DNA of 64,000 nucleotides from positions 372,001 to 436,000 of the forward strand of contig JBLDXI010000060.1 in assembly GCA_047495785.1 (NCBI GenBank), written 5' to 3'. This document shows, piece after piece, positions 1 to 64,000 of this stretch; the stretch's first letter is position 1, and each line of letters begins with the position of its first letter. The stretch is from Lepidodermella squamata. Its lineage: Eukaryota > Animalia > Gastrotricha. The notes beneath the pieces were generated by a model. It saw nothing but the letters and a program-made list of their open reading frames with translations, searched no databases and was not told where the DNA came from. A program made the translations under genes and the position numbers.

Positions 1-2
1 TA

Positions 3-483
3 GAACATGCTAAATCTACGCTCATCTTTTCGCCAGCTAAGCAGCCTCGCAAGAAGGTGAAATCAGAAGAATCACTTTTAGCAGTAACTACGACAGCGGC
101 TAAGCCGACGATTGTGGATTATCAGGACTTGCGCGATGATCAATCTCTTTCGCAAGGAATAGGTGAGGCATTGTAAAATTTAAATTGCGAAGTTGAACGA
201 TGTTTTATTCGTAGTAAATTACGTTAATACACTGCTAGTTCACAAAGATAACGAACGCCTTGAAGGCATAATGATGAAAATTGAGCTGGAACGAAAAAAT
301 CGACGTTTTCGTGGCTGCATGAAAGTTTTGCAATCTCGGTCGCTGTGCGGCAACAAATCAGGTGGATTCTACCTTTGGGAAAAGCAGGTGGCTAGACGAA
401 TTCTGAATGGCAATGGGCGGGAGAGCGAACCGCAAATCAGCCTCGTTGAATCTCACTATTCAAAACGGGATGCTAAGCAGTGA
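3..483 (+). CDS. 3' part of an unknown host gene (exons 3-162 and 215-483)
   Basis: Open frame from 3 to a GTGAG donor at 163; acceptor TTCGTAG at 214 joins in frame to the ORF ending at 483; AATAAA follows. No recognisable domain. Confidence 0.5.
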
Positions 484-681
484 ATATCATTCTATAATTT
501 CCCAATGAATATTTTTCTTGAAATAAATAGCAGAGAGCTAGGGCTTCAATCCGCGCGTTCGAATTGATGTTCAAATTCCTACTTCAAAATCGAAAAAACA
601 ACAACGAGACAATTTAAAATATCGGAATTTTTATTCGAAAAAGAACTGATTGCAACTCAATTTTTGGAATAGACAAATCAA

Positions 682-1320
682 TCACTGTAATTTCGAAAAC
701 TCAAGCGTGAAAGCCGAAGTCTCCGGATACAAAAGATTAGTTAGAATTTTCGAGGGAGTAATGGATGCATTGACGGCGCATTTTTGAATAAAATTCGTCA
801 AAAGCGAGGCGACGCCAGTATCTTGAAATCTTGGTTCGATTATCACGGTGGCCGAACAAACATTTCCGTCGCGCTTATTCGCGTTAGATTCGCGGTAAGG
901 CTCAACCTTGGCAGCTGCGATGAAGCTGCGATTGCCATTCGGAGCTAAGGTGCTGACGACGAATTGATAACTATTCGGAGACATGAAGTAGCGGCGAAAT
1001 TCGACACTTGAGAGCGGCTGGTCGTGAAGCAGCCAAGTTTGTTTTACAATTGCCTCATTCATCAGCTTGTTGGCCATTGCCACATCTTCAGGCTTATCGA
1101 GGCGGTCGACAACAATGTGCGAGCCATTTTCAAGGTCGCCGTAGTAAGGCACCAGACGTGCTGATGATATGTGTAGAGCCGAACTCGACTTACCACGCGG
1201 GGGCTCAATGACTCGCGACAGCCGGCTTTGAATAGCATTCAGATAACACGATGTTGCCAAGAACACTCGTTGTTGCATAGATCCAGAGGTGACGAAGCGT
1301 AAAGTGCATGAGCGTATCAT
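682..1320 (-). CDS. GNAT-fold acetyltransferase-like protein (Mpr1/azetidine-2-carboxylate acetyltransferase-like, divergent)
   Basis: Motif order NEAI..QTW..DQPLS..EFRRYFMS...FVV...VEPY...NVCSATVIIEPRFQDTGVASLL resembles Mpr1-type GNATs, including the V.P..R/Q..G.A acetyl-CoA loop. N-terminus is R/S-rich and transit-peptide-like. Confidence 0.6.
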   Translation of the reverse strand: MIRSCTLRFVTSGSMQQRVFLATSCYLNAIQSRLSRVIEPPRGKSSSALHISSARLVPYYGDLENGSHIVVDRLDKPEDVAMANKLMNEAIVKQTWLLHDQPLSSVEFRRYFMSPNSYQFVVSTLAPNGNRSFIAAAKVEPYRESNANKRDGNVCSATVIIEPRFQDTGVASLLTNFIQKCAVNASITPSKILTNLLYPETSAFTLEFSKLQ

Positions 1321-3347
1321 TTCCGAGAGGTATTGTCAATGTTCTTGATAGTGATGCAAATGAAATTGCTGATGTACGGAGAAATTGCTCAGATTAATGT
1401 AAAACAAATCGGTCAGTTTAAATGCAATTGACATTAGAATTTGTCGTAAAAGCTGCCAAAAACCAAATGATGTTGATAAACAATAAAAGCAATTCAAGTG
1501 GACTATGGACGGTGTAGAAATAATCCAGTGACACTAAGCACGCGCTACGATGGCTTGGTCATTAATAATTGTAAACAGACCGGCCAAAAAAAGACTGAAC
1601 TCTGACCTTTGCACTGCGTGACCGCTGAGCTTATCGCTGCAAAACAGGCGAATGAATTTTGATAAAAAAAATGCATGGTCTCATCTGGTATTTACTTGCA
1701 CTCATGAGTGCAAATGATTCGCAGAATCAGCTTAAAATGGCTATTTCTAGGCCATTAATAAATTTATTTATTCAAGCAATCAATATGCGCCCGGAAACTA
1801 TGATAGTGAATAATAAAAATGATTTTATTTCCAACGCCTGCGAAATTTGCAAATTAAATTTGACTATTATCTTTTAAAAATAATTGTTTTTACTAGGTAA
1901 GTATATTTCATAGCAATTTCAGGAAATAATTTACTATTCAGTTTTCCGCCGCGGGATAACACAGGAGCAATAAATTAGGTGTATAATAGAAGATATCGGT
2001 GCGCGAGACAAAAATAGAGAAAGGGAATTCGAAAATTGTAACAAATTCAAGCATTTTATAAAATCAAAGTTTGATACTACGCCATTCTAAGCTTAGAAAG
2101 GCAAAGGATATACCGAGTAATACCGAGTTCCGGCTCGGAATAACTGAAACCGAAACCTCAGCTATAGTTAAGTAGTGACCCCACCTGTAAAGCTTGAAGA
2201 GCTCGCGAGATCACACATTTTTTTGCAAACAGCTAACGACACGTGAGCAATGAGCATTTCGTAGTAGTGAAAAATATATTTATTTTGCCACGCGGTGTTT
2301 ACTTGTATTTTACGCACTCAAAACATGGAATATAAGGCCGGCGCAATTTTACTATCAACATGCACCGGTGGAATAAAAGTACTACAAGCACGCGTAGCGG
2401 GGGAAAAACTACATCAATAGCAAAAAAACTCGCGAAAAAAACCGCTTTATCTATTCTGTTTTTTTCATACTAGCAACTTATGATCGCTTGACCGAAACAT
2501 GGCACAGGGCATACATCATTAGTTAGTTTTAATATCTTGCTAACGATTATTAGCAATGAGGTTAATCGGTTTAATCAAAGAAAATAAAATGAAAATAAGC
2601 AGATCATCCTAATTCCATTTCTTTGACCTGATGTCAAGCCAGAATTCGATTTGCAGCAGTGTGTCCTGTTTCCAGTTTCATCATCAATGCGCGATCAGCC
2701 GAAGATGAACGTGATATAGCGAACGGGATTAAATATCAGCTACAACTTGAGCTTGATCCGAAGTGCTACTAAATAGGTGTTAGATATATGGATTTAAAAC
2801 AGTTGAGCAGGTAGTGCAGCTTCGTGGGAAAATTTGGCGTAAAAAATATCACTGCGGTAGCGTTGAAATATGCTTCCTCGCAGCGTAATTTTGACGATTT
2901 GAGGATATGAACACCTCTGAGAGAGAATTAGAAGGATTTTACGTCGATGGTCAGCTCAGACAGCCTTCAAGACAGTTTAGCCACCGTTGAGATTAAGGAG
3001 CCTTCACGAGCTGGTGACGTTTTCAACAACAAGGTAGTTGAAAGTTTTGTCAACAGCTTGGCAAGCTGTTGCACTCAACGCCCCTTCAGTCTCTCACATA
3101 CTAAGATGCAGAAAGATGCTCCGGTACAGCTCTGACGAACGATAGTACGTAAGCACGCCCGCGTTAAATGATTTAACAATTATTTCACTACTACGAGAGG
3201 AGGCAGGCAAAAAATCTGACTATTCTTTTCACCGCTATTTAATGTTATCTTACAGAGCATACTGAACAACTTGCCTTAATTTTCAAAACCTCATAAGCTC
3301 GAAGAATCTTCTACGTGCAAAGATACTGATAGCCGGATCGACCAGCA

Positions 3348-4101
3348 ATGCTGCTGCTAATTATCACTATTCTCGGTACATCTGCAGTCATAAATGCACA
3401 ACAGGTAAACAACACAAACTAAATACAGTCCCGTGCTAAAGTACAGTCCATTGATATTATCTCAGGGCGACCAAGGCCTGGTCGATGCTGTTACCAACAG
3501 TCGAGTTGGAGATATTCGCTCCAGTCTCGATGGCGGGGCTAATGTCAACGCTCGTCTGCCAGGCAACAATGTTTGCGGTGGTTGGTATATGCCGGGCGCA
3601 TCCGCTTTGATGATCGCTACTTCTTGCAATGCCAGCATCGAAGCTGTTCGACTGCTCCTCGATCGTGGGGCTCAAATGAACTATACGTCACTTTACGACT
3701 GCACCGCTTGCATGTTTGCAACGGCTAACAACAATGGCCGTGTATTGTCTCTACTTCTTGACCGCGGGGCGCCTCTAAACGCGGCTTACACATCGCTGAT
3801 GACGGCGGCTGATCTGGGATTGAACGACATGGTGACATTGTTGCTGGATCGCGGTTTGAATGTCAATGGACGTGACAACAGCGACCGCACGCCTTTGCAT
3901 TACGCGGCGAAACGAGGACGTACTGACACTTGTCGATTGTTGTTGGAACGAGGAGCTGATATTAATGCAGTAACGATATGGGCTATGACTCCGCTGTCTT
4001 GGGCCGCTTACAATGAAAAGCAGGAAACGTTCCGTTTCCTACTAGGCAAGGGAGCGAGCAAGCGGTTTTGCGTCTATCCTATGTGCAATAGCGTTGCATA
4101 G
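3348..4101 (+). CDS. Ankyrin-repeat protein with N-terminal signal peptide (exons 3348-3404, 3466-4101)
   Basis: About 6 ankyrin repeats (SALMIA, TACMFA, TSLMTAA, RTPLHYAA, MTPLSWAA; LLDRGA). Exon 1 MLLLIITILGTSAVINAQQ splices GT(3405)-AG(3465) in frame. Confidence 0.85.
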
Positions 4102-4331
4102 GCTTTCACCATATCGAATTTTATTCATAATTTTGTACTTGTTACCATCCTATTTTTAAACATGAATTAACCTATTTTTTTGCTAAGCTATCTGGTATTA
4201 TCTCGAAGTCTCTCTTTTGAACCGGTCGTTGAAAAGAATAAATAGAAGTTTACATGCTGAATAACGCGTGATAGAGGCAATCATTTTCGCACAGCGTCTT
4301 CTCGTCATGTTTTTCACGTCGACATACTGCG

Positions 4332-5190
4332 ATGGGGAAAGCTTCTGAACCAAGCATCGCGGCCGAAGATGAGTCGTCAAATCAGCCTTGCCATTGCATA
4401 CCGATTTTCAGGAATTTATACGAAGGTCCGCAGATACAGATAAATGCGTTTAGGTCATTCCTGGGTAATCATGTTTACTAGGTATTCATTCTTATTTTCA
4501 AATTGCCTTTAATCTTCTAGTATATTCTGCATATCACTTCTACAGCTTGTTTTCAGCAATAGCCTGTTTCGCTGCATGCTCATGCTTTGCCAACGGAACC
4601 ATCGTCTTCATTATTGCGTTTTGCAAACTGTGGATCTTGATTCCGCTGTTTTATTATGTGAGATTCCGCCACATGCGTCGAGCTTTAGCTGATCACAATC
4701 GAACTGATTTCCTTATATACGTTGTATCCTCGGCTCTATCTATTGTTCTGCTGATAGTTGATGGGCTTGGAATTCCCAGATATTCCCCGTAAGTTCCGAC
4801 ATATTTCATTTTTTGTATCAAATTAGATGTCCTTCATTCAGGGGATTGATCAATGGTGTAGAATTCATCACAATAGGCAGCGAAAATGTGGCAAGTTATT
4901 TAGTGGCTGGCGTGATGATGATTTTAGCTGGCCTTTTTGCGTTTGGCGAGGCTGCATTTGAAATGTTTTTATTAATCAAAATGAATACATTGAACTCGGA
5001 TTCGGTTATGGAACGCGGACCATTGGCAAAATCTTCTCGGCCTGTTTCAGCTAATGGAGTCAATATCTCTTTGAACAACAATAGAGCTGAACCATCCATG
5101 GGTGACATTGAGCAACCTGTCTACGCTGGAAGGAAGAAAATGAGAAAGAAACGACGTGGCGAAGTCACTCCGGCGGCCGATGAAGTCTGA
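4332..5190 (+). CDS. SCAMP-like four-TM membrane protein (exons 4332-4464, 4521-4788, 4842-5190)
   Basis: In-frame GT-AG introns of 56 and 53 nt. Hydrophobic segments with LWILIPLFYYVRFRHMRRAL and GLGIPRYSPGLINGV match the SCAMP E-peptide/TM layout. Confidence 0.6.
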
Positions 5191-5687
5191 GACTACAATT
5201 TTTTCGCTCTCTACGCTTTGCGAATTTAATAAAATAGGAAGAGGAAATGTCACGTAGTCAGAAGGGAATGGTTAAACGCTGTTCAGGAAAGTCATTAATT
5301 CTTCCTGTTTCTCCTGCTTCTTCAAGAGCGGAAGGAGCGGAAATGAGCACTGCCAAAAATTGAAGAGTGTGTATGTGCTAGCATTAGAGGTCGGCTGATC
5401 GATTTTCCATTCACAACCCAGGTCCTAAAAGTTATTCTCTGGAATGAACGATAAGCGCCGTTGCCGAGCTCTCAGCAAAACAAACAGATAAAAAGCCTCC
5501 ACTCAATTTCAACTACCTATCTCTGTTCCTAGTTTCTATTGAGCCTGAAGATTTTTTCTCACGCTTTTTTGCCTGGTATTTGGCAGCCAGTTCTTTACAT
5601 AAGGTAGCAGCGACAAGTTGCTTTGGAGCCAAGAAACATCAAAACTTGAATCGTCATCTTAACTTACAGATTAGTGCACTTGGATCA

Positions 5688-6319
5688 ATGTCATTCCGTT
5701 ACTATCGCAAGGTGCCGCCACCTGAATATGGAACTTCTTCTAAGCTCGTTCATCCTCGGCTGTCTCTCGATTTAACCAGCGAGTACGCTCGAGCATCAGC
5801 CTATTTGTATGCGCGAAGTTCTACAGTTCACGCGTACCCTGGCTTGCCAAGAAACTACGTTCTGGAGACCTCGCAAACAACCGTTTCTGACCCATCTTCG
5901 CCCATCTCGTCCCCTTGCAGTGATTCGACAAAGGATTCAACTGAGGGTAAAATACGGAATCTTTCTTCATAATATCCTAATTTCTGTTTACAGTGACTTC
6001 GTCTTCTTACCAACGAGCGACCGGTCCGAACTCATCATCACTTAAAAAGGTGGATTCGCGGAGAGCATCTCTCGGAATGAAACGCAGTGTGACCTTTGGC
6101 GATGTATCAGTTTGTGAGGTTGAACGATATCAACAGCCATCGAGTCCAACAATGCCTATTCGATCGCAATATCCGCAACCTGTCAACTACAGCTTTGAAT
6201 CTCTTTCAAGGCAAAATGGTCTGCCGAGAGCTGGTCAGACTAGGCACGTGAGAATACCGCCAGCGAGTCATTCCATAATGAATACTATCCATCATCTCCC
6301 GGTTCAGTGGCGGCCATAG
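5688..6319 (+). CDS. Unknown S/P-rich protein with RVxF-type (KRSVTF) PP1-docking motif (exons 5688-5946, 5994-6319)
   Basis: A 47-nt GT-AG intron joins two ORFs in frame; KRSVTFGDVSVCEV motif; AATAAA downstream. Confidence 0.5.
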
Positions 6320-6495
6320 TTTATAGTTTTACTGCTACACATTTTTCTTACAAATAAAATGGGAATACAGCTTTAAAACGATCGTTCTCTTCTAAAAGTC
6401 GGATTAATGTAATCGCGTGACGCTTTTTATTGAGAATTTCTTTGATCAATTAAATAAAATGTTCCATTAATTATAAGAAATATAGTAATTGGCAT

Positions 6496-7104
6496 TTAGC
6501 ATTTGGGCGGTCCATCCGGATTAAGGATCGGTGCTGCGATAGAAAGCGTAGATGCGTAAGTGACCCATATCAAGTATGGAATTTGAAGACAGGCCGCAAC
6601 GGGGTGAACGCGCCAGAATGCAAAAATCATTAAAATAATGACCACCCATAGGAACATGATTTCAACAGCGGCGAGAACAAATTGGCCGTACGCATTGAAA
6701 ATGGGCGGCCAAATGCCGACTAGGCATAAGTTCAGAACATATGCCATCAGAGCGATTGCTGTACGTCTCGCGAACGACTCATTCGACGTTCCCCCACGGC
6801 GGACAAAGAAGAACAAAATTAGGAAGGAAGAAACGCCCATGAGAATGTAAAAGATGGTCCACATTATAGGAAATAGCCAGTTTGGTGGAGTCCAGCTAAA
6901 CGGCAAATAAATGAATCGCCAGTTTTTGATGAGTTAACTTTGTTGAAAGTGACATTACCTAGCCGTTTTGTAAGTATCTAGGCCATACCAACATGGAAAC
7001 GTCGATCCCCCCATGAAACTGATGCAAAGAGGCAGGCCGACACATTCTATGAATACTACTACCGTGATGACAATCTGAACGATTCTGTCGTTGTCAAGAG
7101 CCAT
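6496..7104 (-). CDS. TSPO: TspO/MBR family translocator protein (exons 7104-6959, 6895-6496)
   Basis: WY....K.ASWTPPNWLFPIMWTIFYILMG and ACLQIPYLIWVTYA signatures; in-frame GT-AG intron. Confidence 0.9.
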
Positions 7105-8071
7105 GATGAGTTTGTCGTTAAAATTTATTATTGGTGAAAATAATGCTGTGCAATCCTTAGCATGGTATTTATACGCAATCTTAGCACCTAATTTTCAAGG
7201 ACATGTGCCAGGAAACAAGGCCAAGTCACCGGGCGGTTGATACGCAGCGTAGGACTTGCTGATAATATGCGCTATTCAGAAATGAGATTAAAAATTGGGT
7301 AGTTTTTGGCGCTTTCTCTGCTTTCTTATCAAGACAGCCCTTCGCTTTCATGGCCGATGGCCGCTCTCCTCCTACTGCGAATACCCACAGCCCTGCCAGA
7401 ACATTGACCGTTCATCTGTAGCAGTCCTAACGCTGCTACATGCCTTTTCAAACTTTCAATCAGCAATATAATCTTAAATGTTAAACTGCATGATGATCCG
7501 AAATTGAGTTGACCACAATTTTTCTAACAGAAGAACCTTACGATTAGAGATAACTTCGGTTGCACTTTGGAAATGAAAATCAACCGACTAAATTTCAGCC
7601 GAAACATTCTTTACTGAGCGTGGTTTGATTGTTGAGGTTTTCGTCATGGATTCACATTGCCAATTTCTTCTGCGAATTCGTGAAACTTCTCGAATTACCG
7701 CATTCTTCTATGTTTGACATCGTCGTTTCAACGATAAATGAATCTTGTAAAATGGTTTGTCAAGCTAAAATAATTAAAATACCCGTGTGTATGGGCAAAC
7801 TGTATTATCAAAAAACGGCGTTACTCTTTGCAAAATTGATAAACGATTGTGATGATCGCTATCGAAGAAATGCTGCTATATGAACCATTCGTGAACTCGT
7901 TAGGCTCTGAAAAAAGCCAATTATAACAAAGAACAAAAAGCCTTGATTGTTGAGATCTATTTAGTCAAAGCTTTATTTGAAGAAGAAAAGATGTTCCGTC
8001 ATACTTTTGAACATGCCAGTTAGGCATCTTTATGCACAATTATAGCAACTTGAATATTTGATTCCGAGTTA

Positions 8072-9820
8072 TTACAAGGGCGACGTTTTAGATACACCAG
8101 ATCTTTGTAATCCGATGTCTGTCACCGATGAATCGATTGATCGTCGATTGGGAACGCGCGACTCCGCAGCGGTTGATGGTGTTGCAGTGGCGACAGATGT
8201 CCTGGAGGTTTTCAAAGGAACGCTTTGAGAGCTCTCGGATTTATCTGTCACACTGAGCTTCCCGAATGGAACTTCGGACCTGTTCCCATTTGTGAGGGCT
8301 TCTGTTTTAGCTTCGTTCTCTCGAATTTCGCTGAAACGTTTTTCTATCAAACCCCGTCTGAAATGAGAATACATTTTTATGAAAAACCATCAGTGATTTT
8401 AGAATCACTTTGAGGGCAGTCCTCCGCCAGGTGGAAGTCCGGGAATCTCTTGTTTTCCTAGTATATTCATCAAAACATTAACGTCTGGGATCTCTGTGGC
8501 GGAATTCGGTGCAGTCAGCAATTCGTCAATTCGTTTTTCCAACATGGAATTAAGCCGCTTATCTTGTTTTGCCAATTGGTCATCATAAATCAGTGCGTTT
8601 TTGCCGTTGAAAGCGACAATTATCGCAGTTAGGTTATCGCGGCTACCCTGAAAGCGCATGATTATTAGTTACAGACTGTAAAAAAACTGCTTACTTTATA
8701 AAGGCAGGTATCTATGAGTTGATTGCAAACTTCTTGAAGGGAATGGCAGCATTTGATGCGATTTTTGACAAACTCGGCAACTTCTTCATTGCTCATCATG
8801 TCCCAAATACCGTCGCAGGCCAGAATAAGCAATTGCTCATTCCCAGATAGCGAGTGCACCTTCACATCTGGAACGCAAGTAACAGGCTGTACGTCTGGCT
8901 CGACATTCTCATTCCACTTGTACTCAAAGTCTCCAAGAGCTCGCGAGACCGCCAGAATACCGTTAACTCGCCGATTTACAACTATGCCACCTGCAGCAGT
9001 GATACGCTGTTTTTCACTAGCAATTTCTGGTTTGTGATCTGAAGTCTGAAAAACGCAATGGGACTTGTTATTAAAACATGTAAATTATAGACAACACTTA
9101 CTGCGAATAGAACGCCTTCAGTGCCGACTAATATCGCTCTTGAATCGCCGCAGTGAGCAATATACACTTTGTCCTTCGTGATGAGAGAACAAACGGCGGT
9201 ACACCCACTGTTGCTTTCAGCCTGTTTCAGCAGTTTTTCTAGCAACGCATCTGCATTTATAAATCCCTGCCGCATCGCACTAGCCAAGTCAGGCGAGCTA
9301 ACCAGGTGCGAATGAAGAATAATCTTGCACAATTAAGTTTCAAAATATTGAAATGAAATATTCACCTGGCAAGTTTCGTGGCCTCTTGCCTACTAGGTAA
9401 TATAGCTGTTGCTGATTGATCTATATCAGTCGACTTTCTGGGCGAAGTGCATGCGACAATTTCCTCCAATAGGTGATCAGAGGCCATTTCAGCACATCGC
9501 CCTCCTGCATGGCCATCAAACACACCGAAAAATGCAGCATCGGCAACGGTTGGTTGTTTAAGACGATTAACCACCTTAAACCGATCCTCGTTGTACTTGG
9601 GCCAACCTTGCATTGAACTCATCGCCCATCTGAACGCAGATCGGTTATTTTCTGCCGTGAATTTTTCCATGGTAGGTTTAACTTGTGAATTGCCCATGTC
9701 GAAGCTTCTCCTGCAATCGCCTTTGGATTTCTTTGATACCTTCAACGCCTTCGCGGGTTTGTGTTGTGAATTAGATGCAACTGTCGAGGCTAGCACACCG
9801 AAAATGTGGCGAGAAAGCAT
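8072..9820 (-). CDS. Protein phosphatase 2C (PPM1A/B-like), about 5 exons
   Basis: Motifs SSMQGW..NED, FFGVFDGHAG, SGCTAV, AHCGDSRA, LAVSRALGD, LILACDGIWD, GSRDNLT and the PP2C_C tail LPPGGGL. The start may be Met at 9697 (MGNSQVKP). Confidence 0.92.
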
Positions 9821-10614
9821 CCGCTTTCAGTGGAATAAAACGGTCTCTCCTCCGTTTTCACCTTCATTTGCCTTTATCTGCAACGCAAGTGCTGCGATAA
9901 AGACTCAGGCTCGCCCCGATGTTATCTTTTCACCACTGCCACTTTACCCCCAGGCAGGGTTATAGAAATAGAAAAATAAGAGAAGTAGCGATGTGAAAAT
10001 GCGTAAATAACGCGTTCTCATAATCACGACATCAGTAGAGAATTCGGATTTAGTGGAACAAGTTTTGAAAATGACTAATCAATCAATATTTAATTGCCGT
10101 TTTGTCACCTTTCGATATGTCAGTACCGGAACTGGCACTCATCGGCTTATTTCTCGCAGGCCGTCAATCAATTGATAAGAAAATACCTGTGAAATGTTTT
10201 GTCTGAAGTGTAACCTCTTCACCGTCCAAGATCAATACAAACGTAAAATGCAAATTTTAGCGGCTTAAGCCGCGTGATGATGTAATATTGCCACGATACC
10301 ATGAATAATGAATGAAACAGCGCGTATAGGTGCAGAATTGCATATTGGCGAGTATAGTAGAATAAAAAAGTAGTAAGCTTGAATCAGCTTTTTCCCAAGT
10401 CCAACTCACGTAATCTACTGACGTAATCTACGAGCTTTTACCCACTCGAAAAAAATGTCACGCTAAATTATATGTGTAGTGCTTATATTCCATTCATTAT
10501 TGATGGAAGTTTGCAATTATTGCAATGAAAAACGCTTCATCTCCAGCCACTATTCATCAGGAAACTTTTTCTCTCACCTATTTTCTAGCTAAATATTCTT
10601 TGAGGCAGATAAGG

Positions 10615-12853
10615 ATGAACAGTCCAAGCTCGGAGGAAAACGAAGAAGATCAGCGGCCATCTATTTCTGCGTATGATAATTTCATAAAAATGCGCAAGCC
10701 ATGGTCAGCTCATCGAACGATTGCCACCAGTAAACCATGCAAACTCAAGCGGGAAATAGTTGTTAAAAGTGCCTTGTGCTTCATACCTCCGCCAGAAATA
10801 TGGCAGCCCATCCAAGTTGATAAAGTTATTTTCTTGAATGCTAATATTTCCTTAATTGTTTACAGGAAATCCGAGAAAAGCATGACAAGGCATTTCAGCG
10901 ATGGATGCCTCACGTAAACATCCTGTTCCCGTTTTATGAAGAATCACATTTTGATGTCAGCATTATCTAGAATTAACTGTGCACTCACTTGTATATATTT
11001 GATTATAAAAGGATGTTGCTTCTGAAATTTCCGAGGCGATTAAGGGCATCAAGCCGTTCACCGTAGAATTCAATTCCTTCGACTTTTTCACGCATGGCAA
11101 GTCGAGTACCTTGTGGCTTAAACCCGCCTGCAGGAATAACGCAATATGGGATGAATTGTTTCGCGCTATCTCATCTTTATATCCCGAATGCGTCCAGGTA
11201 GTTATTGCTACTATAATTCCGTTACTTTGAGTGGCTGTCATGTCAATTATTTCATGATAAGATATAATCCTACAGTGAAAATCAAAAGTTACGCACGGTC
11301 AGGAATTTTTTGAGTTGAAACTAAAAATATCTCACACGCGCCCGTACTATTTTTAGCTCCAAGCTTGGGTTGAACTCAGCTAAAAATGAAAAGTGTAACT
11401 CGGACAGACCAAAAAGTTTTAATAGTTTTAAAAATATGAATATTCATAAGGTGCTAATTAATATTCCGAAGCCTTCGAAGTTGATAATTATGTCAGAAAA
11501 ATTATGGAACAATTATTTTTAATTTGTTATAACCTTACTCTGAGTGCTCAAATTTTTCTGCAATTTTTGGCACTTAACTAAGAATGTCCTAGTTTCATGA
11601 CATCTCATGAATATATTTGTCGTATCGTATAAGGCAATTTCTTCCAATAGCCGATTGAGATATCTCAATGAGCAATCCGAATTGTTGCCAACGTCATTTT
11701 CATTTATTTTAATCAGTTTTTAAAATTTGAAAACCAAGCAAGATTACAGAATAGCCCTTCGCCTATCCAGCAGAACCCACTTTCCCTAATACTTTGTTCC
11801 GTATCTGCGTGTTTTATGAGTTTTTAAAAAGCCAGCGTATTTTCACAGTAACTGTCTTCTGGCCTTGTGGGTCCATTTAAACTCTTTATTAATCAATCAG
11901 CAGTCCAATCGATGGGGCTATTCGGGCTCTTTAATATGTGATAGATTATAATTCAATAACCTGAAGGCTGATGAAAACAACACGCAAAAAGCAATTTTCG
12001 GATTGCTCATTGAGATATCTCCATCGGCCATTGGAGGGATTGCCTTATACGATACGACATATTCATATTATTGAAACTATCCCCCCTTTCCTTGGAGCTA
12101 TTTTTGGTGATCGTAAAAAAGGCGTCATTTTGGTCCGTTTTGCTGGGATAAACAGCCTCATTTCGCACGTGCCAAACATTTCAACTTGCATCGCCTCAAT
12201 TCCACCGTGCGGATCTTTTGGTTGTCACTGTATAATCATTCACCAGAAACAATTACCTTCATTCATCTACCGAAAGCATGAATTTTGTTTCGGTACTGAA
12301 TTCATGCTTCAGGTAGATACATTTCTGCATTTCGTTAATGAATTAGGGTGATTTTGGGCATGGATTCCGATAAATGTTGAATATCAGTGAATTAGGATAC
12401 CCAAAAGGCCTTAATCTAGGTGATTTCACGAGATAAAAGTAACACCAAATAGGGTGATTTTTTCTAGTGTCAGAATAATATATTTCTGGCTCATCGTACG
12501 TACCGTTGGTTTTAAAATGGCAGCCAATTAGCTAATATAAAACTAGTCCAAAACGTTACTATAGCCACGCTTTTGATACAAAATATAATACCTTAATATT
12601 ATTATTTTTATCGTTAAATTTGGTGATATTTCTGGATATTTTACCTTTACGCTTTCAGAAGAAAAGCGGGAATTCCGCTGAATTCACTCCGCATCTCACT
12701 GTTGGGCAGTGGAGTAACAATGAGATTCATCAAGTTTGCAAGAAATTCAACGAGAATTGGCGGAAATTGACGACAAAAGTGAACTGCTTATCTTTAATCA
12801 GCCGTAAAGGTTTTGATGAACCGTTCGATGTTCGAACAACCGTTATGCTTTAG
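10615..12853 (+). CDS. 2H phosphoesterase (LENG9/2'-5' RNA ligase-like); exons 10615-10815, 10866-10955, 11012-11197, 12659-12853
   Basis: KSALCFIPP..W.PIQEIR..HDK.F.RWMPHVNILFPF and FTPHLTVGQ (two HxT/N motifs); all introns GT-AG and in frame. Confidence 0.82.
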
Positions 12854-13582
12854 TTTTCGTGCTAAAAATCCTGTGATACCGCTTCTAATGACTAATATCT
12901 CGATTTACTGCCGCTATTTTAGCGCAATACATTGAAAATGATAGTCGTGCATAAATAAACTGCCGCGATCTTACATATCGTTATTTATATGATTCGTGTT
13001 TTAATTGATCGACTTGAAAGCCAAGTATTATCATCCGTGTACACGGCCGACTAGGTTTCCCAGCTTGCTTGAAGATACAAGGGAAAAGTTTTGATAAGAA
13101 TATATCTAAGACGAATAAAACATCCCAGCCGCTACTCTAAATATTAGCAAGGCATAAATTTCACATTCAAAATTCTATAATTTCCCATTCTCGTTTGCCA
13201 GCAAGTACAGCTGCTAGGAATAAATCCCAAGATGAAAGTAGTACAGGTACAGTACAAAGTCGCGAAAAATGTCTTCTGAAAAATCTCCTTTTATTCTCTC
13301 CTCGAAAAAAAACACCAAGTCACATCGTCGTCAGGAACACACCGGTAATTTAGTAATAGTTCAATCACAATGGATATCTGAAAATCGACCGTCAAGTAGC
13401 TTAAAGCATTATTGCCTGGTCGAATGGTCCTGCAATTAGTAATATTATTTGAAGAAACATTCAAATATCTGTACAACGGGAATTAATGCAATCAACACCG
13501 GTCAATCGAATCTCTTGTAGCAGATTTTGATTTAAGAATATAGGCCATTATGTAAGGGTGGAAGTGGAAGATGAAAATGCTG

Positions 13583-14489
13583 TCATTTGAGGAGTCGGCA
13601 GAAGTGCGTTTTGAACAGATATATGAGGACTGTGGATATAGTTGCACTCGCTTCGAAACCAAAACCGAGGATGTTTCCGAAAAGCACAGTTCCAACAATA
13701 ATTGGAAACGTCCATTCAACCAAAGGGTTCTTGATGCCTTGAGTGTTGGGCTCAACGTGAGTAGAGGCTAAACATTTGAATTCGATGTGACCTTGTGATG
13801 ATGCTTCTTTTGAGTCGCTTTCCCGACGGTCCAGGGATAGATTATCCAGTCGAAGTGGGATAGTTGAACTTTTGTTGTTTATGATTAACCAGTCAACATC
13901 AGACATCGTATCAGCATCTAAAGTAGAAAATGCAAAATCGCATTTAGATCAAATTCTCCCTAAAATCTTTACCAGGAACAGTTGAGCTGAACTCCCAGTC
14001 CGAGGAAGATGAAGAGCAGCAGCTCTCGGAATCACCGTCCAGATGGTTGCCATCAGCAAGACCCTGAATGTCTTCTGTGATCATAGCTGCCGGCGGTTGT
14101 TGAGCAATTTTCAGGTTACCAAGAGTGGGAAGATTCATTGCGGTTATCGGAGGCCATGTACGCACAACTGAAGGAGAGTCGGCGGTTGGTAATGACGTGC
14201 CTAGCGCTGCCGTAGTCGAGAAGCTACTGCGGCCGCTCAATATCCCCGAATCACTTTCGTCGAAACTGCAATGAAAGCATGTTGATTTGAGCTTTGAATG
14301 GCTGCAAATCAAATCGTCATCAATGTCGCAATAGCCATGGTCATATGTGTTCGAAATTGCTCTTCTTCGTCGGCTGTTAGGCGGTTGCTTGTAGCATTTC
14401 AGCAGCGACGAAGACTCGTTGAAAGAAGAACTAAGAGTTAAGCTGCGCCGGGTCGGCGGAGTTTGCGCGGTAGAATAAGCCGATTTCAT
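13583..14489 (-). CDS. Unknown S-rich protein (exons 14489-13973, 13917-13583)
   Basis: Two ORFs joined in frame by a 55-nt GT-AG intron; no recognisable domain. Confidence 0.5.
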
Positions 14490-16482
14490 TATTGTAAATT
14501 AGTGCGAATTAGTTACCTATAAGATTGATTAAAAATAAAATAGCTGAGAGGAATACACTTGGACGACTCATCAAAGACGACTGCTTCATTAAAAGATATG
14601 TGAATGCACCGGTGTGGTCAATCTTAGATGAATGCGCTCAACTGGAGATTTAGCTGGTGGGGCCGTGTTCTTAATTTGGCACTGACCCAACAGCAAGATA
14701 ATCTATCACACTAAACGGATTTTTCTTAGCCGTACTCAAAATCAAACTTGTCACGCATCGGCACGAACTAATAACTGCACTCACTGTGAAGAAAGAGCGA
14801 AATTAAACACCATATAGACATAGCACGTGTTCGAATGCTCTCAAATTGCACTCACTATGGATGAATAAGGCGCGCTCGCGTTCTTCGACGTTTGCTAGCA
14901 GAAAAGTAGTTGTTTTACTTTTTGGCCTAGCTGGTGTGGCTAGCTAGCACGCCGTCTGCTCGTTTTTTTCTCTCTGATGTTTGCATATATGTGGGCATTG
15001 ATGATAATGAATACAGTGAGTTAGCTCTAGGCTTGCCACTAATATAGGAGTATAGTCGCCGCTGCTTCATGGTATTACGATGTTATTATATTTATCGCGA
15101 GCCGGCAGCCGCATAGTAAAAGCTGTATATATGGGCATGGAAACGAATGCTGTTATAAGCACAAGTTATAAAGATTATAATATTTGCTCTTGTCCTGTGG
15201 CCAATACTTTGCATAATTTCCAGAACTGTATCACGCTTCTGCCAAAATGATGAATGCCGATGAATGATGCCAAAGTTAAAACGATGGTCAACAAATTTGA
15301 AAGTTATAAAGAAAACATCGCTTCGTATCATAACATAGCATTGCATTATCTCTATCGCATATTAGTCTTATTAGTCGATAAGCATATTAGTCTTATTAGT
15401 TCAGCAAGTGTTAAAAGTGTTGTTTAAAAGAAAATGAGGCGGATATTCTAGGCTCGATGATTGCGCGAACCAACCCGATAGGGTTCCCCTAGCGGCGGAG
15501 CCGCAGCCTGAACCGGAGGTCCAGCGCCTCTCTCTCAACTTCGCCGGTCGAGGCGACAATGGTAGAGGCGTTTTGCGCTGGACGAAAAACGAAGCTAGGG
15601 GAACGAATTTTCACGATAAAAATATGGAAAAATAAGTCGTAGATAGATCTTTTTTTAAACCTGTGTATAAAAACTTTCCAGCTGTTTTCATCGGGTGGCT
15701 GATTTTTGGCGATTTTTTATTCATAAAAAACTGCTTGACTGCTCATTAATATTCATGAGCTGCTTACGCCGCCGTCTGGGTCACAGTTACCGGCACCCTC
15801 ATGACCGAGGTTGATTGCGTCACACGCGAGAGCCGGGTGGTTGCGGTGCGTCTCTTCGAAATTTCAATTTAAAACCAGTTTGGCGGCCCTCCCCGGGGGG
15901 AGGGCTGCATCAGTGACATTCTACGAAAAATTCTGCATCAAACAGTCTAAATTTGAACGCCGGGCGATAATTGGTTGATTTTATATCGAATTTACAAGTT
16001 GCGCGCACTTGAAAAAGTGGCCCTCACTGACCGTGTGTGAAATTTTCAAGGCGCGAGTGACACCCTTATAGGTGCATAATTTGACGTGACAAATTCGGTT
16101 GTTTAGATACTAGAACACACGGCCAATTTTTTGGTACCAGAACCGCCGCAAGATTCGCAAGATATCCTTTGAATATAGCGTTTGCCGCGCGATTGATTTT
16201 TAGTGAAAATGAAATTTTTTATTTTTTCGACTTTGGTCAATTATTTTGGCAGCTCAGCCTGCTAGCGCTCATGTTTGAATTCACCTGGAATGTTGCAAAT
16301 TTTGCGCTGAATTTTTAGAGCCCAGCCGCATGATCGTAGCCCTTATGGTTGTCGAGCAATAGAAGGCGCGGCAAATCGCGTTTTTAACCCATTTTTAGTG
16401 CGCGGCGGCGCTCACACACTCACTCAGAGCCGTTTTTTGTCAAATTTTCGACACGCGTAGCAGTTTTGTGCGCACATAGACA

Positions 16483-16770
16483 TTACATATTCCGACGTAG
16501 AATTTCAAGACGAATCGAACGACACTAGACCCATCGTCATAGCCCTCATAGTTTTTTGCCTATAGGAGGCGCGGTCGATCCACCTTAAAATTTCGAAATT
16601 TCGATTTTTGTGCGAACTTTTTCACGACGATTTGAAAGACTCTCGGTGTAATGGAATAAGCAAGACTAGCGCAACATTTGACGGGCCTTCGAATGGTGAA
16701 AACCGCAGGTCAATAAGTTACAGCGTTTTTAGCCAGTAATCCGTGCGGTAAAAACTGAGATAAAAAACAA
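16483..16770. repeat. Direct repeat copy A1 (second copy 19279-19592), part of a non-coding transposon-like sequence
   Basis: TTACATATTCCGACGTAGAATTTCAAGACGAATCGAACGACACTAG...CTCATAGTTTTTTGCCTATAGGAGGCGCGG occurs at both loci. Confidence 0.85.
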
Positions 16771-17628
16771 ACAAAATAATTTTTTTGAAATTTTAATTAA
16801 TTGATTCCGAAAGATTTTTAATTGCGACGGCAACGACAAAAATAACTGAGCAATAGGTAACTCGATGCGCTCTATCGATTGTTATATGCCCTATTTTCAC
16901 AGGACGCATCCATTCGACTCCACACCTCTTGCCGATGTCAAATTTTTAAAATTTTGTTGACCAAGTTTGTTAGCGGAATCGCGCTGATGTTGTAGTGACC
17001 TTAACGCTTAGAACACATTCGACTGGTCAACTTGAGACCAGGCTCGTCGCTGTAACTCTCTGATCTTTGGCGTTATTCGTCACGCGGTAAAACTAAGTAT
17101 AGGCAAATTCAGACTCTCACTATTGCCATTTTAACCGCAATTTATTAACGCTTCCCGCTTTTTGTGGGCAAATTATTCTGCGTCCATGTATGCAGAAATT
17201 CACCAGGAATCGAATGAGACTAAGCACGAGTCGCTAGCTATCACGGTTGTCGATTTATTGCGGGCGCAAAAGTCCAAAAAAATTAGGAATAGTCCACTTT
17301 AAAACTTGAAAATTAAGAAATTTCGCAGTTTTTGTAATTTAATCTTTCAATTCCGGAAATTTTTGCCTGTGTCTTGAATGAAAAAGTCATGTTGAATAAG
17401 GTTATAAAGCAATATTCAGAGAATTATTTTTATTTGAAGGAAATTTCTGAAGAGCAATTCCTGCCATGGCCAGGGATAATTTATCGGCCCATTTTTTATC
17501 TGAATTAAAAATTATTTTCAATTCCATTTCCATTAGTCCTATGAATCATTGAGCATTCAGTTCCTTAACAGAATTGTTCCTTCTTCCTTAGCATTTACCA
17601 ATTGAAAATCGTTACGAATAAAATTGAT

Positions 17629-17931
17629 AGTAATAGCTATTACTACATAGCTAAAATATGAATGATACGCTACAAAAATTAGGCAAAAAATCATGAACAA
17701 TAATAAGCCATAGAAAATACGCGCCGCTGAACAACCATATGTGACCAATGTGTTCGTGATTTGATGGTGTGATTTTTCTGCTTTTTTCTATTTTTCAGCC
17801 CTGTGAAAACGCTTGACACCCCTGTTGCCGGTATTGAGCGTGCTGTCTTGAGGAAACGTTATTCACTTTATGATATGGAACTCTTATTTCTTTCAACTTG
17901 AAAATACCTCTGGCCGATTCTAGCTTCCTAA
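17629..17931. repeat. Direct repeat copy B1 (second copy about 26029-26332)
   Basis: CATAGAAAATACGCGCC...CCATATGTGACCAATGTGTTCGTGATTT...GAAAACGCTTGACACCC...GCCGGTATTGAGCG is shared by both loci. Confidence 0.85.
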
Positions 17932-18485
17932 GTTGTTAACTAGGCTACGTGCATTTAGGCAACTAGCTGGAAAATGACTTCATTTCCTCGTCCGTTCTCC
18001 GTTCTCAGTCGGAAAATTGTCTGCAAGACAACTTTAAAAACTTTAAAAACTTTATTGCCGCAGAATTTGCCGTAAATTAAATTAATTTGATATTTAAACA
18101 AGGTTCTACGACAATTAGAATTTAATTTATTTTAATTATTTGGTCTCGGTTGTCGGTGCCTCGGTTAGCGAAAATAAAATTATTTATTTATATTTTGGTC
18201 TCAGTTGTCGGATCTGAGTTTTCGTGGTCTCAGTTGTCGGAGTACGTTAAAAAATATGTTTCTTATTATTTTTAGATCACCCTGGTGTCCTAAATTACCT
18301 AATAATAATAGTAAGTAATAATAATAATAATTCTACCTTTCTACGCTATTTTCCATAATCGGTAATTCTGTTTTACGATGGCAGAATTCCATAAAAACGA
18401 ATAATTTATGGAGCACTTTGATTTGATAAGGTCGAATACTTTTATTCAATTCAATTTTTCAATTTTATTTTATTTTATTTTAAAG

Positions 18486-18900
18486 GTACTTTTCACTATT
18501 AATATTGTCATCGGCGTTATGCGAGACCTCGCACCTATCAAACCTCGAGAGGGCAAAAGTAGCTCGTGCAGTGATGCTGGGTGTAATGTAGATGGCGACT
18601 TGGCTACATCTCATTATTGGGACGCTGTCAACTTAGCCTTCGATATCTCCTCTAATGAACGCCTGAACCACAACAGCGCTGAGATGATGTATCGACGAGG
18701 GTACGAATCTCTAAGTGAAGAATGTGGCTTTGGGGTCGATGGTGCCCATAGAACATTGGAATGTTATGACGATTACAGCTCATCGCAGAAAATAAAGGAG
18801 CTGGCGGCTGAAATGAAACGTACTCAAATCTCTCTTTTCAACACTTTTACGGCTAACGAAAGTGGGTCCCCTGGGTAAGACCACTCAAAATAGCCGGCCA
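18486..18900 (+). pseudogene. Isolated exon resembling the N-terminal part of a Helitron Rep (HUH) domain
   Basis: Splice acceptor TTTTAAAG at 18485. KIKELAAEMKRTQISLFNTFTANE resembles the Helitron Rep motif LFxTFTxN. The ORF ends at 18878 (frameshift or donor). Confidence 0.45.
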
Positions 18901-19278
18901 ATTATGAGTACCGAGTCCGGGTCCTTCAAAGGTTACGAGTGAATAACGAGTCGAGCCACCGATCGAATCGTCTTTTCTGTTTATGCAAGATGCCATTAAT
19001 TTTTTGCTTTGGAGAATAATTGTTATCTGTCGAATTCGGAATTGTCGAATTTGTTATCTGTCTAAATAAAAAATCCACCACGTTCCCTGATAGTTTAATT
19101 TGTGTACTGATTTATCTCGACTTGTTTTGTTTCGTCCCCAGACCGGCACGAAATAAGCTGAAATGTGCTGGAACTGATTTCATCAGCTGAAATACATTGA
19201 AATAAGGCATGGCGAGTTCGTCGCCGCTGAAATACGCTGGAGTTGATTTCTGGGCTGTACACTTTTCAGCCGATTTTC

Positions 19279-19901
19279 TTACATATTCCGACGTAGAATT
19301 TCAAGACGAATCGAACGACACTAGGCCCATCGTTTCCTCATAGTTTTTCTCATAGTGCAAGAAAAAGCCTCATAGTTTTTTGCCTATAGGAGGCGCGGCC
19401 GATCCACCTCAAAATTTCGCAATTTCGACGTTTCTGAGAATCATTTCACGACGATTAAGAATAGTCCCGGTTTAATAAAATAACCATGTCAAATACAGAA
19501 TATGACGAGCTTTCGAGAGGTGAAAACCGCATGCCAAAATCTATCACAGTTTTTTGCCAATAGGCCACGCGGTATAATATGAGATAGAAAAACAAAGCGA
19601 GTAAATTTTCAAATTTCAAATTTAACTGTGACTTAAATTACAAATATTCATGAGAAATATTCAAAGCCATTCCGACCAGGTCAAAAATAGTGAGAAAATT
19701 TTCAAATGACGTCATGAAAACACGTCGTAGCAACGGCAACCCAGGTAAATTTCTTCTCAAAAAGAGGTTCGCCTTTCAATCTAAGGCTAAATGTAAGACT
19801 TTCTGCCCGCTCAGAATTTGATTTTAGCCTCTTCTTGATTTTCTGGGATTTTCTGAAAGGTGCTCGAGTTAACACGTCATTGCACCGGCGGCTAAGGGTT
19901 A
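19279..19901. repeat. Direct repeat copy A2, ending in a piggyBac-like terminus (...GGCTAAGGG|TTAA)
   Basis: Matches 16483-16770 over about 300 bp. GGG-TTAA at 19895-19901; no clean TTAA-CCC partner found. Confidence 0.6.
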
Positions 19902-21331
19902 AGATCTAACAACATGATAATTTTACCAAGATGAAAAAATCGGAAAATCGGTAAAAAATATTTATTGGACAAGTTTTATATTGCCGGATAGAGAAAATTC
20001 TTATCGTGGATAAAATGATTTTTCTGAAATTTTCAACATTTTTCCTCAATAAGTTTACCGCCCTGAAAGACTCTTAAAATGGCGATATTTCGTAAAAGTG
20101 ACCAACTTCAAGAAAATAAAAAAAAAACCGTAGAACCGTATTTTCGACATTTTCGAATTTTATTTTGAATTATTTTGAATTTCGAAATTTTTGTTGGCAC
20201 CCTAATTTTCTCAAGTTTTTACGAAAATTATACGAAAATTGTCTGTTAAATTTTCGACACGCAAAGCCAAATTTTCAAATGTTGTTACCCAGCGTTTGGA
20301 CTATGAGGTAGCTATTGTATAATTCACAAACGAAAGAAAATTTCGAATTAAAGAATAAAAACTTTTAAAATTGGGAAAGTCAGTTTATTTATTCATCTGA
20401 AAATTTTAAATGAAGCGTTATTTCATATTTTATGTATGAATTATTTGTGGGGAAGAATCCTTTTGAACTGCAAGACGCCGTGGCAATCAGCACGCAAAAA
20501 TCTGAATGAAAATAAAAAAATGAGCCGTCGTCGCGCTGCAATACTAATAATTCGCTACTCAGATTACTCTTGTAGAGCAGTCGATTTATTGGCAGTTCCG
20601 GAGTATCGTGCATTTGGGCTTAAGCCACTGATTGATTGTCGCATAAAATGGATATGAGTTCGGCACTTTGAACTTCGGCATCGGGTATAATAGCGAAAAA
20701 GGTGTACTCGGAGAGCGCCTTGGTGATGAACTTGAAATTGAATTTTATGAAAATTTGTTGATGATTGAGTGATAGACGCAGCGCTTTTTATCAGTGATAC
20801 CAGCGACCCCTGGAAAAATAAAGATTTGATTAATATTCAATCATATCCATTGCCGTCGTCATACTATCGTGAATATTTTTGATTAATGTCTATCTATTTT
20901 TCAATGTGACCTGCGATGAGTTGCGATGAGTTGAGTGCGAGAGTGAAGTTGCATCGGCGGCGAATTACAGCATCAGATAATGTCGATGATTATAGGCATG
21001 AGCAGCACCTCAATCTATACGCATACGCCGCGGAATTTATCAGGAGCCGAGATCGTTACGCTCATCGGCGTGTGCGTAACTGACTAGACCAGGTCGCGGA
21101 TTCGACCTCGCTATTGTTATCCCATTCGCAGTCACCTTTATAAATCGCACATTGATAATTTCCCGTCTCGACGCGTGATTTAAAACGGGATTTAGTTGTA
21201 TAGCCGTACAGTTGATCAGAGGAGTTAATTCAATTTTCATTTCATTTGTCCTGTTTTTGTTTTTAGTGACGATTTGCGATCGCCTTGCTTTTATTATTTC
21301 TATTGCCTGCTGCCTACGTGTGCTTTCCGCG

Positions 21332-24300
21332 ATGTCAAGAACCGATGAGTAAGTTTTACTATTTATATGGGGTGATTCCCAACCTATTTCACCCAACCGC
21401 GCACTCGCTCAAGTTATTCGCCCAATTCGCCCAACCTATGCGATATAAATTAAACTTGAAATGAGTTGCGCGCGCACGTGTATAGCGTTGTGTCCCTTTC
21501 ATAGCGCGCGCACGCTAGGGATGATTTTTATTGCGACCAGAAAAGCACTGAGGCTATTAAAAGAGTGGTTCAATTTTATTAAACCACCTTAATATTTTCG
21601 CGCGTTTAATTGCTGTGCATTATAACAGCCCGCCGCCTCATAGAACAGAATTCTGGTATGAAGTTGTAGTTGCAGTTGTTGAAGTTGGAGGAAAATTAGA
21701 AATTAAAAATTCCGCACAGTTGCGAAACAATATTAATGAATTTTTAGACGGAATCGGTTTTCGCGAATTATTTTAAATTATTCTAAAATTTCCTTTTTTT
21801 TAAATCCGAGTCTTAATTCTAGCCTATAATACTTAATAAAGTGCGGTGCCTTGTGCCTTGTTTGCGTGTGTGTTTGCGTGGAATTTAATTTAGATTAATT
21901 GTTGGGCGAATTAATTGAGCGAGTGCGCAGTTGGGTGAAATAGGTTGGGCTATCGGAACGCAAAATCTGTAGTTAAACAAAATTGCGAAAATATCAGACA
22001 TATTTAACCCAGTTTTTAATCATATTTTGGTCCTACCCTGAATTTATTGAATTTTTTTTATTTTCCTGATTTTTGGAAAACTGGCGTTCGGCTCACCGTG
22101 GGGAATTAGAGGGTATTTTCCTAAATTTCGGGGAATGTTATACGCCCTCGGATTCGAATTTAAAATAATTTAACATACATCTTTTAAAATTAGAGATAAT
22201 TGCTTGCTAAAATATAAAATTTTCCACAGTTTGACTTGTATCTCGCGGTATTTACGTGCCAACGATCGTGATGCAGCGTTACGCGCGATCGAGCGCGCTC
22301 GTTTGATCCGGTTGGAGGCGGTAACACGTGTCCCTCGAATGGGGACGAAAACTTTCGGCATTATTATTTCGATCAAGCGGTGGAAAGCGGAGAAGGCTAC
22401 GAAGCGTCCGACAAACAGCAACAGCAACAGCATGAGCCAACGAGGGGGCCGAAATGACTCTCCGTACTTGTACCTAATTTTCTTAACGTGAGTTTGGTTT
22501 CTTCGTTTTTAGTAATACGATAGAAGTGGGCGTATAGGATTTATCAATTATATCACTCATTACCTGTTTTGAAATGGAGTTTCGGCCGTTATAAAGACCT
22601 TTCCGATTACCGCGCGAGTCAGTAGTTGCTACAATATACGAAATTGTTTAGCTTTCAGACGGCTGCTGCGGCTGATTGTTTTTGAATATACTTGTTATTT
22701 TAAAAAATTTCCCGGAATTAGCTATTGGGTTTATGAAAAATATCTTTTCGATTGTTATTTTCTATTTAAATTTTCAAAATTTTTAAAAAATTCAAGAATT
22801 TTGTTTTTACGAATTCCAAGAACACGAAATATACTTGAATTACCGTGGTCAGACTTTTCAGCAGTGACACTTCAGCAAATGAGGGTCAAATCAGCAGTGA
22901 CATTTCATCAGTGACACATTGTCAGTAAAAAATCCATAAAAATCAATTTTTTGAATTAATTTTAATAATTTATGTAGACAAGTGAGCAGGGACATTTCAG
23001 CAGCGACAAAATAGCAGTGACTATTGAGCAGTGACTTTTCATCAGTGACAAATGAGCAAGTGACACTTCGTCAATTTTAATTAATTTATCTCGGGCATTG
23101 AACTTGCATTTTTTGAGCTCAACTTCAATGCAGCGCATAGTCCCCCTGCTGAGTACGGCAGAAATTCAGTTGATGAAATGTCTCCGCTGAAATGTCACTG
23201 CGCAAATGTCACCGAGATGAAGATAATAAATTTGCCAAAATTTGGGATTAATTATCAAAAATCACTGCTGACTTGTCACTGATCATTTGTCACTGCGCAA
23301 ATGTCGCAGCTCAAATGTCACTGCTCATTAGTCACTGATGAAAAGTCACTGCTCATTTGACCCTCATTTGCTGAAATGTCACTGCTGAAAAGTCGTACAA
23401 CCTTGAATTACCTATTTGCATTTGATTAAGTATTAGTTTTTTTAAATTGTTGAAATTTGTAAAAATTACACAGGGAAAATATTATTATTAAAAATTATAA
23501 AATAAAATGTAAAATTATAATTGAAGAAAATTATTAAATATAATTTTAGAATATTTTTCGATTATCAAAATTAACAATTAAAATTGAAAATATTTGAAAC
23601 AATGTGAAAAAAATTAAAAAATTTTTGTTGAAAATTAAGAGATAAATCCTGGCCATGTTAAGCCGGGAAGGAAAATTTCCTGATCTTAAGTTATGTTTGT
23701 TGTTATTTAGGAGAGTCGACATGGATGACAGCGTTTTCGTTGTGAAAGTGAGCGACTCTGAGTTCGGCCGTCTATCCATGCATTTCATCGACGAACTGAG
23801 TCCCGGTACAGTAGTCGCTCTCAGCCGCCCGGCCATGCTGCAGGAAAATTGGCGAGAGATGGAGGTGTTGAGCACGGACTGCATCGCTCCGACTCGCAAC
23901 CAGCGCCCGGTGATGCAAATCACGGTTCCGCTGCCAGCCGGCGGAGTTCCGGTGCGCGAACGGTTCTTTTCCTACCGATTTACGGCTGCCCAGCTGTTCG
24001 TGGACGACGTAGTGTTCTCGAAGGCCTGCCGAAAGTCTTGCGACGGCCGGTATGGTGTCGGCTGCTATTGCCTGGGCCCAAGGTTTGTGACGGTGCGATG
24101 GCTTCCCGGGATATTGATTTCGTGTCATGAATTGGGCGAGTTGCTCGTGGAGGTGTACTACTCATTCGAGCTAATGAGCCAGCTGGTGCCATCAGCCATA
24201 ATGTATGGCGAAATAACGGACGTGGACCTGAACGATGTGGCTGAGCATATCATCCGCTCAATCGAGGCGCATGTCGGAGGATTTCGCGTGGTATTATGGA

Positions 24301-24731
24301 TCAAATCGTCGAAAGCTGGCGGCGAAGATGTCGCGAGCTTCAACAAAACTCACGTCGCGAAATTAGTGCCGCTGGGGGCACCGCTGCCACTGTTTCAACT
24401 GCCTGCTCGAGTCGCGGCCTTCGTCGCTGCTGACAACAATGGCAACGATGGCGTTGTTCAAAATCGCCCCGGAGATGGCGCTAACATTAACGATCAAGAC
24501 AACCACGCTGTCATCGACCTCCTCGAAGACAACAACTACGAGGACGCGAACGACGTCGACATCTTCGACGACAACAACAACCAAGACAACAACGAAGTCG
24601 TATTGAACGGTGTCGGTAACGGTGATATTCTTGCCGGGAACAACAACGAGGGCCTCAACATAGCCCCGGCGAACGATGAAGTTGAAAACCAAGTTGAAAA
24701 CGGAGTCAACAATGCTGTAGATGACGCCTGA
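21332..24731 (+). CDS. Putative OB-fold + Cys-cluster protein with acidic N/D-rich tail (exons 21332-21348, 22230-22487, 23711-24731); probable Helitron accessory gene
   Basis: Both introns have strong donors (GTAAG, GTGAG) and join in frame. Beta-rich GIIISIK...YLYLIFLT...VFVVKV...LSPGTVVALSRP pattern; C-x3-C-DG-x5-CxC cluster. Confidence 0.6.
21371..21956. mobile_element. MITE with ~50-bp inverted ends, inside intron 1 of the OB-fold gene
   Basis: CCCAACCTATTTCACCCAACCGCGCACTCGCTCAA (~21378) is inverted at ~21915-21949; no TSD seen. Confidence 0.7.
22844..23402. mobile_element. Mutator (MULE)-type MITE with 9-bp TSD, inside intron 2 of the OB-fold gene
   Basis: TSD TTGAATTAC at 22835-22843 and 23403-23411. 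TIR GACTTTTCAGCAGTGACA..TCAGCAAATGAGGGTCAAAT; many CAGTGAC subrepeats. Confidence 0.88.
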
Positions 24732-26028
24732 CTCAACAACGATTTTTTTAATACAAGGGACTTTCTCTGTGGAAATTATCGTTTTATTGTTTTTGTCAAA
24801 TTTGGCATATAATATCTTGATTATTATCATGAGTTGTCGTTGGCTGTTAAATTTTTGCGAAAATATCCCATTAATTGTTGATACTTGTATCTTTTATCTA
24901 ATAATTGTACAATTCGGCCTGCATGGTTCGGCCAATTTGAATGGTCTTGGTTTCTTTGTTCCAGAAATTGTAAAAAATCGATTTATAAAGAACCGTTGAG
25001 TCCGTTTCATATTGCATTGAAAGTGAGTGAAGATTTGACTGCTGAAAATGATATTGTGTAACTTCGCATATTATTCGCGCATCGAGTGCGTGCTTGGTTC
25101 TGAGTAATCGACCAACATTTTGATTAGAAATTTATGAATATTTGCTGCAATATTGTAAATAGTTTGCCTCCATGAAATAATTTCAGTATCTGCCGATTTT
25201 TGTGACTGAAAACGAATTGTAAATTTTCATTTCCTAATATTTTCCCTCAATTTCTTTAAATTTTGCAATCCAACAATTCTCGATTTATGATTTCGACGAA
25301 TATTCTGAATTTTTTGACAATTTTCAAATTTGCATTTTTCTGCGTTTGCTTTCGACTAGTATTTTCCATACCTCGATGGTGATCTATTGTCTACCTATTA
25401 TTTTTCACCAATTTTTTAGAGAAATAATATGTTTCCCATTTTTTGATATTGTTTAGAAAATTCACGAAATTTAGATTTCACAAACACAAAAATTTGTAAT
25501 TTATCTTTTAATTTATTGATGTGCAATATTTCCAATATTTCCATGTTCATAGTTTTCATCCGTCATATTCGTCAGGGACCTATAGTTTCTGCGAGAAATG
25601 CGCATTTTTTCGAATAATTTTATCATTTCTATGATGCGTGGTAGAACTTTTTATTGTTAAACAACTTAAAAAATTGATATAATTCTGTTGAAAGTATAAT
25701 AATCCTGTTATCCTGTTTGTTTCAAAAGTCATGAAGCGTCGAAATATTGATTCATAAATACGTGATAGTGTGCGTTGAATAAATAAAGCTGGCTTTTGTT
25801 CACTTGGCCTTCGAAGGCTTTACTTCTATGTGTATGATAAAAGCTGAGTAATGGTCTCTTGATGGCGGTGATTATTGGTGCAATCGTGACCTAAATAAAC
25901 AGCGACCCGGACAATTTTATCAACGACTGACCCAAATTGCCAAAAGCTAGGGCTTTCGCGTTATATCCTTTTATATTACCTTCTAGTACCTTCTAGTAGC
26001 CTTAAGCTTGATTTTGTGCCATACAAGT

Positions 26029-26332
26029 AGTAATAGCTATAGAGAGTTAAAATATGAATAATACGCTTGTGGCAAAAAATCATGAAAAATAATACGTCAT
26101 AGAAAATACGCGCCACGCCACGTGGCGCTGAACAATAACCATATGTGACCAATGTGTTCGTGATTTCATGGTGTCATTTATTGCTTCATTTCTATTTTAC
26201 AGCCCTGCGAAAACGCTTGACACCCGTCTTGCCGGTATTGAGCGCGCTGTCTTGGGGAAACCTTATTCTCTGATAGGGATTTCTTATTTCTTTCAATTTG
26301 AAAATGTTTCTGGGCTGTTTCAAGCTTCCTAA
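26029..26332. repeat. Direct repeat copy B2
   Basis: Same sequence as 17629-17931 with scattered substitutions and indels. Confidence 0.85.
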
Positions 26333-27141
26333 AGCCTGAAGTCTATATATAAAATAAGGTCCTTTATTTTCCTAAAATCAGTGAAACAAAAAATTAACTT
26401 GACGGATTAGAATGCGAGCGCCCATGGCTTGTATCTTATATCACTGCTTCTAGATTTTTCCATAAATATTTGTCACGCTTTTAGATAACTCAATATTTAT
26501 GATAATATATTTTTTTATTGAAATTTTTCTGAAGTTTTCAGAGTTTTTCAGAATTCTAGACTTAAGAGAGATCTATGGCAAATTTTATGTTTCTGCTGCT
26601 GATAATTTCTGATTTTCTCTGATATCTGCCTATACCACCCGATCGTACCATTCGAAAATCGACATGCCTGCCCGTGAAGATTTATTCCCGCTCTCGTTTT
26701 GCTATCTCCAGGCCGCGTTACATACGGTAATTTCCAAAACATTAATTTATTTTCCAATTGTATTTCTGATTTTTTTATTTGAGGCTATTCGAATGAAGTG
26801 AGCACTGCTTTTCACGACTCGTTCTCCGGCCTATTCGGCGTCGCACTTTTTCAGGGCCGCGAAAAATTACTGTTCAATGTGTTAACGATTCAGCTTCGGT
26901 GAGAAAAATTGAGTAATTAATTTTTAATGTAAACCAGGTCATTTTACGTTTATTTATTGTTTTTGAGAATATTTCTGCTAAATTTTTCAATTTGTTTAAA
27001 ATTCAGATTTCAATTTTGAAATTTTCAAAATAAGAATTTAAAAACTGCTTTGTTTAAATTTAAAATTTCTATTCGTAGGTTTCTGAAATGTTGGAGTTTT
27101 CTAAATATTGAATTTTTTGATAATTTCCTTTTAAATATTAG

Positions 27142-27726
27142 GTCTACATATTCAAACGAAATTCTGCTGGCAATGTGATATCTGCTTCATGCGTGACGAA
27201 CGCTTCACTGCCTGTTCTCGCGTCACTATTCCAGCGTGGCACAACAACAATTCGCCTTGCAGGCCATTCCGGCATCGATGGGGACGTATGAGTAGCCAGC
27301 ATTTACGTCCACCGGCTCGAACCCCGGTACTACTCGCTGAACCGCGGCGACTCTCAGGACGACTTTCCAATACCGGCGCTGATTGACGGGAATATTTTCC
27401 CGGAAATTACCGTTGACAACCTAACAACGTGCCGTTACATCCGGCACGGCGTGCCATCCCCCGACTACGGCACCAAAATCTACGTGATATTCACGAAAGA
27501 ACGGCTACGATAAATCGACCCCACGTCGGAGGAGATCAACGTCATGGGCTCGCTGTACATCAGCTGGGAGGTTACCACGTGCCGGCTAATTACACAGCGC
27601 CCGATGTCGACTTTGCCGAGCGATGAGCCGGCTGTTATCTGGCAGCCGCGAGTTGTTTTCGCCAATAGTTCAAACGATTTGCACGCGACAGGCCGGCAAT
27701 TTCTCGAACACACACAAATCATGTGA
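27142..27726 (+). pseudogene. Frameshifted coding exon of unknown function
   Basis: GC-rich coding-like island after acceptor ATATTAG (CWQCDIC...YVHRLEPRYY...GSLYISWEV...LEHTQIM*). Needs at least two frame changes. Confidence 0.4.
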
Positions 27727-28197
27727 GACAAATTTTTTTAATTGGAGTAAAATGCGTTAACAACCTTGATAATTTTTCTGAAAATTTGCCAGTATTTGCA
27801 AAACGTTTTTCATGATTTTTCTAATTACAAATTTTATTACGATTTCGTTGGGATTTTTGGAAAATTCAGAGAATTTTTGCTTAGTTTCAACAAATGTTGT
27901 AGCTATTTAAGCACCCAAAATTGGGCTTTTCATCGTTTCCAATAATTTTAAAAAATTTGTAAATTATTGACGCAGTTTGGAAAATGTTGGAAAATTTTTT
28001 GGTCACCCTGTTGCAGGTGGTAATTGTGAAGAAATGATGTGTTGTGAGCACGACAGCATTTTTCCATTTGCGATTGCATTATTGATTCGAAATTTCTGAA
28101 AATCATGGGGTTTCCGAACTCATGTATTTCATGTTAACATTTAGTGTTTGCTCCTTCTTTATATGTGGACGCCATTATACATGTAGAGTTATTTAAA

Positions 28198-28320
28198 GGG
28201 TTCTATGCCAATTGAGCAAACGAAAATTGAGCAACGAAAATTGAGCGAGCGCTTTTGAGCAACGATTTGAGCAACGATATAAGAGCAAACGAATTTAGAG
28301 CAAAGACAAGAGCAAATTGC
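28198..28320. repeat. Array of GAGCAA(A/C) subrepeats, probably a DNA-transposon (MULE-like) end
   Basis: About 8 copies of GAGC(A)A spaced 11-15 bp after GGGTTCTATGCC; no matching opposite end found. Confidence 0.5.
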
Positions 28321-29099
28321 GTTTACAATAAATAAGAGCTAAAATTAATTATTTAATTTGCCCTCGTGTCGTTTTGCTCTAATTTCGATCTCTATCGATT
28401 TTTATTCATTTACCCATTCATCAAACTAATCCAAAAAATCAACTAATTTGTTTATTCATTTTAGATTCATTTGCGGAGCTGTCCGTGCGGAGCTGTCGCA
28501 CGAGAGCGGATGGCAACCCGCCGGCACAGGTTAGTCTCTCTTAATTTTCTAACATTTATTTTATATTTCCTCGAATTTTCTAGGTTTTTACCAATGGAAA
28601 CGGCGCGGTTACATTGGCAATTTCAACTATTCGGCAACTAAAGACCTTTATTCGCCAACTGAACGCTGAATAGCAGTGACGTCAACCGGTGTCTTCACCT
28701 ATACTAATATAGCGACTCGCCATCGACCGCCATCCACCATCGACATGACTTTATGTCGCGATAAGTCCCGATTTAAGTGAGTCACCCTGATTTTTTTATT
28801 GATTTTGATTACCCTATCGAAATTAATCAAAATTTAAACTTGACGATTTTTCGTTCTCTCCTACTTATTATTCGCGTAATTGCTGTCGACTTTCTCGTAT
28901 TTCTTCTGGATTTAATGATCAATTAATAAATTTCAACGGAAACGTTTGCCCTCAAATTTTGAGGTACAGCAGCCATTTGAAGCCATTTGAAGTGAAGCGC
29001 GGTCACAAAAATGACCTTTATCGACATTTCAGCTGTATTTTCCGCAAAAAATATTTTACAAAATTTATATTTAAATTTGTTCGTTCTCAAAAATCCGTA

Positions 29100-30760
29100 T
29101 AAGCACAAGAAAATATAATCGAATTATAAGCAGCCCTTTAGGCTTTATGCATAAACTTTTCTCATCAGAGTAAAGAATTTGTATGTTCAGATCGCTCGTT
29201 TTTTTCAACGTTATAACGCCTGGAATTTTGAAAAAATTTCGGTAGATCAGGGTGTTTGAAAGCGAACTCGAAAGGCTTACATTTGTCCCGGTTGCTGTAA
29301 TCACGCTCGATATTGAGGCATCAAAGAAAGCCATCTGAGGCATCGATACATGTTTCAAATGCGATTTAATACGAAAAGCCCAGCCCAGCAAAAATATTCG
29401 CTTCTTTTGCGAACATCGCACAGTCGCTGGTTGAAAAGTGGGTTTTCGTGCCAGAAATTTAGTTCCATGATATTCTTGTGTCTTGTCTTCTATCAAATCA
29501 CTGATCTGATATTGTTCACCGTATGTCGGTATTTTTCTCCGATATGTTAACGTCTGGAATTGGAATTGGTTTGAAAGTGATTTCGACACGCTCACATTCG
29601 TTAGCTCGATATTGAGCAGAAAATCGCCATGATTTAGAGTCATCGATCCATGTTTACCGGGATTTCAGCGAAAAAGCCCATCATGACACAAATATCTGCT
29701 TCTTTAGTTTTGCTTTGTTGAATATTGGGAATATTGACTATTGGGACAAAATCAGCAGGCAGATTTACGCGTACAGCCAGTGACGAAGTTGCAACTTCGA
29801 ATTTTGGCATTTTTCAAGCGACCCTGAGAACCCGAATTGGGACATAACTTCGCGTAGAAACGGACAATTCGGTACCAGGTCCATTTTCAGGAAAATATGA
29901 AAGTGTGATATGGATATAAAAGTGTGATATCTGAAAACGAAACTTTTCAACGCTATCTTTCGCGGTAGTCTTCGCGGTTGTTCAAAAAAAGTCCCAATAT
30001 TTAGTAATTGACTTGAGGATATGTCAGACTTCGGTGCCTGTTTAATAGGTTGAATAAATCAATTCGATCCAAGTTAACAAATTTTGGGCCATTTGGGCCT
30101 TGCTTTGAACGAGTAACCTAGCAATTGAACTATAGGTTGAAGCATTCGTTCAAACTTCATCCTGACTTCTTTAATAACTACGCATAGAAACTGCGTTAAC
30201 GAGGTCCGCCACGGTATAAAAACGACGATTGAGGCAGGTTAGAAAAGTTCCATCATTCTGAGACATCGATCCTTCGTCCAATTGCAATTTGATCTGCAAG
30301 CGCATGGGGAAGTCGAATTCCAGCATCAGACATGATCGACAATCCGTTCCTTCACATTTTCAGCTTGGTCCTCTCTAAGGACTAGCATGTCTAACAGATT
30401 TTCAGATGGCAACTTCAAAGAATTTATCGTCAAAAAATTCGCCTACATTTTCAGAGAGTTATCTCGATATTTGTAGATGCCAACCGTTCCAATTTTGTCC
30501 AGTCCTCGAGACAGCTCATTTCCTGGTTCGATTCCCATCTCCCATCATCCCTGAGATCCTGTTTTTCAAATCGTTCATTGAAGTAGTTGTTGAGATTTGC
30601 TGAGAGTTCCTGCAATTCGGAATGATAGTTAGAATTCCGATGTGAGGTGAAAAGCCCAGCCCAGCACAAACATCGGCTCCTTTAGTTTTGCTATCTTGAT
30701 TATTGGGATTATTGGGAACCTTCCATTTCGAAGCAGTGAGCATTGCTGTTGACACTCCTG
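29100..30760 (-). pseudogene. Degenerate, internally triplicated coding-like sequence
   Basis: AAAAGCCCA(G/T)C..(G)CA(A/C)AAA(T/C)AT..GCT(T/C)CTTT recurs at ~29373, ~29672 and ~30650. Broken minus-strand ORFs with many stops. Confidence 0.35.
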
Positions 30761-31386
30761 CTAACTTTCATGATCAACCAATTCAGTGGTGCGCAAGAGA
30801 GTGCTCCGTCGAGGCATTTGACGGCTGGCCTTTGGCGGTCGGCTGGCCTTTGAGTTTTGCGACTGTTCGACGCTTGTTCCGTTAAAGATTTGATTTTAAA
30901 TAACCTCAATCTGCGATCTCAATTTTATGAAGTAATTTCGGTGATTAAGGTGGTGATTAAGGCGGCCGTTAAGGTACATTTCTGGCCGCCAAATTCACGG
31001 CGACCACGGATTTAAATAGATAAATAGCAATCTGTAAACCATAATTAACTATTCGCTGAAACTAACGCTGAAGTAATTTCCCGTCATTCTCATTTTTAGT
31101 TGCTGCTGTCGATATCGCCAGTAATGCCGACCACGACATATTGTTACCGACATGCTTAGCCATAGCCATTGGTCGACAGAATAGGCCAGATTGAACGGCT
31201 ACAAATCTCATTAACAATCTACAGCGTAAGTGTAAAAAGAGGCGACATTTTTTCTTAAAAATGTCTTCTTTCATGCTCATGCGTCATTTCTCGGTATTTT
31301 CTTCATCAGCGATCTCGATTTTGTTTTGATTTTGATTTTGAATTTTGTTTTGTCTTCACATTTTCCATTGATAACCTGTCTGTTCC

Positions 31387-32732
31387 GCACATTTACGGAT
31401 CCGCGGTGGTTTCCTCCGGCCACTAGAACGATGTGAAAGGCTATTTTTCCATAACAATTATTTGCTTGCACACTATTGGCCGATTCAAAAATTAACGCGG
31501 TAACCGCACTAATGCCACTGTGAGACAAAATAACCGTCGACTTTGCAGATTTGTCACAGATTTGTGGCTAATAGTCAAGACCGACGCAATTATTAAGAAA
31601 CACATTCTCACAAACTGTAAAAAATGACTTTTAGCGAAAATTATCCCACTAAGAAATTTGTAAATTTCGAACGAATTTCTCAAATTTAACAATCAGTTAT
31701 TGGAGAAAATAAACTAAGGCTTCGATTTGCAAGCAATTTGAACTATTTATATTCAAAAAATCACGCCTTGGCATAATTCAAAACTATAAAAAATTACCCA
31801 TTATCAATTTTCTGCTTTTAAATCGATGGTCACAAATTTAGTTATAATTTTCCATTGGATGTTGGAAAGTATGCTATCCTATTTTTTAAAATTTTCAGAG
31901 CTCAATTTTATCGCCCATTTTTGTCGAAAAAACCGTAATGCCCATTCATAATTTAGTGTAGTAGTGACCTAATTAATTATTGTGCGGAGTGTTTGCGTGG
32001 TGCAAAACAAAAAATAGTGAGAGCAAATTTTATTGCTATGTGATATTGCTACTGCAGAAAAAACGAATAAAGCCACGAAAGCAGCGCGAATGAACGTAAA
32101 CTGCAATACTGTAATGACAGTAATGACAACCTTACCCTTGACGAAAAAAATTAATCTCGGTTTTATTAAACATTTTTTTTTTGATATTCCAAGTCCGCCT
32201 GAAAAAACCCGGGTTCAGGATTGTAAATAGTGATAACAAGCAGCCTGTTGATTTCATTATCGAGTGCAGCTGAATTTTGCGTCCAGTTTTCAGCGATCCC
32301 AATTGATAATTATTGTTGAATGTTATGGCGATCGAGTTGGGTGATTTTTTCCAATTTTTTCTAATTTTCAGCAAGGAGTCAAAGGCGTCAATAATGTTGA
32401 AATTCGAAATTAGAGTAAAATTCACAACCTCTGCTCATTTTTCAATTATTGATTTCACTGGATTTGGGAGTTTTTTTAGGAAAAATGTTTCAATCATCCT
32501 AAAAAAATTCACTTTCAACAGCGTCTGAAAATGAGTCTCTTATATTTGCGCCGGTCTGCATTATTAGCCATGAATTAGTCGACGGTTATTTTGTTTCGCA
32601 GCGGCATTAATGCGACTCCCGCGTTTATTTCTGAATCGACCAATAGCGTGCGAGCAAATAATTGTGAGAGAAAACTATCCTTTCACAGTGGTTTAGTGGC
32701 CGGAGGAAACCACCGCGGATCCGTAAATGTGC
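31387..32732. mobile_element. Non-autonomous DNA transposon with ~155-bp TIRs and 9-bp TSD (MULE-like)
   Basis: TIR GCACATTTACGGATCCGCGGTGGTTTCCTCCGGCCACTA; TSD GTCTGTTCC at 31378-31386 and 32733-32741. Confidence 0.88.
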
Positions 32733-32845
32733 GTCTGTTCCATTGATTGTGGCTGTCTCCTTAAATAAACAACTAAATTAATCATCTCTCATTTCATTTT
32801 TTCAGGTTACGAATCGAAACGAACGACCGCTGTTCCATCGTAAAA

Positions 32846-32957
32846 TTGATTATTCATCGCCGATACTTGATACTGATCTGTGATTTTCACTCTTATTTTG
32901 TATTGATTATTCATCGCCGATACTTGATACTGATCTGTGATTTTCACTCTTATTTTG
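32846..32957. repeat. Tandem duplication of a ~57-bp unit
   Basis: TTGATTATTCATCGCCGATACTTGATACTGATCTGTGATTTTCACTCTTATTTTG occurs twice. Confidence 0.9.
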
Positions 32958-33495
32958 TTTCTTGACTATTATTTATATCATGTCGAATGAAGCTTTACGT
33001 TCCAAACTCCATTTTCCGCCGACCCAGGCAGTAATAGGGTAGAGATGCCGCCTCAATGCTCGGCTATGCAGTTAAATAGCCACCGACGTTGGAAAAGTCG
33101 GTATAAACTTCCACCGTCCCGGCTCAGACGGCGAAAAGGACCACGTCTTGGTGAGACGGTAAAAAAAACTCCGACGATGGGAAGGTCGGTAAAAACTTCC
33201 CAAATGAGGGCTGAGCAACCAGGGCCCTCACTGTGAGTTATCACAAGTACCAAGCTGGAAGGGAACCTGTGACGATCTCTTAGGCATCTTGAGGTCAGAG
33301 GTTTTTCGCCCATTTTTCCAATGCTCAAACCGTGCTTGAAATTCCAATAAATTAAAGAATGAATGAATGGTGGATTAATCATGAAAATTAGATAATTGAT
33401 TGGCGAGGCTTGTTTCCCATTTAGAAAGATTTTAACTGGTCAATTTCGACTGATCATTCACTTCTACTACTACTACCTCTACCACTGCTACTAAA

Positions 33496-36066
33496 ATGAC
33501 AAGATCCACTTTCGATAATAGCCAGAAGCCCCCCAAAAGCAAGTCAGCAACGTGTTCAAAATGCGGCAAAAGTGGCTTCAAGATATCTAGTCATTGCTCT
33601 CAATGTAACGATCACCATGCCGCACGACCTTGCCCAGCTGCTGCGACCTCAAATACAGCTGCGCCGTCAGTGGGTTCCGAGGTGCCATCGGTAGTGCCTG
33701 GTTACCAAACGGCGGGATCTCCAGCAGGTATGTAATGGATTTGCATGATAGCACAACTGTTTTTTATATTTTTTTCGCCATAAGCAGGCAGTAAAAGTTC
33801 TATGGGCATTTCAAGTGAATTCTCGGGGCAAACAATTTAGAAATTTACAACGTCAGTATTTCAGAAAATCTCGCGTCATTCTTCTTAGTTGAGGAAAGGG
33901 ATGATGACAACATCAGAAAAGGGGGAATGAGTTAGAATTTTTAATAATTTTTAAATACTTCCGCGTTTAATAATTTTTAATGATTTTTTGAATAATTAAT
34001 TTGAAATTGGTGACATTTTTGATCCAGACATTCAAGGCAATAACGACCGCGTTTCGTCTACTACGCCGCAACAATCGCCGCCACCAATTGGAACGTCAGC
34101 TTCTGAGCCGGAGTCTCAAAATCATCGTCGCTCTTTTGCTGATGTCGTGTCCGGCCGAATCGGCATCGCTGGACCGGATTTGGCCAGGAGATTGGCGGGC
34201 GACGCATTTCCTTACACTGATTCAGCCTACAACAGGGATGATGGTGCTACAAGTGAGTTTTTGTTAGAAGTGATCATTAATGGCCTGAATGTTGCGCGTT
34301 CTGGGACATGACTTGATTTATTTGATTCGAAATTGCTATTTACCGATATTTTTGCTTCATTTTTTTCTTCTCTCCAAAGGTTGAAATGCCACATGTAAAA
34401 ATTTTTCGCGGTCATTAATTTTCCGTTTGATCTCTTCATTCGGTGTTTTTCTGGGAATACTGAAATTTAAATTAAATTAAATTATTAATTCTTTCTTAAA
34501 TTACCATATTAATTTTGTACTCAGCGGGCAACCTAAAACCAAAGTTAAATCCATTGAAATTCAATGTACTGGCCATAATTATCCAAAACCAAAATTTAAT
34601 GACCGCCGTATTAAATTAGTGGATTTTGTACTATACAGGGTGTCTCCTAAGTAACGCAATCAAATAAAATACACGGAAAAAACGATCAAAAACTCTAAAA
34701 TGAGAGACCAAGTCACATCTAATGGCCGGAAAATATTCGAAAAAATTCAAAAATCACCAAAATAGTAATCAAGAATATGGCATGTTGGTGGGATTGGTCA
34801 AACCGGGTAAAATACCGAAAATTACTGAACCATTACCATCGGGATTTTCCGGGTATTCTCGGGTAAATTTAGAATTTATTGGTTAAATCGCGGGTAAAAT
34901 TTGGATTATTCTCTCAGCAGGTTTGATTTGAATATAATTAGTTTAATCTCCTAAAAAAGTTGTTTCATTAAAAAATGATGCGCAACTTTTAGGACACTCT
35001 GTAGTAGTAGTATGAATATCCACTCAATTCACTTTTAGATTCAAATTCATTTTAGATTTTCCATCGATTTCAGTGAATTAGAAAATAAATTCCGGGACAT
35101 TTTTTAAATTTGGAATATTCAGATGTAGCAACTGTCGGAACATAGCTAGTATTAGTTTTGTGGAGCGTTATATTGTGATCGAAACGAACACAAATTTAAC
35201 CTCGCTGAAATTCCACGCTTTATTTCAAGTTATTGCTCAATTAACTTGGCGAAAGTTTCTCAATTAGGGAACTTTTGCTCGAAAATAGGTGACCGAGAGA
35301 AGCAAACACGCTGCAAATTATGGTATTCTGCTAAATTACTGCTGATATTAGCGGGATTATTCAGTAAATCCTTGACCAAAGCAGCCGAATAATGCCCTAT
35401 TTTATAGATTGCTTGGCAGTTTCACCTGACATCGCCTTGATGATTCCAGCTGCATTGCCACCCCTTCCCGATGGCGAATGGTTGAAGGAAGCAGCTCGAA
35501 TCAATAGGCTGGAAATTGTCGACAACCCTGCTCGAGGCGACTGCCAATTTTACGCAGTTTCCGACGCGGCCAGGCGTGTCGGAATTGTGTATGATTTCAT
35601 GCAGCTGCGGAGGTTAGCCCAAAGTCGCCTTTCTACCGGCTCCTATGACCACCTGTGGGCCTACGACCCTTTGGCGATGCAGGATGCGAGGAATTGCGGC
35701 CAGCCATTGCCTAGTACGAGTATGGCCGAGTTGACACGGCGTATCGGCATGCCTGCGAGACATGGCGGGGACTGGGGCGATAACATTTCCTTGTTATCGG
35801 TCGCAGATGGGCTTGGGGTTACCGTCAAGTTGTTCGATGCTAGAAGCCGAAACATTTTTTCCTACGGAAATGGCTCGGCTGTTATTCACATTGCGTACGA
35901 CGGCAGTGGGCACTATGTTGCTCTGTTACCAGTGTTACGTTCTGAACCTGAAAGACCAGATCAATGCTCAATTAGCAGCCCGATGGAAATTCCGGCTCCA
36001 AGATCCGCGGCCGGTGTCCATTCAGTGGAACCAAATTGCGGAGCCAAATTTCATTTCGGGAATTAA
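33496..36066 (+). CDS. Zn-finger + OTU cysteine protease protein (exons 33496-33727, 34028-34252, 35409-~36013/36066); N-terminal part of a Helitron-like polyprotein
   Basis: CSKC...HCSQCNDHH...C; phase-1 introns with GTATG and GTGAG donors join in frame. OTU catalytic motifs NPARGDCQFYAVS, WGDNISL, HIAYDGSGHY. Further upstream exons (~33.0-33.2 kb) are possible. Confidence 0.8.
34636..35001. mobile_element. Tc1/mariner-type MITE in intron 2 of the OTU gene
   Basis: TA|CAGGGTGTC...GACACTCTG|TA: TA TSD with imperfect TIRs. Confidence 0.75.
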
Positions 36067-36908
36067 TTGGCTAAAAATTCGTTCTCCAAATTTGCTCTTA
36101 TTTCACGATTAATTTGAAAAAATTGTAAGTTATGATATTATCTGTGATTTTTACTACGTATAAGGCAGGTAAAATAATAAAAATAAAAATAATTCAAAAC
36201 AAATTTATAGTATCAACTAGGCTTCCTTGATGATTTCTCGTATTTTTACCTTTCATGATTCGACGTTGGTTATTATTTCTTGATGCGCAAAGAGAATGGG
36301 CGATTTTTTAGCTATCAATTAATAATTATACTGCAATTTGTGTGGGGAAATTTGTCAAGTAATACCTTGAAAAATAATAATAAAAACACCAAAAATGGCG
36401 TCTCGACAAATTTCCAACGCGGAGAAGCCTTGAGTTCAAAGTCGTTAGCAGCCAGGAAAGCACAAAAATTCGGTCGGAAACAATTACGAAAACTCTTCGC
36501 GAAAAATTTGCACATTTGTTTCAATCGCGATTAAATTCGCCCAGGCACTGAATAAAGGCTAGGCATCCTATCCGGTAAGACAGAAAATTGATCACGTTGG
36601 GAATGAGTCGCAAATTACCCACGTTAACAGGATTTAATTGTTTTAGTTCTCTCAAAATCACGATAAACTGTTAAAATAAGTAAAAACAAGCTAATCACTG
36701 TTATTTAACAATGGAGTAATTACCATCATTTACCATTCGATGAAAACTTTCTTCACTTATCGAAACGTAACAGATTAGTTTATTTGAACTCCATGGCTTG
36801 GTCCAGCGTTTAAAATGTTTCACGCCATTTATTCCAAAACATTTTCAACTCCTTTTTAGCTACAATTATGAAACAATTATTAATGGATTTTTCGCCATTT
36901 TTCAACAG

Positions 36909-39900
36909 GTGTCGTCGGAGCTGTATTCGATCCTAATAGGACACGATACCAGTTTGCTCAAGCATGGCGGTTATTCACGCCCGAACAGTGTCAGCTGGCT
37001 CGCGAGTACAGAGAATCCAACCTTGTACCGGGTGCAACAGAAAGATTCAACATCAGACCTGCGGAATTGCTGATTTTCTACAACGTCGACATCTTTCATC
37101 GCGTTTTTGTTTTCGTCCCAGCAGACAAGAAAGCTGAGCTGTTGGAAGACCCAACCAAATCTCCATTTATAGACGCACTCGGTCGGCACTATAAAGTTCG
37201 CAAATGCAGCATCAAACTCGGCTTGGAGTTTCTGCTAAAACAGGATCAAGATCACCCAGCAGTTGCACCGCTGCTTGCCATCTTCATGGCGTTAGCTCAA
37301 GGTGATGTTGAAATGACGACTCGCTACGTAAAACCGACTAATTCTGTCGCCGCCGTCACCGTTCCGTCAAACGTCACACCGAACAATCGCTTCAAGTTTC
37401 TTTACCATTGTATTATGACGCTTGGCTCGATGGAGAATGAACTGCAGGCGATCGCCTTTCGCGACATGCGGCGAAATTTTGCGAACGTCGGCCTTGTTAC
37501 CTATGACGAAGCGAACGATACGTTTCCCAACCTGGAGGCTGAAGTGAAAAACATTTTTCGCCGGCTTATCCTTGAACAGCTGGCCTGGATGCCTGTGTCG
37601 GCGAAAAAGCTGGGAATGTACATCGAGAAAATTCGTGCGATATTGCATGATTTCTTTTTCGTTTCCGGAAGCCTGGATTCCGATTATCCCTCCATTTCTT
37701 CGGTGATTTTGAAGGCCAGAGCATCTCAACAGATCGAAAGTGCTGAGAGGCTCTACCGCGAAGTCCTGGCCGAGGTGACACACGGACAGCTTACTGGTAA
37801 ACTGGATCTCCCTCCGCTGGCTGATATCGTCGAAGCCAGTGTCGCTAATCCTGTTCAATGGCAACCGGTTCTTCAGCGATCGCCAGGTTCTATATTTAAA
37901 ACATTCTATGTTGCATTGTTAATAAATTCTCTTTTTCCAGGTCAAACTGATGCCTCGCTGGACCAACAACGTGAAGCTTTGTCTCACGCTCTACGCAAAA
38001 TCGATTTTTTGCAACAACACCGAGCAAAGTTTAATCATTCCGTTTTCGTCGGTCCTCCGGGTGCTGGAAAAACCTATCTCCTTCAAACAGTTGTTCTCTA
38101 TGCAATGGCTAGAGGTCACAACGTTTGTCTCACGGCGCTGACTTCGGAGCGAGCGCGTTCACTGGGCGGACGTCACCTGCACCTGGTGTTCCCAATGCGA
38201 GTCAACACATCAACTTACTCGCACGCTATTCTCGAGTCTCAGGACTGCATTATGGCGCTCGGCAGGGACCCGGTCAAAGCCCAGCTCATCTACCGGACAG
38301 ACGTCTTCTTCATTGAAGAAATCGGTTTGGTATCAGCGGAGATGTTTGCCCTTCTCGACGCTGTACTTCGATATACAATGGGAAATGACCTCAAATTCGG
38401 CGGCAAGCTTGTCATTGCAACAGGTTCATTTCGGCTATTTTTTTAATTTCTCTGACACTTGTTTTCTATTCTAACTGTTTAGGTGACTTTGCGCAACTGC
38501 AGCCAATCAAAGTATGCTTATTTTTTCAACTTGTGATGTTTTTTACTCTATTTTTCTCAGGGTCGGCCGTTTTGGGTATCCAGCAGCCTGATGTTTTCGT
38601 TCGACGTTGTGATGCTATCACACTATGTGAGAGCCGCGCAGGATCCTCAACTTCAAGGCATCCTCGACCTTTTACGCCAGCCCAGTCTAAATGACATCCA
38701 GCGTAACGAGGTGTCCCAAACGATCTTGGCAAGAGCTCGCTTTTACAACAGCTGGGACGAAGCGCCTGACAATTTGATTCGGATAGTGACCACGCGGGCG
38801 GCTGAAAAAGAAGTTATCGAAGAGTTCATTGCGAGAAAACGCCGGCAGGTTGCTGTTGTTGACTGTGAGTCGATAGACGAGTTCCAATCGGGTTCACAGC
38901 CTTTCATGGCTACGACGAATCAGAATTTCATTAGGAAGCTCGATAAGATTTGTCTTGAACCTCGAAAGCTGTCGTTGTTTGTTGGCGAGCTGCTCTGCAT
39001 GACCTACAACAACATATCAAACGAACCCATGCAGACGTTCTCGCAAGGTCAGCTTGCCATTGTCGTCGCTATCCCGGACAACATCAAGGATAGGCAGGCT
39101 CGTGTCACTGTTCGGCTTGTTCCGCCGGGCCAGCGAGCAGCGGCTGTTGTGGATCCTACTTGGCCTCTCATACAAGTCCCGCGACATGCTGGGATGCCAA
39201 TCATCGTTGGCCTTGATGCTAAACGCGCCCGCCGAGTTCAGTTTCCCTTCCGCTACTACGTACATTTTTCACGCCTCTTCATGTACATGTTCAAAATCAC
39301 ATTCTTTTTCAGCTTTGCACGACGGTCCACCGAATTATGGGCACTACTGTCGAAGAGGGCGTAGTTATCCAGGTGTCCGATGTCGTCAGGTCACAGCGCA
39401 TGTGGGAAAAGGCGCAACTGCTGGTGATGGTGTCTCGGTGTCGTAATTTGGACCGTGTCGGTTTTGTCACATCGAGCCAACAAGCTACGGCTAATGCGAT
39501 CGATTCGATATTGACAAAAGACAACCCCTACGATGGCGCCATCATGTCTCGATTGGCTCAACTCGACATCCTCACCGTCCGGCAGCCTGTGGTTAGCATC
39601 ACCGACCCGGTCTTCTACGTCACAAATTCGGTCGTGCCAATCGTTGACTGGGGCGTCGTTTACCACCTGATTTCGGAAACGCGCCCGTATGTTTCCTATA
39701 TTGGGCAAACTGAACGTTCGGCCGAGGAGCGCCTCAGGGAGCACAATAATGGTAACGGCGCCAACTTCACCCGAGGTGACAAGTGGCTATTGCTTGGCAT
39801 AGTCTATGGCTTTACCTCGGATGAGGCTCGCATGCGACTTGAGCGGGACATCCACCGTGCTCTGAGACCTGATCTTCTGCCATGGCAAGTTCGTGCAGTT

Positions 39901-40118
39901 GTCATCGATCAGGTGGACGAGACAAGCGCGAGACAAGCTTTCCTTCGGAGATTGGCCATTGTCACCTTTGGACGGCTGAACGAAGCGAAAGTAACGCAGC
40001 TGGCGAACGGGCGTGGCAACGAAACACCACTGGCTCATGTCCGAGATGTATGTTTTTTGTTCGTCATCTTGTGATCTTCATGTTCTTAATTGCTATAATA
40101 TAGGTGCGATTCGAATAA
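36909..40118 (+). CDS. PIF1/SF1B helicase fused to C-terminal GIY-YIG nuclease (exons 36909-37886, 37941-38423, 38483-38511, 38561-39259, 39313-40047, possibly 40104-40118)
   Basis: GPPGAGKT, FFIEEIG, FGGKLVIATGDFAQLQPI, VRAAQD...ILDLLR, RVQFPFRYYLCTTVHRIMG, QLLVMVSR; then VVYHLIS...SYIGQT...RLREHNNGNGANFTR...W..GIVYGF. All introns are 49-59 nt, GT-AG and in frame. Confidence 0.88.
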
Positions 40119-41816
40119 CAAGTCTCGCCGATTTCGGGTTTTTCGATCATGGTTCAAATGACATTTTAAGCCTGTCTCACCGTTTTCAGCTTTTTTCGAT
40201 ATAATAAAATGCAAATCACTGTTTTTGCCCAATGACATTATATTGAGGGTAATCAAGGTGAGGGCAGGTGCATGTGCAAAGATTCACCAATACATCGATT
40301 CCGGTTGCTGTCATTGTAGAGAATATAATATCATTGGGGAGGGGCGAAAAACGTTCCCCTCCAAGATGGCTAGGAGGGGAGTTCCAAGGGGTAGTTGAGT
40401 GGAACCTTTGTGAAACCTTATATGCTCAGCGCAAAGCTGCCAAAATGAACCACATTCATGTCCTAGCATGGTTTTTTTACTGGATTTGCAGTGTCAAAGA
40501 ACAACTATTTTTTCAAGGTCTGGTCGCGGTTGGTCGGAACGGTCGTGCTGGTGGTTGACAAAAAAGGGGGCTTATATAGCTATAAGCACCCATCCAACTG
40601 GCGAATTCGGCTGAAGAGACTGATAATGCCTTGGAGTACGGTGGTTTCTTCCATCTGAATTTGTCATATTTTGTTGGTGAACTAGTTCTGGTGGCTATTT
40701 ATTTACTCAGCCTCTTTTTATTTGTTCCGAATTCATCTAACACAAAACACAACTAAACTGGCTAGATTTCGCTTACTCGGCATATTCTTCTTTTCCCAGA
40801 TCGCTAAAAGACCCGCCTTTTATTGATTTGGGCCTGAAGTCTCCAGGGTTGTCAATGTAAAAACCTTGATGTAAAAACACCGTGTATAAACACAGTGTAA
40901 AAACTGTATTTATCGAGCGGGTTTTTCCACGTGTAGAAACCCCTAGTTAAGAAAATTCGTAAACTTGTGCTTTGAAGAAGCGAAAACAGCTTGATAATGT
41001 ACATAACAGCTTGATTTTCATTTAGTCATGCCATTATAGCTCGTTTTACAGGGGCATGTCACTGTCCCCTGTTTATGGTGACATGCCAGATAAAATTGTA
41101 ATGCTAAGCATTAAGTGTCACTATGATCGAGGTTTTCGAAAATGGGTAAAAAACAGTGCTTCACTTTATCGTGGCATGACACTCAAAGCTCGGTAATACG
41201 GTATCAATTTCCCGAAGACCTATAAGCGGCCATGCCGAAATAGACCTGATTTCGGCAGGTTATGGCAGGCTATGGCAGGCGATGACAGGCAGCTACAGGC
41301 GAAGGCAAGCGGTAGGAATAGTCAGCGGTAGAAGGCAAGTCACGTCGGGTAAGGTACGCGTCACATTTTCCGTGGATCTCGCCCAGCATCGGAAATTCGC
41401 TTTCGATATTTAGCTCTCCTTTCTTTCAGACGCAATCTCTGGCGTTGACGTCGAGAAAGATTCGGATTCATCAATGTTCGACGTTTGCTTCTTACGTTCG
41501 GCTTCTTGACGATTAATGGCGCAACTTAGCTCAAGACTTCTAGTGGGCAACTTTTCAGCTTTTGCCGTAGGCTCTCACAGCCAAGTTCGTTGCAATCTAA
41601 CGTGTCAAGTTTTTCCTTCAAACGGCCATTCATCTTTTCCGAGTCGACACCACGAAAACCAAACTCACCGAAAACTTCTTTCAAGCCATCAGAAACGTCG
41701 ACATTTTAACCGGTACGGTGGCTACTAAGGACAAAGGTGATTACAAAGGTGCCTACACGAAATAACCTAAGGTGAAGGGTGAATTCACGTAGAAGAGTGA
41801 AGTTGTTATAGCACGT

Positions 41817-42280
41817 GGGGAGCACGTGGCTTAATGGTTAAGCGTCCGCAGTGCTTTCTCAGAAGGTCAGTGGTTCGCTTCCAAGTCGCGGCGCGTGTGT
41901 AACTGAGCAGAGCACTTTACCCCTACTGCTACGGCTGAGTGGCAGCAATACCCTTGGTCGCCGATCCTTCTCGTCGGAACTAATCACCTCGGTCAACAAT
42001 AGCCGAGCGAAGCCTCACGACACTAGTCTAGGTCGGTATGGTGCCAATGGAGCTTGCAGTGTCGCACTGTGCAAAAGATGGACGCCGACACGGACAGCAA
42101 TACCCGTTGATCTGCGCCATCACACCCTCTGGTTCACACCCTATACGGCGCAGCAACCCGACATCCTCTGCCTTCGGCCAGCAATAGCAACTAGAATAAC
42201 AATTGAGCGTCTGTGACGAGTATGCCTTACTATGTGCTACAATCATGCATATGATAATTGCACGCCAATAAAGTTTATAC
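41817..42280 (+). mobile_element. tRNA-derived SINE
   Basis: Pol III A box TGGCTTAATGG (41827) and B box GGTTCGCTTCC (41872); non-tRNA body; AATAAA near 42268. The 3' end is approximate. Confidence 0.6.
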
Positions 42281-42491
42281 CTGCTATTTGACCCAAACTG
42301 CCTTTGAAAATTCGTCTGAATTTGTCGCTATTGAAGTCTCATTCAACTCGAAAGTGTTAAAACTTCTAAATAGCTGGTAGCGGTAGGAAAACCGATTCTC
42401 AGTTTTTTCTAAAATCTGCTATAAATCTGTTGAACGTCGAGTCGTCGACGGCGGCCATCACGCCCGCGCCGTCTCACTACCAGCATCCTAC

Positions 42492-42573
42492 TGTAAAGTT
42501 GAGAACAAGTCAGAGATAATTTCAACCCAAAAAACGAGAGCGTTTATTAAATATCATTTCCATCTTTAACAGG
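42492..42573 (-). repeat. Truncated LTR end matching the Gypsy LTR at 53294-53371
   Basis: TGTAAAGTTG..AAGTCAG.GATAATTTCAACCCAAAAAACGAGAGCGTTTATTAAATATCATTTCCATCTTT is shared; differs by a 5-bp indel and a few other changes. Confidence 0.85.
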
Positions 42574-42868
42574 TTTTAGAGCGGTTTTTAGTGAAAAATC
42601 TTCACTATTTCCTCGCTTCGCTCGTTTTTTGGTTGAAATCAGGGCGTGGTCAGGGTGGGGGGTTGGGGTATAAAACACCCCCCAACAAATTCCTGAAAGT
42701 GGTCTCCAACTACAATTTTCCTTTAAATCCTCCATATTTTACTGCATTTTAAGCCCATTTTCGGGTTGAAAATACCCGAAAAAAGCGTCAGCTAAAGCTC
42801 GCTTCGCTCGCAAATAGACTTGAATAGGTTTTAGGCCGCAAATTTTTCGAGCCCGAGGGTGGTAACTC

Positions 42869-42970
42869 ACTCGACACCCATTCGACACCCACTCGACACC
42901 ATTCGACACCACTCGACACCATTCGACACCACTCGACACCATTCGACACCACTCGACACCACTCGACACA
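42869..42970. repeat. Tandem array of 10 x A(C/T)TCGACAC(C)
   Basis: Directly visible 10-11 bp units upstream of the YR cassette genes. Confidence 0.95.
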
Positions 42971-43256
42971 TTCGCCTGCGGCGGCCATATTATTTTACAT
43001 TAATTGTTAAAATAAAATAATATAAATAAATTTATCTCACTATTTTTTATATTAATTTTTGATATTGTTCAAGAATAAAATTTAAAATGAGTCGTTAGCA
43101 ACATTAAAAACTCATTAGCAGACAAAAGACAATAAAGACAATGCGGCACCGTTGCGGAACCGTTGGCTCCCGTTTCATTTGAATTTAAACCTGGTTTAGC
43201 TCTGCACTACTGTATTTTACACTGTTCTTTCAGTTTACAGTTTTCAGTCCTTCATT

Positions 43257-43598
43257 ATGGGCCGCAAGTTTAACCCTTTCGATCCATTTAGCTGGGTTAA
43301 CAGTGACTCAGTAGATACCATTGATTCGGAATCAGTTACTCAATCAACAGCTCAGACCACTGACTCCGAGTCTTTTTTTCAAAACACCACGACGTCAGTT
43401 TTCAGCCTTCAAAACAACTCTACTGCACCATGCCCAGTGGAGGCATATGAGATAGTCATATTTTGTCTATCCTTGTTCTTGCTCGTGGCTGTTGTCACCT
43501 CAATTGTTTTCGCCTCTCGTCGCTTCCGGTGCAAATCTAAGAAGCGGTCTAACGATGCCGAGCAACTGCACTACAATCGCCTTGACTCTCAAGTTTAA
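43257..43598 (+). CDS. Small single-pass membrane protein (113 aa)
   Basis: S/T/D-rich N-terminus, TM IVIFCLSLFLLVAVVTSIVFA, basic juxtamembrane SRRFRCKSKKR, C-terminal YNRL (YxxL). Confidence 0.65.
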   Translation: MGRKFNPFDPFSWVNSDSVDTIDSESVTQSTAQTTDSESFFQNTTTSVFSLQNNSTAPCPVEAYEIVIFCLSLFLLVAVVTSIVFASRRFRCKSKKRSNDAEQLHYNRLDSQV

Positions 43599-43795
43599 TG
43601 TTTGTTTTTTTATATTTAGCTGTTACGATGAACAAGCACGAAATTCTTGCATACTCTAACAAAGATCAATCCATCTTTAGATCGACAGAGCTGAGCCGAT
43701 CCGAACTCGAACTGACTATCTTGCAATACGCCCTTTCGCTAATCATGGCAGTGCTGGTCGGATTCGTAATTGCCCGTGCTCTCAATATGGACTGA
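43598..43795 (+). CDS. Very small C-terminally anchored membrane protein (65 aa, or 55 aa from Met 43628)
   Basis: TM ILQYALSLIMAVLVGFVIA; overlaps the upstream stop as TAATG; AATAAA at ~43970. Confidence 0.45.
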   Translation: MFVFLYLAVTMNKHEILAYSNKDQSIFRSTELSRSELELTILQYALSLIMAVLVGFVIARALNMD

Positions 43796-44021
43796 CATTG
43801 TTTCCAATTGAATAATATTATCCTTGGATCGTTTATATCAAATTAACATTTGAAATGCCTGTATCAAATTACTTATCATCATCCTACGACGGTGAATCGC
43901 TAATCTTGTCGTTGTGAATCAAGAGTTAACAGATATTTAATATTTAATATGCTCAATATTCTTGAACTCAATAAACGTTTCTTACAATTTCATTGTGTTT
44001 TAGGTTTATTCTTATTACTTT

Positions 44022-44901
44022 ATGTTTTCACTTCCGAAGGCTTTTCAGCTTTGCGTCTACTTGATGCTCCTTACGGATTCGATGGGCTATCCTGCCAGCG
44101 GAGAGTTTCTGCTTGACATTTTCAAGCTCAATAGAGACGACCAAGGTCATATCGTGCGGAAGCGTGATACCACGATTGCGAGAAAGCCGGAGATATTGGA
44201 AGTTGCTAGCGGTCTTCAATACTACCGTGCGTATCAAACCGGGTCTAACAAGTGTTTGGCAAATTTCACAAAAATTGGTATGGCTCTATTGTTATCACTT
44301 GCTTGTTTTTATAAGATTGGTCTTTCAGCGGAGAAGATGTGCGAGTGGCCGCTTCCTACTGAAAAATGGGATGAGTTGACGATGAAGCTCATGTCTTGTT
44401 TCGTGAGACATTCCTGTAGCACTATATCTTGTGTGATGACTCTACCCGAAGAAGATATTCGAACGTGGGCAACTTCTTTCAGTTTGGTCAGCCCTTTGTG
44501 CGCTTACCTCGCTACTAACGGTACACATCTTTCATTGGCCGATTCGCTTTTTGATTTGGAAGCCTACAAAAGTTTTGGCATGAAAGCTGCTGAACTTGCT
44601 TCTACTGTATTTAACGTCGCGAGCAAATCTATTCATTTCTTTCGGCGTGAGATCGTTTATATTTTTCTACTATTTGGCGCGAATTGCATGGACTTTGTCG
44701 TCTTCTCTTTTCAATCATATACATAACATCTTCAAAAAAAACAAAAAAGTCCAATTCACCCCAACCAATCAGCCTCCTCAAGAGACTGTGCCTCTCATGG
44801 AGTCTAGCAATGAAATAATGAAGCAAGGCATTTTGAAGGCGAGTAATTGTTCAGGTTGCTCAAATTGTGGACGACGAATTTCAACCAGGAAACGGAATTG
44901 A
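44022..44901 (+). CDS. Signal-peptide + Gex1/Kar5/Brambleberry-like cysteine-rich domain + TM protein (probable intron 44278-44328; frameshift near 44680)
   Basis: Spliced sequence SNKCLANFTKIAEKMC...ELTMKLMSCFVRHSCSTISCVMTL...WATSFSLVSPLCAYL has the six-Cys spacing of the Gex1/Kar5 domain. Hydrophobic N-terminus; the TM near 44650-44710 continues in the adjacent frame into a basic tail. Confidence 0.55.
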
Positions 44902-45105
44902 TTGTAAATTGATGCATTGTGACTCTGCGTGTTTTGACATTCGATTCGCTTTTGTGTCGCGGCTTTTTATACCCATTTTATACTATGTTATACTCAATGC
45001 TCTTTTCTCTTTTTTCATGCTCTGACATGTAAGCTCATTAAATTTCCTCAATTTAATCAAAATGATTCATGTGGTCTGATTTTTTTTGTCGATTTTAGAG
45101 AATTA

Positions 45106-47283
45106 ATGTCCCAGTTTGTTTTCGGAGACTTGCCTTTTCCGCTATTCTTGATGGATCCCGAAGATCGATTTGAAGAAAGCAGCGATAATTTCTCAACGAT
45201 GCAGGCAACTACGAGCGAAACGACTCGATATCACGATGCCCTTGCTGACCGAACGAATACTTGCTCGGGAAATATTTCAAGTCACTTCGCTAAAAAGAAG
45301 TGCCGACCCCGCGCTGGTAACGGAAAATTTGCTCCATATTTGCCTTTCAATGAGCGGAACCGCAAGGATCGTCATCTGCAACGCTACTGCGTTTTTTGCG
45401 GAAGCCCGAAGAGCACGAAATTCCTCAAACAGCATATCTTGCGCTACTGCCCGGAGACTGCCGGTCGTCGATCGTCCGATGAAGTCATCAAAGCTGCAAA
45501 CTATGTGCGCAAGGCTGCTATCTTTCAAGGATCCAAACATGGACTAGCCCATCGTAAAACACCATCTGCCCGAGGTGTGAAAAGGGTGAATTTTTCAACT
45601 AATTCCGAATCATGTCATCGTTCGGCGCAAATGGATTCGACAGAGATTTCACAAGGATCTTGCGTTTGCTCAAGAATCAGTACGCCGAAAAATGCCCATT
45701 CTCAAGGATTCAGCGATAATGGAACTTCGAATTCCATCTGTACTTGTTCGGAAAGCCAACGCCGTGCTCCAGTTGCGTGCTCTACACCTGCTCTTCAGAA
45801 TATGGATGCTGATGTCTCTCATCCAGTCGATTTCACATTCAACAGCTCATTTGATCAGTCCAATTGTTCGGGTGAGAACGAGTATTTCGGTGACGATGGC
45901 GCTGTCTCCTCTCGGCAGCAGAGCGAATCTAATATTTCACATGTTCAGACTTCGAATGAAGGCGTCGTATTGGACGACACTTATTTCGATGAATCGTCTG
46001 ACGAAGAGACATCAGGCGAGGCGACGTTGTCAAAGAAATTAACCCGTATCGCGCTGTCTCCAAGCCCAATTAAGAAGACGAGAAAATTGAGTAAAAAATA
46101 TGTCACCAATGATCCTCGCTTGAAGCCGGCCCTCGAGCATTATAAAGATCCAGATTTTAAAATGGAAGCAACGCAAGATGATCGCAATGCTAAAACTGTT
46201 CGATCGCGTTATTCCGGACTAACCGGCATCCTCAATTTGGCAGGCATATTCACTGTTGAGGATATGCTCAATGTTGACAAATGGTTCGATTTCGCGGCTC
46301 GTGAGGATCGATTGATTACGACAAATTTACGCGGTGGGGAAGAGCCAGTCTCGTGCCACAGTCTCTACATGAGATTCATGGCTTTAAAAGACTTCTTGCA
46401 AATGTTTCGAGACAACTTCCTTTTACCGAGACGTCTTGTTAGCGAATCGGAGCGTGAAAAAATCGATTTCATCATTACCAGATTCCTTGACCCGAGGATC
46501 AAGCAGTGCAATGCTAAACGTGGCAAGGCACAGGCTGCGCTGAAACACGAAAGAATTGATGAAAAGGTCACTATTCATCTAGCGCCACAATACGCTGAAT
46601 TCATTTCGCAGACGATCGCCGAGATGGAGAAAGCAGGCCAAATTGTGCCGTATGCCTTTCGAATTGCGAGAATTGTTGTTAAAATGAACGCCTTCAATGG
46701 CTGCCGCCCTTCGAGTCTCGCAGGCATGAAGGAGGCTGAATTCGATAAGCGATTTTCCGAGATCCCGGGCACTTGGACAGTTCATGTCCTGGAGACGAAG
46801 AACGGTAAGCGGTGCTTCCCCTACGTTACGATGGACCAGGAACTTGTGGAACTCTACGACGAATACCGCCGCAAGTTCCGGCCGAAGCCGGCTGACCCTA
46901 AAAGCGCCAAGTATTTACTGCTACGAAGTGATGGCAAGAGGTTTGATTGCTTGTCCTACTACGCAAGTATTTTGTGGGACAAATTCGTCCTAACTCTTCC
47001 ATCTACTGCCCGACCGAGTCTCGCATCATATCACTTTTCAATGCAAAGGCGCATGATGCAGACAAGTTCTCGCCACAATCAAATTCCTGGCTTGACTCCC
47101 GCCCAACAGAAACAGGTCAACCGCTACCTCCACCACACCGATGGCGTTGCCGAGCAAATCTACGAGCAATTTATTTCACCTCAGGAACATGCTGAAATTT
47201 TCTTGAAATTTAAGGAATTTCTCAGTTCTCAGAAAAAACCCAAACAATCGCCAAGAAAAATGCCTAGATCAAAGAAACCTTGA
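45106..47283 (+). CDS. Tyrosine recombinase (phage-integrase fold) with N-terminal C2HC Zn finger, 725 aa, intact
   Basis: CVFC-x12-H-x4-C; catalytic set NGCRPSSL (R), VLETKNG (K), SMQRR (R), YLHHTDGVAEQIYEQ (H...Y); AATAAA at 47511. Confidence 0.88.
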   Translation: MSQFVFGDLPFPLFLMDPEDRFEESSDNFSTMQATTSETTRYHDALADRTNTCSGNISSHFAKKKCRPRAGNGKFAPYLPFNERNRKDRHLQRYCVFCGSPKSTKFLKQHILRYCPETAGRRSSDEVIKAANYVRKAAIFQGSKHGLAHRKTPSARGVKRVNFSTNSESCHRSAQMDSTEISQGSCVCSRISTPKNAHSQGFSDNGTSNSICTCSESQRRAPVACSTPALQNMDADVSHPVDFTFNSSFDQSNCSGENEYFGDDGAVSSRQQSESNISHVQTSNEGVVLDDTYFDESSDEETSGEATLSKKLTRIALSPSPIKKTRKLSKKYVTNDPRLKPALEHYKDPDFKMEATQDDRNAKTVRSRYSGLTGILNLAGIFTVEDMLNVDKWFDFAAREDRLITTNLRGGEEPVSCHSLYMRFMALKDFLQMFRDNFLLPRRLVSESEREKIDFIITRFLDPRIKQCNAKRGKAQAALKHERIDEKVTIHLAPQYAEFISQTIAEMEKAGQIVPYAFRIARIVVKMNAFNGCRPSSLAGMKEAEFDKRFSEIPGTWTVHVLETKNGKRCFPYVTMDQELVELYDEYRRKFRPKPADPKSAKYLLLRSDGKRFDCLSYYASILWDKFVLTLPSTARPSLASYHFSMQRRMMQTSSRHNQIPGLTPAQQKQVNRYLHHTDGVAEQIYEQFISPQEHAEIFLKFKEFLSSQKKPKQSPRKMPRSKKP

Positions 47284-47618
47284 ATTAGCTTCGTTAATAT
47301 TTTCGAATTCCTCGTGAAAGCTCTTATTCAATGCTTTTTGCATGTAAATGATTGCCTATTGCCAGTTCTTGTAAATTGTTTGTAAATTTCTATTACTCAT
47401 TCGAACTTATTGTTGACGTCATGGAAACATCCGCACGGATCCGCAATATTTATTACTTAATTCATTTTTTTTTATAATTTATTGGTTCTTAATCATTCGT
47501 GCAATATCAGAATAAAGACGACGTGGTTTTAAATAAGTCTTTTTCATGTATCCGGTGATTTTGTCGGGGAGAAATGTTCCGGCTGTAACAAAGACAGCGT
47601 CACCTAGCTGACGGAATT

Positions 47619-50600
47619 TCACGAATATTGTGCTAAGCTAGAGCCTCGGATAGAATAATCAGAATGCCTTGCAAATTTCGCTGAGTTCGCTGAGTTATCA
47701 AAACCTTGCCGATTTATCAAAATGGTGTCGAGTGAGTTATATATTGATAACTTATCCAGAGGAACCAAGGTTTTGCCTGGTTTAAGTTTGATCATGGCGC
47801 ATTTGAGGCAAGAAGTGCACCAACTCATGATGTCTACTCCCATGCCTGGCCAGAAGAATTTTGCTTGGATACTAGCGAGGGTTTTACCTGCTCCTAGATG
47901 TCCAGCTGCTGGGATCGAGTGGAATAGGTGGAAAATTTCCCCTCTTCGCTTTCTCGGTAATACGATCAAATCTGTATCGTTTTTCATATCGCGGAGAACA
48001 CAAACACCAAAGTGAGAGGAACTTGTTGATTCTGGGGCTCTTCCACTTCGTGAGTGGTTTGCCGGAGCGATTTATTACTGCTTCGCAAATTTTTCCGATT
48101 TCGGGATCGTCGAGCTGCTCTTTGGCAAGCGCGTCCATTTCCCAAGCTAAGGCATCAGTGAATTTGATCGCGTTGATCAGTTCTTGTTCTGGACTAATTC
48201 TGGAAAGTGCATCGGCGATCACTTGGGTTTCGCCCGGCGCATACTCGATATCGAAATCAAACTCATTAAGCCAAAGTATCCATCTGTGGACTTTCGGAGA
48301 AGGCTTTTTGCAAGTTTTTAACCAAGTTATTGGCTTATGATCTGTGATCATGGTGAATTTTACACCTTTTAAGTAATCGCTGAATGTCTGGGTTGCCCAG
48401 TATAGGGCGTATGCTTCGCGTTCTGTTGTGATCCATTTCTGCTCAGCTTTTGTGAGGGGCTTACTAGCATAGGCCACTGGCCTTTCGCCTTCGCCTGAGT
48501 CTTGCATCAGGGTGGCGCCCACACTAAAACTAGAGGCATCGGCGTAAACACGGAATGGCAGTTCATAATTTGGAAGTGCTAGTACAGGTGCTTCTTTCAA
48601 AGCTGCCTTGAGCTTCCAGAACGCGGTTTGACATTTCGAATCCCACATGAAGGGAACGAGATCGCTCGTCATTTCTGACAATGGCTTAGCAATTTCTGCA
48701 TAATGTTGTATGAATTTACGGAGATGACCTGTCATTCCGAGGAATCTGCGTAACTCTTTTCGAGTCTTTGGCGCTGGGTAATCATCGATTCCTTGTGTCC
48801 GCTTGGGATTTATTTCAACTCCCCACCGGTGAATTATCTGACCGAGAAAAGGGATGGAAGTTTCAGCGATGATGAGTTTTTCCTCCTTCATTGTTAAGCC
48901 AGTTTTGGCGAGTTTTGACATGACGGTGTCGACGATGTCGAGATGTTCATCAACGGATCCTTTGTTATGCACAATAATATCGTCAACGAAAACTGTACAT
49001 TTCTCATCCGCAATTTCCTCACGCAAAATTTGGTCCATGACACTTTGAAAAATTTCGCTTGAGTTATTCATGCCAAATGGCAAAGCACATAGCTGATATT
49101 TCCCCCACGGTGTCTCAAACGCAAGTATGCCACGTGAGTCCGGGTGAATGGGAATTTGGAGAAATGCATCTTTCAGATCGATTTTTGTGAAATATGTACA
49201 CTGACCCAAACGTTCGAAATAGTCAGCTGCCGTTGGCAAGGGATACCTGAATCTTTTGATATTCTTGTTTTGCCGTTTGAGGTCGAGGCATACTCGAGTT
49301 GTGCCGTCCTCATTCATGACGAAATGAGGTGGCGAGTTGTGTCTGCTCAGACCTGGTTCAGGCTCGGCTTTGCCGTTATCAATCCACCGGTCAAGGGTCT
49401 CTTTGAGAATACGCTTCTGCTGAGGATTCATTTTTCTGGGAGGCTCAAAGCTTATGAGTTTCGGATCGATTAATTCAATTCTGTATCCGAATTTTTCCGC
49501 CATACCAATCCTGTCATTCTTGCCAGAGACATAATTTTGGTATTTTTCTTTCAGGGCAAGGATCCTTGGATCATCCCGTGCGATGGCTGGAAATTTTTCG
49601 AGACTGGCCTTCAGTTGGGCTTGAAATTCTTCAGGCGCCAACGTTTTGGCGGAAAAGGGCTTTTCAAGCGCAGTGAGCTCATCTCTGTCCTCGTTTTCTG
49701 AGGATGATTCAGAGATTTTACGCTCTTTAGGCTTCCGGGTTCGTTTCTGCTTCGGCTGATGATCGTCCGCACTAGTAAAAATAAGTTATTAGCTAGCAGG
49801 GCTAGCTAGTCGCTAGCTAGCTCACTGTTTCAGCACTATGTATAAGGTGGGATATCTAGCGCGCAATGAAAAGTTGCTAGCTAACGGATCAAGTTGCTAA
49901 ATAGCGCAACGCTTAGACGCGAATATTGACAAGCTGCTATAGAGAGCTACCTAGCAGGTTATTTCGTAATCTAGCTGCTAGCTAGCATATGATCGTGCCT
50001 CGATGCGCTATCTAGCAGGACCTGAAATTCAAATACTTCCCGCCAACCGCCATTTTGGATTTTCACCTGCTAGCTAGCCCAAAAATTCAAATTTTTAAGC
50101 TAGCTAGCCCAAATATTTGAATTTTCAAGCTAGCTAGCGCACATCTCTCGCACAACAGAACTTGAATGCCTTGACATTGTTACATTTTCTCATTTCAAGT
50201 CAACTTAAACTTAGAGCATCAGAACTCCGGCTAGGTATTGCGGTTACTTTCTCTGTTTTCCCGCCCGTTTTCATACGAAGTAATGTATCGATATTTGTAT
50301 TTTTTAGATCATAGCTACGATAAAAGTTTACCATCAAACGCGACGCGGCCAGCAGCCAAGGATCGCTCTATGAACTGGTTTTTACATCGCTTTTATCTTT
50401 TATTTCAGTAACAAAGTAAGTAACAGTTATTTGATAATTGCTGAAATCTAATTTTCTTGCCTGTTTTTAGTTCTTGCAACAAGCTGTTTGATCCTATGCA
50501 ATATCAATAGATGCGCTGTACTAGCCGCGGTGGCTGTTCAAATTCTAATACTGCTGCCTAACTGCTCTCGTCGACTATCGTTATCTTCGGCCATTTAGTA

Positions 50601-51774
50601 TTTTTGTTATTGCTTCTATGTCATGTTAACGATCGTTCTCGAGTGCTATGTTATGCTTCTGAAATTACCAAGTTGTTATTTTGCGCTAATGACAAATGAA
50701 TACATGCTATCTAATAAAAAAGAAGGTTCAAAAATTGACTTGACTGTAATTAACTTAAATTACGAGAAAACCAGGAAGGAGAGGATAGCGGGGTGGCTAG
50801 CTAGCCATGAAAGTTATAAAACTAGCCAGTCCTGCCCTATTTAGCACCCAGTGCTATATAGTGGGATGGCTAATATAGCAGCCTGCTAGGCAACGCAACT
50901 GCTACATAGCGCGCCTTGTTACTATTATCTAGCAACTTTCTACATAGAACATCGTGCGCTAGTTAGGGGGGCACCAGGCTTATATATAACGGGTTACTAG
51001 CTAGCAAGTGAAGTTTCTAGCTAGCGCAAGACGCTAAAACTAACTAGCAGCTTATTTTTACTATTGCGCCGTTCCCGGAACCTTGTCATCACTGTGTGAA
51101 TTTAGAATTTAGAATTTGTTCGAGGTGTCAATTGAGTCATTGTGACTTTGCTTCGGTTGTTTCTCTACGTTGTCTGCAGGTTCAGGGGCAGTCAAAGCAG
51201 TCATGACCGTGTCTTTGTTGCCTAGGAGTGGGAATTCTCCGAAAATTGTGTTCAAAGTGTCGGTGACTAGGTCAATCTTGGAATGAACTCGTCGCAAAAA
51301 GTCCAAACCAAGAATAATTCCTACACCGGTGCCTTGGCAAACTGCGAATTGGTTTGTGAATTTTTTATTATTTATGGACAAATTTATTTGTATTTGACCT
51401 AGGAGTGGCAAGGTGCGACCGTCTACACCCGTTGCGACGCTACTACCTGGTTGCTGCCAAACTTGGGCTTGCTTTTGCAATAAATTCACGACTTGTTGCG
51501 ATACAACTGAGATCGTGGCTCCTGTGTCTACCAGAGCTTGGAATACCAAGTTGTGCGTACTAATATTGATTAGGCACGGTTTCCGGCGCGTGTGGTGAAT
51601 ACCATTAAGAGAATCGACACAAGAAATATGATAAGAGGCATTTGAGAAAATTAATTTTTTATTCGAGGATTCACATGGATTTGATTTTTTAAGAGTTTTC
51701 ATAAACCTCAGTTTCTTCTTCAGCTTCCTTCTCTTCTCGGCCCTCGGCGGCGGTCGACGCGTCGGACCGACTAA
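47619..51774 (-). pseudogene. pol: Gypsy pol (aspartic protease, RT, RNase H, integrase HHCC), interrupted
   Basis: ALVDTGAT; KIDLKDAFLQIP, LPFGMNNS, FVDD; YADAS, EREAYA, TDHKP; H-x5-HLG...C-x2-C. Stop at 51109-51111, insertion at 49770-51066, frameshift near 48000. Confidence 0.92.
49770..51066. mobile_element. Non-autonomous CACTA/EnSpm-like element inserted in Gypsy pol
   Basis: TIR CACTAGTAAAAATAAG / CTTATTTTTACTATTG; 2-bp TSD CG; many GCTAGC palindromes. Removing it restores the pro-RT reading frame. Confidence 0.88.
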
Positions 51775-51780
51775 TTTAAA
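51729..51780 (-). promoter_or_regulatory. -1 programmed ribosomal frameshift signal (gag-pol)
   Basis: Slippery T_TTA_AAT (51780-51774) lies just before the gag stop, followed by GC-rich self-complementary TCGGTCCGACGCGTCGACCG...GGCCGA. The -1 frame is open into the protease ORF. Confidence 0.75.
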
Positions 51781-53178
51781 AAGGAGGCGTCGTACCCTTC
51801 ACGAACACAACCTTTCTCAAAGTCGCGACGGAGGTCCAGGCAGGCCGGGGCCAGATGATTGGCTCGGCCGCAGTAGGAGCAGTTCTGTGCGTGTTTGCAG
51901 TCCACTGATCGGTGCCCCTGTTGACACCACAAGCACCGGAGCGTAGTGCGCTGGCGCTTGTTGTTGTTGGCAGCGCTGGCGTTGGCGTTGCTGCTGTTCG
52001 TGTTGTTGTAGTAGCCGGCATGATGGCCGTTGCCGTTGTTGCCATTGTTGTTGCGGTCGGGGAACCCGGCGCCGCTGGCGCAACTAGTGGCTGACTCTTG
52101 ATGCGGATGCCGGCCGGAGGCGTTCGTAGCTCGGTCGCGGAGCTGTCGCTCGATGTTGGTGATCCGGGCGGCGATGCCGTCAAACGCCTTTTCCATAGCG
52201 GACTTGGCCGTCTTCACTTCTGAAATAGGGCAAACAATGTTTTTAATTTTGCTTGATTCCCTATAAGCTGACAATGCCAAAGCTACCGTACAGTCGAATG
52301 TGGACTTTGTAGCTGTTGTGAGGGCTAGGCGGACTTTGTCGTCGGCCAGGCCTTCATGGAAAGTATTTATCAGGGTATCAACTTCCACGCCGAGGCGCGC
52401 TGCAAGTAGGCGAAGGGCCGAAGCATATGCTTCGATCGACTCGCCTGCTTGCTGCGTCATGGTGTACAGGTCCTTCATGGAGGAAGAAGAGCTTTTTGGT
52501 TCGGGGAAAATTTTGCCGAATTCAGTAATTGTCTGTGCGAAAGTTCACATTCTTATGTTTGATTTCCTTGAAAATTTCTTCCGCATTGGTGTCCAATTTG
52601 GAGTAAAAGTAATCCTCAATGTTTGTGGGTGGTATTTGTAATAATTTGACGCTAGTCGTGAAACGGCGATAAAATGGTGGGAAAGGGGTCCCTGCCAAAT
52701 AAATATCATTACCTTGGATCACAGCGCCGAGGGCTACTGCGATATTCGGCACGGGCGCTTGTGGCGCTGGTGGTGGCGCTGGTGCTGAACGGGCTGCCGC
52801 TTGGGCCGCTTGGCCGTGCACCAAGTGCTGTAACGCTTGGCTGATGCTGGCGAGCGTAGTTTCCACTTGGCTCGCACCTGGGTTGAGCTGTTGCTGCGGC
52901 TGTTGTTGGAGCTGGTGCAACTGGCGTTGAAGCTGATCGATGTGAAGCTGCTGCAAACGCGCTTGCCATTCCGAAGGCGCATGGCCTTGCGGCTGGCTGT
53001 GGTCTGGCAGCTGGGCTTGACCTTGGCTTTGGCCGATGGTGTTTCGGTGGAGGTGAGGCCACAACAAATTTTGCTGCGGTTGCTCTTGATGCTCTTGATT
53101 CTGACTTTGTTGTGGGCCTTGGCCGGCGGGCTGAGCCGTTGGCTCTTCGACGCCCTCCCCACGCTCCTCATCGGACAT
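51771..53178 (-). pseudogene. gag: Gypsy gag (frameshift near 52550)
   Basis: Q-rich N-terminus, QQAGESIEAYASALRLLA capsid motif, two Zn knuckles CLWCQQGHRSVDC and CSYCGRANHLAPAC. Confidence 0.85.
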
Positions 53179-53869
53179 GGGGACCTCAACATTTAGATTT
53201 TCGTTGTTCTACATGATTTGAAAGAGGTAAATTTTACTAGAAATGAGAAAAAGGATTATAGGAAAAGTAAACGGTAGTTACCGGTGCCACCAATGTAAAG
53301 TTGAAGTCAGTGATAATTTCAACCCAAAAAAACGAGAGCGTTTATTAAATATCATTTCCATCTTTTATAGGCTATTTTATCATTATTACATAATTTCACG
53401 TGTCAGCGAAACGCGTGACACGAAGCGGAACGAAACGTGCGGTAGGTCGCGTGAAACGGAAAGGGCGACCAACCCTACACTACTACCAGCACTCAGTCAA
53501 CAGAAGACCCACCTGCAGCAACAAAGACTCCATCCCCGGTACCAGTGCCGCTAGCTACCAGCCATCACTAACAGCGTTGAACCCGAAAATGACTCAGTCA
53601 TAACGATAGCCGATGTTGACGCTTCAGCCGCACCTCGCGCTATGAAAAAAAGATTTGCTGCCAAATTTACGGCAAGGGCCTGATCGAAATCGAAAGCCGT
53701 TCTGGCGGCGCTTGGGTAACTGTTCTGTGCGACAACTCGAATATGGTAACGTTACCAAAAGGAATACAAAATTTTGACTTTTTTCAAACACTTGCTATTT
53801 CCTGACTATGAGGTTCATAGCAATGACCATGAGGGCCATGATGTTATTTTGACGAGCAACAATCCGAAC

Positions 53870-54726
53870 AATCCGAATAGTGGTTAAAAACGTAGAAACG
53901 GACAAACCGCCCGAAAATCCTGATGATTCCCAGTTAAAAATAAACGGGGAGAGTCTAGAAAGAATAAATACCTTCAAATATCTAGGAAGCATAATTAGCT
54001 CTGACGGTACTTGCACTCTGGAAATAGAAGAAAGAATGCAAAAGGCCGGGTCTGGTTTCGGGGCATTAAACAAATCCATAAATAATAAATCGCAAGTCAG
54101 TATCCCTGCAAAAATGAAGGTTAAGCGAGCTGTAATGACTCCGACACTCCTCTACGCTTCTGAAAGTTGGAATGCAACCGCAGCTCACCAACTGAGGCTG
54201 GATGTTGTGCAGATGAGGTGGCTTAGGGCTATAGCCAACGTCACAATTATGGATAAAATCAGAAATGATGACATAAGAAAAATCTGTGAAGGTATAGAAC
54301 CTATCTCAGCTCAAATAGAACATAACCGACTACGTTTCTTAGGGCACATTCTTAGAATGAATGACGATAACCTAGTCAAGCAAGCATACTTATGGACCCC
54401 ACCCAAGGGCTGGCATAGGAAGTTAGGCAGGCCCAGGGTAGGATGGGATTATTGTAACACTCAAAGCTTATTGCAAGCAACAAATCTTGAAAATTACAAA
54501 AATTTCGTAAGCGTCTACAATGAAAAATGTCTAAATTGGGACAAAATTGAGGAGACAGCTTGTGATCGGTCTAACTGGAGGGCCTTCATTCGCGAACTTC
54601 TGGCCTTCAGGTCGCGGGGAACGGAATCTACTTGACTTCTCGCTCTCGCCGTCGTTAAAACTTTATTGTATGCCTCACCAACGCAAAACGACGATAAATA
54701 AAAACCAAATGATGATGATGATGATG
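53870..54726 (+). mobile_element. 5'-truncated RTE-like LINE (ORF2 C-terminus 53880-54635)
   Basis: FKYLGS, PTLLYASESW, RLRFLGHILRM, GRPR..W, DRSNWR; (TGA)n tail; TSD ACAATCCGAAC at 53859-53869 and 54727-54737. Confidence 0.9.
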
Positions 54727-55737
54727 ACAATCCGAACTCGCAAAATCGCATCATAATCAGTAAGATTGAACAATAACGATTTTCTGTCGCCATATTCGGA
54801 TTCAGCATAATGAAATTAGGTAGTGTACCCAAAAACTCAGCAAGATTCGCTTTCACTAGCATTCGGCATTAGATTGAGAGTTTGGCAAGGACTATTATAT
54901 GTTATTAATTTCAGCCATTTCATTTAGATGTGTATTTTGTTATCTGATTTTTTTAATAGTTCCGTCTTGTTAAAATACTCAGATGTATAAACGTACCAAA
55001 CCGGAACCCAACATGATTAAATGTGAGCGAGTATGCAGTTTCGGTTCAGAAAGGAAGCTTTTATAGGGCAACAGCCAGAGGTTTTCAATTTTTCCTTTTT
55101 TCAACTTTCAGCAACGGCTCGATAACGGTGAGGAATTAGCTCATGAAGTTTTGTGAGCTTACATATATTGGTTTGGAGTTTGGACTGTTTGAGGTCAAAA
55201 TGTGAGCCCGGGGAACCTTATGGTTAAGGAACAGCAAGCTTTCGAAAAAAGTCGACATTTATATGCATATTTAGGTAACCTTACCCTAAGTTGCCCGGGA
55301 AAGCGAAAACACACGACAAACGTGCTAACTACAAGTTAGCAGTTCAGGTCAATATTTCCGTATCTTTGTATTTTTCAATTTTTTCGGAGCGGTTTTTCAA
55401 AATTTCTATTCATTTTTAACCCTTTAGCTACCAGGCAACTACGTGTTTGACCGAATGTGTATACACGTTACAGTTTTTTCAGCGAAAAATGTGTTTACAC
55501 GTATCATTTGGCTATATCATACGGGTTTACACGTAATGTGCGAATGAAAATTATGATCAATTTCAAAACTGCTATTTTTCGTGAAAACCCCGCGTTAACA
55601 CGTGAAATTTGGAGACTGTTTTACACGTATGAGTAAACACGCGATGGATTTGTGTTAACACGGGCTGTTTCTTTTTTATTTGAACGCGCTTTTTTTCATC
55701 TCAAAAATGTAAAAAAAGCTATATAAAAACGAAATTT

Positions 55738-58700
55738 TCAGCCGCAATGTGGGCCATACTGCCCAAAACAGGTAACACAAAGGCCAACATCGCAAATCGG
55801 GCAGTGGTAGGCGCTTTCTTTGCGCGATTTGTTGGCGTAGCAGAGAACGCATTGGCGCATCACCGTTCTCGCACGATCGTTCGGGTACATGCCGTTGTGA
55901 GTAGGCCAATGACCGCCCGATTTCCATGCGTCGGAGCGAACCAGTGGATCGGCTTTTTCGCCGGCTTTTCTCGCCCTGGCCGAAATGAATCGCCGACCGC
56001 CCCCAGCCTCCAGCAACTCTTCGATGAGCCGATGACGAAACAGCAGCGTCGGCATGTTCGTCAAGCCGGTGACTTTAGTGAAAGCCACGTAGGCGTTGCA
56101 GATGGCCTGTTCAATTCCATAGCAGAGCAGAGGGCGAACCCATTTCTTGCCAGGAATTGTACAATCGTAGGATTGTCGCCGACGATCAGGCACGTCAACG
56201 CCGCGCATGTGAGACTGGTAGTCGACGGCGACGGGAGGAGCCGGAAAATCGGCAATGGAACCATCTTTTAGCCTACGACTGATCAGTTCATTCGGCGTGC
56301 CGGAATGTCGCGTCGACAGGAAATTGACAACCTTGCTGTCTTGCCAGCTTTGATAAAGCAGCTGACCGCAGTACTTGAACTGCGTTGACCCGCGCGGCAA
56401 CTTCGGCTTCTTAGCAATGACAACGGTCGAATCAAGCCCGGCTCTGTTGGTCCTCACCGTGCCAGCGGCGTAGGTCTCTTCGTCGAGCAAGCGGCGGTAC
56501 AAGGACGGACTGGAGAACCAATTATCCATGTAAATGGTAATCCAGAAGCCCCAGATCACACGCGAAAGGTCAACGACGACGCGTTCAGCCAATCCGGCAT
56601 CCATGTCCTCATCCTCGCCAGCTTTAGAAACATATAAATAAATTAAGGCATTATAAGGAAAAAATGTCACCTACCTGTATATCCGCGGCCAGTGTAAACT
56701 CGGATGTCGAACACGTAGCCAGAGGGCGTCGTCGCGATTGCGAAAAGTTTGATTCCGCGTTTGATTGGCTTCAACGGCACGTACTGTCTCATGCTTGTTC
56801 GGCCCTTGTAAGCAACCATCTGTTCATCAATGGCTACCTTGGGCCCAGCATCGAAATTCACCTTCCAAGCAGCTGTTAGCGCATCGAAATACGGCCGAAC
56901 TTTGTAGAGCTTGTCGAAATGCGGATCATCGCGACCAGGCATCTTGGCGTTATCGGCAACGTGCCAATACCGAAGCAACTGTTCGAACCGGTTTCGAAAC
57001 ATTAGCTTGGCAACGTAGGGTTGAAACAGGATCTCACTTGAAGCTTGCCAGTAATTCTTGATCGATGGCAGAGGGACAACACCGATCGTCAGGATTGCCG
57101 CCAACAGCCGGAAAATTTCAGGGCGATCGCAGACAAGAAACTGTGGCTTATCAGGGTCGTAATTTTGCGCGGCGTAGCGATTAGTTTCGCGCACAAACAA
57201 ATCGATCACAGGAAACATGGCGGTGAAAAACGGGAGGACCATGTGAAAGAATTCGGTTGTAATAGCGTAGCAATGCCCGCTGCTTTCACTGCTTGAAACT
57301 TCGCAAAGATTCAATTCGTCGCCTTCTTCTAGGCCTGCATCGACTTGAAGGCCTTCTTCTTGACTTTCTTCTTGATGTTCCATTTTCGACTCAGTGCCAG
57401 AGGCTTCAGACTCGGCTTGCTCTTCCTCGGCCTCTTCGCCGTCACCATTGGCTTCGCCATCGCCAGATTCCGCTCTTTCGTCTTCACCGCTTTCATCACA
57501 CTGCATGCTTTCATCTAAAAAACAGAAAATTTTAGAAAAATATTCTAAGTTCAAAAATTAAAAATTTTAATTACGACAAAATAGTTGGAACATGACAAAT
57601 CAAAATTTGAAAGAAGTTGAAGAGACTTTCTAATAAACAAATTCAATTTTAAATTTTGAAAATTGAAAACAATCATTCGAATAAATTGAAAAATTTGCAG
57701 CAAAACATGAAAAATTAAGGAATTCTTCCCGGTGTTGAGGGCAGAACCGAGAATTCTGCCCGCTGAAAATGCCCGAGGGCGTAGCGGAGCGCAGCGAAGC
57801 GAAGCCCGAGGGTATTTTCAAGGGCTGAATTCGAGGTTTTGCCCGAGACACAAGGGAAGAGTTCCTGTTCCTTCCCAGTTGGTTATTTTCGTTAATCCAA
57901 CACTCGGACGAGTGAAAATGGGGAATGGTGTATAGTGCGTATGAAAGATGACCGTTGTTAATAACGAAAATAAGAAATCCAGCTTAAAATGTGTAGCAAA
58001 TTTTTTTTTTGAATTTTTTTTGTTCGTTGTTCATTTCCTTGTTTTATTATCAATTGAATATTGCGAAAACGCTGACTGATGACACGCCAATCGGTTTGAT
58101 CACGATGCTGTGGCTGGTTTTCACCGTGTATTTCGGTCTTCGTGGCCGTGATGAACATCTACAAATGAAGTAGGTTGTTGGATTGCCATTGAAAAATTGT
58201 TAAATTGGCCGTTTTCAGGTTTGGTGATGTCCAGCTAAAAACCGAATCTGGAGGTCGCAGGTATCTCGAATTCAACGAGCGACAGACTAAAACCAGGAAT
58301 GGCGAATCAACCCACTCAAAACTGGCACCACGAGCATACGAGAACGGTGGCTTTTTCTGCCCGGTTCGATTGTTCCTTATTTTTTGTGCAAAACGACCGG
58401 GAAAGTTTTCGCGCCCGAGTGACCCAATGTATGTTGGTTGCCTGACCCGATTTCGACCCGACGGCCTCTTCTACAAATGCCAAAATTTGGGCAAGAACCC
58501 CCTTGGATCGCTCCTCAAGGACGCCGCTGTCGGTGCTGGTATTACCAAACGAATCACGAACCACTCGGCTCGAAAGTTTCTCGTCTCAACCCTCTCTGAA
58601 CTCGGTGTCGATTCTCGAAAGATCATCCAGATTACTGGTCATGCATCGGTCGATTCTCTGAACAGTTACCACAAACTCAACACCTCTGAACGACGAAGTA

Positions 58701-59640
58701 TCAGCGACAAACTGGCTGTCGGTTTCGGTGATGGACAATCAGCTGCAGTTTCGGGTGTGTCTGCACAAGAGATCAAGCCAACCGAAGGATTGGTGGTGGC
58801 CGAGTCGCATTTCTCGCAAACGCTGCTGCTTCGAAACGTCGAAAATGACCCGCGCGATGAGCCACCCGTAAAGCAAGCTAAACCCATGCCGATCTTCAAT
58901 TTCTCGAATTGCTCCGTCGTTATTAACAATTAATCCGGCCCAAACACTTGTTTTAAAGTTTAAACATTCTAATAAAGGTTATTCACTTGTTCACTCGTTT
59001 GGTCAGAGTCTGAAGGTTGTAGTAAAGGGACTGGGAACGGAAATTGAAGTTGTGCAACATTATTTCAGGTGAGAGGTTTTCCCGAATTTTCGAGAGCATC
59101 AATTGATTTTCGAAAATAAAAAATCCACCCTAATCGTTTGAGCGGGCAGAAACAGCGGGCAGAAACATCGGGCAGAATCACTTTTTCCGTCTAGGCAAAA
59201 AATAACCAACTGGGCAGGAAAATGACATTTTAAATCGAATAAAAAATAAAAAATCGTCAAAATTTTAACATTTCAAAATTTCGTCAAAAATGTACGAAAA
59301 CTTTTCTAAAATGTTGAAAGAAATTGAAATGAAACTAATTCCTACCTGGAGATTCATCGGTGGGAACGAAGCCGTCCGCAGTTGACGCCAGTTTCGGATT
59401 CCTCATGAAATTTCGAAGATATTTCATCAAGGTTTCCGACGCGCCTTCGACGGCGCTACACGGCTGAACAACGAATTTTCGATTTGAATCATTCAGCTTT
59501 CCCCAGACTTTGCCGCTAGGCGCGAACGTAGAAAGCGGAAGATCATCGGAGTCATCGGAGTCAAGCTCGGATCCGGTATCGCCAACCTCGTCCAAATCGA
59601 TATCAAGAAAATCTTCAAATTGCTGGTTGGCCGTAAGCAT
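55738..59640 (-). CDS. piggyBac transposase (PGBD4-like); exons 59640-59346, 57514-56675, 56621-55738
   Basis: AIDEQM, YVPLKPIKRGIK, YMDNWFSS, GTVRTNR, MRGVDVPD (DDD triad), C-terminal Cys-rich domain; both introns join in frame with no stops. Confidence 0.9.
57718..59220 (+). mobile_element. Crypton-type element (internally deleted) inside piggyBac intron 1
   Basis: ~150-nt imperfect hairpin at 57718-57866; inverted repeat CCCAGTTGGTTATTTT (57874-57889) / AAAATAACCAACTGGG (59199-59214); encodes a YR. Exact termini uncertain. Confidence 0.8.
58081..58933 (+). CDS. DUF3504/Crypton tyrosine recombinase catalytic domain, N-terminally truncated (exons ~58081-58169, 58219-58933)
   Basis: FGLRGRDEH, ERQTKTRNG, CPVRLF...KRP, LGKN, TNHSARK, ITGHASVDSLNSY; 49-nt in-frame intron. 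Confidence 0.88.
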
Positions 59641-60199
59641 GATTTAAAAAATGATTGCTGATTTTTGAATGCATGTTTTACCATGCTCACAGCTTTTATA
59701 GTCCTCGATTTTGTTTATTTATTTATCCAGTTTTTTGTGAGTCAACACAGGCGATTGTTGCGTAATCACTCGTAGCGTGCTCTCACCACCGTGTGCATTT
59801 TTTAATTCATGTTTTTTGAGTAAATAATGACCGAAAATAGAAGTACGTGTAAACTCGGGCCAAGTGTAACGTGTATCCACATTTCGCGTCAGGACGTGCA
59901 ATTATAGCTCGGGTAAACCCGTATAACCAGATGTGTTAACACATTGATGTCACGTGTTAATCAGTAATCGCCTACATGCGCGCACCCGAAATTGCGCCAT
60001 TGTTACGTAATCGACGCAAATGCGCCGCCGATCGGCGGGGATGGTCCTCATGACAGGGTCAATAGGTAGTTAAAGAAAAAAACCCGGAAAAAAATCGCCA
60101 AGGTAGCTAGCCGATAGCAAACACCGCTACCACGTGTTACCACGTGTTGGTAGCTAAAGGGTTAAGCGGGCTGGCAAAGAGCTATCGGTAATTAACGTT

Positions 60200-60818
60200 G
60201 CTTTGGCCCAACAAGAGCGGTGATTGGTTGGCTCAAAAGGTGTCTTTTTTCGATGCCGTTGCGTTCTGTCAGCTGTTCAATCGCTGCCTGCCAACGCGAC
60301 TCTCAACTAGCACGACCACCTTGCTGTTGGAAATCTTTGAAGAATTTATCAAGAAGTCAGAAATTGCGAAGATCGCATTTTTCTTGCCTTATCGCTTATT
60401 TTTTTCTCAAAGATCAACAAATCGGTCGCTGAGTACGGCGCCTCCGCCTACATGGGCGATGAAACTACAGACGTCTGCTCTCACGAACAAGTTTCTCACG
60501 GCGGCTTTGATGGCGTGGCTGCCTATGCCGGCGCTGACAACGGCGTTCAGCAGTTGATCCGTGAAGAAAAAGAGAACAGTGACGGCCTGGTCTACAATCA
60601 TTGCCATAACCACCAGCTGCAGTTGAGCGCGGGTAATTCCTCGAAGTCAGACCCCTTGTTCCCTCGAGCTATCTCCAATTGAAATACCTTGGTAATCACT
60701 GGTTCGAACAAGCTAACCGGGTTTTCGAAGAAATTCAAACGTTGCTAGGAACGCCGATTCACCAGCTGATTCGCCCCGCGCCAACTCGCTGGCTGTCCTA
60801 CAACGGTTCTGTCGACAG
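60200..60818 (+). pseudogene. hAT transposase remnant (ZNF862-like)
   Basis: DETTD, GFDG...AG...GV, HCHNHQLQL and PTRWLS motifs, with large deletions and stops. Confidence 0.8.
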
Positions 60819-63064
60819 CATAGACAATAATACAAGATCGGAAACTTACAGTTCTCACATAGTGTAAAATTGCATCCGATGTTAGGGATTAGTGAGCGTG
60901 GTTGTTTACTTTTCTCGCTCTTGTAGCGAGTGAGCTCTCGCATACTTGCATTGAAAAAAGTATCGATTTCGAAGGCCGATTTCGCCAAGTGGTTAGTTTT
61001 CTAAATTTGTGTAAAATAGTTCAGCTGATAGAGAATTTTGCTGGCTGTCAGAATCAATAAAATAATTCCCGGCGCTAATTTTGGTCGATTTTCTACCGAA
61101 TTTTGAAAATGGCAAATTCCCGACGAAATTCCGAAATCGTCTTGAGTTTGCTGGCGGAAATTTTATACGCAATCGTATCGGAATATTATGACATAAATTC
61201 CACTGAAGTCCACTATTCATTCTCTATCAAACGAGCCCACCCTCAAAATTTTAAGATTTTATTTCGAAATTATAGAAATGGGCAACCAATTCTCAGTTTT
61301 GAGTCTTTAACGCTAAAATTATCCCGCGCCGCTCTGACACATATTGCCTGTAATTTTTTGAATACGAATTATTGAGCCAATTGCATGCAAGAGTACATTA
61401 ACTTAAAAAAAGAGTTGTCCATCGTCGTGTTACTAGCTGAAGTCTCGATCAAAACTATAATTATTTTCTATATTTTTAACGCCTTTTCACTTTCATTTCC
61501 TATTATTAAGGGGCAAATTTTGACAATTTTGACAATTTAGCTATCTGGTTTTATATTCGTGTAATTTCCATAGTAGAGCAAACAATTTGGACGCAGAATT
61601 GCCGAGGGTTTTCCGACTAATGACTTCGATTCGGTCTTCAAAATGCTATTCGATCTTAGCCATTAGCCACTATACCTATCGTGCGTCAAAACATTTCAGC
61701 TATATACATTGAATTTCTTATCCGCATTCATTTCGTTGACAATAAAGAATGCAGAAATGGTTTTTCCAATCGAACATCTATGGCTAAGAGTTGTCCACGG
61801 GTCGAATTTTCGGAACCTAGCCCGACCAGTGTAAAGGAACCTAAAAACCTGACTCGGCCCGGCCCGGCCCGGTCGGCCCGTAGTCATAATTAGCTTAATT
61901 CTAAGCAATGAGAAGTTGAATATTTTGGCTGATTTAGTACTGAAGAACAACGCTTATCACTCGGCTATGAAAGTTACAAAAAAGTCCGCTATTGAAAAGC
62001 TTGAAAATTAGAATAGATAGGATAATTATTTGAGCGAGCAGATTTATTTCTCATTTCCTAATTCAGGTTTAGATTAATGCCGCTCAAAACATACTTTCTT
62101 CGCAAATTATCTAAATTCGAAATAAAATCTTAAAATTTTGAGCTTGGGCTCGTTCGACAGATGGTGAGTAGACGTATTCAGCAGAATTTACTGTCGATTT
62201 TTCTGATACGATGGCATGTAAAATTTCCGCCTGCGAACTTGAGCCTTTTTCGCAGTTTTGCTGGAAAAGGGTTGTTTTTTAAATTGAGTAGAAAATCAAC
62301 CGAAATTGGCGCTGAAATAAACTTCAGTGATTCTGATAGCCCGCAAAATTCCCTGCAAGCCCTAATTTTAACAGGAATTAAGCTCACTAACCATTTTGTG
62401 AAATCAATCTTTAACACTTTAAATGCCAAAAATAGCCTGCGAGATCCGATATTTGGATCCAAATCCTGGGTCTGTCAAAAGTCCTCTTTTTCGGGTCAAC
62501 GATGCGTCGAGGGGCAAAATGCCTGACGGCAAAGTGTAGGCCATGACCTGGCGGTTCTTTTGACACCGAATTTGGGGCCAAAGACTTCAAGGAACGCACA
62601 GAAATCAAACTTGAAAAACAGTGAAATTTCGATTGTTGCGCCATAATCTGGGTCTAATAATTAGGTCCAATTCTTGGGTCTGATTTTTGGCTCTAATCCA
62701 AAATTTTCGACGTTATTTCACTGTCATTTTCAATGACATGCTCAGACCTTGTGGCCCCGAATTCGGTGAACCGCCAGGTCATGGCCTACACTTTGCCGTC
62801 AGGCATTTTGCCCCTCGACGCATCGTTGGCCCGAAATAAAAGACTTTTTGACAGACCCAGGAATTAGACCCAAATATCGGACCTCGCAGTCTATTTTTGG
62901 CAGTTAAAGTGTTACAATCGATAATTTTTCAATGCAAGTATGCGATCTCCCTCTCGTTAAAAGAGCGTGAAAAGTAAACAAGCAGGCTCGCTAATCCCTT
63001 GCAGCTGATGCAATTTTACACTATGTGAGAACTGTAAGTTTCCGATCTTGTATTATTGTCTATG
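60819..63064. mobile_element. Non-autonomous element with long (~370-bp) TIRs starting CATAGACAATAATAC
   Basis: The outer 58 bp are perfectly inverted at the 63064 end; inverted similarity also between ~60990-61185 and ~62200-62395. No TSD (GTCGACAG vs GGTGTGTG). Confidence 0.8.
62415..62911. mobile_element. MITE with ~145-bp TIRs (piggyBac-like TTAA target), nested in the right TIR of the 60819-63064 element
   Basis: TTAA|CACTTTAAATGCCAAAAATAG ... CTATTTTTGGCAGTTAAAGTG|TTAC. Confidence 0.82.
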
Positions 63065-64000
63065 GGTGTGTGATTCAAATTTCAGCCGGAGTGTGGCACG
63101 AAGCTCATGAAATCGTGGTTCAAATCGATATATCTAAATATCAATAATCCATCGATCGAATTTGAATTGTCAGCGAGTAGCGATCGGTGTCCCGAGCTCA
63201 TCATTCAAACTTCGACTGGGCTTCAAATTCAAGCTGGCTATATTTGGGAACATTGCCATTTTGGCGTGTATGGCGTGGCTAAGAAGGTTCCGGCTCAGCA
63301 TGGCTATGATACTGAAATACGATTCGAAAATGAAGCGGCAATGTGTAGTTTTCAACATTTCAACGTTCGACGTTTGGCTTTGAGGTCTATGGCTAGAGGA
63401 TAGAGACTTTTCCTATTAGTTCCATAGAGAGTAATAGTAAATAGAGCCTTTATTAGTTTCAAATTGTTACGATGTTATGCTTTTTTCCTCATTTCTTTTG
63501 CGTCCATGTTTCAAAATCCATATGAATGGTCTCAATGTTTGTAACAACAAAAACTTCTCCTATGATAAAATAAAGGTAACGACGTTCGGACGATAGTGAA
63601 TACATACATGTGACAGTGGGCGATGACTTCACGAGACTTTTTTTTCCAAGTGGCAACAGCTCAATCGCTCGAAATCACATATCCTGGCAGTGTTTTTTCG
63701 ACTTCGTCAGTAAATAGCGGGCCTATCAATCAATCGATTCAATTCAATTTAATTCAATCAATCCCATGGACAAAAATTCCTCTAGTCGAAATTAAGTCGA
63801 TATTTTTCTGAAAATAGATTGGAAAGATATGAATGCATCTCTGTTCAACGTTCTTATTCTTCGCAATGAAGAACTTAGAGCCCAATTTGATTTTATAAGT
63901 AATGAAAATTGAAGAAATAATAAGAAAAAGTAGGACGCTCGAACTCATTTTTTGTCTTGTGGCAGAATCAGATGCGTGATTTTTGCCGCGCGTGGATCAA

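Follow-up and report, generated by a model that had tools for sequence, protein, structure and literature searches.

A probable Rep-deleted copy of a Helitron-like family with a helicase–GIY-YIG fusion in the gastrotrich Lepidodermella squamata

In this study, we revisited a stretch of 64,000 nucleotides from Lepidodermella squamata (GCA_047495785.1, contig JBLDXI010000060.1, positions 372,001 to 436,000 of the forward strand; referred to below as the window), in which a first-pass annotation had placed a PIF1-type helicase fused to a GIY-YIG nuclease. The gene is part of an element of about 25 kb, window 15453-40485, with sharp termini common to more than 20 copies, and the features located within it are the following.

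15453..15800, + strand: left terminal sequence (LTS); variable hexamer CTNGAT (here CTCGAT), then GATTGCGCGAACC
18408..18878, + strand: isolated piece of the N-terminal region of Rep that extends as far as Rep motif 1 (tblastn and DNA match)
23655..24731, + strand: 358-aa ORF, conserved at 83% with the sister element on contig C64
35392..36066, + strand: OTU-like cysteine protease ORF, 224 aa; GDC catalytic-Cys motif and C-terminal GHY His motif
36020..36021, no strand: junction of the internal deletion, at which about 10.4 kb present in the C64 sister element is lost
36909..37886, + strand: exon a; conserved 'mid' domain, 52% identity to the L029 mid (tblastn)
37941..38423, + strand: exon b; helicase domain 1A, Walker A (GPPGAGKT) at 38051-38074
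38483..38511, + strand: exon c; 29-nt micro-exon with the GD-x-AQLQPI helicase motif, collinear with the intron-free L029 ORF
38561..39259, + strand: exon d; helicase central and 2B part, 58% identity to the L029 ORF (tblastn)
39313..40074, + strand: exon e; last helicase motifs, linker, GIY-YIG (about 39655-39870) and stop codon
40075..40485, + strand: 3' UTR and right terminal sequence (RTS); T-run, then terminal ACTGGAT

The interval originally assigned to the gene, 36909-40118, agrees with an AG acceptor preceding 36909 and a stop codon ending at 40074. The four introns were refined by hand and are all of the GT..AG type (37887-37940, 38424-38482, 38512-38560 and 39260-39312; 54, 59, 49 and 53 nt, in that order), and with the four of them out the helicase motifs are restored and the frame is kept into the GIY-YIG domain. 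Pfam PIF1 (PF05970) is found in window:37067-38446 with an E-value of 5e-12, and Pfam GIY-YIG (PF01541) in window:39337-40074 with an E-value of 2e-9. A counterpart lacking introns 2-4 is provided by a 55% identical paralogue on contig C29 (L029:4969-6933), which is a single 654-aa ORF running from Walker A through GIY-YIG and in which Pfam recognizes both domains. The exons were searched singly, with this uninterrupted ORF used in place of the joined protein, and tblastn matched them to it collinearly, exon by exon. This comparison argues for the splicing of four introns of about 50 nt that had been proposed, with the helicase reading into GIY-YIG. Contigs from the DNA sequencing run X1 retain the introns and contain no exon joints.

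Helicase and GIY-YIG occur together at about 20 loci of the L. squamata genome, and the fusion is therefore not a chance juxtaposition. The first-pass annotation had made its reading depend on finding the fusion in other copies; these loci and the uninterrupted paralogue ORF bear it out, and comparison of the sequences confirms that the helicase–GIY-YIG fusion is real. Relative to the C64 copy, the window copy has diverged by 0.58% in exons, 2.3% in introns and 6.2% in a 5' non-coding stretch, with 11 synonymous and 5 non-synonymous codon changes and no exon indels, a pattern which indicates purifying selection on the exons.

The catalytic residues of the nuclease, described beforehand as apparently intact, are all present in the window copy (Y109, Y121-I-G123, R132, H136-N137 and E169 in the numbering of the window:39337-40074 translation). 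Among 123 relatives, the catalytic Y, Y-I-G, R, H-N and E are conserved at 73-93%, and in alignment A1 Y18 and H45 are invariant and the other catalytic residues at least 90% conserved. The top sequence matches of the nuclease are BH0048 UPF0213 (E 0.004) and then Slx1. The AlphaFold2 model of the nuclease has a pLDDT of 87, and when it was compared with the PDB using Foldseek, ranks 1-11, with E-values between 8e-5 and 1e-3 and a probability of 1.0, went to At-HIGLE and ten chains of Slx1; UvrC appeared at rank 25 with an E-value of 1.2. As judged from the modelled fold, the nuclease is SLX1-like, as had been suggested from the sequence, and closer to Slx1 than to the GIY-YIG domains of UvrC or homing endonucleases. 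A RING or PHD finger was sought C-terminally; the 70-residue tail after the nuclease has no Cys/His cluster in its sequence and is modelled as just one helix and a short hairpin.

The boundaries of the element are set by its repeated ends. Matches of more than 20 genomic copies begin at exactly 15453, with 85-98% identity across the LTS, and the junction alignment contains seven unrelated 5' flanks. Likewise, matches of more than 25 genomic copies end at exactly 40485-40487, and ten independent 3' junctions have a CTGGAT end followed by unrelated flanks; at one head-to-tail junction a single CTGGATG is shared. Between these ends, the flanks of the internal deletion (window 35219-36020, equivalent to L044:2888-2086, and window 36021-37618, equivalent to L031:1603-1) lie 10,482 bp apart in C64, where the interval holds ORF1 (the N-terminal ORF) and Rep. 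The window copy is thus non-autonomous, since the deletion of about 10.4 kb removed its N-terminal region and Rep. The isolated fragment at 18408..18878 has 59% identity to L029 Rep residues 378-471 (tblastn) and 92% DNA identity to L030:3309-4126; as the sister copy lacks the surrounding stretch of about 16970-20730, this fragment probably comes from a related element, of which a piece was nested or duplicated here. The OTU-like ORF has no direct Pfam match, and it was accepted as OTU on the basis of a transitive match to the Pfam-OTU region of the metagenomic relative P0022 (BLASTP E 1e-10); it recurs 5' of Rep at C29, C7 and two C64 loci. For the 358-aa ORF, no Pfam or NCBIfam match was found. 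Its Atlas feature neighbours are all OB-fold proteins (CTC1, POT1, MEIOB/REPA_OB, Ssb-like), with a recognition score below threshold, weak evidence that it may be an OB-fold ssDNA-binding protein of the RPA/SSB type.

Full-length relatives have the order OTU, N-terminal region, two-tyrosine HUH Rep, mid, helicase and GIY-YIG, the mid domain lying between Rep and helicase. The same gene order is found at at least eight loci of the L. squamata genome. OTU lies 5' of Rep at five loci. One of these relatives, the sister element on contig C64, is 96-99% identical to the window copy and includes Rep, and so supplies the full-length copy whose recovery had been proposed as a check. An exhaustive HMMER protein search with a cut-off of E<=1e-30 gave 240 clusters, with many proteins of 2200-2900 aa from a tunicate, an ostracod and metagenomes. 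The order Rep, mid, helicase holds in all 55 matches of at least 1800 aa, and the mid domain is present in 100 of 150 family representatives. GIY-YIG was found in 116 of the 118 relatives whose sequence continues for 110 aa or more past the helicase, its position being kept down to about 24-30% helicase identity, and in several organisms helicase and GIY-YIG share one uninterrupted ORF. In P0022, OTU, Helitron_like_N, PIF1 and GIY-YIG all lie within one ORF of 2814 aa; a word-indexed protein search with its helicase region returned 13 proteins, among them the Helentron-type P0168. The best PDB match of the paralogue helicase is Helraiser (7lcc), with Pif1 helicases next, and in this family a PIF1-like SF1B helicase stands C-terminal to Rep, as Helitron-like elements require. 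GIY-YIG is a near-invariant part of a coherent and widespread clade, which fits the distinct lineage that had been claimed.

The family has an HUH Rep that includes motif I, an HUH motif and a pair of catalytic tyrosines; this domain has been lost from the window copy. In a 30-sequence alignment (A2), H141/H143 and Y326/K329/Y330 are invariant, and against the PDB the Rep profile matched Helraiser alone (E 3.5e-4, 23 bits), with the three motifs collinear; on P0168, which is Helentron-type with Exo_endo_phos, the profile scored slightly higher, at 29 bits. The metagenomic proteins P0006 and P0022 pass the Pfam Helitron_like_N cut-off. Within the genome itself, the Rep ORF L029:1268-4030 has no Pfam match at E<=0.01, the C64 Rep ORF reaches 14.8 bits, which is below the Helitron_like_N threshold, and the Rep ORFs found nothing in NCBIfam or, by phmmer, in the PDB. 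The motifs, the Helraiser profile match and the two metagenomic members above threshold together point to homology of this Rep with that of Helitrons. The assignment to Helitron RepHel proteins made in the first-pass annotation accordingly stands for the family, on the HUH and two-tyrosine motifs of the full-length paralogues and the Helraiser match; as a description of the locus it stands in part, as the helicase–GIY-YIG belongs to the RepHel family but the window copy is itself without Rep.

Canonical Helitrons (HLE1) insert between A and T and have 5'-TC...CTRR-3' ends with a 3' subterminal hairpin, and HLE2 elements (Helitron2/Helentron) have short terminal inverted repeats and insert between T and T. 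The elements studied here start with (CTNGAT)GATTGCG and end with CTGGAT, carry a CTRR-like tetranucleotide, CTGG or CTAG, two bases from the 3' terminus, and have a short hairpin near the window's 3' end which is not conserved in other copies; the HLE1 termini are thus not reproduced. In the window subfamily, whose ends were the ones compared with HLE2, neither short inverted repeats nor T/T insertion was seen: between the first and last 300 nt no terminal inverted repeats were found, the longest inverted match being 9 nt and internal, the terminal 40 nt of the two ends are not inverted copies of each other, and the flanking bases are variable, with neither an A/T-specific nor a T/T signature. 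When copies are aligned at their junctions, the 5' hexamer is variable while the 3' hexamer is constant, for which reason the hexamer is not a target-site duplication; this candidate was rejected since the two hexamers differ. Derivatives of 3-8 kb with both shared ends are present in the genome, as are head-to-tail arrays at many chromosomal sites, and with its defined termini, lack of target-site duplication and non-autonomous derivatives retaining both ends the family behaves as a Helitron-like transposon. No empty site was found, the window 5' flank being unique in the assembly. A recurrent 5' flank of other copies proved to be a tandem repeat of about 659 bp ending in CTAGAT, which we interpret as the 3' terminus of a sister subfamily.

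We consider it very probable that window 15453-40485 is one Rep-deleted copy, about 25 kb long, of a Helitron-like family with an OTU–N-terminal–HUH Rep–mid–PIF1–GIY-YIG transposase. An alternative is that the Rep-less OTU/mid/helicase/GIY-YIG gene of the window has been domesticated as a host helicase–nuclease acting in repair or genome defence. Its intact frame, its regular introns and the loss of Rep would agree with this, as would the exons being far better kept than the introns and flanks and the excess of synonymous changes relative to C64. However, the gene is still located between the LTS and RTS of the family, its sole close relative belongs to a full-length element with Rep, and no orthologous single-copy host gene was identified. 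Selection on active master copies, whether it preceded the duplication or acted at about that time, would likewise leave an excess of synonymous changes, and we regard domestication as quite unlikely.

The capture of host gene fragments is well known among Helitron-like elements, and GIY-YIG could have been captured recently in one lineage, or could be an artefact in which neighbouring genes were joined, and have no role in the element; the GIY-YIG of the moss element HelenSM92 is indeed described as a capture in the passage that mentions it (PMC11417382). However, the same C-terminal position in nearly all relatives examined, from tunicate and ostracod to many metagenomes, the conserved catalytic residues and the uninterrupted ORFs shared with the helicase in several organisms largely refute this explanation, to which we assign hardly any probability. 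It might also be argued that the element is an integrated virus-like replicon, a large Rep-encoding episome whose helicase and nuclease serve viral replication or homing: it is large (15-25 kb in this family) with extra ORFs, and among the feature neighbours of the helicase in the ESM Atlas, the PIF1-like helicases of Nucleocytoviricota come next after the GIY-YIG/PIF1 cluster. Against this, no capsid or packaging gene was recognized, and Rep is fused to the helicase as in Helitrons. The element has sharp repeated termini, many of its derivatives are short and carry internal deletions, and head-to-tail arrays occur at numerous chromosomal sites, all of which is typical of rolling-circle transposons; a viral origin appears very improbable.

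If window 15453-40485 is such a Rep-deleted transposon copy, it would need full-length relatives, for example the C64 element, to mobilize it in trans, because its N-terminal region and Rep are deleted. In the mechanism that we propose, Rep would cut single-stranded DNA at or next to the CT(A/G)GAT hexamer present at both borders, and the helicase would peel off the strand 5' to 3'. GIY-YIG, in place of the Helentron AP endonuclease, would cut duplex or branched DNA beyond the reach of the ssDNA-specific HUH domain, whether by nicking the target or the second strand or by taking away a flap or junction left by strand transfer; the earlier proposal of a role in nicking targets or resolving flaps is plausible. 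The variable 5' and invariant 3' hexamers suggest that insertion may occur beside a CTNGAT-like target resembling the 3' end of the element itself, which would also explain the tandem arrays. A wider reading, which we put forward tentatively and towards which we do not quite lean, is that, beside Helitrons (HLE1) and Helentrons (HLE2), these elements make up a third branch of the rolling-circle transposons of eukaryotes, both deep and widespread. Its marks would be 2200-2900-aa OTU–Rep–helicase proteins, an obligatory C-terminal SLX1-like GIY-YIG domain needed for transposition, because it cuts the duplex or branched DNA that HUH leaves uncut, a size of 15-25 kb and a CT[A/G]GAT nick or target site driving the head-to-tail arrays.

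Current models of Helitron transposition are built on Helraiser, in which the ssDNA-specific HUH domain alone cuts donor and target, and we know of no explanation for the extra AP endonuclease of Helentrons. With a second nuclease fold, unrelated to the first, fixed throughout a large clade at the corresponding C-terminal site, it seems that this kind of transposition does repeatedly require an accessory cut of a duplex- or structure-specific sort, and a small GIY-YIG domain close to the well-studied Slx1 would be a tractable object for testing this idea. The family defined by the fusion is widespread and barely described in the searchable literature, the database labels of its giant ORFs being 'uncharacterized protein' or 'predicted GIY-YIG superfamily endonuclease'. 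As the copies in this genome score below the Pfam threshold, tools based on Helitron_like_N are likely to miss the family, with consequences for how repeats are annotated in animal genomes and eukaryotic metagenomes.

The transposon nuclease has the signature Y, Y-I-G, R, H-N, P-W, G-F and E in common with SLX1 and UPF0213-YhbQ. Unlike SLX1, it is not known to have an SLX4 partner, lacks the Cys-rich C-terminal RING/PHD finger and is fused to a helicase within a transposase. A precedent for a eukaryotic mobile element with a C-terminal GIY-YIG on a polymerase or translocase is given by Penelope-like retroelements, whose reverse transcriptase carries a C-terminal GIY-YIG endonuclease used for integration (PMC6431247), although they belong to the retroelements and their enzymatic core is unrelated. 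Replitrons were considered as relatives and rejected, as they have a single-tyrosine Rep, no helicase and no GIY-YIG (PMC10288648).

With canonical Helitrons, the family shares a collinear alignment of Rep motif I, HUH and Y-x2-K-Y and of the SF1B helicase to Helraiser (7lcc), the lack of target-site duplication and the CTGG/CTAG near the 3' end; however it has no 5'-TC and no A/T site, and it has OTU and GIY-YIG. Canonical Helitrons elsewhere in the same genome score 180-211 bits on Pfam Helitron_like_N, and their helicases match the window-family helicase weakly.

A GIY-YIG domain beside RepHel, called 'captured', has been mentioned in one sentence for HelenSM92, an HLE2 element of the moss Sphagnum magellanicum, and the likeness is drawn from that published description only (PMC11417382). 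In the literature searched, this sentence was all that was found on Helitrons or Helentrons with GIY-YIG or SLX1, and GIY-YIG is not among the roughly 18 of 20 stably included HLE domains named in the HELIANO report on 404 genomes (PMC11417382). The architecture is hence not wholly undescribed, and the earlier statement that no such group was known holds in so far as the group is barely described but has to give way to HelenSM92 as far as a previous report is concerned.

There is a parallel with Helentrons (HLE2), which likewise combine a two-tyrosine HUH Rep fused to a PIF1-like helicase, an OTU protease upstream of Rep, an extra C-terminal DNA nuclease, frequent head-to-tail arrays and the absence of target-site duplications. 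The sequence similarity is remote as judged on one reference, P0168. In contrast to HLE2, the new family has no terminal inverted repeats and no T/T insertion signature, and its proteins are larger, at 2200-2900 aa. GIY-YIG stands where the Helentron has its Exo_endo_phos AP endonuclease, for which no match was found in the window, the paralogues or four giant relatives. In the order of its domains, the transposase parallels that of Helentrons, with the AP endonuclease replaced by GIY-YIG.

The first-pass annotation had proposed that a PIF1-type helicase reads, after the splicing of four introns of about 50 nt, into a GIY-YIG nuclease, and this fusion is borne out by Pfam domains in the window and by an uninterrupted reading frame in a paralogue. 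Three long open frames lie on the plus strand at 36909-40074, and reading the window sequence against the paralogue on contig C29 of the same genome gave a five-exon model, the exons being searched individually and not as a joined spliced protein. The features of the gene, in window coordinates, are:

36909-37886, plus strand: exon a, from reading against the paralogue
37941-38423, plus strand: exon b, likewise
38483-38511, plus strand: exon c, a 29-nt micro-exon with the helicase motif GD-x-AQLQPI
38561-39259, plus strand: exon d, from reading against the paralogue
39313-40074, plus strand: exon e, likewise
37067-38446, plus strand: PIF1-like helicase (Pfam PF05970, E 5e-12)
38051-38074, plus strand: Walker A (GPPGAGKT)
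39337-40074, plus strand: GIY-YIG nuclease (Pfam PF01541, E 2e-9)
about 39655-39870, plus strand: GIY-YIG domain proper

The predicted introns measure 54, 59, 49 and 53 nt and all four read as GT..AG, so that their proposed number and sizes were right. The catalytic residues of the nuclease, which had been described as apparently intact, are all present (Y109, Y121-I-G123, R132, H136-N137 and E169, numbered on the translation of 39337-40074).

Other copies had been named as one test of the fusion, and it is upheld by the C29 paralogue, which is about 55% identical to the window gene. Here a single unbroken 654-aa ORF (4969-6933 of L029, a stretch cut from the C29 region) spans Walker A through GIY-YIG and both domains are detected by Pfam; introns 2-4 of the window are exactly missing from it, so that the matches of the window exons follow each other in it end to end. 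Contigs of one DNA sequencing run retain the introns of the window gene. Contig C64 carries a sister copy of 96-99% identity; between it and the window copy, divergence is 0.58% in exons, 2.3% in introns, 1.9% in the 3' UTR and 6.2% in 5' non-coding sequence, all 25 indel columns fall outside exons, and 11 codon changes are synonymous against five that are non-synonymous. This pattern is as expected for real exons under purifying selection.

By sequence comparison, the gene forms the 3' part of one mobile element of about 25 kb, at 15453-40485. The C64 sister copy is collinear with 15452-40485, and in a genome-wide search the matches of more than 20 copies start exactly at 15453 and those of more than 25 end at 40485-40487, with unrelated flanks on either side in the aligned junctions. 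The left end consists of a variable hexamer (CTCGAT, CTGGAT, CTTGAT, CTAGAT or TTCAAT) followed by GATTGCGCGAACC, and the right end of a T-run followed by the nearly invariant ACTGGAT. As the 5' hexamer varies and the 3' hexamer does not, we conclude that the borders carry no target-site duplication. One head-to-tail junction has a single common CTGGATG, and more distant members of the family are arrayed on contigs C42 and C20, repeating about every 15 kb. Many pairs of left and right terminal sequences are spaced by 3-8 kb, and thus represent non-autonomous derivatives. A recurrent 5' flank of the left terminal sequence proved to be a tandem repeat of about 659 bp ending in a T-run and CTAGAT, which directly adjoins the left end of the window's family at at least 10 loci. 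Its sites include:

C4:634398-636475
C64:374394-377259
C64:424146-425560
C64:430403-433745

Since the repeat comes after autonomous copies on C4 and at C64:414-424k, it probably represents a sister subfamily's 3' end in tandem amplification; its contact with the left end we read as another head-to-tail junction.

The C29, C7 and C33 loci, two C64 loci and the C42 arrays all share one order: an OTU ORF, a 400-aa N-terminal ORF, a Rep region of about 900 aa, mid, helicase and GIY-YIG. In the window, 35219-36020, where the OTU region ends, runs straight into 36021; these two points lie 10,482 bp apart in C64, and because the interval missing here holds the N-terminal ORF and Rep, the window copy is an internally deleted, non-autonomous derivative. 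The sole Rep similarity in the window is a stray 95-residue fragment at 18591-18875, in a stretch that is missing from the C64 copy. Three further ORFs lie within the element:

23655-24731, plus strand: 358-aa ORF with a C-x3-C-x8-C-x-C stretch
33496-33735, plus strand: 79-aa ORF upstream of the OTU ORF, with C-x2-C ... H-C-x2-C spacing, in a region that the C64 element also conserves
35392-36066, plus strand: OTU ORF, matching the Pfam-OTU region of the database relative P0022 (E 1e-10) with catalytic Cys and His motifs aligned

A direct Pfam search with the OTU ORF gave no match. The ESM Atlas feature neighbours of the 358-aa ORF are all OB-fold ssDNA-binding families, a weak hint of a possible RPA/SSB-like accessory gene, as in other Helitron-like elements. 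Two stretches of the element, 16970-20730 and 26270-33410, are missing from the C64 sister copy and are probably nested insertions or rearrangements; the first includes a part that matches the region downstream of the C29 copy (L030) at 88-92% identity, the stray Rep fragment included.

Just downstream of the element, within 42566-47754, lies a 725-aa ORF (45106-47283, plus strand) for which a Pfam scan gave no match at E<=1. On the minus strand, 47884-52478 holds ORFs which in translation resemble an LTR retrotransposon: a 585-aa ORF with a reverse-transcriptase F-V-D-D motif, an adjacent integrase zinc finger-like fragment, a 197-aa ORF with a D-T-G-A protease motif and a gag-like ORF with a CCHC knuckle.

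By sequence, the nuclease is closest among solved structures to BH0048, a UPF0213 protein (E 0.004), and to Slx1. The domain was modelled with AlphaFold2 from the family alignment (mean pLDDT 86.9), and in a Foldseek comparison with the PDB the 11 top matches of the model were 10 Slx1 chains and At-HIGLE, a plant Slx1-lineage nuclease (E 8e-5 to 1e-3, probability 1.0), with UvrC first appearing at rank 25. Because Slx1 and At-HIGLE lead the matches, the label SLX1-like given in the first-pass annotation is appropriate for the domain, although true SLX1 has a RING/PHD finger and the protein of the window's family does not.

The fusion is widespread. An exhaustive HMMER search of 1.84 billion representatives with the 654-aa paralogue ORF gave 3284 matches at E<=0.001, 240 of them at E<=1e-30. 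Among the best 150 of the 3284, all 55 proteins of at least 1800 aa share one order, Rep then mid then helicase, and 118 proteins continue for 110 residues or more past the helicase, of which 116 match a family GIY-YIG profile. The catalytic positions are 73-93% conserved among relatives; in a cleaner alignment of 57 sequences each of them is either invariant or reaches at least 90% conservation. Relatives from named species come from the tunicate Styela clava (a 2532-aa 'uncharacterized protein') and the ostracod Cyprideis torosa (1667 aa); the others come mostly from metagenome assemblies, with the JGI label 'predicted GIY-YIG superfamily endonuclease'. P0022 is one 2814-aa ORF with OTU, Helitron_like_N, PIF1 and GIY-YIG, and a second relative, P0042, lies on L071, a 723-kb ENA contig of another organism. 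Two RepHel-GIY-YIG ORFs of 2811 and 2820 aa recur there at a spacing of about 21 kb, and identical sets of small ORFs recur in the intervals, so that the family forms a head-to-tail array in this other genome too. Members of the nearest ESM Atlas cluster mostly combine GIY-YIG and PIF1 and are mostly eukaryotic, diatoms being the commonest recorded taxon. As GIY-YIG is carried by 116 of 118 relatives and persists alongside helicases as low as 24-37% identical to P0022, we regard it as a long-standing, integral component of the clade rather than a local capture.

A two-tyrosine HUH Rep is thus fused to an SF1B helicase and a GIY-YIG nuclease with intact catalytic residues. The elements have termini that lack a target-site duplication, a hexamer that is shared by the two borders and occurs once at head-to-tail junctions, and abundant internally deleted derivatives. 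In the Helraiser model a two-tyrosine Rep cuts ssDNA and a 5'-3' helicase supports rolling-circle copy-out, and Slx1 acts on 5' flaps, forks and junctions. By analogy with both, Rep would cleave each end at CT(A/G)GAT or right next to it, and GIY-YIG, in the place held by the AP endonuclease in Helentrons, would cleave duplex or branched DNA, by nicking the target or second strand or by trimming a strand-transfer flap or junction. The variable 5' and fixed 3' hexamers suggest that insertion may occur next to a CTNGAT-like target similar to the 3' terminus of the element itself, in a logic comparable to that of IS91 with its tetranucleotide target (PMC10288648). Element ends would thereby be preferred targets, which, we propose, could give rise to the arrays.

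Among the full-text papers searched, the HELIANO paper is the sole one linking Helitron-like elements and GIY-YIG. It mentions in one sentence a GIY-YIG domain 'captured' by HelenSM92, an HLE2 (Helitron2/Helentron) family of Sphagnum magellanicum, and GIY-YIG is not among the about 18 of 20 stably included accessory domains that its text names (PMC11417382). The idea of an undescribed group stands in so far as the searched literature barely describes the architecture, but there is a brief precedent. The wider first-pass interpretation was largely right on the fusion and the SLX1-like nuclease; it has to be amended for that precedent and for the window copy being Rep-less. In our structural reading of the element and the fusion we have high confidence.

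The Rep-core alignment of the family (30 sequences) shows a motif I T-x-F-x-T-x-T-C-N-Q, G-N-L-P-H-x-H and R-Y-L-x-K-Y, with H141, H143, Y326, K329 and Y330 invariant. Its profile has exactly one match in the PDB, the Helraiser transposase 7lcc (E 3.5e-4), and the three motifs are collinear with Helraiser motif I, HUH and the KYLFKY stretch. Helraiser is also the best PDB match of the paralogue's helicase, before cellular Pif1 helicases. Between the HUH and Tyr motifs, H205, C207, C214 and C226 are conserved (H-x-C ... R-C ... C-R-V-P), which suggests a zinc-binding insertion inside Rep; this cluster aligns in part with His/Cys residues of P0168, the one Helentron-type protein compared, which carries Exo_endo_phos. 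Two metagenomic members pass the Pfam Helitron_like_N cut-off. The family is nevertheless far from canonical Helitrons (HLE1): ordinary Helitrons elsewhere in this genome score 180-211 bits on that domain. Canonical Rep domains, scoring up to 211 bits, are at:

C35:58086-58622
C15:2399564-2400121
C9:1112086-1112781
about 35 other loci

None of the Helitron_like_N-scoring loci of the genome coincides with a locus of the GIY-YIG family, and the helicases of its canonical Helitrons match the window helicase weakly. One canonical Rep domain lies within a 2403-aa open frame and could belong to a Helentron-type element. The Rep profile scores 29 bits on P0168 versus 23 bits on Helraiser, two remote scores which give a slight lean towards HLE2. 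Helentron/HLE2 elements, with OTU, Rep, helicase and AP endonuclease, are the closest known kind in core and layout, whereas the GIY-YIG elements differ from them in the fold of the nuclease and in their termini.

Follow-up and report, generated by a model that had tools for sequence, protein, structure and literature searches.

Eukaryotic DNA transposons with a gene for a tyrosine recombinase (YR) are assumed to move as circles, and the mitotic survival and nuclear entry of such an acentric circle are an open question. The 64,000-nt stretch of DNA analysed here (the window) bears on this question, as an initial annotation proposed that it contains a cassette encoding a YR, two small membrane proteins and a protein resembling the nuclear-fusion proteins Kar5, GEX1 and Brambleberry. 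If this is true, a karyogamy-type protein on a YR element would offer a testable answer to how the circle reaches a new nucleus, and the third gene product, ORF3, would be a minimal, short version of these proteins. In the literature covered (most subscription papers and Repbase lay outside the search), no paper was found that joins a recombinase transposon and a nuclear-fusion-type protein.

The cassette is nested in a Gypsy element

The locus is composed of the following features:

42488-42491 and 53480-53483, outside both Gypsy ends: 4-bp target duplication CTAC (sequence read)
42492-42573, minus strand: outer remnant of the Gypsy 3' LTR with the TACA end, 74/83 identical to 53294-53371
42567-42862, plus strand: likely left end of the YR element, promoter-like (the LTR match stops at ~42567-42573; promoter role inferred from the sequence read)
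42863-42978, plus strand: array of ~10-nt repeats with the core CTCGACACC, five exact copies (repeat search, sequence read)
43257-43598, plus strand: ORF1, 113 aa (ORF reading, hydropathy; only sub-threshold TM-type Pfam matches)
43628-43795, plus strand: ORF2, 55 aa (65 aa from the ATG at 43598, 43598-43795; ORF reading)
44022-44901, plus strand: ORF3 (window frame 44022-44726, 234 aa; ORF reading, X1 contig comparison)
45106-47283, plus strand: ORF4, tyrosine recombinase, 725 aa (ORF reading, predicted fold, family alignment)
47284-47751, plus strand: 3' UTR and right end (AATAAA at 47511, inverted motif, X1 contig end at 47748)
47752-53293, minus strand: Gypsy internal part (Pfam, repeat, PDB and sequence reading)
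53294-53479, minus strand: complete Gypsy 5' LTR, 186 nt, TGTA...TACA (sequence read)

All four plus-strand ORFs described initially were thus read at their places. The cassette was thought to lie between two Gypsy pieces; instead, it sits inside a single decayed Gypsy (42492-53479), where it stands in place of the integrase core and what follows, up to and including most of the 3' LTR, and its left flank consists of only ~80 nt of 3' LTR. In the Gypsy interior, a PBS-like TGGTGGCACC follows the 5' LTR, gag occupies two frames, and protease and RT-RNase H are present; the integrase Zn finger lies in another frame, the integrase core is absent and the Ty3 integrase match ends at CxxC, leaving ~35 nt up to the cassette. 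For 47480-47745, a decayed integrase core found no support, with 0 Pfam matches in four frame pieces and no integrase among the PDB matches. The interior also holds a 1.3-kb inverted-repeat insertion (49768-51068), which contains the single, sub-threshold Rfam match, and ARAGORN found no tRNA. A 5-bp target duplication, CCTAC, was replaced by the 4-bp CTAC, since the latter fits the TGTA..TACA termini. Troyka was considered and rejected, as Troyka, in the part of its description available, has an integrase and CG..CG ends.

In sequencing run X1, one 5,080-nt contig spans all four ORFs at a depth of 254.8, which does not equal copy number, and shows 0 differing letters to the window cassette across 4,817 nt. 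The depth at the cassette/Gypsy junction of this locus is 49.3, and Gypsy pol has a depth of about 100-114 and differs at 19 places over 2,006 nt (~1%); the difference counts of cassette and pol against X1 are distinct (Fisher p 7e-11). The records listed are 7 of 154, and X1, possibly the source sample itself, is the one run in which the cassette sequence is present; no RNA data set was listed as containing it. Contig depth and difference counts suggest that the cassette, in line with the YR-mobilised element proposed initially, likely stands apart from Gypsy as a young DNA element that exists in several copies, with a likely length of ~5.2 kb (~5.4 kb in fuller copies). No ORF for a capsid, an ATPase or a polymerase appeared in the ORF list or the Pfam scan of the cassette, in agreement with the initial annotation as regards capsid and polymerase. 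No joint between the right and the left cassette end was seen among 15 of 22 X1 joints and one further joint listed; contigs drop rare forms.

The 5,080-nt contig stops at 47748, just beyond 16 nt (47724-47739) that form an exact inverted copy of the start of the left repeat array. Contig end and inverted motif place the right end at ~47748-47751 rather than at 47545, where it had first been drawn. The left boundary is ambiguous and may lie at ~42567-42573 or at ~42855-42863. The left-end region carries a GC-box-like sequence, TATAAAA (42667-42673), a donor-like GTAACT at 42862 and, twice, a motif found at high copy in X1; 42779-42812 is at high depth, and the pieces in 42612-42889 have an X1 depth of 92-118, not 255. 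Outside the array, the CTCGACACC core occurs at one other window site, the inverted copy at 47724, and the array is predicted from its sequence to comprise arm-type recombinase binding sites. TAAC is found at 42567-42570, at the uncertain left end, and at 47748-47751; this 4-nt junction repeat lacks a classical inverted half-site pair on its sides and could be due to chance.

Motif reading recovered all three poly(A)-like signals noted previously, AATAAA at 43970 and 47511 and ATTAAA at 45037. In three of the four ORFs, TTT[CT]AG, whose background is ~4% of positions, stands 7-23 nt from the ATG; the remaining ATG is preceded by T7-ATATTTAG in its place. The poly(A) signals are located 33 nt (ORF3) and 61 nt (YR) ahead of the acceptors. 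A single promoter at ~42670 might thus feed four mRNAs, with splice or trans-splice acceptors just 5' of each ATG.

ORF4 and its recombinase family

The N-terminal part of ORF4 contains a C2HC finger (C95, C98, H110, C115) followed by a low-complexity linker, and the C-terminal part consists of core-binding and catalytic domains with R534, K565, S645-x-x-R648, H677 and Y686, in which Ser replaces the first His of the H-x-x-R motif. An alignment of relatives shows that the presumed catalytic R..K..R..H..Y is retained throughout the family. AlphaFold2 yielded a model with a pLDDT of 79.8 from a 15-sequence alignment and 38.6 from the single sequence. VIA superposed the model onto XerH (Z 12.0, rmsd 5.5, 277 residues) and Cre (Z 11.9, rmsd 4.7, 269 residues). 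In the Foldseek search against the PDB, tyrosine recombinases make up all named rows except one and include Tn1549 Int, with top E-values of 0.005 or weaker; against BFVD, nudivirus VLF-1 and giant-virus integrases appeared amid many phage integrases, all with E 5e-4 or weaker. At the level of the model, ORF4 is confirmed to have the tyrosine-recombinase fold of the Cre/Xer/lambda Int superfamily, and the intact 725-aa YR of the initial annotation stands.

ORF4 itself had no Pfam match at all, neither to DUF3504 nor to Phage_integrase or GCR1_C. Among 10 relatives, the Pfam scan returned a weak Phage_integrase match for P0006 only and DUF3504 for none (0/10), and P0006 and P0007 match a PHROG integrase (E 3e-9 and 2.5e-6). 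A second YR, of DUF3504 type, is present in the window; hhalign found no profile similarity between it and ORF4 (probability 0.2%). Protein-database searches confirmed 0 of 3,325 candidates in a word search with ORF4 residues 330-715, and with the family profile 1 of 7,997, which is an input sequence. Nothing was confirmed in scans of viral contigs (IMG/VR) with ORF4, its relatives or ORF3 as queries, nor in locus scans of JGI metagenomes and prokaryote genomes for the YR family. ORF4 belongs to an unnamed YR family with an N-terminal C2HC finger and 10 distant relatives, which profile searches place outside Crypton/DUF3504. Even if the membrane genes are cargo, the recombinase defines an unnamed C2HC-finger family missed by standard profiles.

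ORF3 and the Kar5/GEX1/Brambleberry question

The window frame of ORF3 stops at 44726, and 90 codons are open in a further frame (44629-44901). At 44628, in the segment that separates the Cys domain from the hydrophobic tail, the X1 contig has 263 extra letters; the window copy is therefore likely truncated, the 234-aa ORF is probably a partial gene, and the C-terminal 'TM' may lie in another frame in fuller copies. After 44628, either candidate frame contains one moderately hydrophobic segment (1.95 and 1.45). The N-terminal hydrophobic stretch (Kyte-Doolittle 1.1 over 19 residues) is a predicted signal peptide, and an in-frame 51-nt intron is possible at 44278-44328. Thus, of the signal-peptide/6-Cys/TM protein described initially, the six-Cys set was found, but the 234-aa ORF has nine Cys in all, the gene is probably partial and the frame of the TM segment is doubtful.

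The six Cys of the putative Cys-rich domain are separated by gaps of 12, 19, 6, 5 and 23 residues, as compared to 12, 23, 14, 11 and 25 in Kar5 according to the positions given in the accessible part of PMC4291462. The first, second and last gaps are similar, whereas the middle two are half of those of Kar5. Only 59 of 200,000 ORF3 shuffles passed a Kar5-centred spacing filter, which was set post hoc and leaves the two middle gaps free. In the available sections of PMC4291462, PMC7586128 and PMC9324357, proteins of the Kar5/GEX1/Brambleberry/Tht1 family have a signal peptide, a six-Cys domain near the N-terminus and a hydrophobic C-terminal part, to which the predicted signal peptide, the putative Cys-rich domain and the hydrophobic tail of ORF3 may correspond. 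Between the Cys-rich domain and the TM segments, these proteins carry one or more coiled-coils, at the position of the 263 letters in ORF3; none is visible in the window copy. They also have two or three C-terminal TM segments as opposed to one moderate segment in the window copy, and are encoded at a host locus, whereas ORF3 sits on a mobile element. Furthermore, ORF3 differs from them in its shortened middle gaps, its missing profile match and its length of ~230-380 aa; TM2 of yeast Kar5 ends at residue 504 (PMC4291462, text available in part).

Profile and database searches with ORF3 were blank for Pfam (including Tht1/PF04163, the Kar5 family), NCBIfam, PHROG, the PDB and protein databases, where a word search confirmed 0 of 302 candidates; ESM Atlas gave no usable match to the whole protein or to residues 100-205. 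The identity proposed initially hence keeps its architecture and similar Cys spacing, but is not recovered by any of these profile searches. Signal peptide, six-Cys spacing, likely missing middle and hydrophobic tail make it plausible that ORF3 is Kar5/GEX1/Brambleberry-like. The partially available PMC4291462 describes the fusion mechanism of Kar5, GEX1 and Brambleberry as unresolved.

Two predicted small membrane proteins

ORF1 is predicted from its sequence to be an N-out single-pass protein. Its N-terminus is Ser/Thr-rich (41% S+T in residues 12-60) with three N-glycosylation sequons, and the single strong hydrophobic segment (Kyte-Doolittle 3.0; TM 66-84) is followed by a polybasic patch with seven Arg/Lys within residues 88-97. 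ORF2, which has no Pfam match, contains a C-terminal hydrophobic segment (Kyte-Doolittle 2.4) and is a predicted tail-anchored membrane protein. ORF1 resembles the sORF2/FAST-like proteins of MDG1-group LTR retrotransposons, which, in the available part of PMC11952523, are likewise small and single-pass, start with MG, have a basic patch directly after the TM and are encoded by a mobile element without Env. In contrast to these proteins, ORF1 lacks the MGxxxS/T N-myristoylation motif (position 6 is Asn), has a Ser/Thr-rich ectodomain of ~65 instead of ~30 aa, and is antisense to Gypsy, of which it is likely not a part.

How the cassette might spread

It is tempting to speculate that the ~5.2-kb, likely multi-copy element moves as a circle via its own YR and that the Kar5-like protein and the two other membrane proteins get this circle into a nucleus; we hold this reading tentatively, at somewhat less than an even chance. 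The cassette would have inserted into Gypsy, whereby the Gypsy integrase core to mid-3' LTR was lost. The YR would excise it as a circle and reintegrate it, as proposed for Cryptons. Being acentric, the circle may be excluded when the nuclear envelope reassembles and end up in a micronucleus-like vesicle. A Brambleberry-type protein joins karyomeres to the main nucleus; ORF3, together with ORF1 and ORF2, could similarly lead a germline or embryonic nucleus to enclose the circle or to take it back by fusion. A broader version, which we regard as unlikely, sees an undescribed family of eukaryotic YR elements that would encode the means of nuclear-envelope fusion themselves, namely a Kar5/GEX1/Brambleberry homologue together with a tail-anchored protein and a FAST-like one. 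Excised circles would thereby reach nuclei of the germline or embryo, or pass from one neighbouring cell to another, without a capsid, which would make the family a eukaryotic counterpart of bacterial integrative conjugative elements.

Alternatively, the three membrane ORFs may be passenger cargo of a mobile YR element, i.e. captured host or viral genes without a role in spread. This is rather unlikely, even though ORF1-3 have no relative in Pfam, protein-database or IMG/VR searches, a young burst of copies would keep passengers intact without selection, and additional ORFs in Cryptons, for instance one for a C48 peptidase, are described in the available part of PMC3212892. However, all three extra ORFs encode predicted membrane proteins, and the tight spacing of four ORFs on one strand with matching acceptor and poly(A) signals looks long-streamlined rather than freshly captured.

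It is improbable that the cassette is integral to a lineage of Gypsy in which the DDE integrase core was lost and an antisense YR and envelope-substitute genes were gained, with the depth stemming from pol-less derivatives. The cassette fills exactly the position from integrase core to 3' LTR, the LTR remnant (42519-42538) and 42621-42639 share a 19/20-nt inverted match, and small TM proteins take the role of Env in Gypsy elements of insects (PMC11952523, in the part available). Nevertheless, the TG..CA termini and the 4-bp duplication indicate DDE integration, and the LTRs have the outer 82 nt alone in common, which normal retrotransposition could not produce. The high-depth contig ends beside the cassette's own inverted motif, and the cassette has 0 differences to it, whereas pol shows ~1% plus an insertion and frameshifts. 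The target duplication, the end motif and the difference counts thus lower the case for a Gypsy that swapped its integrase for a YR.

Small TM toxins delivered by sperm are known from selfish elements of nematodes. The membrane genes might likewise be a module that acts selfishly at fertilisation or in the embryo, as a toxin-antidote system or a dominant-negative mimic of Brambleberry, and that keeps pronuclei or karyomeres from fusing in element-free offspring. A short mimic could poison Kar5, as Kar5 is proposed to oligomerise and Cys-domain mutants block nuclear fusion (accessible part of PMC4291462), but the cassette contains no antidote-like soluble ORF, and we consider such a module very improbable. 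Origin from a larger DNA virus or virus-like element, of which the cassette would be a satellite or a defective part, with capsid and polymerase elsewhere and episomes behind the depth, is also very unlikely: the compact multi-acceptor layout resembles viruses and viral integrases are among the BFVD neighbours of ORF4 (E 5e-4 or weaker), but capsid, ATPase and polymerase ORFs are absent, the IMG/VR scans gave no confirmed match to the YR, to its relatives or to ORF3, and both ends are defined within ~5 kb.

Comparison with known mobile elements

The reading of the cassette as a YR-mobilised element invites comparison with Cryptons (CryptonA/F/I/S; Kojima and Jurka 2011, PMC3212892, available in part), in which the YR is also the sole recombinase, no RT is present and a circular intermediate is proposed; low copy number was counted as a further likeness. 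Cryptons are described there with 4-6-bp terminal direct repeats, to which the possible 4-nt repeat at both cassette junctions may correspond, and without TIRs, whereas the cassette has a 16-nt subterminal inverted motif and a one-sided repeat array. The N-terminal C2HC finger and the three membrane ORFs are further differences. By profiles, ORF4 is not of the Crypton type (DUF3504-like or GCR1_C).

RT-RNase H and an opposite-strand YR within one stretch are also found in the YR retrotransposons DIRS, PAT, Ngaro and Kangaroo with inverted YR (PMC4157794, available in part). Unlike in these elements, the RT of the window is of the Ty3/Gypsy type and accompanied by a protease, an integrase Zn finger, a PBS, a TG..CA LTR and a target duplication, and split direct repeats are absent. 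The occurrence of RT and YR side by side is best explained by nesting.

Fungal Starships and bacterial Tn916/Tn1549 are YR-mobilised DNAs with accessory genes, including genes for membrane proteins, and with repeat arrays near their ends. The cassette resembles them in combining a YR with accessory membrane genes and a repeat array near one end. However, it is far smaller, has no DUF3435 match and no conjugation machinery, and carries eukaryotic splice and poly(A) signals.

A cassette inside a Gypsy retrotransposon

The candidate cassette (about 42567-47751) lies within a Gypsy element. The sole long direct repeat near it pairs 42492-42573 with 53294-53371 (74 of 83 positions identical); directly after the copy at 53294 (- strand) stands a PBS-like TGGTGGCACC, past which gag, protease, RT-RNase H and an integrase zinc finger follow in that order on the same strand. 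The 5' LTR (53479-53294, - strand) has TGTA..TACA termini, and CTAC lies outside both ends of the element (42488-42491 and 53480-53483), so that one Gypsy extends over 42492-53479, and a DDE integrase likely inserted it. The 3' LTR of this Gypsy is reduced to the outer 80 or so nt, its similarity to Ty3 integrase ends at the CxxC, and four frame pieces gave no Pfam match beyond that point; the cassette takes the expected place of the integrase core, polypurine tract and U3. The Gypsy frame changes within gag and ahead of the integrase finger, and a 1.3-kb insertion is skipped by one contig of X1, the one public sequencing run that matches the window (0.88 of words) and possibly the source sample. 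GCTAGC motifs are numerous in this insertion in pol (49768-51068), whose terminal inverted repeats are 29 nt long. The outer side of the 5' LTR is adjoined by a LINE-like RT ORF 3' fragment, read by eye (53853-54635, + strand), for which a Pfam scan gave no match.

Ends and copies of the cassette

The left repeat array begins with 16 nt (42863-42878) of which an exact inverted copy stands at 47724-47739, and the 9-nt array core has no further occurrence within the 64-kb window. An X1 contig of 5,080 nt and depth 254.8 spans 42932-47748 without a differing letter and ends 9 nt beyond the inverted motif. Depth is 49.3 for the contig that crosses the left host junction. For contigs at the integrase finger and pol of the Gypsy it is 101-114, with 19 differences in 2,006 nt (0/4,817 versus 19/2,006, Fisher p 7e-11). 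Because of these depths and difference counts, and of the insertion and frame changes in the Gypsy, the cassette reads as present in about 2.5 to 5 near-identical copies and as younger than the Gypsy, an estimate that uses 7 of 154 X1 records, those listed, and contig depth, which is not copy number. Since pieces at 42612-42889 have X1 depths of 92-118, the left end may lie near 42570 or near 42860. TAAC at both 42567 and 47748 may be a crossover repeat or a chance match. A 19/20-nt inverted match links the Gypsy LTR remnant (42519-42538) with the cassette (42621-42639), and a third, weaker copy stands at 42758-42774; target choice or the position of the left end may be connected with this match. 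Overall, the cassette is probably a separate young tyrosine recombinase (YR) element.

Coding content and expression signals

The four packed + strand ORFs of the initial annotation were all found:

43257-43598, + strand, ORF1, small membrane ORF
43598/43628-43795, + strand, ORF2, small membrane ORF with two candidate ATGs
44022-44726, + strand, ORF3, Cys-rich ORF
45106-47283, + strand, ORF4, tyrosine recombinase

The hydrophobic segments lie where that annotation had placed them, and its poly(A)-like hexamers are present at 43970, 45037 and 47511. In a Pfam profile scan, none of the four ORFs reached the cut-off, and ORF1 gave weak TM-type matches only. The N-terminus of ORF1 is Ser/Thr-rich with three sequons and is followed by one TM and a basic patch. 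The latter two are shared with sORF2/FAST proteins, whereas the myristoylation motif and short ectodomain of these proteins are absent from ORF1 (PMC11952523). ORF2 looks tail-anchored.

A GC-box-like stretch and TATAAAA are found at ~42640-42673 (+ strand). TTT[CT]AG occurs nine times in 42700-47620: four of these motifs lie 7-23 nt upstream of an ATG (two for ORF1, one each for ORF3 and the YR), and another forms the end of a putative 51-nt intron. Acceptors are predicted at 43247, 43619, 44003 and 45098. T7-ATATTTAG lies 8 nt upstream of the ORF2 ATG; as background, ~4% of positions have a comparable motif equally close upstream. The arrangement would fit a single promoter, with the messages made through alternative acceptors or by spliced-leader trans-splicing.

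The recombinase

Exhaustive phmmer searching across 1.84 billion representatives returned 10 relatives of ORF4 (E 2e-28 to 9e-5, identity 24-50%). All are ENA or Logan predictions with no name, from contigs 1.5-6.3 kb long; four of them, 25-36% identical, lie on contigs of 5-6 kb. In their alignment, Arg (RPS), Lys, a second Arg, His and Tyr are kept at recombinase spacing, corresponding to R534, K565, R648, H677 and Y686 of ORF4, which has Ser645 in place of the His of H-x-x-R. Across the N-terminus, where ORF4 was aligned with six of its 10 relatives, a C2HC finger is invariant in all seven sequences. For the AF2 model (pLDDT 79.8, 15-sequence alignment), Foldseek placed XerA, Tn1549 Int, XerH, Cre and lambda Int at the top, all with E-values weaker than 0.001; the VIA-align Z-scores were 12.0 against XerH and 11.9 against Cre. 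A PHROG integrase model was matched by two of five relatives scanned. Scans of viral contigs, metagenomes and prokaryote genomes confirmed no locus for any of the relatives. On the basis of residues, fold and these PHROG matches, the recombinase identity proposed for the 725-aa ORF stands: ORF4 represents an unnamed family of tyrosine recombinases, and we infer that it is catalytically active. Its family shows no profile similarity to the DUF3504-type YR at 58193-58933.

ORF3 and the Kar5/GEX1/Brambleberry family

Hallmarks of this nuclear-envelope fusion family are a signal peptide, a domain with six Cys, coiled coils and, at the C-terminus, two or three TMs (PMC4291462, PMC7586128, PMC9324357). 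The Cys gaps of Kar5 are 12,23,14,11,25 (PMC4291462); those of ORF3 are 12,19,6,5,23. Excision of the putative intron would leave the ORF3 gaps as they are and take out an internal hydrophobic stretch. Shuffling the lumenal part 200,000 times gave 59 sequences that satisfied a filter, chosen post hoc, on the first two gaps and the last. The X1 contig has 263 extra letters at 44628, in the stretch that separates the Cys domain from the hydrophobic tail; the coiled coil of the family has the same place. The window copy of ORF3 is thus likely truncated, or misassembled at this point. Frame 44629-44901 has 90 open codons, beginning hydrophobic and ending in a basic tail, and fuller copies of ORF3 would continue in it if the 263 letters were intron-free. 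ORF3 had no match in Pfam (including the Kar5-family model Tht1), NCBIfam, PHROG, PDB, the protein database or Atlas. From the sequence features, we lean slightly towards true homology with Kar5/GEX1/Brambleberry.

Proposed mechanism and alternatives

Circular excision is the mechanism proposed for Cryptons (PMC3212892). Most likely, the YR would likewise excise the element as a circle via its end motifs; the circle would then re-integrate, here at the cost of the 3' part of the Gypsy. The membrane genes would most likely aid nuclear entry of the circle. In embryos, karyomeres are joined by Brambleberry (PMC4291462), and an excluded circle would occupy a vesicle similar to a karyomere. Taken as a whole, this account of a young mobile YR element with membrane genes aiding nuclear entry is tentative, with a probability somewhat short of one half.

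The cassette works like a Crypton-type YR DNA transposon, a likeness rather than an established membership, but its unusual membrane gene set sets it apart; among the matches listed, literature searches gave no element joining a YR with a Kar5/GEX1/Brambleberry-like gene. That the three membrane ORFs are passenger cargo of the YR element is unlikely. It is rather improbable that the cassette, despite standing in the place of the Gypsy integrase core, is an integral part of a Gypsy chimera. We give a still lower probability to the membrane genes being a selfish fertilisation module. Just as improbable is a satellite of a larger virus.

Other features of the window

Short introns, together with the piggyBac, DUF3504-type YR and LINE-like pieces nearby, suggest that the host is a eukaryote with introns, probably an invertebrate animal. 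An intron-containing ORF set at 33454-40074 (+ strand) encodes a PIF1 helicase (Pfam E 7e-12) with a GIY-YIG domain (E 3e-9) on its C-terminal side; it resembles a Helitron-related element whose nuclease is unusual. An ORF upstream (35368-36066) has an OTU-protease-like motif by eye, with no Pfam match. The segment at 41818-42300 (+ strand), with a tRNA-like head by eye, then repetitive sequence and high summed X1 depth, is probably a SINE, and was not called by ARAGORN or Rfam. A 361-codon ORF at 23646-24731 (+ strand), which had no Pfam match, has a Cys cluster and an acidic Asn-rich tail and is adjoined by inverted 14-nt repeat arrays (22845-23401). A piggyBac-type transposase with DDE_Tnp_1_7 matches extends across two frames at 55738-57557 (- strand), and the second, unrelated tyrosine recombinase at 58193-58933 (+ strand) is Crypton-like, with Phage_integrase and weak DUF3504 matches.
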